From the IMG/VR virus record IMGVR_UViG_3300035698_025354: a DNA stretch of 44,343 bases; one strand, 5' to 3'. This DNA comes from a virus. Its lineage: Duplodnaviria > Heunggongvirae > Uroviricota > Caudoviricetes. The notes under the pieces were generated by a model. The model had not been told where the DNA came from and ran no database searches. It saw only the letters and a program-made list of their open reading frames with translations. This document shows positions 1 to 44,343 of the stretch, piece after piece (positions within the stretch are counted from its first letter, which is position 1; each line of letters opens with the position of its first letter). A program made the position numbers and the translations under genes.

Positions 1-39
1 AACCAGCGTTAACAACCAGCGTTAACAACCAGCGTTAAC
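1..39. repeat. 13-bp direct tandem repeat (AACCAGCGTTAAC x3), may continue beyond the window start
   Basis: Three perfect copies at 1-13, 14-26, 27-39, each containing the palindrome GTTAAC. Confidence 0.9.
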
Positions 40-310
40 AATCAGACTCAACCCAAGACTTGATCGAATCAAAGACCTCCATCTGAACAACGCTCAACGG
101 ATTAACAGGGAGCCAAACCCTACGGACCGTATAATCCTTGTACTGCTCACACCCCTCAACATAAGTATGAAGTGGGACCTCCTCAACACCGTCATTCCCT
201 ATCTTAGCGGCGACCTGTGCAAGATCTTGCGTCGTGAACAACGCAAGATCAGCCGTGTCGGGAGCATTCCCGTCATAGTCCGCATAAACAGCAAACACTT
301 CCTCACACAT
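35..310 (-). CDS. hypothetical protein (probable start MCEEVFAVY at 310)
   Basis: ORF 35..409; ATG at 310 preceded by AGGCGGGAA; protein-like acidic sequence; stop lies in the third 13-bp repeat. Confidence 0.6.
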   Translation of the reverse strand: MCEEVFAVYADYDGNAPDTADLALFTTQDLAQVAAKIGNDGVEEVPLHTYVEGCEQYKDYTVRRVWLPVNPLSVVQMEVFDSIKSWVESDC

Positions 311-479
311 TTCCCGCCTAGTTTTCCTCAACACGCACCCCCTGATTCCCCAGAACCCTATCAATGAAAGAAATCTGCAACTTAAGGATAAGCGAGATTG
401 CAAACACAACGAACACGAACTTCAACGCAAACAAAGTCATGAACCACTCCAAACCGGAGAACAAAAACCGGGGAACCTC

Positions 480-720
480 GCGATCCCCCCTCCCCCATTT
501 GTTGCAAACCAGGACCACACGTAAACGCAGAAAATCCCCCAGTGATCCCCCAGTAATCCCCCCAATAATCACTAAGCATTGGTATACGGAAGCCCATGGG
601 TCCCCTGGGGGGTATGGTCGGGGTGCTCCCTGGCACGTGAAATATCTTCCTCGTGCGTGCGATTCGGATATTTGATATCGCTGGGTTTTTGTGGGTGTTG
701 GGTCCCCTTTGGGTCCCATC
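480..720. other. GC-rich non-coding site at a strand-composition inversion (candidate origin or genome terminus/packaging site)
   Basis: + strand is A/C-rich left of about 600 and G/T-rich to the right; GGGTCCC at 598, 700 and 711; C/G runs. Confidence 0.45.
534..570. repeat. 11-12 bp imperfect tandem repeat (ATCCCCCAGTR) x3
   Basis: ATCCCCCAGTG / ATCCCCCAGTA / ATCCCCCCAATA / ATC at 534-570. Confidence 0.75.
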
Positions 721-772
721 GGGTTTTACCTAGTCTTGTTGGTTATTGTGTTCTAGGTGTGTTTTTGTCATG

Positions 773-1087
773 TTAGTCTTTTTCGTTTTTTAGCATTATT
801 ATGGTGTTTATTGTTTTTTGTATGCAGTTTGGGTCGCTGATGAGTGTGAATGTTTTGTATTGGGAGCTTGGTTTGTATCTTCCGAATAGTATTATTTCGT
901 CATTTGTTATCATTATCATTATTATTATGGATTTTAAGCAGTCATGACGTTGTGCTATTGATATTCCTGGTCCTGTGTATATTTTGTTGTTTTCGTCCAA
1001 GTATGATAGTTTTCTTTTGGTTTCGCAGATTAGGTTTGTGGTTTGTTCTATGGTTTTACATAGTGTTGTTGTTATGATGTCTTGCAT
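773..1087 (-). CDS. small paralogue, DxxDP family (probable start MQDIITT)
   Basis: C-terminal ISDPNCIQKTI; start lies 2 nt after the upstream stop. Confidence 0.75.
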   Translation of the reverse strand: MQDIITTTLCKTIEQTTNLICETKRKLSYLDENNKIYTGPGISIAQRHDCLKSIIIMIMITNDEIILFGRYKPSSQYKTFTLISDPNCIQKTINTIIMLKNEKD

Positions 1088-1089
1088 GT

Positions 1090-1452
1090 TTATGGCTTTG
1101 TGATTTTGTCTGAGAACCAACTGTGTGGGCTCTCAGACATTTGGTGTCTGTTTATGTATTCGATTAGGGTGGTGGTGTAGGTTAGTATGTCGTGTTTTAT
1201 GGAGTTGGTTATGTGGTTTAGGAATTGTGGGTCGTTTATGTCTATTTGTTTTTTGCTTATTCCGTTGTAGTTTATGTTGCCGTTGTTGTAGTTTATGCTG
1301 GCGATGTAGGTGACTTGGTTGTTTATGTGTAGAGTTATGCTCATTGAGAAGCATTCGTTGTTAGGGGTTGTGGTCTTTGCTTTTATTTTTGGGATACGTA
1401 GTATCGTGGTGTTGATTTTACCTATTAGCATTGGGGTTATGCTTATGCTCAT
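1090..1452 (-). CDS. small paralogue, DxxDP family
   Basis: IASINYNNGNINYNG...DINDPQFLNHI; ATGA overlap with upstream gene. Confidence 0.85.
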   Translation of the reverse strand: MSISITPMLIGKINTTILRIPKIKAKTTTPNNECFSMSITLHINNQVTYIASINYNNGNINYNGISKKQIDINDPQFLNHITNSIKHDILTYTTTLIEYINRHQMSESPHSWFSDKITKP

Positions 1453-1766
1453 GGTTCTAGGTTCTTTATTGTGTTTTGTATGAAGCTATTTATGTTGATG
1501 GTGTTCATGTCGTTTTTTATGGTTTGTTCCCATTTTTCTCCTGCTAGGTTTGTTGTTGGTTTGGTTCTTTGTGTTAGTGTTAGGTTGTTTTGTTCAATTT
1601 TGATTATGGCGATTGCTAGGGACCATGGTGAATTGTGTTTTGTATGTATTGATAGGTATTGGTCGGGTCCCGTTCCTGATAATCCCATGTATTGCACTTT
1701 GTGTTTTGTGAGTTTTTTTGTTAGGTTGTTTTTAATTGTGAGTAGTATTGCTTTTGTGAACTTCAT
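1449..1766 (-). CDS. small hypothetical protein, probable diverged DxxDP family member
   Basis: Same size and architecture; DMNTININSFI; abuts neighbours. Confidence 0.75.
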   Translation of the reverse strand: MKFTKAILLTIKNNLTKKLTKHKVQYMGLSGTGPDQYLSIHTKHNSPWSLAIAIIKIEQNNLTLTQRTKPTTNLAGEKWEQTIKNDMNTININSFIQNTIKNLEP

Positions 1767-2072
1767 TTAGAATCCTCTTTTTAGTCGTAGGACTATTTCA
1801 CTTATGAAGTTGTGGATGTTTTCGTGGCCTATGTCGCATGTGTAGTTTCTTGGCCATTTTTTCCATGGCTCCAGTAATCCGTAGGTTTGTAGGGTTAGGA
1901 GGTTGTTTTTTAGTGTTATTTTGCCTTTTCGTGGTTTGTGGTTGGTGGTTATTATGAGAGAGATGTATTCTTCGCATTCGTGTATGAATATTCCATCGTT
2001 GAGGTTGTCGGTGTTGGCGTCGTATTCTTGTATTATTTTGTCTGTTATAATTTCTAGCATTTTATTGTTCAT
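1767..2072 (-). CDS. small paralogue, DxxDP family (diverged)
   Basis: N-terminal LEIITDKII helix; CDIGHENIHNFI. Confidence 0.8.
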   Translation of the reverse strand: MNNKMLEIITDKIIQEYDANTDNLNDGIFIHECEEYISLIITTNHKPRKGKITLKNNLLTLQTYGLLEPWKKWPRNYTCDIGHENIHNFISEIVLRLKRGF

Positions 2073-2394
2073 TTTTTAGTATTTCTGTGATGGAATCTTT
2101 GATATTTTGTATGCTGTTTGGTTGTGATATTCTGTGTTTGGCGATGGGTACTTCTGGTATGTATTCGTAGTATAAGTATGTTATAATGTCGTGCTGGTGT
2201 TCATCATAGCGTGTCAGTATCATATAATCCCCTACTGGTGGGAGTTCTTTGCCAGATGGGCTTGTTAGGGTTTTGTGTTTTATTTCAATACGTATTTGCC
2301 ATTCGAATTTGTTTATTTTGGTTGTTGAGTGTTTGTGGCCAATTTTGGTGATGTGTTTTGATAATTCTGATGTGATGATGCCTAGTATGTTCAT
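2062..2394 (-). CDS. small paralogue, DxxDP family
   Basis: RISQPNSIQNI; overlapping start/stop. Confidence 0.8.
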   Translation of the reverse strand: MNILGIITSELSKHITKIGHKHSTTKINKFEWQIRIEIKHKTLTSPSGKELPPVGDYMILTRYDEHQHDIITYLYYEYIPEVPIAKHRISQPNSIQNIKDSITEILKNEQ

Positions 2395-2735
2395 TTTATT
2401 TTCTTGTGGTCTGTGAAGTGTTGTATATATGCGTCGAATATATTGTAATGTTCTTTTATGTCTTTTATAATTTCCTGTTTTATGTGGTTTATGAATTGTG
2501 GGTCGTTTATGTTTGTGTATGTCATTGCGGTGTTGCGTATTCCATCATATCTGATGTTTCCGTCGTCGTAATAGATATTGGCGATGTGTAGTGATGATAT
2601 TTTTGAGCTTAGGTCTAATGTAACATTTATTTGACTATGTGAGTCTTCATGGTATTTTGTTGTCGTTACCTTTGGGATATGTTCTATTCCTTTTCTAATA
2701 CTATGTATTACAGCGGCGTGTATAATCTTCACCAT
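2391..2735 (-). CDS. small paralogue, DxxDP family
   Basis: IANIYYDDGNIRYDG...NINDPQFINHI; close to 1090..1452. Confidence 0.85.
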   Translation of the reverse strand: MVKIIHAAVIHSIRKGIEHIPKVTTTKYHEDSHSQINVTLDLSSKISSLHIANIYYDDGNIRYDGIRNTAMTYTNINDPQFINHIKQEIIKDIKEHYNIFDAYIQHFTDHKKIK

Positions 2736-2749
2736 GTTTATGACCTGTA

Positions 2750-3166
2750 CTAATTACCAGATGTGAATTTTACCTTTGGGATGTTCTTCTTTTTATTACA
2801 GTGATCGCGATGTATCGCAGTTATTGCACTATTAATATAACTTAAGTATTGTTTTGTAAGGAGTGGGCTATTAATATTGAAGTTAACTTGTGTTTTTATA
2901 TTATATTTTAATAATCTTGAGGATGTTCGTTCAAGTCCTTTAGCCATCATGAGATCTATGTATAAAGTTTCATTATTCTCAATACTAATCACAAAAATAT
3001 AGCAATTGGTGAATTTTTTCACATCTATGAAGTTTATGCGGTATGCTGTGTTTTCTTGGTCAAATGGCTCGATTGTTATGGTTTGATATTCTTCCTCATA
3101 TTCGCATGAGTATTCTTTTTTGATTTTATCTGCGATTACTTTTAGTATAATCTCGGTTATTTTCAT
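2750..3166 (-). CDS. small paralogue, DxxDP family (probable start MKITEII)
   Basis: EIILKVIADKIKKEY resembles 1767..2072; FNINSPLL. Confidence 0.75.
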   Translation of the reverse strand: MKITEIILKVIADKIKKEYSCEYEEEYQTITIEPFDQENTAYRINFIDVKKFTNCYIFVISIENNETLYIDLMMAKGLERTSSRLLKYNIKTQVNFNINSPLLTKQYLSYINSAITAIHRDHCNKKKNIPKVKFTSGN

Positions 3167-3167
3167 T

Positions 3168-3473
3168 TTATAATGTTCGTTTTGGTAGTGATTTGTATGT
3201 GTGTACGTCCCTGCCAACCGCATTTATTATGTGTTTTAAAAGTGCTGGGTTGTTAATATCCATGGACACTATATAGTCTCCGTGGTATATGATATACCCA
3301 TCTTCGTAGAAGATGTGTGATATTGTAACGTGCGATATAATAAACCTACATTTAGTTAATATTACGTATATGTAGAATTCGTGTGTGTTATCATTTGTTA
3401 CGTCTATGATTAGTTCTGGTATTTGTTCTAGTTGGTTTTTTATTTCTGTTACTAATAGTGAGTATATGTTCAT
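3168..3473 (-). CDS. small paralogue, DxxDP family (probable start MNIYS)
   Basis: ISHIFYEDGYIIYHG...DINNPALLKHI. Confidence 0.8.
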   Translation of the reverse strand: MNIYSLLVTEIKNQLEQIPELIIDVTNDNTHEFYIYVILTKCRFIISHVTISHIFYEDGYIIYHGDYIVSMDINNPALLKHIINAVGRDVHTYKSLPKRTL

Positions 3474-3484
3474 GGTTGATGCAT

Positions 3485-3844
3485 TCAACTGATCGAATGC
3501 AAAAAATTCAAATAGTTTGTTGCTTTTGGCCATTTTCTTTTGGCCCATTTTATTGACGCGTCCATGGTTTTTTCTTTTTGGCTGTTTATCTCATCTATTA
3601 TTGCAGTGATGCAATTTGGGTCACTGAAGCTTTTGGTGATTTCTTTGTTTCCTCCTTGGTAGATTATCTCCCCATCCAGGCTGATTATTTTTCCGATGTG
3701 TTTAAATGTGTCACCGTCGCCGTCGTCGTTGCGTGGTACTTTAATATGTATGTTAATTATGTTTGAGTATATTGTTGCGGATATGCTTGGTGTTTTGTTG
3801 AGTCTTGTTAGTGCTTCGGTCATTATTAATTTTGATATATTCAT
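3485..3844 (-). CDS. small paralogue, DxxDP family
   Basis: HIGKIISLDGEIIY...SFSDPNCITAI. Confidence 0.85.
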   Translation of the reverse strand: MNISKLIMTEALTRLNKTPSISATIYSNIINIHIKVPRNDDGDGDTFKHIGKIISLDGEIIYQGGNKEITKSFSDPNCITAIIDEINSQKEKTMDASIKWAKRKWPKATNYLNFLHSIS

Positions 3845-3854
3845 AAGTTATTAC

Positions 3855-4181
3855 CTATCTGTTTTGCTTTTGTATGCTACCTATTATTTTGTCAATTAAC
3901 TCTGGGTCGTTTATATTAATGACTCTTTGTAGTGGCTGGTTGTTTTTGATTGGTTCAGGAATGTAATGTATGATTTGTTCATCGTTATAGATTATTTTTC
4001 CGAGGTATCCATGGCGTGGGATTAATTCTTTTATGATTGCGTATGTGTAGATTACTTCATTTCCCGACAAAATGGGGGAGGACGGAACAACCGGGTTATA
4101 AACCTCCATTACTGCGTCTATGTCTGGTAGTTGGTTGAGTTTGTTTAGGATTTCTTTCATCAATATTTGTATTGTATTCAT
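3855..4181 (-). CDS. small paralogue, DxxDP family
   Basis: YLGKIIYNDEQII...NINDPELIDKI. Confidence 0.85.
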   Translation of the reverse strand: MNTIQILMKEILNKLNQLPDIDAVMEVYNPVVPSSPILSGNEVIYTYAIIKELIPRHGYLGKIIYNDEQIIHYIPEPIKNNQPLQRVININDPELIDKIIGSIQKQNR

Positions 4182-4191
4182 GTTGGTGTTA

Positions 4192-4473
4192 TTACCTGAC
4201 GTGCTTTTTGTAATCTTCTACTTCTTTTTTAAAGTATACTATTATTTTGTTTAGGAATTGTGGGTCGTTGAGGCTTGTTATGTGTTCTCCTGAGTAGGCG
4301 AATTTCATGAATAAGAATACATCCGTGTTTATGGTTTTTATTTTTCCGATGTATCCTTCGTTTGGTTCGCAATATATGAATAGGGTTATGGTGTTATCAT
4401 CATCGCATGTTGGTATCACACCTTTTATTTGTCTTATGTGATTTGTGATTATGTTTATGATTGGGGAGTTTAT
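4192..4473 (-). CDS. small paralogue, DxxDP family; probable ATA start
   Basis: YIGKI...SLNDPQFLNKI; frame open upstream of the GTG at 4419 to an ATA at 4473 with AAGGA 8 nt upstream, restoring the N-terminal helix. Confidence 0.7.
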   Translation of the reverse strand: MNSPIINIITNHIRQIKGVIPTCDDDNTITLFIYCEPNEGYIGKIKTINTDVFLFMKFAYSGEHITSLNDPQFLNKIIVYFKKEVEDYKKHVR

Positions 4474-4546
4474 GTTGTTAATCCTTGGTTTGGGTCGGAT
4501 AGTTTATATCCAGTTGCGTGATATTTTAAAAAATTTAAGGTCTTAG

Positions 4547-4885
4547 TTATATGTCGTGGTGATTATTAAGTATATTAACCATGTTGTGTAATATTTCATA
4601 TGTGAACATATCGGTTGAATTTTCTTCGGTGGGTTGTATGTTACTTATGTGATCTATGAATGCGTAATATTCTTTGTGGTCTGATAATCTGAATGATAGA
4701 TCATGTATTGTTAGTTTGTCTCCGTTTATGATTATTTGTGTTATTGGGATTACTTTTGATTTTTTGTTTTGATAGTTTTTGTCATATAGGAATGATGCGT
4801 TTTTATTTGTTTCAAGTTGTATGATATCAAATTGAGGGAAGTTTTCCTTTATAATCATTTCTAGGATTTGAATAAGATTCTCCAA
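4547..4885 (-). CDS. small hypothetical protein, possible diverged family member
   Basis: 112 aa, LIQILEMIIKE helix then beta-rich; motif weak. Confidence 0.7.
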   Translation of the reverse strand: MENLIQILEMIIKENFPQFDIIQLETNKNASFLYDKNYQNKKSKVIPITQIIINGDKLTIHDLSFRLSDHKEYYAFIDHISNIQPTEENSTDMFTYEILHNMVNILNNHHDI

Positions 4886-5292
4886 TTATCAGAATTATCA
4901 TTTGTTGAGGTTGTTATGTCCTGGCTTGTCATTCTTTTACATCTACCAGATAATTGTATGAATTTTGAATAATGATTATTCGAATGATTGTCATCAAGTG
5001 TTTTCCAATATTCTATATTGTAGTATTGTTTTTTGATTTGTTTTTTAAATTTTTTGAGGTCTTCCTGGTCATTTATGTCGTATCTGTGTTTGAATCGTCC
5101 GATGATTATGGTGTTTCCGGATAGTGCGACTATCGCTATTCTGACGTGTTTACCTGCGAGTGCATTTGGTCTTATTATTTCCCATATACTTACAATGTCT
5201 GTTGTTTTTTTGTCTGATACTTCATTTAGTTGTATTGTTATGCTGTTTTGTAAATCGTATAATATTGCTTCGATTAGTTGGGGCATTGTCAA
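4861..5292 (-). CDS. small paralogue, DxxDP family
   Basis: IIIGRFKHRYDINDQEDLKKF. Confidence 0.8.
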   Translation of the reverse strand: MTMPQLIEAILYDLQNSITIQLNEVSDKKTTDIVSIWEIIRPNALAGKHVRIAIVALSGNTIIIGRFKHRYDINDQEDLKKFKKQIKKQYYNIEYWKTLDDNHSNNHYSKFIQLSGRCKRMTSQDITTSTNDNSDNWRILFKS

Positions 5293-5622
5293 TTTTGATT
5301 ACCTTCATTATTTTTATGTGTAGTCCTAGTATATCTTCGATCATTTTTTGGTTTCGTGTTGATTTGTTATGTCGTATGTTTTTTTGTATTGAACATACCG
5401 TAGTGTGGCAGTTCTTTCTTTAAATATAATGTTGCCAATGCTTATTGCTCCACTTCGAGAAATTACGTCACCGGAGATATCTTCATTTGAGGTGTTTCGT
5501 ATGTGGTAGATTGATACAGAAATTGATCTGTGTGGGTGGTAATCTCTCCAATACGATAGCATTATTTTATTATTGCTTTGTTTTTGGATTTGGTGATTTA
5601 TGGCTTCAATTATTATTTGCAC
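5222..5622 (-). pseudogene. DxxDP family paralogue, frameshifted at a 6-nt homopolymer (5344-5349)
   Basis: ORF 5341..5622 stops at YDITNQHETKK; adding one A gives ...KKMIEDILGL..., restoring the C-terminal helix, with the stop at 5222. Confidence 0.55.
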
Positions 5623-5971
5623 TTTTTTTCTTGCCTTTCTTCTTCTTATGACTTTTGGGTTTTGTTTCTTCTTCTATGTCTTCTTTGGTATCTTCGTTGT
5701 CAAGAAAGCCATATTTTTGTAATACTTCACGCGACGGAATATGATCGTTTACTACAAATGAGTCTCCCGCAGTGATTATTTGTTCACTACAAGGGACATC
5801 ACTTGCTTTCTCATCAGCAATTTCACGATCATAAATAAGTTGCGATAAATTCTGAATAGAATTTAAATGATCGAGAGCAGCTTCTGTAAAACAATATGAT
5901 AAGATCATGCTAATAATGATTAATAATATGATAATGATCGTCATGATTTCTAACAATGTAATTTCTGGCAT
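5606..5971 (-). CDS. hypothetical membrane protein
   Basis: N-terminal hydrophobic helix, acidic middle, Lys-rich tail. Confidence 0.8.
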   Translation of the reverse strand: MPEITLLEIMTIIIILLIIISMILSYCFTEAALDHLNSIQNLSQLIYDREIADEKASDVPCSEQIITAGDSFVVNDHIPSREVLQKYGFLDNEDTKEDIEEETKPKSHKKKKGKKKSANNN

Positions 5972-6070
5972 TAATTTTCCATTTTTAAAAGATGCATATT
6001 TGTTATTTTTCTTATGAGTGTTTCAAAATACTGTAAGTTGTTAAATCATGTGATCTAATATTAAAAATGA

Positions 6071-6436
6071 TTAAATTATATTATTATCAGCAATTTTTTC
6101 CGAACTATTGGTTAAATATCCAAGATCATTTAAGCGATCTACAATCTTATTTGCAAATTCACGTATACTTTCTGAATTTAAGTCACAATTTATCATATAT
6201 TCATCGCCATCCCATGTAAATAATTCCGAATACATCAACGTGCTTGGCAATGTGTCGTGGACTTTGACAAATCCGCAAAAATCTGTTGAGCTTGGTCCAA
6301 CTTCCATATCGCTAAGATTACACCTAGTGTCTTTAACAAAAACACCACTAAAATTGAAGCGTATTTGTAATTGATCATTGGTTTTTTCTGTGATAATTGT
6401 GCTTATTATGCCCATCACACCTTCAATTATTGTCAT
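6071..6436 (-). CDS. small paralogue, DxxDP family (probable start MTIIEG)
   Basis: CDLNSESIREFANKI. Confidence 0.75.
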   Translation of the reverse strand: MTIIEGVMGIISTIITEKTNDQLQIRFNFSGVFVKDTRCNLSDMEVGPSSTDFCGFVKVHDTLPSTLMYSELFTWDGDEYMINCDLNSESIREFANKIVDRLNDLGYLTNSSEKIADNNII

Positions 6437-6770
6437 CGAATACTTTCTTTGCATATTTAATTATTGTGTTAATACTTTGTGGATCTGATATGTCCACAAA
6501 TATTTTACTGTGTGTCACTGACAAAAGAATGTTACCAAAGAATCCAATTCCCGCGATACAACTAAATTCATTGTCTCTATTATAAATTTTGACATGTTTA
6601 CATGGGTTATGTGCATAGCGTCCTGTTTGTCCACCGCTTATCTGATCATTATATGTTATATAAATAAAGTATCGTGCATAGCATTCTACATGGTATTCTG
6701 GTGATAAAAGTTTTCTTATACCACTAGCGATTATTTTGGTAGATTCTAGTGTGGGATCATATATTGACAT
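6423..6770 (-). CDS. small paralogue, DxxDP family
   Basis: VDISDPQSINTII. Confidence 0.85.
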   Translation of the reverse strand: MSIYDPTLESTKIIASGIRKLLSPEYHVECYARYFIYITYNDQISGGQTGRYAHNPCKHVKIYNRDNEFSCIAGIGFFGNILLSVTHSKIFVDISDPQSINTIIKYAKKVFDDNN

Positions 6771-7089
6771 TATTTTTTAAAAATTCTTTTATGCTAATTA
6801 AGAAATTTGGATCATTGATATCAAATTCTCCGGTTTGTGTTTGCATTGAATCGATATGTTGCAGGGTCAACCATGGGTCATTTTTATTTTGACATATGTT
6901 TATGACAATTCTTATGTTTAAGTATTGGTGTCGAAACACTGTAGTAGTGTCTGATATTTGGTATTCTCCGAAATCCCCAAAGTCATTGGCTAATGTGTTG
7001 CTTATGTGGGTGATCAACACGTTCAGGATTCCATCCAAAGTCACAAGATCTTGATTAAAGTTAATTCTCATGCTTTTTGGCATCTTCAT
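6757..7089 (-). CDS. small paralogue, DxxDP family
   Basis: FDINDPNFLISIKEF. Confidence 0.85.
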   Translation of the reverse strand: MKMPKSMRINFNQDLVTLDGILNVLITHISNTLANDFGDFGEYQISDTTTVFRHQYLNIRIVINICQNKNDPWLTLQHIDSMQTQTGEFDINDPNFLISIKEFLKNNVNI

Positions 7090-7448
7090 TGGTTAGTGTG
7101 TTGCTTATATGGGTGATCAACACGCTCATGGCTCCACCACGGAATCTTAGTAACAAGCGACTTTAATCGTGCTTGTTGTTCGCACTCTTTGATCTTTTTT
7201 AAAAGATTTTGTATTGTTTCAGGTGTATGATATGAGTATTCTTTTCTAATTGATAAGTTAAGATTTTGAATCAAGACACAATCAGTGAAAATATATATCA
7301 TGTAATCCAAATTAGAATTATTGGGTTCACCAATATTTAAGACTATGTAATCCACGAATTCATGTTTTGTTATACGACATGAAATTTCTTCAATATTGCA
7401 AATAAATTCAGCTACTGATAGTTGCAATTTAGTGTAACTATTTTTCAT
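7086..7448 (-). CDS. small paralogue, DxxDP family (diverged)
   Basis: YSYHTPETIQNL; ATGA overlaps. Confidence 0.75.
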   Translation of the reverse strand: MKNSYTKLQLSVAEFICNIEEISCRITKHEFVDYIVLNIGEPNNSNLDYMIYIFTDCVLIQNLNLSIRKEYSYHTPETIQNLLKKIKECEQQARLKSLVTKIPWWSHERVDHPYKQHTNQ

Positions 7449-7714
7449 ATTATCTTATTTTCTGCGAAATAATCATAATCGTCTGGCCTATATTTTAACA
7501 TTCCCTGGTATTTATCGAACCAGAAATTAGCTCTGTCTTGCTGCGATAAGTATAAGATGTTGTTTTGTTTATCGTTTATTGAAGATAGTCGAATGAATGC
7601 TGCCAGATATCCGATGAAGGCACCATTTAGCAGTATTATAATCGCGGATATATTGAAAACTTCGTGTTTAATATAAAGCATTGTTATTTTTACAAAAATG
7701 TCGATTGGGTCCAT
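7445..7714 (-). CDS. hypothetical membrane protein
   Basis: Hydrophobic segment ISAIIILLNGAFIGYLAAFI; AGGGA RBS. Confidence 0.75.
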   Translation of the reverse strand: MDPIDIFVKITMLYIKHEVFNISAIIILLNGAFIGYLAAFIRLSSINDKQNNILYLSQQDRANFWFDKYQGMLKYRPDDYDYFAENKII

Positions 7715-7728
7715 TATGGTTCCCTTTT

Positions 7729-8004
7729 TTAGATTTTTGTTGCAATAATCATATCATTGATTAAATTTTTTAAATCATGTTCTATATTCATATCATAAGT
7801 TTTCAATACATTCCTGAATGGGTATTCTGTATAATCTTCGTATACTAATATCATGTTATTTATGATTTCACAAAACATTATTGGTATGTACACTATTTCG
7901 ATAAATACACATACCAGGAACTCACTTTCTTTTAGTTCTAGTGTATTACTAGATCCGCGTCTTATATATATGTTTTTGGGTAGTGATTCTTGTATTGCTT
8001 GCAA
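7729..8004 (-). CDS. small paralogue, DxxDP family; possibly frameshifted from an ATG at 8041
   Basis: QAIQESLPK resembles RAIESHLPK of its neighbour; YDMNIEHDLKNL. Confidence 0.7.
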   Translation of the reverse strand: MQAIQESLPKNIYIRRGSSNTLELKESEFLVCVFIEIVYIPIMFCEIINNMILVYEDYTEYPFRNVLKTYDMNIEHDLKNLINDMIIATKI

Positions 8005-8037
8005 ATATTTGTGGTGATTTTTTGTTGATGTTCGCCG

Positions 8038-8394
8038 TCATTGTAATTTGTTTAATTTAAGATGCTCTTTTGCGACGATCACTGCCATTTTCTTTATTTT
8101 TTCGACCATTTTTAATAATTGGTCTTGATTGTTTAGGTCATACTTTTCTACGATTTTTATGCCAAGTTTTGCTGCTATGTTCATTCTGGTCAGTAGATTA
8201 TAATGAATTACACATATGTTATCTTTACAGCTAGAAAACGCAAATTGTGTTGATTTTCCAAACACAATTACGGTATATGTTATATTTTTAGTGTTTCGAC
8301 TTATACCGCATTTAACATATTTTGGAAGATGGCTTTCTATGGCTCTTTGGATAAGGTTTTTTTGTGGCGGTGTACGAATAATATTTGAACTCAT
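8038..8394 (-). CDS. small paralogue, DxxDP family
   Basis: YDLNNQDQLLKM. Confidence 0.8.
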   Translation of the reverse strand: MSSNIIRTPPQKNLIQRAIESHLPKYVKCGISRNTKNITYTVIVFGKSTQFAFSSCKDNICVIHYNLLTRMNIAAKLGIKIVEKYDLNNQDQLLKMVEKIKKMAVIVAKEHLKLNKLQ

Positions 8395-8396
8395 TG

Positions 8397-8930
8397 TTAT
8401 TTTCCAGATAAGTTATTGTAAATATAGCTTCCTTTTTCTGCCCCAGCTGTTTCCATTTTTTCTATTAAAAATTCTTGGATTTCTAGTACGGTTGTGTTAT
8501 GTCTTCGTTGGATTATTGATGAGACGACTGTTTCTGGGTTTTTGAGTCTGTAGATAATTCTGGATTTGTCGTCTTCTTTTGGGTTGTCGTTACTGTCTTT
8601 GCTAACGGCTATTCGTTCAAGTAGGTTGTCTATTGTTGCTTCTTTTTGGTGTTGCTCCATTATTTCCCATGTGCCTTTGTTAATTCCGATAATAACGTCA
8701 TGGTCTCTTAGTTCTCTATTTTTATCGGTTGACTTGGTGATTGATGCTACCTTAATATGCCCATCTTGGTCTGGCTTGATATTAAATTGCCACATTAGCA
8801 TGATGTTTACACCGAGGATTCCTTCTTGTCCTGAGTGATACTTTTGTATTAAGCCATTTACTAATGTATAGAGCTGTGGGTTGTCTGTGTTTTCGATTAA
8901 TTCCCAATTTACTGGTTTTGGCTTAGACAT
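8397..8930 (-). CDS. phage putative metallopeptidase-family protein (PhageMetallopep-like) lacking HExxH
   Basis: LIQKYH...W...DQDGHIKVA...RELRDHDVIIGIN..TW...QKEATIDNLLER...DDKSRIIYRL follows the family pattern, but DHELxH is replaced by DNLLER. Confidence 0.6.
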   Translation of the reverse strand: MSKPKPVNWELIENTDNPQLYTLVNGLIQKYHSGQEGILGVNIMLMWQFNIKPDQDGHIKVASITKSTDKNRELRDHDVIIGINKGTWEIMEQHQKEATIDNLLERIAVSKDSNDNPKEDDKSRIIYRLKNPETVVSSIIQRRHNTTVLEIQEFLIEKMETAGAEKGSYIYNNLSGK

Positions 8931-8932
8931 TT

Positions 8933-9286
8933 TTAATCTTTCATAATTAAAGTATATTGTTTTTGTATTGATTTTAATAAATCATTGAATTCAATTTCAT
9001 TATTGATGTCGAATTCAAATGATTTTGGGAGTGATTCTTTTGGGTTTTTCTTTGTAAGTTTATATACGTTGTTGGTTAGTGATCCATATGCTTGTAATGA
9101 TATTAAAGCAGGGATATGTGACTTGTGACAATTGCAATGAACAATATGTGTTTTAATAACATAATACGCATGCCTATCTGCAAATTGTTGTGGTTTATCA
9201 TATTCACGAACAATCATATCATCATATATAGTATTTAAGATCTCAAATAATTTAGGAAATGCGATGCTTAAATTTAAAACTTCCAC
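8933..9286 (-). CDS. small paralogue, DxxDP family
   Basis: FEFDINNEIEFNDL. Confidence 0.75.
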   Translation of the reverse strand: MEVLNLSIAFPKLFEILNTIYDDMIVREYDKPQQFADRHAYYVIKTHIVHCNCHKSHIPALISLQAYGSLTNNVYKLTKKNPKESLPKSFEFDINNEIEFNDLLKSIQKQYTLIMKD

Positions 9287-9309
9287 TTTATTCCTATCAA
9301 AAATTTAAT

Positions 9310-10119
9310 ATGGATCATTATTGTCTTGAAAATAGTATAAAATGTGACGGATATTCGGGGTGTCATGTAGAAATCTTCGAGAATTGTATTATAAAATCTT
9401 CAAGCGATTCACAATATAATTCTAGATTATTGGCACAGTCATTAAAGCAATCATCGCATAAATCAAAATACTTGCTTTCTCCTAAAATACTAGGCAACTA
9501 TTATGTTGATGATATATTAAGAGTTAAAATGGAGTATATTAATGGGGTTAATTTTGCTAGATTATTTGAAATCACTGATATTTATGAATTAGATGATATA
9601 TTTAAGTTATTTATAGATTATATTGTTGATAACTTAAATAAAAGTACGATGGTTAATGTTACAGATGATATTATTTCTAAAATTGATTCTGTTAAAAGAA
9701 ATGTTCCTGATAATGTTAAAGATGTTGTGCCATATGTTTCTGAAGAAATTATTATTCCGGTTGGTGTATGTCATGGTGATTTAACATTGAGCAATACGCT
9801 ATATAATTCTAATGGTATATATGTTTTTGATTTTTTAGATTGTTTTGTTGAATCACCGATACAAGATATTGTAAAATTAAGACAAGACACTTTTCATTAT
9901 TGGTCATTAAAACGATGCGATGGGTTTGATATTTCTAAAATCAAAATAATTTTGAGTCATTTTGATGAGGTCATGGTTAATACTTTTGGTAAGTATGGGT
10001 GGTTTAATTTTTATGAGTTGTTCCAAAAGTTAAACCTTTGTAGGGTTTTGCAATACGCTAAATCTCCAAAAGATATTATGTTTTTGATTGAAGAAATTAA
10101 GAAGGTTGAAAATGGCTGA
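9310..10119 (+). CDS. APH/choline-kinase-like phosphotransferase (glycan-locus type)
   Basis: MEYING hinge, CHGDLTLSN catalytic loop, FDFLD metal-binding motif. Confidence 0.85.
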   Translation: MDHYCLENSIKCDGYSGCHVEIFENCIIKSSSDSQYNSRLLAQSLKQSSHKSKYLLSPKILGNYYVDDILRVKMEYINGVNFARLFEITDIYELDDIFKLFIDYIVDNLNKSTMVNVTDDIISKIDSVKRNVPDNVKDVVPYVSEEIIIPVGVCHGDLTLSNTLYNSNGIYVFDFLDCFVESPIQDIVKLRQDTFHYWSLKRCDGFDISKIKIILSHFDEVMVNTFGKYGWFNFYELFQKLNLCRVLQYAKSPKDIMFLIEEIKKVENG

Positions 10120-11938
10120 TATTTTATTACCGGTAGCTGGTAGTAGTTCTAGATATCCTGGGGTTAAACCAAAATGGTTGTTAACACACCCCCTTGGTGA
10201 TATGATGATCATGAAGGCGATTAGTGGTTTTGACTTAGAAAATGCAGATAGGATTATAGTGACGATGCTCAAAGAGCATGTCTATAAGTTTAATGCTAAA
10301 ATTGGGATCAAGAATGCGTTTAGAAAAGCTGGTCTTTCTAAAAAATTAAAGATCTTAGTTTTAGATGATCAAACAGAGGATCAACCATCTACGATTGCAA
10401 AAACAATAAAGCATTTTAATATAAATGGGCCAATATATATTAAAGATAGTGATAATTACTTTGAATGCGATGTGTTATATGAAAACGGTGTATCAGTTTT
10501 TGACATTGAATCGTTGGATTCAGTGAATGCTGGTAATAAAAGTTATGTTAATGTTAAAAATGGGCTAATAACTAATATTATAGAAAAAAGAGTTATTAGC
10601 CCATTATTTTGCTGTGGTGGGTACGGGTTTAAAAGTGGAAAAGAATTTTTAAAGTATTACGAAGAATCTAAAAAGAATTGTCCGGATAGTGGTCTTTATG
10701 TATCGCATGTTATATGTAAGATGATGTTAGATGGCGAAGAATTTAAAGCTAATAAAGTTGAAAATTATGTTGATTGGGGTACACTTAAGGATTGGGAGAG
10801 ATACTGTAATGAGTTTGGGGCAATTTTTATAGACTTAGATGGAACATTAATTAAAAATTCTGGTAGGTATATTCCACCATATTGGGGTGAGACTAAATCC
10901 ATACAAAATAATGTTGATCTTATAAATTCTCTTTATAATAGCGGTAAAATGAAAATTGTTATAACTACTGCTAGATCTAATGATTTTAAATCAACAACTA
11001 TTGATCAATTAAGCAGACTTGGTGTAAATTATCATGATATAATTTTTGAATTACCGCATGCTAAAAGATATCTTATAAATGATTTCGCCAGATCTAACCC
11101 GTACCCATCAGCAATAGCTATAAATATTAATAGAAATGGTGATATTAGTGAGTACCTTCCAGCGTTAAATAATCAACAACCTAAGATTATTAAACCTAAG
11201 ATCAATAAAAGCCATAAGAGAATTGCTGTTTGCTTAAGTGGTCTTGCAAGAACTTATAAAGATACTGTTAGTAATTTTAAATCTTGTATTACACCAGATG
11301 GTAATGATTATGATGTTTTTATAAATACTTGGAATACTAATGATTCCACTTCTTCCACTGAGTATTCTGTTAGAAATAGGGGTGTTTCTGGCGGATTTAT
11401 TAACCATCAAGACATTGTGTATAATTATAATCCGAGATCTATTGAAATAGAGAAAATGTTTGAATGGGATGATTTTGAAAAATATGACAGGAAGAGATCT
11501 GATACTTTTGTTCCGTCTGTGTTATCTATGTTTTATAAGATCTTGGCCGCCGATAAGATGAGGAGAAAAGTTGAGGATTCTGTCGGGTTTAAATATGACA
11601 TGGTTGTGCGTGCTAGATTTGATACTAAGATGACTAATGTGCTTGATTATGATCTTGGTGATAATGATATTTTAATACCAAAGATGTGGTCTAGCAAGTG
11701 CGTTCAATTTGATAAAAAATGGGTAAATGATACGTTTGCTGTTGGCACTTCGGAAGCGATGGCAATTTATTCTAATTTGTTTGACAGTATTGATTTATTA
11801 TACGACCATGGTTTTCCTTTTCAACCGGAGATTATGTTGTATGGGTGGTTAAAACGATATGATTTAAAAATTGGTATTATTGATTCATATCCACAAATAT
11901 TAAGACTTAATGGTGATTTAAGCAAGGTCCCTGAATGA
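10112..11938 (+). CDS. three-domain fusion: sugar-phosphate nucleotidyltransferase-like + HAD hydrolase + capsular-biosynthesis/glycosyltransferase-like domain
   Basis: LPVAGSSSRY..KPK and DWGT; FIDLDGT, ITTAR, INDF; IAVCLSGLAR, DVFINTW, SMFYKI, YDMVVRARFD, NDTFAVG. Confidence 0.8.
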   Translation: MADILLPVAGSSSRYPGVKPKWLLTHPLGDMMIMKAISGFDLENADRIIVTMLKEHVYKFNAKIGIKNAFRKAGLSKKLKILVLDDQTEDQPSTIAKTIKHFNINGPIYIKDSDNYFECDVLYENGVSVFDIESLDSVNAGNKSYVNVKNGLITNIIEKRVISPLFCCGGYGFKSGKEFLKYYEESKKNCPDSGLYVSHVICKMMLDGEEFKANKVENYVDWGTLKDWERYCNEFGAIFIDLDGTLIKNSGRYIPPYWGETKSIQNNVDLINSLYNSGKMKIVITTARSNDFKSTTIDQLSRLGVNYHDIIFELPHAKRYLINDFARSNPYPSAIAININRNGDISEYLPALNNQQPKIIKPKINKSHKRIAVCLSGLARTYKDTVSNFKSCITPDGNDYDVFINTWNTNDSTSSTEYSVRNRGVSGGFINHQDIVYNYNPRSIEIEKMFEWDDFEKYDRKRSDTFVPSVLSMFYKILAADKMRRKVEDSVGFKYDMVVRARFDTKMTNVLDYDLGDNDILIPKMWSSKCVQFDKKWVNDTFAVGTSEAMAIYSNLFDSIDLLYDHGFPFQPEIMLYGWLKRYDLKIGIIDSYPQILRLNGDLSKVPE

Positions 11939-12603
11939 CAACAGTTCGCTTAAAAAATTCTGTGTTTATGCATGTTCCTAAAACTGGTTGCACTACTGCC
12001 ACTTTAGCATTTCATAAAACAAAATCAATAACATATGATTATAGGTATAAACTATGCCCTGGCGATGATGTTGAGTACGATGAGAATTGTAAAATGTATG
12101 TTGAGGAAAATCCAATACCTCATCCACCAGATTCTATGCCACATGCTAATATATGCGAATTGAGAGATTGTGATAGGGATTTACAAAAAATAATAATAGT
12201 TAGAAATCCTCTTGATTGGTATGTGTCGTATTGGTTGCATCATAAAAGATTTGATTGGAGTACGGAAATTAATCCGCCATATTTAGAAAAAGGCGGTGAT
12301 AGAAAATTTTCATATTGGATTGAAAACATGAGTGAGCATTCTGACAAAATAGGTCATGGTTTTTTTACGAGATATGTTGGGGATTGGGTAGACAATAAAA
12401 CACATTTTGTTAGGCTTGAAAATATTGTCGAAGATATGCGATTTGTTTTACGATTATGTGGGGAAAACGAAGAATCGGCTGATCATATGGAAAGTAAGTG
12501 TAATGCTAGAGTGAGTTCTAGAAAATTTGAAATACCAGATTATATTAAGCACGATATCAGGCACTTTGATTCTAAAATATTTGGATTGTATCATGGGTTT
12601 TAA
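11935..12603 (+). CDS. sulfotransferase-family protein
   Basis: FMHVPKTGCTT (5'-PSB loop), VRNPLDWYVS (3'-PB motif), RLE. Confidence 0.8.
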   Translation: MTTVRLKNSVFMHVPKTGCTTATLAFHKTKSITYDYRYKLCPGDDVEYDENCKMYVEENPIPHPPDSMPHANICELRDCDRDLQKIIIVRNPLDWYVSYWLHHKRFDWSTEINPPYLEKGGDRKFSYWIENMSEHSDKIGHGFFTRYVGDWVDNKTHFVRLENIVEDMRFVLRLCGENEESADHMESKCNARVSSRKFEIPDYIKHDIRHFDSKIFGLYHGF

Positions 12604-14174
12604 AACGGTAGGAACACACGTGTTGAATATAATTTTGACGCCACTTTCCTATACCCATCATCTAAAAATGTATTATTGACAGAAGTAACATTAAATTGCG
12701 TGTAGCCACGATGCAAAAGACGATACTGTAGGGCGTCTTGTTCTAAATTTTCAATACAAAACCTTCGCGATTCTTCGTCAATATTCTCATATAATTTTAA
12801 TAATTTTTCATTGAGCATTGATATGGTGTCAGAGCATCCTTCCCATGTTCCACCAAATAAAACGTGGGAGTCTGTGCTACGTCCAATCATTGATTTTGTG
12901 GTTGTAAGGTCTTGAATTTTAAGATTATCACCGTCTTCTTTTAGCCAATATTGTGCTACTTCTTGACCGAATTTTGCTGTTAATAATTTATCTAAGACCT
13001 CTATGTCTTTTGGGTTTGTTGATTTCAGGTTAAGAGCGTTATTTGGTTTCACGAATATTGCAATATCAATGTCAGATTCTGGGATACTATATCCTTTTAA
13101 TTTTGATCCAAACATGATAGATACTGGTAGTATTAATTGGGACAATCTTCTACTGTTGATTATTTTTTGGATCTTTTGTCTTTCTTTATTGATGTGATTT
13201 AAATTTGGTGATTCACTTAGATCTGGATTAAAAATCCCGGCATCATTTAATGTTTTTTGATCTGCAATATTGATACTGTGTAATCTGCAGAATGTTCTTG
13301 ATATGTATTGTGATTGGTGCAATTCTTGGGTATGGGTGTTGTCGTTTTTTGCGAGTTCTAAAAGATGCGGTTTACATCTTTCGTATAGGGCGATTGCTAA
13401 ATCTTTGTCGATCATGTTTAATCGTTCTATTGCCGAACCAATACCTGAAATTGCCACTAGGATTGAGTTTCCTTTTAGTGTTTTAATAAATTCAGCTAAT
13501 GATGTTGTGTTGTGGCTTCCGGCAATTAATATTGTACTTAGACTTTTTCCAAGTTTGTTTATTGTTTGCCTTTTATCTTCCCATCTTAACCAGTTTGCTC
13601 TTTTTTTATTTTTAATATATTTATAACTTGGTAAGTTATCTAATGCGTATGTGATTGAATCGTGTATTGTTTTCTTTGTTGTTAAGTGATTTGTGTTTGG
13701 ATAAGCTTCGTTGACGTTTTTAAAGGCGTCTTTTAATGAATCGGATAACAGTGATGGTGCATTATCTTGTAAATTTGATAGCAACGCTTTAGAAATTAAT
13801 CCGTTTTCAAGTAACGTTGGAGCTAGGTATGCTGCTTGTATAATCCTGTCTTTTGATTCTGTATCTCCATTTGTAAAGTTAGTGCGAACGTCTGATGTTT
13901 GTAATAATCTATACCAGCATTCGATATATGATTCATAGAATGTGTCAATTATTTCGTTGTGATTTCTGTACCATGATGACTTTGGTATTAAGTATAATGG
14001 ACAATATAGTATGAATCTGTCATTTGCCCCAGAACTTAGTAATTTATTTAATGATTTATATAATTCTGTGCGGTCTTCGATGGTTTGGTTTGGTGATGAT
14101 TCTTCAATTAGCTGTTTTAATTGTTTACGGTGTTCGTTGACTGTTGATCCTATCGGTGAAAATGTATTGATCAT
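12600..14174 (-). CDS. large helical protein with C-terminal Pol-beta-superfamily nucleotidyltransferase domain
   Basis: FGSKLKGYSIPESDIDIAIFV (hG[GS]x9-13DhD); start taken as MINTF (GTG at 14216 is an alternative). Confidence 0.8.
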   Translation of the reverse strand: MINTFSPIGSTVNEHRKQLKQLIEESSPNQTIEDRTELYKSLNKLLSSGANDRFILYCPLYLIPKSSWYRNHNEIIDTFYESYIECWYRLLQTSDVRTNFTNGDTESKDRIIQAAYLAPTLLENGLISKALLSNLQDNAPSLLSDSLKDAFKNVNEAYPNTNHLTTKKTIHDSITYALDNLPSYKYIKNKKRANWLRWEDKRQTINKLGKSLSTILIAGSHNTTSLAEFIKTLKGNSILVAISGIGSAIERLNMIDKDLAIALYERCKPHLLELAKNDNTHTQELHQSQYISRTFCRLHSINIADQKTLNDAGIFNPDLSESPNLNHINKERQKIQKIINSRRLSQLILPVSIMFGSKLKGYSIPESDIDIAIFVKPNNALNLKSTNPKDIEVLDKLLTAKFGQEVAQYWLKEDGDNLKIQDLTTTKSMIGRSTDSHVLFGGTWEGCSDTISMLNEKLLKLYENIDEESRRFCIENLEQDALQYRLLHRGYTQFNVTSVNNTFLDDGYRKVASKLYSTRVFLPF

Positions 14175-14201
14175 TATTTTAATTGTTTCTATTTTTATAT
14201 T

Positions 14202-14241
14202 ACAATTCCTCCCCACTGAATAAGCGGTGGGGAGGAATTGT
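14202..14241. terminator. strong GC-rich hairpin (terminator or processing/stability element)
   Basis: ACAATTCCTCCCCAC...GTGGGGAGGAATTGT, 15-bp perfect arms; no clear U-tract on the minus strand. Confidence 0.55.
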
Positions 14242-14459
14242 TAATTTAAACTCCAAAAACTAAAATTCTTTTTAAATTTACCATCTATCGATTTTTGAAT
14301 AACATTCGTAAAGTAGAGGATCTTAGGAATTCTTCGTTTTTTCTAAGCATTCTAATGCCGGACCTTCCCTTTTTCCTTTCTTTCTCAATCCTTCTTCTCC
14401 AATAATCACCTTTATCAATCCCGGTATCGGTGGGTTCTTTAGGCAATTCTTCATCTTGA

Positions 14460-15710
14460 TTAGTCGGATAAAGCTTTTCGTCTGTTTCCAATTCCTGCTG
14501 GTCTTGTGGTTCCGCCTGGAAACATGGCAATCCGTTTGAGATCCTCCCATGGGATTTGTGCACCAAGCATAAACAGAGTTCCGAAGTATTGCAGTTCTTC
14601 ATTCCCAGCTGCAACATTTTCTGTTTGCATAATACCAAGGACAAATTTGGTTAGATTTGTTTCCATTCTTGGGTATGTTGCTGGGACAGCAACATTGAGT
14701 TTCTTAAGCAGCAATTCTCTGGTTGGAATTCCGCAAAGTGATGGTAATCTTGGATTATCGATCATCGATTTGATTTGATTGGCTTCAAATGCTAGTGCTG
14801 AAGTAATTTGAACACCAGTACCACGAAATGTTTTGTTCAACGCATCATTTACTGATTCTGCTGCATCGCGAAGAACACCACAATCTGGTGATTGCATCAT
14901 TCCTGGTGGCATTCCGGCTCCACCGCCACCACCAGCTAAGGATGCCACAGCAGCCATCATCATTGCTGGGTTTGCTGTTCCTTGCATCCATGCTTCTTGC
15001 CATGATGCTAATGCTTCATTAAAAGACAGAATTGCTGGCCACAAGCATTCGTTGATGCGTTTTAATAATTCATCTTTACGTTTTTCTGTAACGAAGCTTC
15101 CATCAAGCCCTTCGATTGCTTGAAACAGATCGCCATATGATTTTCTTGTCAGTTGTTTTCTGATTTTCCAAAATTCATCACCGACTTGTTCTTCGGTAAC
15201 TTCAATAAAATCTTCCATTGATGAAACGAGCTTTTTTGGAATATCATATAATCCAAAACAATCCGCAAGTGCAACTCGAATAGCTGCAATCACAGTGGCT
15301 TGTTCGACTTTTAGAACACCACCAGCACGTAATGAATTTAGCCATGATGCATCGTCTGGGACACTTGGCAGCATCGCATCAATATTCATTGAATTTGCTG
15401 TGATCGGTGCGTTGATCCCATAACTACTTAGATCCGGTGCTTCTTTTAAAGCTAAAACAAGTTTTCTTGCTTTAATTACTGGGATTCCAATGCTTGTAAG
15501 GTCTGATTCTTTCAAGCTTGATAAATCGCTAACGCTTTCCACTCCCAATTTCTTAATTTCGGCGATCTGGGTGTCGTCAACAATTCCCAATTCTTTTAAT
15601 TTTGTTACAATTGGGTCGGTGGTATCGAAATTCCCTGATTTTGGCGTTTCTACCTTTGGCGTTTCCACCTTTGGCGTTTCCGGTGTTTCTGGTGTTTCTT
15701 TATCTGTCAT
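14460..15710 (-). CDS. uncharacterised 416-aa protein: ETPK repeats, SAM/HhH-like N-terminal domain, helical body with Gly/Met-rich segment
   Basis: LKELGI...LGVESVSDLSSLKESDLTSIGIPVIKARKLV; MMMAAVASLAGGGGGAGMPPGMM; overlaps the upstream PurA-like stop. Confidence 0.85.
   Translation of the reverse strand: MTDKETPETPETPKVETPKVETPKSGNFDTTDPIVTKLKELGIVDDTQIAEIKKLGVESVSDLSSLKESDLTSIGIPVIKARKLVLALKEAPDLSSYGINAPITANSMNIDAMLPSVPDDASWLNSLRAGGVLKVEQATVIAAIRVALADCFGLYDIPKKLVSSMEDFIEVTEEQVGDEFWKIRKQLTRKSYGDLFQAIEGLDGSFVTEKRKDELLKRINECLWPAILSFNEALASWQEAWMQGTANPAMMMAAVASLAGGGGGAGMPPGMMQSPDCGVLRDAAESVNDALNKTFRGTGVQITSALAFEANQIKSMIDNPRLPSLCGIPTRELLLKKLNVAVPATYPRMETNLTKFVLGIMQTENVAAGNEELQYFGTLFMLGAQIPWEDLKRIAMFPGGTTRPAGIGNRRKALSD
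15640..15698. repeat. intragenic 15-bp and 9-bp repeats encoding ETPETPETPKVETPKVETPK
   Basis: TTTGGCGTTTCYACC units from 15640. Confidence 0.75.
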
Positions 15711-17076
15711 TCTTTCGATCCTCGTAAAAAATTTTGTCTCTATCGGTTGGCCCGAATGAGAGCAAATGAATTGGAATCCCCAACTTGTCTCGCATTATGC
15801 GATCACATAATCGACATTGTTCTTCGATCGAGTTGGGTAAATCGATTGAAGAAATCACAGCCTTACACTCTAATAATGATGAACAAAGCTTAGTTTGATA
15901 TTTATTACAATGTTCATCGGGTGTCTTAATAGTATTTCCAGATTTAAAATACTCTCTATCATATTTATAATACTTATCGCATATTTCCCATGTTCTATTT
16001 TGTGAGATCTGATCAAACCAAGTAATAGCCAATCCATCTATTGAATTGGGACCACCACAAACATCAACAGCATATTTTAATAAAACAAAATCTAATGGCC
16101 CAACTCTGATTTTACCTTGATATCTATTTTCATCCTTACGACTACCGGGGAATAAGTTGTTATTCATTGTTGGATCAGCAGTAGGCATCGGACCGGCTCC
16201 ATGCCTAACAGTATAGGCACGATGCACCCCTAATTTCACGATATTACCGGCAAATCCATTTCTTATTAGCATATCATGAGAGAAAGATGGTAATGTTCTA
16301 ATAGCACTCGTATGCGGTTGGAATCCATATTTATTATCAGTTAATATTCCATGCGAACTTTCAACTATTGCGACACCATCTTTTTGTAATATTGTAGATA
16401 TATGCTTATCGTCGACAATATTTAATAATTTACCGGCTTCTTTAAACCTATCCGCATTATGATTCAAAAACTCACCATCTTTTAATAATGACAGTTCTTG
16501 ATCAAGAATCGCTTTGTCATCATTTAAAAATTCGCTTTTTTCAATTATGTTTTCTATTTTAGAAATTTGTGCGTCACGAATTTTTGATAATTTTTTATAT
16601 GTATTCTTCTGAAGTTCACCAGCCGTGATTGATTCATGATCTTTATCACGAAATGCCTCACCGACTCCTGTCCCTATTGTTCCTCTTGGATTTGTTCCTC
16701 TTGATATTTCTTTTATTCTTGATACAATGCCGTGGTATGGTGTTGAGCAAATTGTATCTCTGTCAATTGTTAGTAAGTCAAATGCATTTGTTAAACCATG
16801 GTATCTGAGTGCGTCTGCTTCGTTTAATAAACCTTCTGGACTTGCAACCATTAGGGGTGTAATATGTGTTTTTACGCCCTCGAATGTTCCACACCCCCAT
16901 TGGCTAAATGAAAATTCATGCTTTTTTGTTGAAACTCCGTGGCTTCCTTGGGCTCCACCAACTTTGATTATAGTGTGGGCATGATGGTGGCAAGACAGCT
17001 TGTGGATTACGCTGCCTTTGCCACCATCACCGGGACCTAAGTCGAACACAATTATAATTTTATTTTCTTGCAACAT
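15700..17076 (-). CDS. divergent adenylosuccinate synthetase-like (PurA-fold) ligase
   Basis: GPGDGGKG, GGAQGSH, GTIGTGVG, ESSHGILTD, AYTVRHGAGPMPT, RVGPLD, ITWFD, SFGP align with the PurA motifs. Confidence 0.9.
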   Translation of the reverse strand: MLQENKIIIVFDLGPGDGGKGSVIHKLSCHHHAHTIIKVGGAQGSHGVSTKKHEFSFSQWGCGTFEGVKTHITPLMVASPEGLLNEADALRYHGLTNAFDLLTIDRDTICSTPYHGIVSRIKEISRGTNPRGTIGTGVGEAFRDKDHESITAGELQKNTYKKLSKIRDAQISKIENIIEKSEFLNDDKAILDQELSLLKDGEFLNHNADRFKEAGKLLNIVDDKHISTILQKDGVAIVESSHGILTDNKYGFQPHTSAIRTLPSFSHDMLIRNGFAGNIVKLGVHRAYTVRHGAGPMPTADPTMNNNLFPGSRKDENRYQGKIRVGPLDFVLLKYAVDVCGGPNSIDGLAITWFDQISQNRTWEICDKYYKYDREYFKSGNTIKTPDEHCNKYQTKLCSSLLECKAVISSIDLPNSIEEQCRLCDRIMRDKLGIPIHLLSFGPTDRDKIFYEDRKNDR

Positions 17077-17110
17077 TTTGATTTCCTTATATTATAATGT
17101 TGCAAGAAAA
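17063..17110 (-). promoter_or_regulatory. hairpin pairing the start codon of the PurA-like gene, RBS in the loop
   Basis: 15-bp perfect inverted repeat TTTTCTTGCAACATT/AATGTTGCAAGAAAA; mRNA loop AUAAUAUAAGGAAAUCAA. Confidence 0.6.
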
Positions 17111-17120
17111 AAATTATTTG

Positions 17121-18248
17121 TTAAAGCCAATCATCGGTTTCTTCTGGTGCTTGCTCATTATCAGCTGTTTCCATAGCATTGCTTACTGGCCATAGGTACT
17201 TATCTTCCCAAACATCTGGCTTACCTTCAAAAACATCTCCCTTTTTAGGAATTTTGGAGAAGTTTGGTAGCTGCATTTGTGCACCAATTGGGATATTTGC
17301 CAATGATTCAGAAACTGTCTCAGCATCTTTTTTCTTCATATTGAGTTGTTGAAGAAATTCAACAGTGTCATTTAAAGTCAGGGTCCCTTCGGTTAGACCA
17401 ATGATAGCAGCTTGAACGCATGGTAAATGTTTTGTATTTGGAAGTGATATTACACGTTCACTTCCAACATGTTCTGACCAAAAATGTTTTGTGTCTCTGC
17501 TGTGTCCGACAAGAAGCACAAATGCATGTGCTCTGTCTAATAGTGCACTCCAAACATCTTTAAGTTGAATTGGACCACGTTGGCTTATTTGGTGGCCATT
17601 TTCAGAGGCTTTATCAAAGGCTTTATCACCAAAGACTCTTTTGACAACCTCTGGATCAATAATGCCGCGTCCAGGTGCGTCTGTTACTGTAAAATCGTAT
17701 CCTTTAAGACCGATCCTATTAATGTAATGTCTGCAAAGATATGCCCCGCCAAAGATCCCTAAATCTGGATCTTCTGGATTATCGCCACCGCCGTGTTCGG
17801 GTACCATTAATGTTAATTGCTTTACAATTTTTAAGGCATCCATTTCAAATTGTGGACGGCAAAGAACAAAATTGTCTTTAACATCACCAAAGATTCCTGT
17901 GGCGACTTGAATATCATAGCCATCTAAAACTTTAGACCATGATTCAAATGCGTCTGGTAAAACGTCCATAGCGACGTCAACATTGTTACCCATGCTTCCT
18001 GTTGTGTCAACGCGTGTTTCAATTGGCATCGGTGTCCCAACTAGCATTTCCCATGTGTCATCTTCCTTTTTTTCGACGCGTGGTAATGATAATCTTGTCG
18101 TTCCGAACCCTGCTGGGTCTACAAGCGGTTCCAGTTTTCCAGTTTCAATTGCTTTCTGTTCAGCACGCTTTGTCACATGGGTAGAACTAACAGACGCTGT
18201 TGATTTTGCTGCTGTATATAAAGATCGTGTAAAAACTTCTCGTCCCAT
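17121..18248 (-). CDS. von Willebrand factor A (MIDAS) domain protein
   Basis: VDTTGSMG (DxT/SxS), GIFGD, GGGDNPED, FTVTDA. Confidence 0.85.
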   Translation of the reverse strand: MGREVFTRSLYTAAKSTASVSSTHVTKRAEQKAIETGKLEPLVDPAGFGTTRLSLPRVEKKEDDTWEMLVGTPMPIETRVDTTGSMGNNVDVAMDVLPDAFESWSKVLDGYDIQVATGIFGDVKDNFVLCRPQFEMDALKIVKQLTLMVPEHGGGDNPEDPDLGIFGGAYLCRHYINRIGLKGYDFTVTDAPGRGIIDPEVVKRVFGDKAFDKASENGHQISQRGPIQLKDVWSALLDRAHAFVLLVGHSRDTKHFWSEHVGSERVISLPNTKHLPCVQAAIIGLTEGTLTLNDTVEFLQQLNMKKKDAETVSESLANIPIGAQMQLPNFSKIPKKGDVFEGKPDVWEDKYLWPVSNAMETADNEQAPEETDDWL

Positions 18249-18260
18249 TATAAGATTCCT

Positions 18261-19064
18261 TTATTTTTTAATAGTAGTAAATTCATGAAATCCTTTTTCC
18301 CACGAGGAAAAAGGATTTTCACAAAGGTCATCGACAATCGTATAGAGTAATTTATGTGCTTTACTTGCGTCAGTGTTTCCAGTATTTGCTAATGATTTTA
18401 AATAATTCACGTATGGTGATTCAATAGTGTCATGATGATATGAAAGACCGCCCAGAGCTTTTATTACACATTTTGCGGCTAACTTAACTTCTTTTCGTCG
18501 AGTTGATGCTGAAACTTCTTCTGAACATATTAACGATTTTGACCAATTAAATACGATCACATAGTGCAAATCTGGCTCAATTAAAATATTGTTTCCAGAA
18601 ATATCATTGACTTCAATTCTATTATCATGGGCAAATGATATTGTTTTTAATAATTTTCCCATGATCCAAGCACTGGTTTTTAGATCTATTCGTAGCGAGT
18701 CTTTCCAGATTTTAATCAATGGCACAACTGATCCAATATTTTTAACATTTCTAAATCCTAAAATATTGGCGTGTCTTACTCCTTGATTTGTTAAGACGAT
18801 TTCATCGTGTAATTTGGGGAATCCGAGATGATAATTAAATGACGCATCTGGGTGTTCTTCATGAATTTTATCAGACGCCTGGGCTAATTTGTTTATAATC
18901 CAAGCATTTCGCGATATGCTGCTACTATCTAATTGCTCAGATGCTACTTGCATCAACAATTCATGACCATTCTTGTCAGTACAAGTCCATATGCGATATT
19001 GTTTGTTTTGTGCAACTATTTTGTTAAACACATACTTATTATTATCGTTATTAAATTCCATCAT
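18261..19064 (-). CDS. protein-kinase-fold protein, probable pseudokinase
   Basis: WIMGKLLKTISFAHDNRIEVNDISGNNILI..HYVIVFNW matches subdomains VIa-VII; beta3 Lys reads Q (LLMQV); DFG reads NWS. Confidence 0.75.
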   Translation of the reverse strand: MMEFNNDNNKYVFNKIVAQNKQYRIWTCTDKNGHELLMQVASEQLDSSSISRNAWIINKLAQASDKIHEEHPDASFNYHLGFPKLHDEIVLTNQGVRHANILGFRNVKNIGSVVPLIKIWKDSLRIDLKTSAWIMGKLLKTISFAHDNRIEVNDISGNNILIEPDLHYVIVFNWSKSLICSEEVSASTRRKEVKLAAKCVIKALGGLSYHHDTIESPYVNYLKSLANTGNTDASKAHKLLYTIVDDLCENPFSSWEKGFHEFTTIKK

Positions 19065-19177
19065 ATACCTTCAATACATTCAGCTGGATGTTAGAATTAT
19101 TACCATTTTCCCTATTATGTTACAAAGTGGGGGAGTGGTATTGTTGTCTATACGTGTTGCACAGATACGTGTATTAG

Positions 19178-19723
19178 TTAAATTGTATCTTTATCAGATA
19201 GGTCTAAATATTTACTTATCCTATTTTTTAAGGATAATTTTAATATTTCATGACCTATTTTATATAAGAACACATAACCATCTTCTTCGACGTATTCGTC
19301 ATTTTCTGCGTCAACATCCTGGAAACAATTGTCTATTATAGCCACTGCCATAAAATTCAATTTTTGTAGAAATAGCTGAGCATTAAGATTGGATTCTTTA
19401 ACATCAATGGTTGCTTCTTGTCTTTTGTTGGGGGGTACGGCCAACTTCTTTATTACTCTTTCTATTAGAAGTTTTCCTATGCCTCTCATTCTTTTATCAT
19501 GCCTTACGGCTATTTTTAATATTGAAATCGATTTTTCTTCTAATTCATATATTAAATATCCTAAGATTTTTTTATTTTCTTCAAACACTATTCCTATACT
19601 GTTTCTTTTTCTTAAGTATTCTTTTATTGTTTCTTCTGACCATGGGTAATCAAAGCAGTGCTTCTCAATTTCTAAAATTTGTGGTATGTCTTTTTGTATC
19701 AACCATCTGATTTTACCGCCCAT
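19178..19723 (-). CDS. rimI: RimI-like GNAT N-acetyltransferase
   Basis: IRWLIQKDIPQILEIE..FDYPW, GYLIYEL, IAV..RMRGIG, VKESNLNAQLF, EDGY. Confidence 0.8.
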   Translation of the reverse strand: MGGKIRWLIQKDIPQILEIEKHCFDYPWSEETIKEYLRKRNSIGIVFEENKKILGYLIYELEEKSISILKIAVRHDKRMRGIGKLLIERVIKKLAVPPNKRQEATIDVKESNLNAQLFLQKLNFMAVAIIDNCFQDVDAENDEYVEEDGYVFLYKIGHEILKLSLKNRISKYLDLSDKDTI

Positions 19724-19748
19724 AGGTAAGGCCCTTTTATGTTTTCTC

Positions 19749-20174
19749 TTATTTTAAGTGTACTAACAAGAGTTTTAATTCATCATTTGTAAAATTTTTA
19801 AGTTTATCTTTAATAGATCTAAATAATAGCATTTTCTTATTATAATCTTCCATTACTGATTGATGCTTTAATTTTTCTTTATTAAAGATTGCTACTATAG
19901 TATCTTTTGTTGCACACCCTGTCCCTCCACAATATGTGCACTTATACCAATTTGCGTGCGAATACCCCTCTATGGGGCAACGTTCCTTTTTATCTCTGAC
20001 TCGTGATGTACCTCTACATTCTGGGCATGGCCATGTCTTTGCGAATTTTTCAGGTTTTATTAGTGGACTCAAAATGAGATTTTTGGCATCTTTTAAAGAT
20101 TTATACTTTTTAGATGGTTTTTCAGGCTTTAATTTGTTTAAAATCAAAATGTTGCGTGAAGTAGCTCTTTTCAT
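19749..20174 (-). CDS. DnaJ-type CxxCxGxG zinc-finger protein
   Basis: CPECRGTS and CTYCGGTG. Confidence 0.7.
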   Translation of the reverse strand: MKRATSRNILILNKLKPEKPSKKYKSLKDAKNLILSPLIKPEKFAKTWPCPECRGTSRVRDKKERCPIEGYSHANWYKCTYCGGTGCATKDTIVAIFNKEKLKHQSVMEDYNKKMLLFRSIKDKLKNFTNDELKLLLVHLK

Positions 20175-20176
20175 GA

Positions 20177-20392
20177 TTAGATTCCTTGAATTTCATATCC
20201 TTGAGGCGGCAATACGATTCCATCATCAAAATTGTCTGGAACATACGTAATGGCGATCACATTTTTACCATTTTTTACGTTTGGGAATATTCTACCAGAA
20301 AATGCTGTTAGAACTTTACCTGGTTTATTATTTATATAAATACGTCTATCTTCTCCGAGATATAAAATTACTTGTTCGCCGTTTTTGTACAT
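20177..20392 (-). CDS. hypothetical protein
   Basis: 71-aa ORF with AGGA RBS, tightly packed. Confidence 0.75.
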   Translation of the reverse strand: MYKNGEQVILYLGEDRRIYINNKPGKVLTAFSGRIFPNVKNGKNVIAITYVPDNFDDGIVLPPQGYEIQGI

Positions 20393-20453
20393 ATTTAATC
20401 CTATGAGATGCTAGTCAAAATTATTATAACTTTTTATTATGTAAGGTTTGAAT

Positions 20454-20924
20454 ATGTTTGACAGTCCAAGAGATATTGCGAATTTGATTAATGAAGACCC
20501 AGATATTTTAAATGAAATGTCTAAACATATTTGGGATTATGATCTTGAATTAACATACAGAGAACTTGAAGATTCAAAACTTGTCGATGACAATGGTAAT
20601 TATTATATGGCAAATGTTGAATTTACAATTGGAGCAGACTTTGTAAAGCCAGAATCCCCAATAATGTATAATAGGGATGGCGTAGGACATCCAGGAAGTT
20701 CAGCGTCGTCTGATTGGGAAATCACTAGTATCGATGATGTTGACTTGTTCAATATGGAAACGGGGCAAAAAGTTCGTAACTTTAAAATGACCCCTAAATG
20801 GGAATAAAGAATAAGACATGCGTTGATGAATAATATATCAGAAGAAGAAATTTCTGATAAAGTTGCTGAAAAACAAGCTGAACGCCATGATCCATCAAAT
20901 AAAACTGACATGATGGATTATTAA
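20454..20924 (+). pseudogene. acidic hypothetical protein with an internal in-frame TAA (20805-20807)
   Basis: Frame continues 38 protein-like codons (RIRHALMNNISEEEISDKVAEK...) to the TAA at 20922-20924, overlapping the convergent gene's stop. Confidence 0.55.
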
Positions 20925-21559
20925 AATTTTACGGCAGTGATATCGTATTTTGCTTGATCCCAAACATAATTATAAATAGTATATTTCATATCCAGCAATT
21001 TTTCTATTACCTGATCTACTTTTTCAGGTGGTGTTAGAACATTAGCCTCAAAATTTATAACCCCCGGACTATATTTATCAAAATCAAATTGCATTATAAT
21101 GTCTGAATCTTTTCCTTCAACATCAAGATGTAATAGATCGATTTTATTAACCGCATGTTTCTTTAATATATTATCAAAAAGCATGCAAGAAACCGTTTCC
21201 TTTTTTATTCCTTCAGCTTTAAGGTTTACATTAATAGCAAGTGAAGCTGTTGATTTATCAGCATCACGAAACATATCTTTTTGGCCTTCTTCAAAATCAA
21301 CAGCTGAATTTTCAAATTTAACATTTGGATTGTTTGAATAATTATTAACAAGTTTATCGTAAAATTGTTTTATTGGCTCTACTAATAGGCCATTCCATTG
21401 ATACTTCATAGCCGAGTGATAGATGGGATCTCCGGAGATCCCATCATACGCCCCAACTTCTACAAAATATGTGTTTTTCCTTATATTATCTAATGACGCT
21501 AAGATGTTTTTAAATTCTACGTCATTGATTGTTCTTAATGCAGCTCTTAAATTTTTCAT
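20921..21559 (-). CDS. FkbM-family methyltransferase
   Basis: FVEVGAYDG, LLVEP, IDLLHLDVEG, INFE. Confidence 0.9.
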   Translation of the reverse strand: MKNLRAALRTINDVEFKNILASLDNIRKNTYFVEVGAYDGISGDPIYHSAMKYQWNGLLVEPIKQFYDKLVNNYSNNPNVKFENSAVDFEEGQKDMFRDADKSTASLAINVNLKAEGIKKETVSCMLFDNILKKHAVNKIDLLHLDVEGKDSDIIMQFDFDKYSPGVINFEANVLTPPEKVDQVIEKLLDMKYTIYNYVWDQAKYDITAVKF

Positions 21560-21571
21560 ATCATAGTTTTG

Positions 21572-21997
21572 CTAATGTCTTATATAACACAAAAGCACAA
21601 TGCAGCATAAAATGACGCATAATTTTAAAGCATTTTTTATGATTTTTATTTTATTTCGCCTTTTAATATAATTTTTATTTGAATCTTCTAGAAATTTTTT
21701 GATGTTATATATCAAATTCGGGTCTTGAATATCAAATTTTTCATTTGATACTTGTGTCTTTTGTTGTGCTATATAATAGCTAAACGAGACAAATAGGTGG
21801 CTACATCCGAAAAGATCTTCTGAAAATGATATAAATACATTATGACCTTTATAAGTCTGATAACTTAATTGAGACCATATTGTGCTTTGTGATAGGTTTA
21901 ATTCTTTTATTATAAGTAATTTCACATGCTTGCGAAATTTAAGTTTCTCAGAATATTCATCTAAATCAAAATCGAGTGGTGGGGGACCAAGAACCAT
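21572..21997 (-). CDS. DxxDP family paralogue with C-terminal transmembrane helix
   Basis: FDIQDPNLIYNI; LCVILCCIVLLCYI tail. Confidence 0.75.
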   Translation of the reverse strand: MVLGPPPLDFDLDEYSEKLKFRKHVKLLIIKELNLSQSTIWSQLSYQTYKGHNVFISFSEDLFGCSHLFVSFSYYIAQQKTQVSNEKFDIQDPNLIYNIKKFLEDSNKNYIKRRNKIKIIKNALKLCVILCCIVLLCYIRH

Positions 21998-21999
21998 GC

Positions 22000-22395
22000 T
22001 TATTCAGCCAAATACGAATGGTCCATTTGTAAATTATCAATTGTACTTTGGAACTCTTCTGGTGGTATTGACTTGGCTTGTCTTAAAGGCCATGTTTTTA
22101 TTATTGGGCTTGATGGTTTATAATATCCAAACCACATGGTGCAAGAACAAGTTGGCTTTTTCCCTATTGCCATTTCAATATTTATAGCTTTTATATTTGG
22201 CATCCACTTACCAGAATCATCTAAAACAATTATCTTATCTGGGCTTGAATCTGCGAATATCACAAACACATATTCTGTCTTAGGAGAATCTAATGTCTTA
22301 GGAGATTTATCGGGAATCTTTTTGGCTTCGTCCTGTGACATAGCTGGTGTTAATAATAATAATGATATTATTATTATAGTTGTTACTTTATGCAT
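22000..22395 (-). CDS. hypothetical secreted protein
   Basis: Signal-peptide-like MHKVTTIIIISLLLLTPAMS. Confidence 0.75.
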   Translation of the reverse strand: MHKVTTIIIISLLLLTPAMSQDEAKKIPDKSPKTLDSPKTEYVFVIFADSSPDKIIVLDDSGKWMPNIKAINIEMAIGKKPTCSCTMWFGYYKPSSPIIKTWPLRQAKSIPPEEFQSTIDNLQMDHSYLAE

Positions 22396-22533
22396 TATTT
22401 GTTCTCGAAAAAGATGAAAGATGCTGTTGTGGTTAGTTGCCTTCGGTATTTATAATACGTGCTTATTCAAAAATAAAATAAATCGGGCTTTAAAAGAATC
22501 AACGATATATCTGCTACCTTAGGTATGCCATCA

Positions 22534-22562
22534 AAGAGCCAGAACAAATTGTTCTGGCTCTT
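22534..22562. repeat. perfect 14-bp inverted repeat with 1-nt spacer
   Basis: AAGAGCCAGAACAA-A-TTGTTCTGGCTCTT. Confidence 0.85.
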
Positions 22563-22572
22563 GCGGTATATA

Positions 22573-22607
22573 GAAGTGGGGGTAAGAAACGATCCTACCC
22601 CCACTTC
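22573..22607. terminator. GC-rich hairpin downstream of 22631..23146, probable terminator
   Basis: GAAGTGGGGGTA...TACCCCCACTTC, 12-bp arms; weak U-tract. Confidence 0.55.
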
Positions 22608-22630
22608 AAAAACAGACCTATTCAAAATAT

Positions 22631-23146
22631 TTACTTTTTGACCACTTTCCCTTTGTGTGTAAGAGACCAGATACCATTACCATCATTAATAGCAATACCA
22701 TCGTTTTTAAGTTTTTGTAAACCAAGCTCAATCATTCTACGATATCTCGGTGAATTATTCCTATATCTTTCATGATCAAGGTTGCCAAGCTTAAAGTGGC
22801 TAGCAACATTAGCGACTAAGTCCATTTTTTTAATTGCTTTGCTTCTTTTGAGTTCGGATACGATAACTGGAATATACTCATCAGTTTTGGTGTATCCATC
22901 GTAAATTCTTTTGATTTTTCGTTTACGACTTTTTGGTTTTGTTTTAGGTTGAGTTTTAGAAGTAGATTGAGTTTTGGGTTGAGTTTTAGAAGTAGATTGA
23001 GTTTTACTGTTAGCATTTACCAACGAATTGTCAAATAATGTAGACATCTCATCCATAAAAGTCGATTTTGTTTCCGCTAAAAGTTTTTTTTGTTGCTTAT
23101 GGTAAGTTGTTACCAAACGTTCAGCGATACTTTGTGGATCATTCAT
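22631..23146 (-). CDS. winged-helix (Mrr N-terminal-like) DNA-binding protein with low-complexity linker
   Basis: YIPVIVSEL...PRYRRMIELGLQKLKNDGI...GIWSLTHKGK. Confidence 0.65.
   Translation of the reverse strand: MNDPQSIAERLVTTYHKQQKKLLAETKSTFMDEMSTLFDNSLVNANSKTQSTSKTQPKTQSTSKTQPKTKPKSRKRKIKRIYDGYTKTDEYIPVIVSELKRSKAIKKMDLVANVASHFKLGNLDHERYRNNSPRYRRMIELGLQKLKNDGIAINDGNGIWSLTHKGKVVKK
22947..23006. repeat. 30-bp intragenic tandem duplication (KTQSTSKTQP x2)
   Basis: GGTTGAGTTTTAGAAGTAGATTGAGTTTT(G/A) twice. Confidence 0.85.
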
Positions 23147-23315
23147 TTTGATTTTCCTTTGTCTTTGTCTTTGATTTTATCCGATTTATTATTTGCAATT
23201 TTTTATTATCAGATAAAATAACCCATTTTGAAATTTCATCAAGTGTCCTATAACACCCAGAACACTTATTATCGATCATTACACAATTATTAATACATGG
23301 AGAATTAATTTTCAT
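23139..23315 (-). CDS. DUF1289-family small Cys-rich protein
   Basis: SPCINNC...CSGCYRTLDEISKW. Confidence 0.85.
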   Translation of the reverse strand: MKINSPCINNCVMIDNKCSGCYRTLDEISKWVILSDNKKLQIINRIKSKTKTKENQNE

Positions 23316-23496
23316 ATTATCTTTTGTAACATTATAGGAACAAAGAAAGGTACTTATGAGTAAACAAGTTACTATATACAAGCGTTATATTGTGTGTATT
23401 AAAAAAATCACAAAACATTGTCAAGATATTCTTGAATGGGTTCCGCATGACACAAAAACACAAATAACGCATAATATATATCTACCAGGCATATCT

Positions 23497-23796
23497 ATGA
23501 ATGATTGGCAAGACGGAATAGAATCATTTAATCAAGAACTAGGGATTATGGTCTGGTTTGGATCAGCAAAAGCTGTAAACAGACCATCAAATAGTAGAGC
23601 TATAATTATAAAAAACAAAGCGTACAGTGTAATGACTTGGACCGATGTGGCTGGGCCACAGCACGGTAGAAGAAATTCGTTATTTAAAATCATTAATAAA
23701 GACACAGTAAATTTTGTTAGAGTCATGGATCGCAACCATAGTAAAATAATTGTAGACGCAATGTATAAATCTAATATCGGGAAAAAATTAGTATGA
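23497..23796 (+). CDS. hypothetical protein (probable start MNDWQ)
   Basis: Part of ORF 23356..23796; ATGA overlap with the next gene. Confidence 0.6.
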   Translation: MNDWQDGIESFNQELGIMVWFGSAKAVNRPSNSRAIIIKNKAYSVMTWTDVAGPQHGRRNSLFKIINKDTVNFVRVMDRNHSKIIVDAMYKSNIGKKLV

Positions 23797-24197
23797 TTGA
23801 AATCATAGTGAAAAATTTTGCTAAAGAATTACAACCATACGCAACCGCACATCCAATAAACAACAAAGTATTGCACGACTGCAATGCTTATCTTTTGGTT
23901 ATTAAAGCATGGTCGTCAAGTACAACGATGATTCAAATAGGGTTTCATCAACATGATGATCACACAATCACTCTTACTCGCACCGGTAAAATTAACGGTA
24001 ATTATTTAGGGTGGGGCAAAATGCTATTAACATTAAAACTAGCTAATGTATACCATGGCGGTATTGATGTTCGTCGACCAGATTCCATAGAAATGATACG
24101 TAAATACATAATGAATTCGATGGAGACAATCGATGATGAAATTGAAGATCAAAAACACAAATTCCCAAAAAAGAAACGTTCTTCTAATAATAACTGA
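23793..24197 (+). CDS. DxxDP family-like paralogue
   Basis: MIEIIVKNFAKEL helix; IDVRRPDSIEMIRKYI. Confidence 0.7.
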   Translation: MIEIIVKNFAKELQPYATAHPINNKVLHDCNAYLLVIKAWSSSTTMIQIGFHQHDDHTITLTRTGKINGNYLGWGKMLLTLKLANVYHGGIDVRRPDSIEMIRKYIMNSMETIDDEIEDQKHKFPKKKRSSNNN

Positions 24198-25437
24198 TCA
24201 ACAACGATACGACGCTGTTGGTTATAATTCTAAATTTGTTAAAACTCCGAATTTAGATAAATTATCTAAGAAATCAATCGTGTGTTCAAACGCATATGTT
24301 CAAAGCCCGCAATGCCAGCCAAGCCGAGCATCAATATTCACTGGAAGATACCCGACAGCCCATAGGGTGTGGTGGAACTCAATAGACCTACCTCATACTG
24401 AAAAAACTATTGGTCATATATTATCTGACGATGGATATAACACAGCATTTTTTGGCAAAGCACACTTTTCTAATCAAGATAAACGTAATATTAAAAATTA
24501 TGGATTCCAGCATGACTTTTTATTTTCTGACTGGATAACATTGCAATCTAAGAAATATGTTAAAATCAAAAAGAAAATGCAATTACCAAAAGATGAATAT
24601 TATAATTGCATGGGAGATAAAAGGTGGATTGGTAAGTTAACTGATAGGGATTTACATCATGAAGACATAATAACTAATAAAGCCATAGATTGGATTACGT
24701 CTTCAAACGACCCAAAATTGTGTGTTGTGAGTTATATTGGACCACATCCGCCATATGCAGCACCACCACCATTTTCAGAACTTTATGATAAAAAAGATAT
24801 GGAAGTTCCAAAAACTAAGTCATATGCATATTCTGGGCATTGTTTAACAGATGATGATTGGAGAGAATTAAAGTCTCAATATTATGGTATGGTATCGTGG
24901 ATAGATGATAATGTTGGAAAATTGTTAAGTGCTGTTAAGGACAACACTATCGTCATTTTTATGTCAGATCATGGTGATATACTAGGTGATCATGGGCATT
25001 TTTCCAAGGGATTATTTGCGTATGATGGTAATGTTAAAATACCATTAATGATTTATAATAACGAAATTCAACCTTGCAAATATGATCACATTGTTCAATC
25101 TATTGACGTATTGCCAACATTATTACATATGTTAAAGATTGTCAGACCAAAGTCCTTGCAGGGAAATATATTAACAAGTGGCTTTAAATCTAATAGTAAG
25201 ATAAATGATTATGCTTTAAGCATGATCGGCTATCGTGATAGATTAAGGATGATAAGGGATGATAAATATAAGTATTGGATCATTGGTCAAGAGGAAAAAT
25301 TGTTTGACTTACAATCAGATCCGGGTGAAAATGTGAATATTAGAAATGGACGCATTTTAAGTCAAATGCGTAAGAAATTGTTATCAGCTTTAATATCTGC
25401 TGAGGACACTATACCGATTCCGCATTCTCACCGGTAG
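24133..25437 (+). CDS. formylglycine-dependent sulfatase (arylsulfatase/choline-sulfatase-like)
   Basis: NVLLIITDQQR, CQPSRASIFTG (CxPxR), GKAH, PHPP, SDHG, SKG, LFDLQSDPGE. Confidence 0.93.
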   Translation: MMKLKIKNTNSQKRNVLLIITDQQRYDAVGYNSKFVKTPNLDKLSKKSIVCSNAYVQSPQCQPSRASIFTGRYPTAHRVWWNSIDLPHTEKTIGHILSDDGYNTAFFGKAHFSNQDKRNIKNYGFQHDFLFSDWITLQSKKYVKIKKKMQLPKDEYYNCMGDKRWIGKLTDRDLHHEDIITNKAIDWITSSNDPKLCVVSYIGPHPPYAAPPPFSELYDKKDMEVPKTKSYAYSGHCLTDDDWRELKSQYYGMVSWIDDNVGKLLSAVKDNTIVIFMSDHGDILGDHGHFSKGLFAYDGNVKIPLMIYNNEIQPCKYDHIVQSIDVLPTLLHMLKIVRPKSLQGNILTSGFKSNSKINDYALSMIGYRDRLRMIRDDKYKYWIIGQEEKLFDLQSDPGENVNIRNGRILSQMRKKLLSALISAEDTIPIPHSHR

Positions 25438-26020
25438 AACCAAATCCATTCTCTCCACGGATGGATTCGCTTACTGTGTTTTGTTGGATTATCGATTGAC
25501 TAAATTTTGTGAGGACTCCCTGCACGATCCTTTGACCATGACTTATTATTATATGGCTCTTAGTCCTATTCCACATTAATGCGAATAATTCACCTCTGTA
25601 ATCTGGGTCTACAATACCCGTACCATTTGCTAGCATGAATCCTTTTATGCCTATCGATGATCTTACATGAAGGTTAAGAAGATACTTGCTATCGAATTCA
25701 CATTTAAATCCGAGAGATGCCATGATCACTTCATCTGGTTCAATGACTATCGATGGGTTTAATAGGCCAAGGCCATGTTTTTCTTTTTCAATTAGATATC
25801 CTTCTGTTGTTTCCCATGATTTTGCTTCGTCTTCTGATAATTCATATCTTTCGACGCTACCTTTCATGGTTGGTATGAATGCTGCTTTCGATGTTCCGAT
25901 TTCAAAGCATGGTCTTTTTAAACATGCTGCGAAATCCATACCGGCTGAATATTTTGTTTCATATTGTGGTAATGGTAAATCATTACCACATAATCTCTCA
26001 AACTTTATCCATTCACTCAT
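25409..26020 (-). CDS. dut: trimeric dUTPase with an insertion after motif I
   Basis: SAGMDF, RSS, GIVDPDYRGE, RIVQ, RGENGFGSTG. Confidence 0.93.
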   Translation of the reverse strand: MSEWIKFERLCGNDLPLPQYETKYSAGMDFAACLKRPCFEIGTSKAAFIPTMKGSVERYELSEDEAKSWETTEGYLIEKEKHGLGLLNPSIVIEPDEVIMASLGFKCEFDSKYLLNLHVRSSIGIKGFMLANGTGIVDPDYRGELFALMWNRTKSHIIISHGQRIVQGVLTKFSQSIIQQNTVSESIRGENGFGSTGENAESV

Positions 26021-26897
26021 TTTTTATAATTCCGAGTTTGATTAATTTGGTTAGGCATTCATCTCTTTCACGACATTTAGTTTTGCCAGCCCATTCTTCG
26101 TGTTGGCAATCCATAAAATTTTGTTTTGTGAATGGTTTTGAAGCTTTGGAACACGCCATTAGATTACCAATTACTTTTGAGTCTAATCCAGTTAGGTATG
26201 TAGCATTCGATCTATAATCAACAAACGCGTCCCACACAGCTGGTAACAACGGTTTAATAATTTCCTCACCAATTATTTTAGCATATTGTTGTATCTCATA
26301 TTGTGCATGAGAATCTGCTCGAAGCGATATGAAGTGTAATAAATTATGTAAATCAATTTTCCAATACGCTTCAGTATATGTTGATAATGGAAGATCTTTT
26401 CTTGCCTGTTCACGTGCGATCCCAAAATCTAATCGGCTTTCGTAAACATCACGAGCGTACTTTTGAAATATAGCTTCCGTTTCCGTAAATTTTGCACCAT
26501 CTTTTTCTGGTAGTGATGCTCCACTTCCTTGTTTATTTGATTCTGCTTGTGTTCTCCATTCTCCAGGTTGCGTGGTTTGTGTAGAGTCAATTGCCTTTGA
26601 ATATCTTGTACTATATTCGTTGACATTTGCCGTTCTATGTCTGATCCATTGTCTCCAACAATCCATTGGAACACGCACTAAAAATTTTAATTCTACCATT
26701 TCAAATGGAGTGCTATGCCGATGTCTAAATAAATATCTGATTAAAGTTCTATCATCGGATACATGTTTTGTTCCATTACCATAACTGACACGAGCCGCTT
26801 GCACTATGCTTGAATCATCCCCCATTACATCAACTAAACATATGAAACCATCATTAAGAACATTAAATTTTTTCCACTTTAAATCTTCTACAGTCAT
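26013..26897 (-). CDS. thyX: flavin-dependent thymidylate synthase
   Basis: QAARVSY, HSTPFE, RQWIRHRTANVNEYSTRY, REQAR, LRADSHAQYEI. Confidence 0.96.
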   Translation of the reverse strand: MTVEDLKWKKFNVLNDGFICLVDVMGDDSSIVQAARVSYGNGTKHVSDDRTLIRYLFRHRHSTPFEMVELKFLVRVPMDCWRQWIRHRTANVNEYSTRYSKAIDSTQTTQPGEWRTQAESNKQGSGASLPEKDGAKFTETEAIFQKYARDVYESRLDFGIAREQARKDLPLSTYTEAYWKIDLHNLLHFISLRADSHAQYEIQQYAKIIGEEIIKPLLPAVWDAFVDYRSNATYLTGLDSKVIGNLMACSKASKPFTKQNFMDCQHEEWAGKTKCRERDECLTKLIKLGIIKNE

Positions 26898-26899
26898 TT

Positions 26900-27427
26900 T
26901 TAATCCTTGTCTGTGAATCTATTTTCTATTTCTATGTCTATGTCTGTTATGATTTCATTTTTTGCTCTTACAGCTAATTCATCACATCTTTCATTTAATT
27001 CATCGCCATCATGTCCTCTTACATATTTCATGGTGATTGAATCATGTTTTTTTATCAAAACATCTATTTCCATCCACAGATCTTCATTTATCAGCGGACC
27101 TTCTTTTCTTCTCCATCCTCTATTCTTCCAACCAACGATCCACCCTTTTTTACCGATTGGTTCATTGTTTTTCCAAGACCCAATGCCTTCTTGGACATAT
27201 TTACTATCTGTGTAAACCGTCACGTTGCATGGTCTTTTTAGGATTTTTATACTTTCAATGAATGCTTGAATTTCCATTCTGTTATTGGTTGTGTCTTGTA
27301 CACCACCAGATATTTCTTTTTTATGTGATCTTCCATTCCTTTTATACATGAGAATTGCTGCCCATCCACCTATTCTGGATGTGACGCTACATGCACCGTC
27401 TGTGTAAATTATAACTTTGTTTTTCAT
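26900..27427 (-). CDS. rnhA: ribonuclease HI
   Basis: IYTDGACS, TTNNRME, TDSKYV, NEDLW, VRGH..NERCD. Confidence 0.95.
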   Translation of the reverse strand: MKNKVIIYTDGACSVTSRIGGWAAILMYKRNGRSHKKEISGGVQDTTNNRMEIQAFIESIKILKRPCNVTVYTDSKYVQEGIGSWKNNEPIGKKGWIVGWKNRGWRRKEGPLINEDLWMEIDVLIKKHDSITMKYVRGHDGDELNERCDELAVRAKNEIITDIDIEIENRFTDKD

Positions 27428-27457
27428 TTTACCCCATTTCAGAGTTACAATACTTTT

Positions 27458-28504
27458 TTATGTTGCGTGAAGAACATGAGTATTGTTAAATATCTTATTG
27501 TCTTTTATATATTCTTCAACATCTTTAAGTTTTGTAAATTTTTTTGATGGATTTACATCACCACCACCAGCATGTGTTAACACAAAAAGTAATTCATCAA
27601 TTCCAATATCTTTTGATATTTTTTGTGCTACATTCATTGATTCAACATCATCATTTGTGTCAAATAAGATGTATTTCCATTTTATTTGACATTTACCCTT
27701 TTTAATAGAGCTATCCTTAAGAAATTGCATCGCTTTTTTGAAGTTACCACCACGTCTATATTTGGCATAACTATCCTGGTTTGAGCCATCTATTGAACAA
27801 TTAATCCATGTTAATTCTGAGTATTCATCTAAAAATTGTTGATTTGAATTAGTGTCCATCGACATCACAAGATTTGGCATTGCCTTTCTTGCGTACAAAA
27901 TCATTGCACCAAGATTTTTATGTAATGTTGGCTCGCCTCTTCCGACAAAAGCGATTCTTTGTAATTTAGTTTCATTATATATTATTGAGTCAATTATTCT
28001 TTTGAACCATTCTAACGGTAGAATATGTGGTTTTGGCTCTGTAGATAGTGGATTTGCATGTCTACCTTGCAAACACCCAGGGCATTTTAAATTACAGGGG
28101 AATGATGGTTCTATCTGTATTTCTGAAATATGATTTATCCATCCATCTGGTCTGATGGCATTTGAATAATGATCTAAAAATTTCTTTGCTTTATCTACTT
28201 TTTCTTGTATATCCACTTCTTCATGATCATCAAATCTTGAATGTTTTCCTCTGTTAATATCATACATGCAACAGCAATTCTTACATTCTTTTATATAGTA
28301 TTTGTTTTTCCTGAGTATTGAGGTTCTCATTTTCCTCATTTCTTCAGAATTAACTATGTCCCTTATAAAATCATTCCCGTCTATTGGTTTATGCAATACA
28401 GTGTGTTTCTCGCCATAGTCACACCAGCATGGTATCCTACCATTTGCTTTAACGTATACTCTATCCCACGCCCAACAAAATTTTGTATTTTCTAATTGAA
28501 GCAT
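27458..28504 (-). CDS. radical SAM protein with N-terminal SPASM/twitch-like domain
   Basis: CNLKCPGC, GRGEP, SIDG; N-terminal C...VKANGRIPCWC...CKNCC. Confidence 0.88.
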   Translation of the reverse strand: MLQLENTKFCWAWDRVYVKANGRIPCWCDYGEKHTVLHKPIDGNDFIRDIVNSEEMRKMRTSILRKNKYYIKECKNCCCMYDINRGKHSRFDDHEEVDIQEKVDKAKKFLDHYSNAIRPDGWINHISEIQIEPSFPCNLKCPGCLQGRHANPLSTEPKPHILPLEWFKRIIDSIIYNETKLQRIAFVGRGEPTLHKNLGAMILYARKAMPNLVMSMDTNSNQQFLDEYSELTWINCSIDGSNQDSYAKYRRGGNFKKAMQFLKDSSIKKGKCQIKWKYILFDTNDDVESMNVAQKISKDIGIDELLFVLTHAGGGDVNPSKKFTKLKDVEEYIKDNKIFNNTHVLHAT

Positions 28505-29454
28505 TGTAACCCACACCAGACCGTTTCACAAAAATTGTCCCAGTTATATTTGTTTTCTATTTCTACACGTGAGTTAATAGCTCTTTGCATTAAATATTTT
28601 TCATCTTTATTTAATAATTCCCTTATTGCACTAACACTTTGAGCAACATTATTTGCTATTAATTCGGTAAAAAATTCATCGTTGTAATACCCTGATTCCT
28701 TAGTGCAAGCAGTTATTAGCCCCCAAGCCCTAGATTCTAAAAGGGTGGTTGGATTTGCATCTGAAATACTTGTGCTGATGAATATATCAGATTCATCAAT
28801 TATCGATTGTGCGACTTTTTTTGTAAGATGCCTCCAACCTATAGCTTGCACATTTTTTAATTTAGCCAGTGGATGATCACCATCACCACCGTACCAATTC
28901 AATGTAATGTCTGGCATAGCTTTCATGATTTCAATCATCATACCAAGATTTTTTTGGGGCATGCTGCTGCCAATATAAGCTAATGTTCTTTTTCCCTTAA
29001 TATTAAATTTTTTTCTTAAAAAAGGAAAATGGTTTTTATCAACAGCCATGTCGATACGCGTCATTTTTGGTTTCCAATGTGCGAATTGTGTGTTTTGCAC
29101 ACTATCATACCAGTATGGACCACAAATTGAAAATATTTTATCAGCTTTTTTAGATATTTCATCAAATGGCCAATTATCTTCCGGTCTTTTATGGTGAAAT
29201 GGGTGGATAGTGCATTTTGCTTTAAATTTTAGGTCTCTTGCAAATACCTGTTGGGTTATTGTGCTTTTATCATAATGCGGATGACCTATAAACACTGTAT
29301 CCTCATCTGGTTCAGGAATATTTTTTGAGTCCCATACATCATATGTTACTTCAGCTCTGTCACTTAAATATTTGTGTAGGTGGCTTGTTATACAGTATGG
29401 TGAATCAATTCGACCAGAGTCTGGTTGGAATGCATATACTAAAAATATTTTCAT
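28492..29454 (-). CDS. GT-B glycosyltransferase (GT4-like)
   Basis: YIGSSMPQKN, DIFISTSISDANPTTLLES, KYNW. Confidence 0.85.
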   Translation of the reverse strand: MKIFLVYAFQPDSGRIDSPYCITSHLHKYLSDRAEVTYDVWDSKNIPEPDEDTVFIGHPHYDKSTITQQVFARDLKFKAKCTIHPFHHKRPEDNWPFDEISKKADKIFSICGPYWYDSVQNTQFAHWKPKMTRIDMAVDKNHFPFLRKKFNIKGKRTLAYIGSSMPQKNLGMMIEIMKAMPDITLNWYGGDGDHPLAKLKNVQAIGWRHLTKKVAQSIIDESDIFISTSISDANPTTLLESRAWGLITACTKESGYYNDEFFTELIANNVAQSVSAIRELLNKDEKYLMQRAINSRVEIENKYNWDNFCETVWCGLQCFN

Positions 29455-29804
29455 TTTTCTCTTCCGCTCCATCCTCGTTTTAATCCGTCAATAGATTCAC
29501 GTATGATCCATTCTTCGAGTTTACCAAGGGATTTAGGGTCTTGAATATCAACAGTAAATTGCTCGTCACAAACATTCCATTTTGTGAAAAACAAAATTTT
29601 GGAACCAACAAGTGAGCCTCTACATCTAATAAATATTCTGGTATTTCTTCTGTCATTACATTGTGATATTGTTATCTCACCATCTGGTTCATCATCACTG
29701 TTTGCATAACCACAACGATATTTTTTATTTAATTTACCATTAATTGATTTATATAAATCATGAGCGATAGCTTTTGCAATATTTTCTTCTTCTTCTTTAT
29801 TCAT
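29451..29804 (-). CDS. DxxDP family paralogue
   Basis: VDIQDPKSLGKL. Confidence 0.75.
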   Translation of the reverse strand: MNKEEEENIAKAIAHDLYKSINGKLNKKYRCGYANSDDEPDGEITISQCNDRRNTRIFIRCRGSLVGSKILFFTKWNVCDEQFTVDIQDPKSLGKLEEWIIRESIDGLKRGWSGREK

Positions 29805-29900
29805 TGCTTACTAATTCGTTCATGGTTTATATTATCTATTGTTATATACCAAAGTATTAATGTGTTTCGAGCAAACGAGAATGTTTTTAAGGTGTAATCT

Positions 29901-30380
29901 TCATTCTGATTCATCTGCTTCTTCAGGTTTATGTGGGGGATGATCGGCTGAAATAAGTTGAGATAATTCATCGTTGTTTAGATTTATCAAGTCTTTGTTT
30001 TGTAGGTGGTTTTGTAGGTGGTTTTGTAGGTGGTCCAACATGGCTTCAACATGATTATGTTCATTCAAAGTATTCTTTAATAATGCAAATACTTCATAAA
30101 TCCTATCTATATGCATCTTTTGAGTTAAATACCCAAGCATTAATGATGCTTCCGTAGCTCGCAATTTAACATGTAAATTTTTAACTTCATGCTCTAAAGC
30201 GTCTATATTAGTTTTTGCACCTTTTAGTTTTATTTTAGTAGCACAATGAGCATCTTTTAATGTTTCAGCTTCAGAACTTAATTGGATTACTCTGTTTTTA
30301 AGTGCTCCTTTTGAGTTTGCGTAATCTGTACCCCATAACATTTTGCATATAAAATTAAGCATGATTGTTCTTTTTTGCAT
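29901..30380 (-). CDS. coiled-coil hypothetical protein
   Basis: Heptad-like sequence; HLQN x3. Confidence 0.75.
   Translation of the reverse strand: MQKRTIMLNFICKMLWGTDYANSKGALKNRVIQLSSEAETLKDAHCATKIKLKGAKTNIDALEHEVKNLHVKLRATEASLMLGYLTQKMHIDRIYEVFALLKNTLNEHNHVEAMLDHLQNHLQNHLQNKDLINLNNDELSQLISADHPPHKPEEADESE
29997..30032. repeat. 12-bp intragenic tandem repeat x3 (HLQN)
   Basis: GTTTTGTAGGTG x3. Confidence 0.85.
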
Positions 30381-30690
30381 TTTTAACAGCCCTTTTATTT
30401 AAGCTCATTGATTCTTGGCGTATTCTTATTTTTTGATTAATAAATATGATTACGTTTGTTAAGTCTTCTTTATTGAGATCAAAAGTAATTTCTATTTGAG
30501 CTTGGCTATTTAAAACATGGATAAATCCATCATCGCGATAAGTTATCGCTAATACAACAACTTGTGTCAAGCCAGTGTTTTCGTACACTAAATAATCGTG
30601 TTTATATTTGTACTCTGTCGCAAAAGCATATTTTTTTATAATGTATCTTTCTGGTAATTGATCACTGATTATTTGGAGAATTTTATACAT
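30355..30690 (-). CDS. DxxDP family paralogue
   Basis: ILQIISDQLP...FDLNKEDLTNVI. Confidence 0.75.
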   Translation of the reverse strand: MYKILQIISDQLPERYIIKKYAFATEYKYKHDYLVYENTGLTQVVVLAITYRDDGFIHVLNSQAQIEITFDLNKEDLTNVIIFINQKIRIRQESMSLNKRAVKNAKKNNHA

Positions 30691-30695
30691 TGCAT

Positions 30696-31004
30696 TTAAA
30701 TTTCTCTGTGTCTGTCATTATCTAATTCAATCAAATCAATACTAATTTTCTTAAGGTGTTCCCCACATATTGAGAACTCATTAAATCCTTCATTGCTATA
30801 TTGTATGCAATATCTAAAAGAAATCTCGGTTGCTTTTAAGAATTCTGCTCGAAATTTATTCTTTAAAGTGGAACCTCTTTTAGTAAACCATTCAGGATGT
30901 TCTTCTCGACATTTTGTTATTTTCTCTTCTTTGCAAATATCACATGGACCATTGTGCACATCGCAATCAAGAGGTAAAGTATGAATTTCTGTTGTTTTAT
31001 TCAT
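30696..31004 (-). CDS. Cys-rich hypothetical protein
   Basis: CDICK, ICGEHL. Confidence 0.75.
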   Translation of the reverse strand: MNKTTEIHTLPLDCDVHNGPCDICKEEKITKCREEHPEWFTKRGSTLKNKFRAEFLKATEISFRYCIQYSNEGFNEFSICGEHLKKISIDLIELDNDRHREI

Positions 31005-31446
31005 TTTAACTTCTCAGCGTGTTGGCTACTCGGACTTTGATTTTTTTCCAGCATTCGTGCGTCAAAAAATGCCGAAGATCCATCTAAATTAATTATAGAA
31101 CTTATAAATCCTAATACGATGTCTTCTAAAAATTCAAATAACATTGCATTGCAATTTCCATCATTAAGATCAAATATATGAGCTTCCTGTGGAACATATG
31201 AAAAAATCCGTCTCCTTGTGACAATTGAATATGAACATTATTGTCTACTAAACGCAATGACAATTTACAGTATTCTCTGGCATCCATAACACTAATAATA
31301 ATTGCATCATGGTTGCCAAGAAATTTACATTCTATTTGTGGATCAAGATTTTCAACTAAAAAAGTGCGTATTTCTTGTATTATTATTTTATGTGTTTTGC
31401 TTTTTATCGTGGGAACCTTTCCCATAGTAGTGTATTTTGACATCAA
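31001..31446 (-). pseudogene. DxxDP family paralogue, frameshifted at a 6-nt homopolymer (31201-31206)
   Basis: The -1 frame reads SYVPQEAHIFDLNDGNCNAMLFEFL... and ends in ATGA overlapping the next start at 31004. Confidence 0.65.
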
Positions 31447-32462
31447 ATAATAACCTTTAGCATATTTATGAAACTATCAAGATTGCTTTCATGGTTAAAT
31501 ACTTTACCATGTTCTCTGATAACAGAACTACTACATGTTTTGCTGTTTACAGTTTCAATCCATTTGATATCATTTTTACACCAGCTTGTATTGCATGCAT
31601 TAGACAATCCGCTTGATACACTAAAAAATGCATGACAATTGTTAAATATTTCAGCACATTCTCTAATGCTTAACCCACCAACCCAATATACTTGTTTACC
31701 GAATTTATTTTTTAAATACTCAATGTCTCCACGTTTGTCTTTATGGCTTATTAATAGATTAAATGAATTGTCGCAAAGATATTCACCGACTCTTTTGGTC
31801 CATTCTGGGCTCCATTGTGTTTGTCCCGATTCCCCATGAATTTCCATAAGAATGTTTTTATTATCATTTTGGATTGAATTTAATAATCTTTTAGCATTGC
31901 TTATTTCAGTATCTGTTAATTTTAGAGTTGTTTCAAGATTATCGCATGGGACTCCCATATCCTCTAATGCTCTTACCCATGCTAAGATGAGATTTGTTCC
32001 CCATTCTGGATGTTTGATACTTGTCCACTTGTCTGGATTATACATCGGGTGAGGTGCTGAAATAATATCATAATTAGAATCTGCTATTAATTTTGGTACA
32101 GATAATGCCAAATTTATAGCATCGTTTTTAGAATTAACATTATGTTTTATAATATGATCAACAAATGGGTTATTATCAAAAGCGTTTCCATACAAATTAG
32201 ACGTATGTATGTCTAATATCGAATTCTTAAAATGTTCCTTTATTGGTTTTAACATTAATGTACTATTTATGTTGTCTCCCCAAGCACCTCCTTGTAGTAT
32301 AGCTATTTTTTTAATATCGTCTTTTTGATATTTTGGTATTTTAACCATCGGTTGTTGGGCTTGTTTTTGCGGTTTTTTTGGTATGATTTGTCTATTTGAT
32401 ATTTTTTGGGATGAGCACTTTTTTTGTATTGGTTGTCTTTTTATTCTTATTGCTTTTTTCAT
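31443..32462 (-). CDS. GT9-like (heptosyltransferase-fold) glycosyltransferase
   Basis: GAWGDNINST, FDNNPFVD, LSIRECAEI, FFSVSSG. Confidence 0.75.
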   Translation of the reverse strand: MKKAIRIKRQPIQKKCSSQKISNRQIIPKKPQKQAQQPMVKIPKYQKDDIKKIAILQGGAWGDNINSTLMLKPIKEHFKNSILDIHTSNLYGNAFDNNPFVDHIIKHNVNSKNDAINLALSVPKLIADSNYDIISAPHPMYNPDKWTSIKHPEWGTNLILAWVRALEDMGVPCDNLETTLKLTDTEISNAKRLLNSIQNDNKNILMEIHGESGQTQWSPEWTKRVGEYLCDNSFNLLISHKDKRGDIEYLKNKFGKQVYWVGGLSIRECAEIFNNCHAFFSVSSGLSNACNTSWCKNDIKWIETVNSKTCSSSVIREHGKVFNHESNLDSFINMLKVII

Positions 32463-33141
32463 TATTTAAATCAATATTTCTAAGTGAAATTTTTGTTTTT
32501 GGGTCTACTCTTCTTTCCAAAGAGTTGACTGACATATAATACAACACCATGTCTCTGTTGATAAGGCCGAATTTTTCACCACCGGCATACCATTTTTCCC
32601 ACATTTTAGCGTCACCAACTACATGATAATCGCCAAAGTACCCATATTTTTTATGAAGTGACCTTCTCCACATCGGGCTTGGGCCAGCTGTTGTGTTAGG
32701 ATATGTGTCTGATGGGATTTTGCTGACATGCTTCCAAGAAGTGTGGTCATATTGATTTGGGATGTCTGTTACTAAAATTTGCGATGTGACACAAGCGTAT
32801 GATTCATTATTATCAAGGAATTTAACACATTCTTTTAAATAATTTGGGTCCCACATATCATCAACATTTGAATTTATAATGTATTTAGAACTTGTCTCTT
32901 GAATTCCATTGTTCCATGATTTATATAATTTAACATGGTTATAATGAAATATTTCTGTTATATTATCGTTGTCAGAAAAGAATTCTTTGTAATAGTGTGA
33001 TTCTTTATCAAGATCTTGGCAATTCAATAATATTATATTACAATCTTTAAAGATAGTTTGTTTTTTTAAATTTTCAATTTTAGCCTCAATGAATTTACCA
33101 GCTTTGTAAATTGCGACTAGAACTGTTATTTTTCTATACAT
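32392..33141 (-). CDS. GT2 glycosyltransferase
   Basis: ITVLVAIY, WNNGI, NSNVDD, PMWRRSLHKKYGYF, GDAKMW. Confidence 0.88.
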   Translation of the reverse strand: MYRKITVLVAIYKAGKFIEAKIENLKKQTIFKDCNIILLNCQDLDKESHYYKEFFSDNDNITEIFHYNHVKLYKSWNNGIQETSSKYIINSNVDDMWDPNYLKECVKFLDNNESYACVTSQILVTDIPNQYDHTSWKHVSKIPSDTYPNTTAGPSPMWRRSLHKKYGYFGDYHVVGDAKMWEKWYAGGEKFGLINRDMVLYYMSVNSLERRVDPKTKISLRNIDLNNEKSNKNKKTTNTKKVLIPKNIK

Positions 33142-33923
33142 TTTATTAATTCTTTGTAATCATGTATCCAAGTTAAATTTTTATGCCATTTATGCTTATT
33201 TATAGGCTCTTCATACCTATATAGGTCATCTTTCCATAAGCAATTAATTTTTTTAGGTTGAAATTCTTCTTGAAGACCCATCGATGCACAGAAAAACCCA
33301 GAGCCAACTGAAAAAAAGATATCACAGAATCTTAGACTACATGTCACTTCTCTTCTTGTGAATCTTAGCATATTATCAACATTTTTATGTTTTGGTGCAT
33401 CTTGATTACTTAACCACAATATCCTATGTGTTGGTAAAAATTTTTCAATTATAGTATCAAATGCTTTTTTGTCAGCCCAACTTTGACCAGATGTGTAAAC
33501 TGATGTTATAGCAATAGTTGGTTGTTCTGTGTTTAATGATTCGGATTTTTCAATTTCTTGTTTTGATGGTATAAATATTGGTTTTTGATTAAAATCGTTT
33601 ATTCCTAGTGACTTTGCCACTAATTTTGGGGTATCAATCAAAGAATGGTTTGGGTTTTCTTTTTTAAATTCAAAAAATCTAATATTTTGCGTTATTTGTA
33701 TAAACTCACTGCAACCCATGGATTTTAATTTTTTCTCACCATGCCCCATGTCGGGGATGTCTACTATTTTAGATATCCACGGTAAATTGTAAAGTGCATC
33801 TTTGCAGTGTGGTCTTGTAGCAACCCATATTTCATCATTGAATTTTTCTTGTATTGCTTTAATTAATCCAGCATTAAAACATAGATCGCCGAACCCATGT
33901 GCTGATTCTACGCCTATTGGCAT
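33126..33923 (-). CDS. GT9-like glycosyltransferase
   Basis: HGFGDL, LYNLPWI, FFSVGSG; paralogue of 31443..32462. Confidence 0.7.
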   Translation of the reverse strand: MPIGVESAHGFGDLCFNAGLIKAIQEKFNDEIWVATRPHCKDALYNLPWISKIVDIPDMGHGEKKLKSMGCSEFIQITQNIRFFEFKKENPNHSLIDTPKLVAKSLGINDFNQKPIFIPSKQEIEKSESLNTEQPTIAITSVYTSGQSWADKKAFDTIIEKFLPTHRILWLSNQDAPKHKNVDNMLRFTRREVTCSLRFCDIFFSVGSGFFCASMGLQEEFQPKKINCLWKDDLYRYEEPINKHKWHKNLTWIHDYKELIKCIEK

Positions 33924-34615
33924 TATATTTCCTTATATTCTTGCACTTTTCGGTAGTAACATTCCCACTCCTCTGATGATATTGATCTGTTCCAAAGATT
34001 ATCCCCATCTCTCCAAAGGTATGTGGCTAAATTTACATCTACCCATTGGAATTTTGCTTTTCCGACGTGATAACATCTTGCCCACCAATCAGCGTCAGCG
34101 AGGGCTTTAAATTTGGTATCAAACAATCCAAATTTAGAATGTAATGATCTTTTCCACATTGGAAAATGGCCAACTCCGCCAATATTTATGTCCCCAGAGT
34201 AATGCCCCGGTTTTCCGGAATGATCTATCTGTTTTTGGCTTTCCCACTTTTGGTTTGCTAATGCTGTTGTGTTCCAACTACAATATGCAAAATCTGGTCC
34301 TGAATCTAATGTCTTAGACAATTTTTCATAACAATCTGGTGACACGATGTCATCAGTATTTCCGTTTGTAATATATTGACTATTTGAGTTTTCTATTATA
34401 TAATTCCAGGCTTCGTATACAGCATTTCTTTTAGGCAGCCTTACATATTTAAATGGGAATTTTTGTGGTATATCATGGTCTCTTTTGTCGGGGCTATCAG
34501 CATTGACGCACCATACTTCCATATCAATGTTTTTACATTCTGATAAATTTTCTAATCTATTTTGAATCCATTCACCAGAATTATATATTGAAACCATTAC
34601 AGTTAATTTTTTCAC
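33923..34615 (-). CDS. GT2 glycosyltransferase
   Basis: LTVMVSIYN, AWN, NGNTDD, PMWKRSLHSKFGLFD, ADADWW. Confidence 0.88.
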   Translation of the reverse strand: MKKLTVMVSIYNSGEWIQNRLENLSECKNIDMEVWCVNADSPDKRDHDIPQKFPFKYVRLPKRNAVYEAWNYIIENSNSQYITNGNTDDIVSPDCYEKLSKTLDSGPDFAYCSWNTTALANQKWESQKQIDHSGKPGHYSGDINIGGVGHFPMWKRSLHSKFGLFDTKFKALADADWWARCYHVGKAKFQWVDVNLATYLWRDGDNLWNRSISSEEWECYYRKVQEYKEI

Positions 34616-34630
34616 AAATTATGCCTTAAT

Positions 34631-36055
<1,425 letters not shown>

Positions 36056-36067
36056 TACCTTATGAGA

Positions 36068-36400
36068 TTATTTTATATCATCAACTATTTTTTGCAATGC
36101 GTCTTTTTCGTTTTTAGTCGCATTTAAATCGAATCTGAGGTGTGATAGTGTTAATCTTATGTCAGAAATAACTGATGATGTGTTTTCGATGACTGTGCTT
36201 TCCATTATAGCTATAGTCTCTTTAGCAGCATCAGTAGTGCATTTTGCAGCTACTGCCATCTGATTTTGCACAGAACCAATTTGTGCTAAAAATGGCTTTT
36301 GATAGCATTGTGGTAGTGCACCTACCATTTCTCTTAAAACATATAGATTATAATCAAGTAATTCATAATTATTCATTATTTCTTTTGCTCGATCATCCAT
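36068..36400 (-). CDS. helical hypothetical protein with FDLxAT motif
   Basis: IRLTLSHLRFDLNATKNEKD resembles a conserved small planctomycete protein (..KYLxFDLEATRRE..), from memory. Confidence 0.7.
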   Translation of the reverse strand: MDDRAKEIMNNYELLDYNLYVLREMVGALPQCYQKPFLAQIGSVQNQMAVAAKCTTDAAKETIAIMESTVIENTSSVISDIRLTLSHLRFDLNATKNEKDALQKIVDDIK

Positions 36401-36403
36401 ATG

Positions 36404-36589
36404 TTATGTTTTATCAGAATTTTTATTTTTTTCGTTTATTTCGGCTTGGACTTCCCCCCTGTTAACTGATATCTCTCTTGGGGCTGTAATACCAATGCGA
36501 ACTCTATTACCTTTTACTTCTATTATTTGAACTTCAATGTTTCCATTAATTATTATGGTTTCTTCTGGTTTTCTTGTCAGTACGAGCAT
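36404..36589 (-). CDS. csrA: carbon storage regulator CsrA/RsmA
   Basis: MLVLTRK..E.I.I...IEV.I..V.GN.VRIGITAPREISVNRGEV. Confidence 0.96.
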   Translation of the reverse strand: MLVLTRKPEETIIINGNIEVQIIEVKGNRVRIGITAPREISVNRGEVQAEINEKNKNSDKT

Positions 36590-36593
36590 TTTT

Positions 36594-36611
36594 TAACTTC
36601 CATGTAAGTTA
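36594..36611 (-). promoter_or_regulatory. CsrA-binding consensus over the csrA RBS
   Basis: mRNA UAACUU-ACAUGG-AAGUUA; ACAUGGAAGU matches (A/U)CANGGANG(U/A). Confidence 0.65.
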
Positions 36612-36616
36612 GTAAA

Positions 36617-36692
36617 AAATCAAGAAGTCATTGGTCTTGATTTAAAAATAGTGGCTGGATAACAATCCCGCTGGGGGGTATATCCAGCCACT
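36617..36692. terminator. two hairpins between 36724..37461 and csrA
   Basis: AAATCAAGA/TCTTGATTT (36617-36643) and AGTGGCTGGATA/TATCCAGCCACT (36650-36692), each followed by T-rich sequence on the minus strand. Confidence 0.6.
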
Positions 36693-36723
36693 TTTATTGT
36701 TAAAACAATGAATGATGTTGGCT

Positions 36724-37461
36724 TTATTGCTTTTCGTAATTCTTGCTTGTTAAGTCTGTTTTTGCTTTTTCGATATTTTTCACATCATACCAAGATGAAA
36801 ACCCTTCTGGTTTTTCATTTTTCAAGAATTCTTCGATTGGAAGGGATTTTGCTTTCTTACCAAGATTTCCATCATAGGTGTTAAAGCATAATTTTCGTGG
36901 GTTATCTCCAACGAATAAAAGAACGTGGGCTTGAGCATCAATCTTTGAATGATCAAATCTGATTCCCTTTTTGGTCCATAATTCGGTTTCATTATGGGAT
37001 TTTAATGAATCGAAATTTACGGCCTGCTGGCTTTGAGATTTTGTTTCTTTTTTTTGCGAAGTTGGTGCCACTTCGGGCTTTTCAGCAGTCTCAGAAGTGC
37101 TCTCGTTTTGGGCAATGTCAGTCACAGGTCGTTCTCCTTCTTTCCAATGTAATTTGGTTTGTCCATGCGTCGGACATGTCAAAAATTCGCAATTAGGTGT
37201 CACTTCTTGCACATACGTACAATTGGGGCAAACAGCCCTAAATTTATCTCCGACTTCAATCACAAATGCGTCACCAGCATCACAATTCTTCAATACTCTC
37301 CGTTGATTGACTTTGACTAGATCACCAGCTTCATTTTTTAGCAAAACGAAACCTTTTCTATCCGGTTTATCAACTTCAATTAAATATTGAGATTTGCTAA
37401 CATGTCCATCAACATTTAAAATTCGAACATATTGTTGTTGTGATACCATTTCGGTAGCCAT
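36724..37461 (-). CDS. hypothetical protein with zinc ribbon
   Basis: CPNC...CPTH; GGAGG RBS before MATEM. Confidence 0.8.
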   Translation of the reverse strand: MATEMVSQQQYVRILNVDGHVSKSQYLIEVDKPDRKGFVLLKNEAGDLVKVNQRRVLKNCDAGDAFVIEVGDKFRAVCPNCTYVQEVTPNCEFLTCPTHGQTKLHWKEGERPVTDIAQNESTSETAEKPEVAPTSQKKETKSQSQQAVNFDSLKSHNETELWTKKGIRFDHSKIDAQAHVLLFVGDNPRKLCFNTYDGNLGKKAKSLPIEEFLKNEKPEGFSSWYDVKNIEKAKTDLTSKNYEKQ

Positions 37462-37566
37462 ATTTACATCCTCCAAAAGCATAAAAATAAAAAAGGATGT
37501 GACAGATCAGAAATAATTTGTTAAATCTAGGTATTAAATACATTTAGAATTACCTTACAATACCAA

Positions 37567-37830
37567 TTATTTTCTTGGTAATCTTAACCCCTCACATAAT
37601 AGGAGATCAAATCTGGCTTCTTTAACAACTTCAGCATATTCTAAATTCGGAATATGTAATATAAAATTGTTTACTACAGCCTCAATTTTTTCTTGTATCA
37701 TGGCTTTTTGAATATTATTTAAACGATCATTGCTTCTGAATTCTAAGACAATACATTGCCTATGTAGTCCGGCTACCGTAGGGACTTCTTTGAAATTGGG
37801 AGGGTAATTGGGATATGGCGATTCATTCAT
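37567..37830 (-). CDS. hypothetical protein
   Basis: 87-aa ORF, TAATG overlap with the HNH gene. Confidence 0.7.
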   Translation of the reverse strand: MNESPYPNYPPNFKEVPTVAGLHRQCIVLEFRSNDRLNNIQKAMIQEKIEAVVNNFILHIPNLEYAEVVKEARFDLLLCEGLRLPRK

Positions 37831-38210
37831 TAAGATTCTCCAACAATTCTTTTCATATGTCTTCTTAATACATTTGTGTCATCTCTGTCATATACTTCCC
37901 TAAAAAGAATAATGTATGCATCATTATCTAGATTACCAGAACTAAACATCCATGATAAATCATTATTCTTTTTTATACCCTTACATTCTTTGCAAATTGG
38001 TAAAGTGTTCGCAGAAATATTAGGGGCTTTGTCTTTTAATGGAAAAGGATGATCAAGAGTCTTGGCCGGTTCTTTACAATACGCACAGCTCTCTGAATAA
38101 TACTCGACTATTTTTTTAACATCATCAACATCAAGTTTATTGTAAATACCGTGTTTTTTTGCTCTATGTCTGGCTTGTCTAACCCAACTACTTATATTTA
38201 AATCACTCAT
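37830..38210 (-). CDS. HNH endonuclease
   Basis: CAYC...TLDHPFPL...N...ICKECKGIK. Confidence 0.85.
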   Translation of the reverse strand: MSDLNISSWVRQARHRAKKHGIYNKLDVDDVKKIVEYYSESCAYCKEPAKTLDHPFPLKDKAPNISANTLPICKECKGIKKNNDLSWMFSSGNLDNDAYIILFREVYDRDDTNVLRRHMKRIVGES

Positions 38211-38234
38211 GATAACTCGTTTCTAGGTAATAAT

Positions 38235-39173
38235 ATGATAAAATTATCACATAATAAATCTATCAAGGTAGCCATACATAATTTTAATCATTGCTCAACT
38301 GTCTGTGGCCTTAACAATGGGTCATTGCTAGCATGGTACTCAGGTAAAGCAGAATGCCTTGACGACCAAAGCGTTTGCATATTATTTATCAATAAAGACA
38401 CCCAAAAACAAACAAATAAAATAATAAAAATAGGGAACAAAACTGGAAACCCAGTTTTAATATCCAACGATAATTCAATCAAATTAATTTACTCCAAATT
38501 CGAACCATGTGAAGAAATCAAAAGACTAACAGATAAATGGAAATATTGTAGCACATGGATGCAAAACATTTCAATAATTAATGAAGAGATAAAGTTAACG
38601 GAAAAACCAATATGCATAGCAAAAAGTAACAAACATTATCTTGGAAGATGCAACCCAATAACATACCAAAATAAAATGTTGTTACCGCTATATGACGAAT
38701 TAAACAGAAAAGGTGTGATTGTAGAAGTGAATGAAAATTCGATATCACCAATAGGAGAAATTGGTGATCATATGATACAGCCAACACTATGGGAGGAAAA
38801 TGAAAAGTTACATTCTTTAAGTAGAAACTTTGGCAATTACAAATCATTCTCTCAATATTCATACTCAAAAGATGGAGGAAAAACATGGTCAAAACCAATA
38901 TCATCTTCCATATTAAACAACAATAGCTCATTGCATGTCATAAGATATAACAAAGAAAACTTCGTTATATGGAACAATACAAGCGGGAAATATCGAAGAA
39001 ATATGGTAATTGGTAAGCTAACAACAAAGAACGGCTCACCTTGTGCAAAGCCATTGCAAATTTTAAATAGTGACAATGGGTCATATCCATCAATGCATGC
39101 AACAAAAAATAAACTAATAACATCATTTACAAGCAAAAGATCGATACAATATGACGAATGGACAACCGGATGA
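38235..39173 (+). CDS. BNR/Asp-box beta-propeller, sialidase-like
   Basis: LLAWYSG..E, GNPVL, LLPLYDE, IQPTL, SKDGGKTWS, NNNSS, SYPS. Confidence 0.85.
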   Translation: MIKLSHNKSIKVAIHNFNHCSTVCGLNNGSLLAWYSGKAECLDDQSVCILFINKDTQKQTNKIIKIGNKTGNPVLISNDNSIKLIYSKFEPCEEIKRLTDKWKYCSTWMQNISIINEEIKLTEKPICIAKSNKHYLGRCNPITYQNKMLLPLYDELNRKGVIVEVNENSISPIGEIGDHMIQPTLWEENEKLHSLSRNFGNYKSFSQYSYSKDGGKTWSKPISSSILNNNSSLHVIRYNKENFVIWNNTSGKYRRNMVIGKLTTKNGSPCAKPLQILNSDNGSYPSMHATKNKLITSFTSKRSIQYDEWTTG

Positions 39174-39303
39174 AGATGAAGAAATCTCTTTAGATGAAGA
39201 AATCGAAAATCCAAAAGAAAATAAAACACAAACAAACAATGAACCAAAATATTACGAATGCGACGATGATTATTTTTGCTTTGAATTAAAATTCTCTAAT
39301 TGA
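39151..39303 (+). CDS. small acidic hypothetical protein (50 aa, below the ORF-track cutoff)
   Basis: MTNGQPDEDEEISLDEEIENPKEN...; fills the gap after the sialidase-like gene. Confidence 0.4.
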   Translation: MTNGQPDEDEEISLDEEIENPKENKTQTNNEPKYYECDDDYFCFELKFSN

Positions 39304-39656
39304 GCAAAAGCGATTTCCACATCCTCGATTACTTCTTCCATATCTTTTATACAAGAGCCATCGATCGCATCACGCCCAGTTTTAGGTGGATTAAATGCCA
39401 CTTTTAATAAATCTGGTGCTATTGTAGATAATGTTATAAGTATTGATCTAGCGTTTTTAATAGAATCACAAATTTGCACTTGCAATGTTCTATTGTCACC
39501 ATATTCTTCTAAGATCTGCTGCATATCATCGGCAAACATATAAGCTGGTTCTAAAGAATGGAATACGGGTAATGTATGAACTCCATTTAACTCATATGAA
39601 AACACTTTTTTATTTGACAAATTGCCATATGTCAACAGCATTATAGGTAGTTTCAT
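39270..39656 (-). CDS. hypothetical protein
   Basis: 128-aa ORF, TAATG overlap. Confidence 0.75.
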   Translation of the reverse strand: MKLPIMLLTYGNLSNKKVFSYELNGVHTLPVFHSLEPAYMFADDMQQILEEYGDNRTLQVQICDSIKNARSILITLSTIAPDLLKVAFNPPKTGRDAIDGSCIKDMEEVIEDVEIAFAQLENFNSKQK

Positions 39657-40501
39657 TATTTAAATTTCCAGTGAAGCTTACTAACAACATTGAGAGGGTG
39701 AATACCTAACACTGAATCTGATCTACTTAGTATCTCTACATCATCCGCAGAATTTAATAATTCAAACAAGTTTGTATTATAGTCATTCTTTTTAAGATAT
39801 TCATTTTGATGTGTGTTATCTGTTATCAACGGTTCAAAATTCACAACAGATGAAATCTTATCTTTTTGTAATCTTAATCCACTTAAAAATGGTGTAGCGT
39901 CAGGTAATTGTTCAATAGCTTGTGCTGTGAATATTACGGAATTATTTTTTATAATTTCATAATCCGATAATTCATAAAAATCAAATTTAGATACATCTAA
40001 GTCAAATTTCTTGGCAACCTTGATAGCATCTGGTATCAATTCGCCACCGTATACAATTTTTCCAATTTCTTTTAAATAGTATAATAAATATCCTGGGCCA
40101 CACCCTAATTCACAAAAATGATCAGCTTTTAATTGTTCTAATGTATATAATAAAATATTTTTCTTCATTGACTTAAATATTTGCCAATTTGTTTTTAAGG
40201 TAGTTCCTAAAAACGTCACATCTAAATCATCTGATTCTACCTTAGACAATTTAGATTTAATATTATGATAAAACGCTAAATCTAAAGTATCTTCAATTGA
40301 TTTAGCTGAATGTGTTGATTGCCACTTATTTGTGTATTCGTCTATTACTGATTGTTTGGTTCTTTTAGTAGGAGACATAAAAGCATCATTAGTGGCAGAG
40401 GGTGATAAATTTAATTGACTATCGGCTGGAAAATGTATCGGATAATCATTAGTCCCTCGTAAGTCTAAACCATTTTCTCGTCCATCGGTGGAATCGGCCA
40501 T
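39656..40501 (-). CDS. class I SAM-dependent methyltransferase
   Basis: ELGCGPG, GGE, FDFY, AIEQLP, FEP; GGAG RBS. Confidence 0.8.
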   Translation of the reverse strand: MADSTDGRENGLDLRGTNDYPIHFPADSQLNLSPSATNDAFMSPTKRTKQSVIDEYTNKWQSTHSAKSIEDTLDLAFYHNIKSKLSKVESDDLDVTFLGTTLKTNWQIFKSMKKNILLYTLEQLKADHFCELGCGPGYLLYYLKEIGKIVYGGELIPDAIKVAKKFDLDVSKFDFYELSDYEIIKNNSVIFTAQAIEQLPDATPFLSGLRLQKDKISSVVNFEPLITDNTHQNEYLKKNDYNTNLFELLNSADDVEILSRSDSVLGIHPLNVVSKLHWKFK

Positions 40502-40575
40502 TTAAATTCTCCCTGTAAATTTTTCAAATATATACTGAAAAGATCGTAAATAAAAACAAAGGCAAATATAGAATT

Positions 40576-42087
40576 ATGAAATTACATAATATAGGAACAA
40601 TCGACGAAAGCAATTTGGTAAGTTCTATTAGAACATTGCTAAATAATAGTACACATGTTCCATTAAATAAAGTTGGAAACCATGAAACTTTCCAACAGTT
40701 ATTTTTAGAATCAGCTATACAAACCAAACTAATGTCTGAGGCTGACTTAACAAATTTACAGGCAATGCTAAAAGCTGGAATAGCAAGATTAAAATCGGCA
40801 TTAACACCAGGAACAAGTTCTGACTTAGACATCTTAATGGCATTCATGGCCCCCGGCGTTGGGGGATCTAAGTCAATTGAGTCATTGCTCAATAGTGCTA
40901 AATTGACTGATAAAAATTTAGGAGAAAATGATGAATGGTGGGATGAATATTTCTCAACATTCAAAATAGATGATTATAATATACAAAAAGACATACGAAA
41001 CCAAGTGGCTGATGAGGTCGGACAGCAAAGTGTTGATCAAGATATGCTCAGAAAAAACGGAACACTATCTCCTTATAATTCCGATGCTGAGAGAGGCGGT
41101 AATAACCAAAACAGCCAGGATTCGCAAGGAAGGCAAGAAAAGGGGCCTTTTGACGAAGAAGACATTTTCTCTCAAGAAATACAAAATTCTGATGAATGGC
41201 GTAAACAATTATTAGATGCTATTTCAAAAGGCAAAGCTGGTAAACAAACAGCTTCAAATAAGTTACGTGACTTGAATGCTAAATTAGACCAATTGTTAAA
41301 AAATGCTCCAAGATCTGAGGGATTTATATTCCCTATCACCGATATGTTATTAGAATATAAATCAGTCCAAAATAATATTCATCTGATAACAAATAATGTG
41401 ATAAGTGTGGCTAATTGCAAGTATGGGTTTAATATTCCTACTATAAATGAAAATGGGTTATTAAACAAATTGCGAACAATGATGGCTAATCCAAAATATG
41501 CTAATAGATTATTAAATAAATCCACAAATACAGATACAAATATCCAAGCTGCAAAACTGGCAATTAGAATAGCAACAGATCATTTAAGAGATAAATTTAA
41601 TATAAAATTAAAATCGGCTGGATTATCACCGTCTGAAATTATAAAAACGTATATTGCATGGAAAAAATTAAAATCGTCTAATGGTGACAAACGAACAATA
41701 CTTGAATTAGAAAACAAATTGAAATCAGCATTTAAGTTATTTGATATAGGTCATAAAACAACATCTAAAACTAAGCCTGAAATGCAGTCATCTGATAGCC
41801 CAGTTTTTGATGATGACAATGATAATGACGATGACCCATTAAGCGTTAATAGGTCAATTGAGGCAAACCCAGAAGGTGCTCTAATAAACATTGATGAAAT
41901 AAAGGCACAAATAGCTACTTCTATTTTGGAAGCAATGCGTGAAACTGCCATGAAGGGTGGAGACTTAAAAGAAGTATATGATTCTGGTAAACGAATTGCT
42001 AAAAAAGCATATAAAATAAACCCGGATGTGACTAAAGAATGTTGGAGAGTGATTAAAATATGGTTAAAAAGAAAAACAAAAAATTAA
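40576..42087 (+). CDS. large hypothetical protein
   Basis: 503-aa ORF, helical with acidic linkers; no motif recognised. Confidence 0.85.
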   Translation: MKLHNIGTIDESNLVSSIRTLLNNSTHVPLNKVGNHETFQQLFLESAIQTKLMSEADLTNLQAMLKAGIARLKSALTPGTSSDLDILMAFMAPGVGGSKSIESLLNSAKLTDKNLGENDEWWDEYFSTFKIDDYNIQKDIRNQVADEVGQQSVDQDMLRKNGTLSPYNSDAERGGNNQNSQDSQGRQEKGPFDEEDIFSQEIQNSDEWRKQLLDAISKGKAGKQTASNKLRDLNAKLDQLLKNAPRSEGFIFPITDMLLEYKSVQNNIHLITNNVISVANCKYGFNIPTINENGLLNKLRTMMANPKYANRLLNKSTNTDTNIQAAKLAIRIATDHLRDKFNIKLKSAGLSPSEIIKTYIAWKKLKSSNGDKRTILELENKLKSAFKLFDIGHKTTSKTKPEMQSSDSPVFDDDNDNDDDPLSVNRSIEANPEGALINIDEIKAQIATSILEAMRETAMKGGDLKEVYDSGKRIAKKAYKINPDVTKECWRVIKIWLKRKTKN

Positions 42088-42713
42088 AAGTCAACCTTTA
42101 ACCAAGTAAATCCATTCTTTTTTAAAAATTCTACAGCGTTTTTTCCTATTTCAGGTGATGCAAGATATCCGTATGATTTAAAATCATTTTCCTGCATTTG
42201 ATCAACATATTTTCTTAACTGTGTTACATGATTAATTGTCGCTTTGTTTCTTTTCACTTCTATAATATGATATTCATTATTTGGGGTTATGCAAACTAAG
42301 TCAACAGGACCGCTATCTGTTCTATATTCTCTCTCTATTACCGCAAATTCTATATTAATAAATAGTTTGTGATTGTTAGCTATTTTATCAACTAATTCTT
42401 TTTCTGTTCTACTTATTTCTATTTTAGAATCAGACCAATCTTCTAATGGTGTATAGTTAATCTGTTCTATAATATCAATAGTAATTTTTTCTTTTTTATT
42501 GATCGATATCAATTTATCTTTTTCAATCGATAATATAGATCCACTTTGTTGATAATTTCTAGCTTTACATAAGTCAGACCCATGGATGATAACAGATCCG
42601 TCTTTTTTATAAATTATTAGATATCGGCCTTTTTCAAGTGTTGAATATGCTCTGCCATCGTATTCAACACTACATAAGGCATATAACATAAATGGCTTTG
42701 TAATATCAATCAT
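42084..42713 (-). CDS. nucS: endonuclease NucS/EndoMS
   Basis: VEYDGRA.S.L..G..LII.K.DGS..IH, NYQ, EKEL, REY.T..GPVDL, IIEVKR, QLRKY. Confidence 0.88.
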   Translation of the reverse strand: MIDITKPFMLYALCSVEYDGRAYSTLEKGRYLIIYKKDGSVIIHGSDLCKARNYQQSGSILSIEKDKLISINKKEKITIDIIEQINYTPLEDWSDSKIEISRTEKELVDKIANNHKLFINIEFAVIEREYRTDSGPVDLVCITPNNEYHIIEVKRNKATINHVTQLRKYVDQMQENDFKSYGYLASPEIGKNAVEFLKKNGFTWLKVDF

Positions 42714-42721
42714 GATAGTGT

Positions 42722-43450
42722 TTACTCATAACCAAATTTTTGTATCACTTCTTTAAACTTATTAGACAGATATGATATTGTGTTATCATTAAGTTTACTT
42801 TTATATTGTTCAACTTTTCCGGATCTTTTATGTTGTAATATATTTTCTTTTTGTGTTGGTCTTGATACTTTATGTAATAAATCTATGTCACTTTGGTTTT
42901 GATACACATTATACTCGCTAAGTGTTACCAAAACATTGTCCAAATCTTCTATTATATTTTCATACTTTATATATTCGTTATTCGTTAAAAGTTTTATTAA
43001 TAACGAATATCTGTCATTTATTGTTTTTATTTGCAATTCATCTGTAACATATTCTTCTAATGTTGATGATTGAATATGCTTTCTTCTTTTTAGAAAATTT
43101 TCTGAATCATTGGTATTAATTGCATGGGACCATCCGTACGAATAATACTGCGATATTATTATGTCTCTTGGGTCTCTTACTAAAAATATGCAGCTATTAT
43201 GGATAGTAAATTCTTCTGATAACATCTCCTTGATGATTGCTGAGTTATATCCGTGAGATGTATATAATGGTCCATATGCACAATTAAAATCTCGTATTTT
43301 CAGAGTGTCTATTTTGTTGTTTGCATATAATTTTAATGGATCAATGTATTGAAGCTGTGATTTTTTTAATATATATTCTTTAAATAATGATGATCCAGTT
43401 TTTGGTAGGCAATATAAATATACTGATTTATTTGGAGAAAAATGCAGCAT
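42722..43450 (-). CDS. sulfotransferase-domain protein
   Basis: LPKTGSS, LVRDPRDIIISQY, IKYE, RSGKVEQYK. Confidence 0.88.
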   Translation of the reverse strand: MLHFSPNKSVYLYCLPKTGSSLFKEYILKKSQLQYIDPLKLYANNKIDTLKIRDFNCAYGPLYTSHGYNSAIIKEMLSEEFTIHNSCIFLVRDPRDIIISQYYSYGWSHAINTNDSENFLKRRKHIQSSTLEEYVTDELQIKTINDRYSLLIKLLTNNEYIKYENIIEDLDNVLVTLSEYNVYQNQSDIDLLHKVSRPTQKENILQHKRSGKVEQYKSKLNDNTISYLSNKFKEVIQKFGYE

Positions 43451-43459
43451 TTTTATAAT

Positions 43460-43774
43460 TTATTCTCTTAGTATATCAGATGGATTAATTGAATTACCAG
43501 ATTTGTCAACATATCCTTCACTCGAATTTATGCCAGGAAGACGGATATAATTTTGTTTTCCCTTCATAACGCCATGTTGGGTGACTTGTCCAGATCCTAA
43601 CAACATTGTTTTTTGTGGATCTAAAGTATATGCCATTTGTGCCTCTAGCCTTGATATGGCGGTGGCGGCGTTTGTTTTTGTTTTTTCCGATTCTAAATTT
43701 GGGGCTACTTGAACATACCCAGCAATTACCGGAATATCTCTATAAATCAAAATGTCATTTTCTGTGTCTGCCAT
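43460..43774 (-). CDS. hypothetical protein
   Basis: 104-aa ORF abutting the upstream stop. Confidence 0.75.
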   Translation of the reverse strand: MADTENDILIYRDIPVIAGYVQVAPNLESEKTKTNAATAISRLEAQMAYTLDPQKTMLLGSGQVTQHGVMKGKQNYIRLPGINSSEGYVDKSGNSINPSDILRE

Positions 43775-44343
43775 TTATAAACAATCCCATTGAAATCTTG
43801 AAGGTAATATCTCATTTGATGAAATGCTACCTAATATTCTTTGTTTTTCAGATTCACTGTCAATTTTAGTTTCGATTAAAACATAATTCTCCTGAGAATT
43901 TACTATACTGGAAAATGATGATTCAATTAATTTAGAGTTGTCGCATAATCTTAAATAAGGAGTATATTTTTCTGGGTCAACTCCTTGTGAGAGAACTAAT
44001 TCTCTTAGCGTTCTCCTTCTATCATTTATTTTTACATTGGGATCAAATAAGTGTCTTTGTAATTCAGTTTTAATAAAAACGTTAGCAGTATCACTGAGAG
44101 GTGCGATAAGATCATCGTCTGGTAACGGACTTCCAGCACCAGGTCTGTCTACTGGGTATGGATATGGTCCCTCAAGAACTGGCGGTAAATTTACTGGATT
44201 ACATCTTAAATTAGTAGTAATAGGTGTCATTCTATCAATCTGGCCAAGGCTTGCCTTAAATGCCACGATAAATTCTGGGTTGTTACCAGCAACAATTACA
44301 TCAGCTCTTTCTATCCCATTGATACTAACAATAGCGTTTTTAA
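43775..44343 (-). CDS. hypothetical protein, 5'-truncated by the window edge
   Basis: Frame stays open upstream of the GTG at 44266 (KNAIVSINGIERADVIVAGNNPEFIVAF...) to the window end. Confidence 0.75.
   Translation of the reverse strand, partial: KNAIVSINGIERADVIVAGNNPEFIVAFKASLGQIDRMTPITTNLRCNPVNLPPVLEGPYPYPVDRPGAGSPLPDDDLIAPLSDTANVFIKTELQRHLFDPNVKINDRRRTLRELVLSQGVDPEKYTPYLRLCDNSKLIESSFSSIVNSQENYVLIETKIDSESEKQRILGSISSNEILPSRFQWDCL

Follow-up and report, generated by a model that had tools for sequence, protein, structure and literature searches.

Positions 773-9286 of the DNA analyzed here carry a tandem run of genes from a multigene family that is specific to this lineage and encodes small soluble proteins (~100-120 aa), with at least ten copies in the run, probably 15, and two to three more elsewhere in the element. 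The window, that is, the whole stretch of 44,343 nucleotides (IMG/VR record IMGVR_UViG_3300035698_025354), belongs to a contig of ~85 kb from salt-lake metagenomes, and the same genome runs on for at least 10 kb beyond the window start. Because the element encodes CsrA, an ORF matching PF18894, and proteins with nucleotide-metabolism PHROG and Pfam matches, we assign it to a phage-like bacterial element.

The run consists of 24 minus-strand ORFs of 75-177 aa, tiled end to end over 8.5 kb, abutting or overlapping (Table 1). Codon-position periodicity is clear, so the coding is real. Judged by sequence comparison, ten of the ORFs are members of one family and five further ones probably are; six were not tied to it and three are unrelated. 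A sequence-only reading of this DNA had counted about 21 paralogues: the family is real, with 15 members when the probable ones are included, but 21 is only an upper bound. The same reading described genes that abut or overlap without cassette repeats, and the ORF map and a repeat search of 773-9286 agree: no inter-gene repeat family was found, and the only repeats there are in-gene paralogous segments. Two kinds of array were considered and rejected, an integron-like cassette array (no repeat or recombination sites lie between the genes in 773-9286) and the target of a diversity-generating retroelement (no reverse transcriptase among the scanned ORFs, no inter-gene repeats).

Table 1. Features of the array, its downstream flank and the dispersed candidates
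Positions	Strand	Assignment	Evidence and remarks
410-772	.	GC-rich non-coding stretch downstream of array	Composition switch at ~590; copy of a repeated hairpin element
773-1120	-	Firm member	Likely true start ATG at 1087; HMM 13.0 bits, above best decoy; motif PSSM p=0.0005 at expected C-terminal position
1090-1452	-	Core member, HMM seed	I-N-D-P and exact 15-mer at 1222; blastp to 2391 E 8e-14
1449-1766	-	Small ORF	hhalign no better than shuffles; weakly linked to 1767 and 6071
1767-2072	-	Small ORF	hhalign and profile-profile comparison without significant link to family
2062-2394	-	Probable member	Motif PSSM p=0.01; 13-member HMM 11.7 bits vs best decoy 9.9; holds the sole population SNP (2228 T>C, non-synonymous)
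2391-2735	-	Core member	Modelled: helix, five strands, helix; predicted homodimer
2750-3223	-	Small ORF, possible member	Likely start 3166; PSSM p=0.04; hhalign not significant
3168-3548	-	Core member	Likely start 3476; pairwise, HMM and alignment
3485-3844	-	Core member	Pairwise, HMM and alignment
3855-4181	-	Core member	Pairwise, HMM and alignment
4192-4473	-	Core member with eroded start	Listed ORF 4192-4419 (GTG start) lacks N-terminal helix, still encoded in frame upstream, to ATA at 4473, where relatives have ATG
4547-4885	-	Small ORF	No signal by motif PSSM or hhalign
4861-5292	-	Firm member	Long C-terminal tail; PSSM p=0.004; hhalign to core profile 27.4, shuffle maximum 16.3
5341-5622	-	Probable member	Stops just past motif, C-terminal helix missing; has YD[ILM][NT]; DNA repeat D6 connects it with 4861
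5606-5971	-	Membrane protein, not a member	Maximum 19-residue hydropathy 3.07; no HMM or hhalign family signal
6071-6454	-	Small ORF	Profile-profile E 0.27; AF2 model, built with four putative relatives, shows just one hairpin besides the terminal helices (pLDDT 49), unusable for fold search
6423-6770	-	Firm member	HMM 13.2 bits, above decoys; PSSM p=0.0005
6757-7089	-	Firm member	PSSM p=0.0005; HMM score borderline
7086-7448	-	Small ORF	Final 17 codons copy, out of frame, the N-terminal-helix DNA of gene 6757 (repeat D5, 6983-7033 and 7086-7136, 86% identity)
7445-7714	-	Membrane protein, not a member	Hydropathy; no hhalign signal
7729-8004	-	Probable member	YD-motif subgroup; 13-member HMM
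8038-8394	-	Probable member	YD-motif subgroup; very basic, pI 9.9; blastp to 4861 E 0.003
8397-8930	-	Not a member; putative phage metallopeptidase	PF18894, 31.7 bits (gathering cut-off 23.7), E 1.9e-7
8933-9286	-	Probable member, first gene of the run	13-member HMM 13.7 bits vs best decoy 9.9
21572-21997	-	Probable dispersed member	Hydrophobic C-terminal tail; HMM 13.2 bits; hhalign to core 22.3, shuffle maximum 13.9, aligned at motif and helix columns
23793-24197	+	Possible dispersed member	Just upstream of sulfatase gene; hhalign 16.0 vs shuffle maximum 13.6, motif columns
29451-29804	-	Probable dispersed member	hhalign 18.3 vs shuffle maximum 13.5; HMM 11.1 bits

The motif is more frequent in the array ORFs than composition would give: its strict form, [ILMF][NS][DN]P, occurs in 9 of the 24, against a mean of 0.5 and a maximum of 5 in 2000 shuffles of the same proteins, and in one of the 47 other likely genes, a set with about four times as many residues. 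All three sub-groups described from the sequence were found, namely IxxIxYxxGxIxYxG (ORFs 1090, 2391 and 3168), IGKI (3485, 3855 and 4192) and YD..N (4861, 5341, 7729 and 8038), with YD[ILM][NT] in 4 ORFs (shuffle mean 0.27). The shared DNA noted near the motif is also there, as an exact 15-mer with just three copies, at 1222, 2493 and 4255 (chance expectation 0.1), encoding N-D-P-Q-F in frame. The membership tests (HMM, profile comparison with hhalign, and motif PSSM) were controlled with shuffled decoys, the best of which scored 9.9 bits against the 13-member HMM. Six core ORFs (1090, 2391, 3168, 3485, 3855 and 4192) are significant pairwise and by HMM, and 773, 6423, 6757 and 4861 were joined via HMM, hhalign or motif PSSM, each above the decoys. 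Neither hhalign nor profile-profile comparison tied 1449, 1767, 2750, 4547, 6071 or 7086 to the family (core against the 6071 group, E 0.27). The family extends beyond the array, with probable members at 21572 and 29451 and a possible one at 23793.

We found no relatives of the family in other genomes. Among the 24 array ORFs and the dispersed members, no family member had a Pfam match at E <= 0.01; NCBIfam and PHROGs yielded no homologue, and a profile search of PDB sequences gave no match. Beyond the element's own proteins, no accepted relative emerged from 50,697 phage records (megablast and tblastn), from IMG/VR scans, from 5.8 billion proteins searched through a k-mer index, or from 1.84 billion representative proteins searched in full with HMMER. 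Four additional HMMER matches, to FAS1 repeats and tandem-repeat ORFs, are repeat proteins and were discarded as artefacts. These searches bear out the proposal of a lineage-specific expansion of one scaffold from no recognizable family.

The AF2 model of 2391-2735 (pLDDT 82.5, pTM 0.72) has a helix, five consecutive antiparallel strands and a second helix, with no central helix. It shows the predicted family fold as a two-layer sandwich, in which an amphipathic helix at the N-terminus precedes a five-stranded antiparallel sheet and the conserved I/L-N/S-D/N-P turn caps the C-terminal helix. A helix, beta core and helix had been read in nearly all ORFs; the confident model carries this for one core member only. 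Scores in the ESM Atlas did not exceed 0.78, and the Atlas model of 2391-2735 was poor. A homodimer of this protein is also predicted (ipSAE 0.66, against 0.05 for the best of three controls), with at least 76% of contacts shared by three runs and a partner pLDDT of at least 80. Of 30 proteins solved as pairs of one chain, 20 attain the 0.66 mark, compared with 1 among 23 solved as single chains, counts that hold only roughly here because our own alignment was used. The predicted interface is formed by a C-terminal extension that is absent from many members, so dimerization may not be general. In the family alignment one Pro is invariant, and the remaining conserved positions are hydrophobic or turn residues, with no catalytic-looking conservation. 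Conservation limited to core and helix-cap residues, together with a pI that spans 4.5 to 9.9, agrees with the hypervariable surface suggested earlier.

Structural neighbours of the 2391 model, frataxin and Med17 among them, match at a generic level only (Z 7-9) and give no pointer to function. The Med17 C-terminal domain scored Z 8.8; CyaY and frataxin scored Z 7.2-7.5 over 85-94 residues with rmsd 3.1-3.5, which is within the tool's background range for unrelated models. The likeness to frataxin/CyaY lies in the order of elements, a sheet of five or more antiparallel strands between an N-terminal and a C-terminal helix, seen also in Nqo15 and actin-capping protein. However, the family has no sequence match to frataxin (PF01491) by Pfam profile or PDB search, and it lacks the acidic iron-binding ridge that helix 1 and strand 1 form in frataxins, its helix 1 being mixed or basic with no conserved Asp/Glu column. 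Moreover, frataxins are single-copy cellular proteins, in contrast to the viral multigene family found here. PsiB and the type III class I chaperones SicP and SycH (Z 5.9-7.0) are likewise small two-layer alpha/beta proteins that act by binding, and the dimer predicted for one array member is in keeping with them, although they have no sequence relation to the family.

The resemblance to such chaperone- or adaptor-like sandwiches (Z 6-7 for SicP/SycH) raises the question of whether the products serve the phage's own programme, as adaptors, chaperones or regulatory subunits, for instance as partners of the element's many glycan-modifying enzymes. Directly next to the probable and possible dispersed members lie genes for an FkbM methyltransferase (beside 21572), a GT4 glycosyltransferase (beside 29451) and a sulfatase (beside 23793); such neighbours could point to an internal rather than a host-directed role. 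We consider this unlikely, given that some 15 array copies have no adjacent enzyme and that the structural matches are at background level. Type III class I chaperones (CesT/SicP-like) have an alpha-beta3-alpha-beta2-alpha order whose central helix is absent from the 2391 model, and their dimer interface is not used, the predicted 2391 dimer forming through the C-terminal helix extension. Their genes also adjoin the cognate secreted effector, whereas the neighbours in the array are family members, membrane proteins and the putative metallopeptidase.

Other neighbours of the model include the MotA C-terminal domain (Z 6.4) and YjbR/DUF419 (Z 5.7-6.3), and several members are basic (pI 9-9.9), as might be expected of nucleic-acid-binding regulators that use the open sheet face and, as a set, retarget transcription or bind RNA. 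We give this reading little credence: other members are acidic (pI 4.5-5.6), the alignment has no conserved basic patch, and the Z-scores are within the range for unrelated sandwiches. Diverged small alpha/beta proteins encoded in tandem arrays are typical of immunity islands, and a type VI immunity protein appeared among the weak Foldseek rows. The paralogues might therefore each neutralize a different toxin or exclude superinfecting phages, like orphan immunity-gene arrays (the immunity-gene arrays of polymorphic toxin loci are reviewed in PMC3482391). This seems improbable, as neither toxin genes nor toxin domains turned up in the 54 kb examined and no Pfam immunity family was matched.

Our preferred reading, held at somewhat less than even confidence, is that the products are binding modules without enzymatic activity, dimeric in some cases, and that each targets a different host protein or defence component, because only the fold-determining residues are conserved while charge and loops are free to vary. 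The genes would form one co-oriented operon-like block in a region of small accessory genes, each product would act during infection as an inhibitor or adaptor, and the block would be the equivalent, built from paralogues, of a phage gene cluster for host takeover or anti-defence. A function in binding host proteins or in countering defence is plausible but hypothetical. The host-takeover module of phage SPO1 offers an organizational analogy as a cluster of 26 small early genes, several of whose products bind and inhibit host proteins (PMC6873191). Array and module are alike in being compact and co-oriented, with some two dozen genes of ~100 codons in a large phage, most without database relatives. 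The array differs in that most of its genes belong to one family, while the SPO1 genes are, to our knowledge, not paralogues of one another, and SPO1 is further set apart by its mapped early promoters and terminal-redundancy location. A scan for sigma-70 promoters and terminators gave results barely above shuffles and no usable start site, the AT-rich DNA making it uninformative, and scanning the window for tRNAs and Rfam families gave no hits.

Gene families have also expanded in large DNA viruses, as in the "genomic accordion" of poxviruses and the ankyrin, BTB and MORN families of giant viruses. These share with the array tandem duplication followed by divergence and loss, a variable region and a presumed role in host interaction. 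However, they belong to eukaryotic viruses and to known repeat or domain families, whereas the element here is phage-sized, its fold is an orphan, and no recent copy-number variation is seen in four salt-lake runs. Phage genomes are compact and rarely have more than a few paralogues; at least 17 copies of one small orphan fold, making up ~7-10% of the element, imply sustained selection for many versions of the scaffold. If the products are host-directed binders, the array would be a natural inhibitor library on one simple, apparently well-folding frame, of use both in the search for new host or defence targets and as a scaffold for design.

The copies are old, since their synonymous sites are saturated (pS 0.44-0.87 among paralogues); for this reason, and because it is shaped by shared codon bias, the dN/dS among paralogues is not interpretable. 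Conservation of the fold-determining residues despite this saturation requires purifying selection. Three eroded copies, with a lost start codon (4192), a truncation (5341) and an out-of-frame duplicate (end of 7086), support birth-and-death evolution of the array, which the sequence-only reading had proposed. The present population is clonal: contigs of the four salt-lake runs are at least 99% identical and show a single SNP but neither indels nor joints, and L001 and L002 are the same genome.

The same eroded copies could suggest that most genes are functionless leftovers of old duplications, open since a T/G-poor coding strand makes stops rare. The composition is indeed extreme (third positions in 773-5622 are 48% A, 30% C, 8% G and 14% T), and alternative-frame ORFs of 59-73 aa also occur on the same strand. 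Still, ~6% of random codons would be stops, which gives an open stretch of 100 codons a chance of ~0.001, and yet 24 frames tile the region. With the codon periodicity, the residues retained after saturation and the confident AF2 model also speaking against it, we regard this explanation as having a low probability.

An origin- or terminus-like site had also been placed beside the array. A sharp strand-composition switch does lie at ~590, but the window start is not a genome end. From this switch, an extreme, graded strand-asymmetric composition extends over 5 kb, and the array sits inside it. It is very doubtful that this zone reflects a local strand-specific mutation process and that the element keeps its binder-family genes in a built-in fast-mutating zone. 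If it did, this would be a position-based diversification of accessory proteins, distinct from retroelement and cassette mechanisms, and the link between array and gradient could show how gene position shapes accessory-gene evolution in viruses. Strand-specific mutation of this kind could come, for example, from prolonged single-strandedness at replication start.

The array at 773-9286 encodes a real family that is unusual for a phage-sized genome; the evidence firmly supports a new orphan multi-copy family of simple sandwich fold, with conservation confined to the core. On the minus strand we found 24 ORFs of 75-177 aa, named here by their left coordinates, which, taken with their most plausible start codons, adjoin one another or share a few bases. 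Gaps longer than 40 nt occur only at 4420-4546, 5293-5340 and 5972-6070. As the sequence-only reading had reported, no repeat element separates the genes.

Six core members (1090, 2391, 3168, 3485, 3855 and 4192) were connected by all-against-all blastp, and an HMM seeded with three core ORFs recovered all six, far over 504 shuffled or reversed decoys; 6423 and 773 slightly exceeded the best decoy, and 6757 was borderline. A 16-residue PSSM for the motif region, derived solely from the core six, gave p values of at most 0.0005 for 773, 6423 and 6757, 0.004 for 4861, 0.01 for 2062 and 0.04 for 2750, and in 11 of the 18 non-core array ORFs it matched best at a point 18-48 residues before the C-terminus. 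When single ORFs were compared by hhalign with a nine-member profile, 4861 was singled out (27.4; shuffle maximum 16.3). The pattern YD[ILM][NT] occurs at the same position in 4861, 5341, 7729 and 8038 (four ORFs, 0.27 expected), and an HMM of this group together with 8933 matched core member 3168 with 16.9 bits (best decoy, 10.8). HMM iteration from 13 members brought in 8933 and 2062, plus 21572-21997 and 29451-29804, which lie outside the array and are both backed by hhalign at the motif columns; hhalign support was weaker for 23793-24197 (plus strand), also outside the array. These HMM, PSSM and hhalign results, tested against decoys, bear out a real family, but the earlier count of about 21 paralogues is an upper bound: 1449, 1767, 2750, 4547, 6071 and 7086 remain unlinked, and three array ORFs are clearly something else. 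A profile combining five weakly linked ORFs (the probable member 8933 with 1449, 1767, 2750 and 6071) showed no match to that of the core (E 0.27). We excluded 5606 and 7445, which have membrane-spanning stretches, and 8397-8930, which matches PF18894, a putative phage metallopeptidase.

The shared motif held up well. Its strict form, [ILMF][NS][DN]P, is present in 9 of the 24 array ORFs (mean 0.5 and maximum 5 in 2000 shuffles) and in one of 47 other likely genes. Identity persists at the DNA level, as had been noticed: the same 15-mer, coding for N-D-P-Q-F, lies exactly at 1222, 2493 and 4255 (0.1 expected), and codon-aligned identity between the genes bearing it is at least 90% across eight codons at the motif and approximately 50% elsewhere.

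Searches for relatives of the family members returned no match in Pfam, PHROGs or NCBIfam, nor in a sequence profile search of the PDB. When 5.8 billion clusters were searched by k-mer and 1.84 billion representatives were scanned in full with HMMER, only the element's own proteins came up, the remaining matches being rejected as repeat-protein artefacts, and neither the array nor its neighbouring genes had a relative in phage records or IMG/VR. One metagenome protein outside the window, P0016 (430 aa, with seven 61-aa tandem repeats), has an S-N-D-P-K-I-I-N-K-I stretch weakly matching the motif (E 8e-4 over seven short stretches), probably by chance or through an assembly artefact.

The AlphaFold2 model of 2391-2735, from a nine-sequence alignment, has a pLDDT of 82.5 and a pTM of 0.72, with helix 3-17, strands 23-30, 33-40, 49-57, 60-65 and 70-73, and helix 81-111. 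The N-D-P motif directly precedes the last helix in this model and is thus predicted to cap it. The helix-beta-helix architecture previously proposed for nearly every ORF is therefore confident in this copy; a second model, of 6071-6454, reached a pLDDT of only 49, and its helix at each end and single hairpin are compatible with the family architecture but no evidence for it. Foldseek against the PDB gave no match below E 0.001 for the 2391-2735 model, and its matches in BFVD were all uncharacterised viral proteins (best TM 0.71). Exhaustive VIA-align matches included the Med17 C-terminal domain (Z 8.8), actin-capping protein (8.1) and CyaY/frataxin (7.2-7.5), besides Nqo15, SicP/SycH, PsiB and the MotA C-terminal domain, but such Z values are, by VIA-align's own note, typical of unrelated sandwiches, so they point to a frataxin-like alpha-beta sandwich as fold class, and membership in any of these families does not follow.

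A two-copy model of 2391-2735 scored 0.66 (ipSAE), the best of three controls scoring 0.05; among proteins of solved structure, 20 of 30 one-chain pairs and 1 of 23 single chains reach this mark, rough counts since our own alignment was used. Across runs at least 76% of contacts agreed, with partner pLDDT of at least 80. The predicted interface comprises the C-terminal helix extension (93-107), the 42-50 loop and residues 21-22. Since many members stop before residue 95 (2391-2735 numbering), dimerisation may be limited to certain copies.

Saturated pairwise synonymous differences among paralogues (pS 0.44-0.87) show the duplications to be old and leave dN/dS uninformative. The proposed birth-and-death history finds support in three relics of continuing loss and rearrangement. 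The 4192 gene starts with GTG at the conserved I-P, and its upstream in-frame codons still encode the family N-terminal helix and reach an ATA at 4473, the point at which relatives read ATG-AAC. The 5341 ORF ends immediately past the motif, without the last helix. Finally, a 51-nt copy (86% identical) of the N-terminal-helix DNA of 6757 lies 103 nt upstream of it and, read out of frame, forms the tail of 7086. That the array copies are largely decaying duplicates nevertheless seems a slim chance: codon-position composition in the left half is periodic (T 30% at position 2, against 14-16% at positions 1 and 3), so the frames are coding, not merely open by chance. Four salt-lake runs, drawn from separate studies, show a clonal array region with one SNP (2228, non-synonymous in 2062-2394), no indels and no joints.

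What the proteins do can be read only tentatively. The array products may be binding modules for different host or defence proteins, which would be expressed as one block; the features that suggest this are all indirect, namely small size, no catalytic conservation, predicted pI from 4.5 to 9.9, the accessory-gene neighbourhood and the analogy with the SPO1 host-takeover cluster (PMC6873191). Nucleic-acid binding we regard as quite improbable, and an immunity-type role as just as improbable. A set of binders remains our preferred reading over a further one, in which the proteins would be internal adaptors for the element's glycan enzymes; this is unlikely, if somewhat less so, in an element that carries many such enzymes. 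The likely or possible members 21572-21997, 23793-24197 and 29451-29804 are dispersed among glycan-modification genes, each adjoining an enzyme gene (FkbM methyltransferase, sulfatase, GT4). At 30355-30690 a helix and a D-G turn look right for the family, with no significant score.

The element also encodes a dUTPase, a thymidylate-synthase-like enzyme, RNase H, a NucS-like nuclease and a PurA-like ligase. Together with the glycan enzymes, the PF18894 peptidase and a CsrA homologue, which supports a bacterial host, the nucleotide and nuclease genes point to a large phage-like element of a bacterium; no virion genes were seen in the 54 kb examined. Two metagenome contigs, 99.98-100% identical to the window over their shared stretch, run at least 10 kb left of the window start (L001:4473-14435). 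This extension has 39-48% GC, whereas most of the window is at 30-33%, which makes the element compositionally two-part, and the window start is no physical end.

Features to the left of the array and the CsrA gene (L001, contig of the same genome extending left of window position 1)
Feature	Position	Strand	Remark
Repeated intergenic element	window 1-45, 410-560; L001:4434-4540, 4868-4950, 5245-5330, 5532-5620		after each small gene left of array
Second small-paralogue pair, unrelated	L001:4541-4873, L001:10144-10404		34% identity, E 2e-15; GC-richer part
DksA/TraR zinc-finger protein	L001:10433-10645
CsrA homologue	36404-36589	-	PF02599, E 8e-22

The small genes of the extension are separated by a repeated promoter/hairpin-like element, of which none lies within the array. 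In this element a conserved box of approximately 25 nt, loosely resembling a -24/-12 promoter, is followed by a G/C hairpin with a T-run and then a strong Shine-Dalgarno; the first 13 nt of the box are tripled at window 1-39. The minus-strand ORF at 35-409 is a real gene, with distant homologues (33-51% identity) on five other metagenome contigs (L003-L007; 45-58% GC); the array family is absent from all five.

An origin- or terminus-like site had been suggested next to the array. The window does not begin at a genome end, but strand composition does switch sharply at approximately 590: keto skew (G+T minus A+C) changes from -0.40 over the 1 kb on its left side to +0.48 over 1038-2037, then falls to about 0.1 by 6 kb, while gene orientation stays minus throughout (window 1-6000, L001:4473-5600). 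In the array genes closest to the switch, third codon positions are rich in C and poor in T and G (C 30%, T 14% and G 8% in 773-5622; C 13%, T 32% and G 12% in other genes). Upstream of array genes, GGAGG-type ribosome-binding sites are mostly missing, a clear Shine-Dalgarno is absent and leaders are A-rich, whereas strong Shine-Dalgarno sequences precede the GC-richer genes to the left; the weak sites may be a by-product of strand G depletion, or may reflect a different mode of translation initiation.

Follow-up and report, generated by a model that had tools for sequence, protein, structure and literature searches.

The window analysed here, a 44,343-nt stretch of viral DNA, contains five co-oriented genes encoding a pseudokinase, a vWA protein, a PurA-like enzyme, a SAM/(HhH)2-helical protein and a Pol-beta nucleotidyltransferase (NTase) (Table 1). 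The first four genes are separated by a 12-bp gap, a 44-bp gap and an 11-bp overlap between the genes for the PurA-like enzyme and the SAM-helical protein, and a 285-bp spacer precedes the NTase gene. GC content is 0.36-0.39 over 14-19 kb, against 0.30-0.34 in both flanks. This layout, including a hairpin in the spacer, had been described in an earlier note made from the sequence alone, and was confirmed in full by ORF, GC and RNA folding analyses. The note had also reported the absence of purB, and no Lyase_1 (purB) match was detected with Pfam among all six window ORFs of at least 400 aa. A HAD/PNK-like gene (616 aa) directly adjoins the cluster, and the window also encodes ThyX and a dUTPase.

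Table 1. Genes and predicted RNA hairpins of the locus.
Feature	Position	Strand	Product
Pseudokinase gene	18261-19064	-	267 aa
vWA gene	17121-18248	-	375 aa
Hairpin, vWA/PurA-like intergenic leader	17063-17110	-	
PurA-like gene	15700-17076	-	458 aa
SAM-helical gene	14460-15710	-	416 aa
Hairpin, spacer upstream of NTase gene	14204-14241	-	
Pol-beta NTase gene	12600-14216 from GTG; 12600-14174 from likely ATG	-	538 aa from GTG

The spacer hairpin has a 15-bp stem (dG -26.7 kcal/mol, z -7.5), lacks a U-tract and was not called in a consensus terminator scan; it could serve as a terminator, a processing site or a regulator. Since the GTG at 14216 lies inside this hairpin, the likely NTase start is the ATG at 14174, which yields the 285-bp gap given in the earlier note. 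The leader hairpin (dG -17.4 kcal/mol, z -6.0; 0 of 200 shuffles fold equally well) pairs the AUG of the PurA-like gene (17076), with a GGA sitting in its loop.

The PurA-like enzyme

The PurA-like protein can be aligned to PurA over its full length and matches Pfam PF00709 (Adenylsucc_synt) with 129 bits, but scores only 100 bits against the NCBIfam purA model, for which the equivalog cut-off is 402. The catalytic and GTP residues D17, K20, H46, D355 and S440 are retained, and a second set of residues (Q43, I134, H242, H292, Q320 and W353) is altered yet invariant in the family. At three of the four positions that bind the IMP 5'-phosphate, and at those that bind aspartate, other family-invariant residues have been swapped in; we take these roles from E. 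coli PurA. In the phylogenetic tree, where PurZ is represented by one sequence (phiVC8), the family forms a clade apart from both PurA and PurZ (SH-aLRT 100), and the phiVC8 protein groups with canonical PurA. On sequence grounds, the enzyme hence represents a third clade, distinct from both PurA and PurZ, with a signature comprising Q43, C/V/I134, H292, Q320 and H/C/W353 plus the retained D17, K20, H46 and D355.

The full-length alignment and the retention of the catalytic and GTP residues would be compatible with an ordinary auxiliary metabolic gene, encoding a divergent but working adenylosuccinate synthetase that boosts AMP synthesis next to unrelated neighbours, and the family is labelled adenylosuccinate synthase in databases. 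We regard this as the least probable explanation, given the score well short of the equivalog cut-off, the rebuilt aspartate and IMP-phosphate sites, the obligatory co-inheritance with four partner genes and the existence of fusions to partners. Canonical PurA is also present in two of the five CPR genomes carrying the module, and no Lyase_1 protein (PurB-type lyase) was found in four of these five genomes. These results uphold the earlier view that the enzyme is not a housekeeping PurA, and it does not group with canonical PurA.

The best PHROG for the protein, phrog_1211, is annotated as PurZ family. Together with the phage context and the ThyX and dUTPase genes, this would suit replacement of a DNA base as carried out by PurZ (2-aminoadenine), or another route by which purines of the phage genome are modified before replication, a reading that we consider very improbable. 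The hallmark of PurZ is a Ser at the D13 position (bioRxiv 10.1101/2025.10.22.683976), a change that the PurA-like enzyme lacks, and the guanine-type D355 is retained where PurZ has N. The position of the phiVC8 protein in the tree also argues against it, and no relative of DatZ, MazZ or DpoZ was detected among the roughly 30 scanned of the 87 window ORFs of at least 100 aa. Furthermore, in CPR bacteria the module is found on the chromosome, beside NrtR/NAD genes, and Z-DNA is not known from the Bixzunaviruses.

Partner proteins and their possible association

The kinase-fold protein matches phrog_3043 ('kinase', 1.9e-11), and its family profile matches the catalytic loop of CK2-alpha (2.7e-6). 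In the window copy the beta3 Lys is replaced by Q and the DFG motif by FNW, and neither the HRD Asp nor the beta3 Lys is conserved across the family. The earlier note had named this protein a pseudokinase, and judging from these residues the catalytic degeneracy extends to the whole family. HPD-bearing N-termini (J-domain) are found on the Rhodococcus and Pleione pseudokinases; the window protein has no J-domain, and one phage locus (L005) encodes a stand-alone DnaJ after the NTase.

Family searches with the vWA protein returned zero sequence-family matches, but its AlphaFold2 model (pLDDT 88, pTM 0.89) matched integrin beta-I and vWF-A3 domains in Foldseek (E 1e-6 to 5e-5, probability 1.0). 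The MIDAS motif D81-x-T83-x-S85 is intact, with D81, T83 and S85 invariant in the family, and the protein ends in an acidic tail with WL as its last residues. Remote homology links it to phrog_2971, a neighbour of PurA-like genes in phages, and hhalign aligned it to the plasmid copies with 99% probability.

The SAM-helical protein comprises a low-complexity N-terminus, a SAM/(HhH)2 domain (residues 28-97) and an all-helical orphan domain of about 300 aa. Residues 28-97 align with SAM domains (VIA-align Z 7.4) and with the XPF (HhH)2 domain (Z 6.8), and Pfam HHH_5 was detected on one homologue. Fold comparison gave no match for residues 105-416; this C-terminal domain shows 56-75% identity across 316 homologues, in none of which a Pfam domain covers it. 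The NTase consists of a helical N-terminal region of about 350 aa, the NTase core and a helical C-terminal region. It presents the Pol-beta motif (G370-S371, D382 and D384, numbered from GTG 14216), matches Pfam Polbeta (1.1e-5) and NTP_transf_2 (1.5e-3), and 14 of 25 family members match Polbeta. A PDB profile search identified HI0073 and GLD-2, and the best match is to MntA-type minimal NTases.

Two natural fusions, each known from a single protein cluster, link partners of the module: P0244 joins the PurA-like enzyme to the SAM-helical protein (hhalign probability 100, E 1e-101), and P0283 joins the pseudokinase to the vWA protein (99.6%). A weak interface between the vWA protein and the enzyme was also predicted, with an ipSAE of 0.56 (best control 0.10), runs sharing at least 82% of contacts and a partner pLDDT of at least 83. 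Among solved complexes the pass mark admits 58 of 80, and among mismatched pairs 2 of 110; the passing cases with ipSAE up to 0.60 comprise only 7 of the 80 solved complexes plus both mismatches. The two fusions and the predicted interface suggest that these proteins form a complex, and the 11-bp overlap of the enzyme and SAM-helical genes is a further sign of coupling between these two partners.

Distribution and genomic neighbourhood

All five genes lie side by side, in identical order, in about 80 of 86 related loci, a count of phylogenetically related and hence non-independent cases, mainly on CPR/Patescibacteria chromosomes and in a few huge phages, which are the closest relatives of the window. 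The pseudokinase occupies the equivalent position in 78-84 loci. Recurrence of one gene order in about 80 loci puts the arrangement far beyond chance, and the module's five families are the only ones conserved around the enzyme. The comparison of neighbourhoods across phages and bacteria thus supports the earlier proposal that the genes form one unit. Membership of the NTase, on which the note was less certain, is borne out by 82 loci in which it adjoins the module, pointing towards the other genes in CPR bacteria (convergent) and running in their direction in the phage clade, and we propose that it is a fifth, separately regulated component of the CPR/huge-phage version only.

A core trio of pseudokinase, MIDAS vWA and PurA-like genes is present in about 200 cultured Bixzunavirus mycobacteriophages (Pleione gp265-gp268), in Vibrio phage Va1 and on plasmids of A. 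vitis (Agrobacterium; pAtS4e) and Rhodococcus (pLPS8), matching the bacterial neighbourhoods mentioned in the note. The trio-only versions lack the (HhH)2/SAM protein and the NTase. We found no paper describing the module, which is widely conserved yet uncharacterised, the window holding a phage-borne copy.

The nearly equal fit of the SAM-helical N-terminal domain to XPF (HhH)2, and the HHH_5 match on one homologue, would accommodate a role in nucleic-acid repair or modification. The enzyme would then act on a 6-oxopurine within RNA or DNA, re-aminating or substituting it, the (HhH)2 domain would attach to the polymer, and ends would be healed by the NTase together with PNK-like neighbours. 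The HAD/PNK-like gene of the window and a polynucleotide kinase three genes upstream of the Pleione module point the same way, and a nucleotide embedded in a polymer would be in keeping with the rebuilt 5'-phosphate ligands. PNK adjacency, however, occurs in two lineages only, the trio-only versions do without the (HhH)2/SAM protein and the NTase, and no ligase, RtcB, Hen1 or nuclease is conserved near the module. This scenario also leaves the enrichment in NAD genes described below unexplained, save loosely via ADP-ribose by-products of RNA repair, and appears improbable.

We surveyed 77 non-redundant loci with Pfam, taking the 263 genes nearest in their flanks; the most frequent families were NUDIX (13, seven with an NrtR winged-helix domain), ADP_ribosyl_GH (6) and Isochorismatase (4), followed by LSDAT SLOG (3), NAD_synthase (2) and AAA_28 (2). 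Bacterial neighbourhoods are enriched in NrtR-type NUDIX, ADP-ribosylglycohydrolase, PncA, NadE, Sir2 and NAPRTase genes, a link that does not feature in the earlier note. The module lies between nadA and nadE in one locus (L003), is flanked by Sir2, ARH and NAPRTase in another (L025), and in two genomes adjoins a single-copy ADP-ribosylglycohydrolase gene. NrtR was the best NCBIfam match for NUDIX neighbours in CPR, A. vitis and, weakly (24.6 bits), Rhodococcus, and from this adjacency we infer NrtR control of the module. NUDIX genes are numerous in CPR genomes (9-16 per genome), and part of their enrichment could be background. In phages, the NAD link was seen only in L005, which has NAMPT and an NrtR-matching NUDIX neighbour without the winged-helix part, and L006; NAD genes are absent from the flanks of L087 and L088 and from the 44 kb visible in the window.

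The module is rare and patchy, being carried by three of 400 other sampled Patescibacteria genomes, a distribution as compatible with an accessory or conflict role as with a metabolic role. Pairs of vWA and kinase-fold proteins, as well as minimal NTases, are common in conflict systems. In a defence or counter-defence module, the vWA/pseudokinase pair would sense infection or stress, and the PurA-like enzyme and NTase would make or modify a nucleotide signal or a toxic nucleotide. Its presence on plasmids and in phages and the MntA-type affinity of the NTase agree with this, as does a published DarT-like ART family that co-occurs with AdSS-domain, NUDIX and AAA genes (PMC12522546). Nevertheless, neither the module nor its immediate surroundings contain a recognisable effector (nuclease, pore, NADase or protease), the genes that recur beside it serve NAD salvage and regulation, not defence, and most core-trio lineages lack the NTase. 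We therefore consider a conflict role unlikely.

Proposed function of the module

The reading that we tentatively favour, with a probability of about 0.4, is that the module encodes a nucleotide ligase complex, driven by GTP and linked to NAD/ADP-ribose turnover, with which phages sustain their nucleotide pools. The third-clade PurA-fold ligase would be the catalytic part of a multi-protein enzyme system, with the SAM/(HhH)2-helical protein as a tightly coupled subunit. Since the P-loop, the catalytic Asp/His pair and the guanine-specific Asp are retained, GTP use most likely persists; the ligase would most likely phosphorylate an oxygen of its nucleotide substrate with GTP, and a nitrogen nucleophile would then displace the phosphate. 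The replacement of the IMP-phosphate and aspartate ligands indicates that the acceptor is probably not plain IMP; it may be bulkier and joined through its diphosphate, and the nitrogen donor is probably other than an aspartate bound as in PurA.

From the NrtR-type, ADP-ribose-responsive NAD-salvage neighbourhood we infer that its cellular job is probably the recycling or re-amination of a purine nucleotide released in NAD/ADP-ribose turnover; during infection, the phage copies would serve to maintain usable pools of adenine nucleotides or NAD. Because it lies among NAD/ADP-ribose recycling genes in bacteria, the module is probably the sign of a step in nucleotide or NAD metabolism that has yet to be described.

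The earlier parallel with the TerY vWA-phosphatase-kinase triad does not hold, since the module has a dead kinase and lacks a phosphatase. Instead, this kinase, which in other lineages bears a J-domain, would team up with the MIDAS vWA protein as an adaptor or regulator pair that binds the enzyme, by analogy with the vWA adaptors of MoxR-type activases.

Organization and distribution of the five-gene module

Calling of open reading frames in the window returned the spacings that the earlier note had given for the cluster, with gaps of 12 bp and 44 bp between the first three genes and an 11-bp overlap of the genes for the PurA-like enzyme and the 416-aa SAM-helical protein. The 285-bp spacer that had been reported ahead of the nucleotidyltransferase (NTase) gene was likewise recovered, with the start of this gene placed at ATG 14174. 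The upstream GTG at position 14216 is enclosed by a hairpin with a 15-bp stem (dG -26.7 kcal/mol, z -7.5), and the NTase start is therefore probably ATG 14174. Another hairpin (dG -17.4 kcal/mol, z -6.0) lies between the vWA and PurA-like genes, where the AUG of the PurA-like gene is base-paired and GGA is left in the loop; as judged from the sequence, this structure is a possible translational gate on the PurA-like enzyme. The G+C content is 0.36-0.39 over 14-19 kb, against 0.30-0.34 on both sides.

Coordinates of the module genes and of other features in the window and in related loci
Sequence	Feature	Coordinates	Strand	Product
Window	kinase-fold gene	18261-19064	minus	267 aa
Window	vWA gene	17121-18248	minus	375 aa
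Window	PurA-like gene	15700-17076	minus	458 aa
Window	SAM-helical gene	14460-15710	minus	416 aa
Window	NTase gene	12600-14216	minus	538 aa, counted from GTG
Window	hairpin between vWA and PurA-like genes	17063-17110	minus	
Window	hairpin enclosing the NTase GTG	14204-14241		
Window	three genes convergent with the NTase gene	9259-12603	plus	
Window	auxiliary enzyme block	24133-36017		
L088 (phage-like locus)	MoxR-type AAA cassette	1028-4358		
L156 (A. vitis pAtS4e)	MoxR-type AAA cassette	8470-15092		
L156 (A. vitis pAtS4e)	10-bp inverted repeat	4967-4993		
L090 (224-kb IMG/VR contig)	dispersed trio	115-9215		

The rest of the window is occupied by a long series of small open reading frames, and no tRNA genes were found in it. 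Its auxiliary enzyme block encodes a sulfatase, a dUTPase, ThyX, a radical-SAM protein, three glycosyltransferases and a GDP-fucose-synthase-like epimerase, an unusual cargo that suggests a large phage modifying glycans or nucleotides. The window covers 44 kb of an 85-kb contig and has, overall, the appearance of a large phage or another mobile element, and not of a cell. The three plus-strand genes run towards the NTase gene and meet it in an overlap at 12600-12603. Their products are a small kinase of the APH/Bud32 type, a protein of 616 aa that resembles HAD proteins and polynucleotide kinases (phrog_415, phrog_13607) and a sulfotransferase-like protein. A polynucleotide kinase is likewise encoded three genes upstream of the module in Pleione, a Bixzunavirus (Bxz1/cluster C1) mycobacteriophage.

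More than 900 homologues of the PurA-like protein were identified at 50-63% identity. A pattern scan of prokaryotes, using one genome per species, located the protein in 468 genomes, with the best-matching 80 loci belonging mostly, by their record titles, to CPR bacteria (Patescibacteria). Of the loci from a viral scan, three were close and about 60 distant. In an analysis of 149 loci, all five genes were present in one order in about 80 of the 86 close loci, and all-against-all clustering identified only these five families as conserved around the enzyme. Co-occurrence of the five genes, proposed in the earlier note from the window, thus extends to other genomes, and the NTase, whose membership had been considered less certain, belongs to the conserved order. 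The NTase gene is convergent in CPR chromosomes and co-oriented in the window and in its nearest, phage-like relatives L005/L006, L087 and L088, the last of which is part of a 408-kb IMG/VR record rated complete and containing a terminase.

The module is rare: of 400 other Patescibacteria genomes sampled, only 3 were positive with a profile of the vWA protein, whose family is represented 781 times in 1.84 billion proteins. No match was returned by megablast when the cluster was searched in its entirety against 50,697 phage records, nor by tblastn when the window vWA protein was searched against phages. The connection of the window vWA protein to phrog_2971 came from the loci and from profile comparisons. 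The distant phage loci encode a vWA relative of about 300 aa (phrog_2971) directly upstream of a shorter PurA-like gene, and tblastn searches with the phrog_2971-type vWA-like protein matched 219 phage records, 200 of them from Bixzunavirus Mycobacterium phages. In Pleione, the order is gp265 ('serine/threonine kinase'), gp266 (hypothetical), a small ORF and gp268 ('PurA-like adenylosuccinate synthetase'), and the window's PurA-like protein is 29% identical to the Bixzunavirus enzymes across 98% of its length.

The core trio of pseudokinase, vWA and PurA-like genes was also identified on two plasmids, pAtS4e of A. vitis S4 and pLPS8 of Rhodococcus opacus, with profile-comparison probabilities of 99% and 99% for the vWA proteins and of 98% and 90% for the kinase-like proteins. 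On the IMG/VR contig L090, which carries a PurA-like gene 30% identical to that of the window, the trio is dispersed, with the vWA-like gene about 2 kb and the kinase-like gene about 7 kb upstream of the PurA-like gene, an intermediate form. MoxR-type AAA cassettes were observed near the module in two unrelated carriers, encoding AAA and DUF2201 metallopeptidase-vWA proteins in the 408-kb phage and AAA, DUF5682 and DUF4132 proteins on pAtS4e; their presence may be a coincidence or may denote a second vWA-linked system. No publications on this module were found in the literature searched.

Module proteins and their association

The 267-aa protein matched phrog_3043 (1.9e-11), and its family profile matched the catalytic loop of CK2-alpha (2.7e-6). 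Alignment of 24 kinase-fold family members revealed that the beta3 Lys position is occupied by Q in 15 of them and the HRD-Asp column by N, Q, L or a gap, while the DFG Asp is kept in 15 members and gives way to N in the protein of the window. HGA is found in Pleione gp265. The initial designation of this protein as a pseudokinase is hence upheld, and its degeneracy is common to the whole family.

For the 375-aa vWA protein, no sequence-family match was obtained, including to the Pfam vWA model, and a PDB profile search with the family returned no match at E values up to 10. Its AlphaFold2 model, built with 24 homologues (pLDDT 88, pTM 0.89), matched integrin beta-I and von Willebrand A domains with a Foldseek probability of 1.0, and the MIDAS residues D81-T-T83-G-S85 (DxSxS-type) are invariant in 24 vWA sequences. 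In its predicted structure, the protein thus presents a vWA fold with a MIDAS motif.

In the 416-aa protein, residues 28-97 define a SAM/(HhH)2 helical domain (VIA-align Z 7.4 and 6.8). This was the only part of the protein matched in the wide VIA-align search, and Foldseek returned no PDB match at E 0.001 or better. The all-helical domain of about 300 residues that comes after it yielded no fold or family match, nor any usable match in the ESM Atlas; it is the best-conserved part of the module, with 56-75% identity in 316 homologues, all of which lack a Pfam domain in the C-terminal part. A PurB-like lyase was considered for this protein, in view of delta-crystallin rows in Foldseek and of its occurrence, as it is found where PurB is missing, and missing where the host has PurB. 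The fold was dropped, the delta-crystallin rows presenting probabilities of 0.02-0.03 and a TM of 0.10; a lyase-like function would be a candidate only.

The last protein of the module matched Polbeta/NTP_transf_2 in Pfam and HI0073 and GLD-2 in the PDB, and its G370-S371 (hG[GS]) and D382/D384 (DxD) residues are invariant in 25 sequences. It contains a minimal NTase core of the Pol-beta superfamily, preceded by some 350 residues of helical N-terminal sequence for which no informative neighbour was found in the Atlas. That the module as a whole, this NTase included, constitutes a nucleic-acid repair or modification system is in our estimation quite unlikely.

A physical association of the module proteins is suggested by the 11-bp overlap of the genes for the enzyme and the 416-aa protein, and by two natural fusions, each represented by a single protein cluster. 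One (P0244; 859 aa, from an ENA contig of 6243 nt) joins the PurA-like enzyme to the SAM-helical protein, and the other (P0283; 679 aa) joins the pseudokinase to the vWA protein. Co-folding of the enzyme with the vWA protein resulted in an ipSAE of 0.56, against 0.10 for the best control, a range that is oftener wrong than right unless the pairing is already likely. At least 82% of contacts agreed between runs, with a partner pLDDT of at least 83, and these models lend weak support to an enzyme/vWA complex. An HPD motif was detected in the N-terminal extension of the Rhodococcus and Pleione pseudokinases, and a stand-alone DnaJ gene is located just after the NTase gene in L005; the window has neither an HPD extension on its pseudokinase nor a DnaJ gene after the NTase gene. 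Taken together, the HPD extensions, the L005 DnaJ gene, the gene overlap, the fusions and the co-fold point to a putative arrangement in which a vWA adaptor and a dead kinase that recruits a chaperone would act on the enzyme.

A third PurA-fold clade in an NAD/ADP-ribose neighbourhood

The 458-aa protein presents the PurA fold along its full length (Pfam, 129 bits), and it misses the curated purA equivalog cut-offs (NF002223, 100.4 bits against 402; TIGR00184, 89.8 against 395.6). Its residues were compared with those of solved PurA structures, the canonical PurAs of two CPR genomes, phiVC8 PurZ and 35 relatives. The catalytic and GTP-binding residues D17, K20, H46, D355 and S440 are kept, being invariant or nearly so; they correspond in E. 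coli PurA to Asp13 and Lys16 of the P-loop, His41, Asp333 and Ser414. The aspartate and IMP 5'-phosphate ligands in the E. coli enzyme are Asn38, Thr129, Arg143, Val273, Thr301 and Arg303. In the pocket, N38 is replaced by Q43, T129 by C/V/I134 (I134 in the window), V273 by H292 and T301 by Q320. The equivalent of R143 is not conserved in this clade, R303 is replaced by K322 in the window and is variable elsewhere, and K331 is replaced by H/C/W353 (W353 in the window). The window's own family also shows a change of Q224 to H242. Other than at the variable positions, these substitutions are shared by CPR, phage and plasmid copies, and the canonical PurAs of the two CPR genomes retain N/T/V/T/R at the altered positions.

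In a quick maximum-likelihood tree, the branch details of which are provisional, all 37 PurA-like proteins, drawn from vWA-linked and other phage loci, split from two canonical PurAs and phiVC8 PurZ with an SH-aLRT of 100. At the level of sequence, the grouping with canonical PurA by which the proposal of the earlier note would have been refuted is hence not seen, given this split and scores far below the equivalog cut-offs. The window enzyme groups with those of L087, L088 and L005 (SH-aLRT 99), and this group is nested in the CPR family (100), beside a Peribacteria sequence. These relationships suggest gene exchange between phages and CPR bacteria, and hint at a CPR host. Two of the five module-carrying CPR genomes also encode a canonical PurA, which scores 379-408 bits versus 92-121 bits for the PurA-like copy. 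A fumarase/PurB-superfamily (Lyase_1) protein was identified in only one of the five genomes, and none was detected among window ORFs of 400 aa or more.

A Pfam survey of the two nearest genes on each side of the module, covering 263 genes in 77 non-redundant loci, yielded as its most frequent families 13 NUDIX proteins (7 with the NrtR winged-helix domain), 6 ADP-ribosylglycohydrolases, 4 PncA-like isochorismatases, 3 prokaryotic SLOG/LSDAT proteins, 2 NAD synthases and 2 NadR-like AAA_28 proteins. Carrier genomes harbour 9-16 NUDIX genes each, and only the NrtR-type copies therefore weigh much. Two carrier genomes contain a single copy of the ADP-ribosylglycohydrolase gene, which adjoins the module in both. 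In the Paceibacterota locus L003, the module lies between nadB-nadA and nadE-nadK-NMNAT-NAPRTase; another locus (L025) has Sir2, ADP-ribosylglycohydrolase and NAPRTase as flanks, and a third presents a PRPP synthetase gene near the module.

The NUDIX neighbours in CPR loci and in A. vitis have NrtR, a repressor responsive to ADP-ribose, as their best match (model NF050029; 158 and 136 bits). The A. vitis NrtR-like gene is divergent from the module operon, and the 110-bp spacer between them contains a 10-bp inverted repeat, GACTTAGACG-N7-CGCCTAAGTC, which by its sequence is a candidate operator. In Rhodococcus, a NUDIX gene with the same best match, here weak (24.6 bits), is located 8 nt downstream, and the phage locus L005 encodes NAMPT and a NUDIX-only NrtR relative (54 bits) devoid of the winged-helix part. 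Going by this adjacency, the module may be under NrtR control. In the window, tblastn searches with 12 NAD-pathway queries from the loci and with six other neighbour-gene queries detected no NAD genes and no NrtR, and the NAMPT, Prs and NadR queries found no match; the flanks of L087 and L088 contain no NAD genes either. These absences count against the link to NAD/ADP-ribose genes. A DarT-like ADP-ribosyltransferase family has been described to co-occur with AdSS-domain, NUDIX and AAA genes (PMC12522546).

We propose, with a probability of roughly 0.4, that the module is a multi-protein enzyme system tied to NAD/ADP-ribose turnover and used by phages for their nucleotide pools. The PurA-like protein would be a ligase of the PurA fold that depends on GTP and in which the pockets for the acceptor and for the nitrogen donor have been re-specified, and the SAM-helical protein would be a tightly coupled subunit of this enzyme. 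The vWA protein and the pseudokinase would operate as an adaptor pair, and the NTase, in the window's version of the module, would be separately controlled. Through its functional link to NAD/ADP-ribose turnover, the system would allow phages to keep nucleotide pools usable. A more specific and rather doubtful version of this proposal is that the third-clade enzyme, with its vWA/pseudokinase adaptor and SAM-helical subunit, might draw on GTP to regenerate NAD, a related adenine dinucleotide or a nucleotide derived from ADP-ribose, starting directly from what its breakdown or deamination leaves, a reaction without a described enzyme. It would then represent a third route of NAD/adenylate reconstitution, common to CPR bacteria, actinomycetes, rhizobia and more than 200 phages, switched on by the ADP-ribose sensor NrtR in cells and employed by phages against NAD- or ATP-destroying defences.

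To our knowledge, PurA and PurZ are the sole described activities of the PurA fold. With its conserved set of partners, a third clade would extend this list by a new reaction of nucleotides; its carriers range from ultra-small CPR bacteria and soil actinomycetes to plasmids of rhizobia and hundreds of phages. Furthermore, the repeated position of the clade next to NrtR and NAD-salvage genes suggests that a step of NAD or adenylate homeostasis has gone unrecognised, and this homeostasis is central to present phage-defence research. The presence of the core trio in about 200 cultured Mycobacterium smegmatis phages and in cultured Rhodococcus and Agrobacterium strains makes the question directly testable by genetics and biochemistry.

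Comparison with known systems

The enzyme has its fold in common with PurA (EC 6.3.4.4; E. coli 1ADE, Legionella 6BS7) over the full length, and preserves the P-loop GDxGKG, the catalytic Asp/His pair, the guanine-binding Asp and the C-terminal SxGP, at an identity of just 24-29%. Unlike PurA, it is always encoded with a vWA protein and usually with a pseudokinase, and it presents no coupling to PurB. A plain PurA, with which the fold and catalytic residues would agree and the scores, pocket and gene partners would not, is a highly improbable reading.

PurZ, the 2-aminoadenylosuccinate synthetase of Z-genome phages (phiVC8, S-2L), is also a phage-borne PurA-fold paralogue of altered specificity, with phrog_1211 in common. 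A Ser at the D13 position (S14) defines PurZ (10.1101/2025.10.22.683976). The window enzyme keeps D17 at this position, and phiVC8 PurZ presents S, F and N (F and N being ATP-type) in columns where this clade has D, W/H/C and D. In addition, phiVC8 PurZ falls on the canonical-PurA side of the tree, apart from this clade, and none of the PurZ partners DatZ (HD), MazZ and DpoZ was detected among the approximately 30 window proteins scanned or among the conserved neighbours of the 86 loci. Replacement of a DNA base in the manner of PurZ is very unlikely to be the function of the module.

The gp265-gp268 genes of Bixzunavirus constitute a homologous trio in identical order. Its enzyme bears the Q, H, Q signature of the clade, and its kinase, too, is devoid of the HRD Asp. 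This version differs in the absence of the SAM-helical protein and the NTase, in an N-terminal HPD (J-like) extension on the pseudokinase and in the shorter phrog_2971 form of the vWA protein. The Bixzunavirus trio names a relative of the window module, and not a function.

Pairs of MoxR AAA+ and vWA proteins, such as CbbQ-CbbO, NorQ-NorD and RavA-ViaA, operate as adaptor and activase. By analogy, the module would likewise place a MIDAS vWA gene beside a presumed docking-target enzyme and a remodelling or chaperone-recruiting partner, and it is from this resemblance that an adaptor function may be assigned to the vWA protein. The module differs from these pairs in lacking a MoxR ATPase, the partner being a dead kinase that bears a J-domain in some lineages.

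The pairing of a vWA protein with a kinase fold is common to the module and the TerY-P triad, which comprises the vWA protein TerY, a PP2C phosphatase and a Ser/Thr kinase. In contrast to TerY-P, the module has a catalytically degenerate kinase and, as its third partner, a PurA-fold enzyme; no PP2C phosphatase was found in the genes next to the module in the window or in the families conserved in the flanks. A conflict-signalling module is a reading that we deem unlikely.

For the proposed link to NAD/ADP-ribose turnover, the closest points of comparison are the NrtR regulons, reportedly treated by Rodionov in 2008, and the phage NAD-reconstitution pathways, which are said to have been described by Osterman in 2024 and to consist of Adps and Namat in NARP1 and of NAMPT and NMNAT in NARP2. 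Unlike NARP1 and NARP2, the module shows no homology to Adps, Namat, NAMPT or NMNAT, and comparison of its five proteins with the PRPP-synthetase, NAMPT and NMNAT families yielded no match. It shares with these systems a genomic setting, in that cellular copies adjoin NrtR-type NUDIX and NAD salvage genes and one related phage carries NAMPT and a NUDIX gene at the module. With the NARP pathways it would also share a chemical logic, in which a phosphoryl group activates the substrate and a nitrogen nucleophile then attacks.
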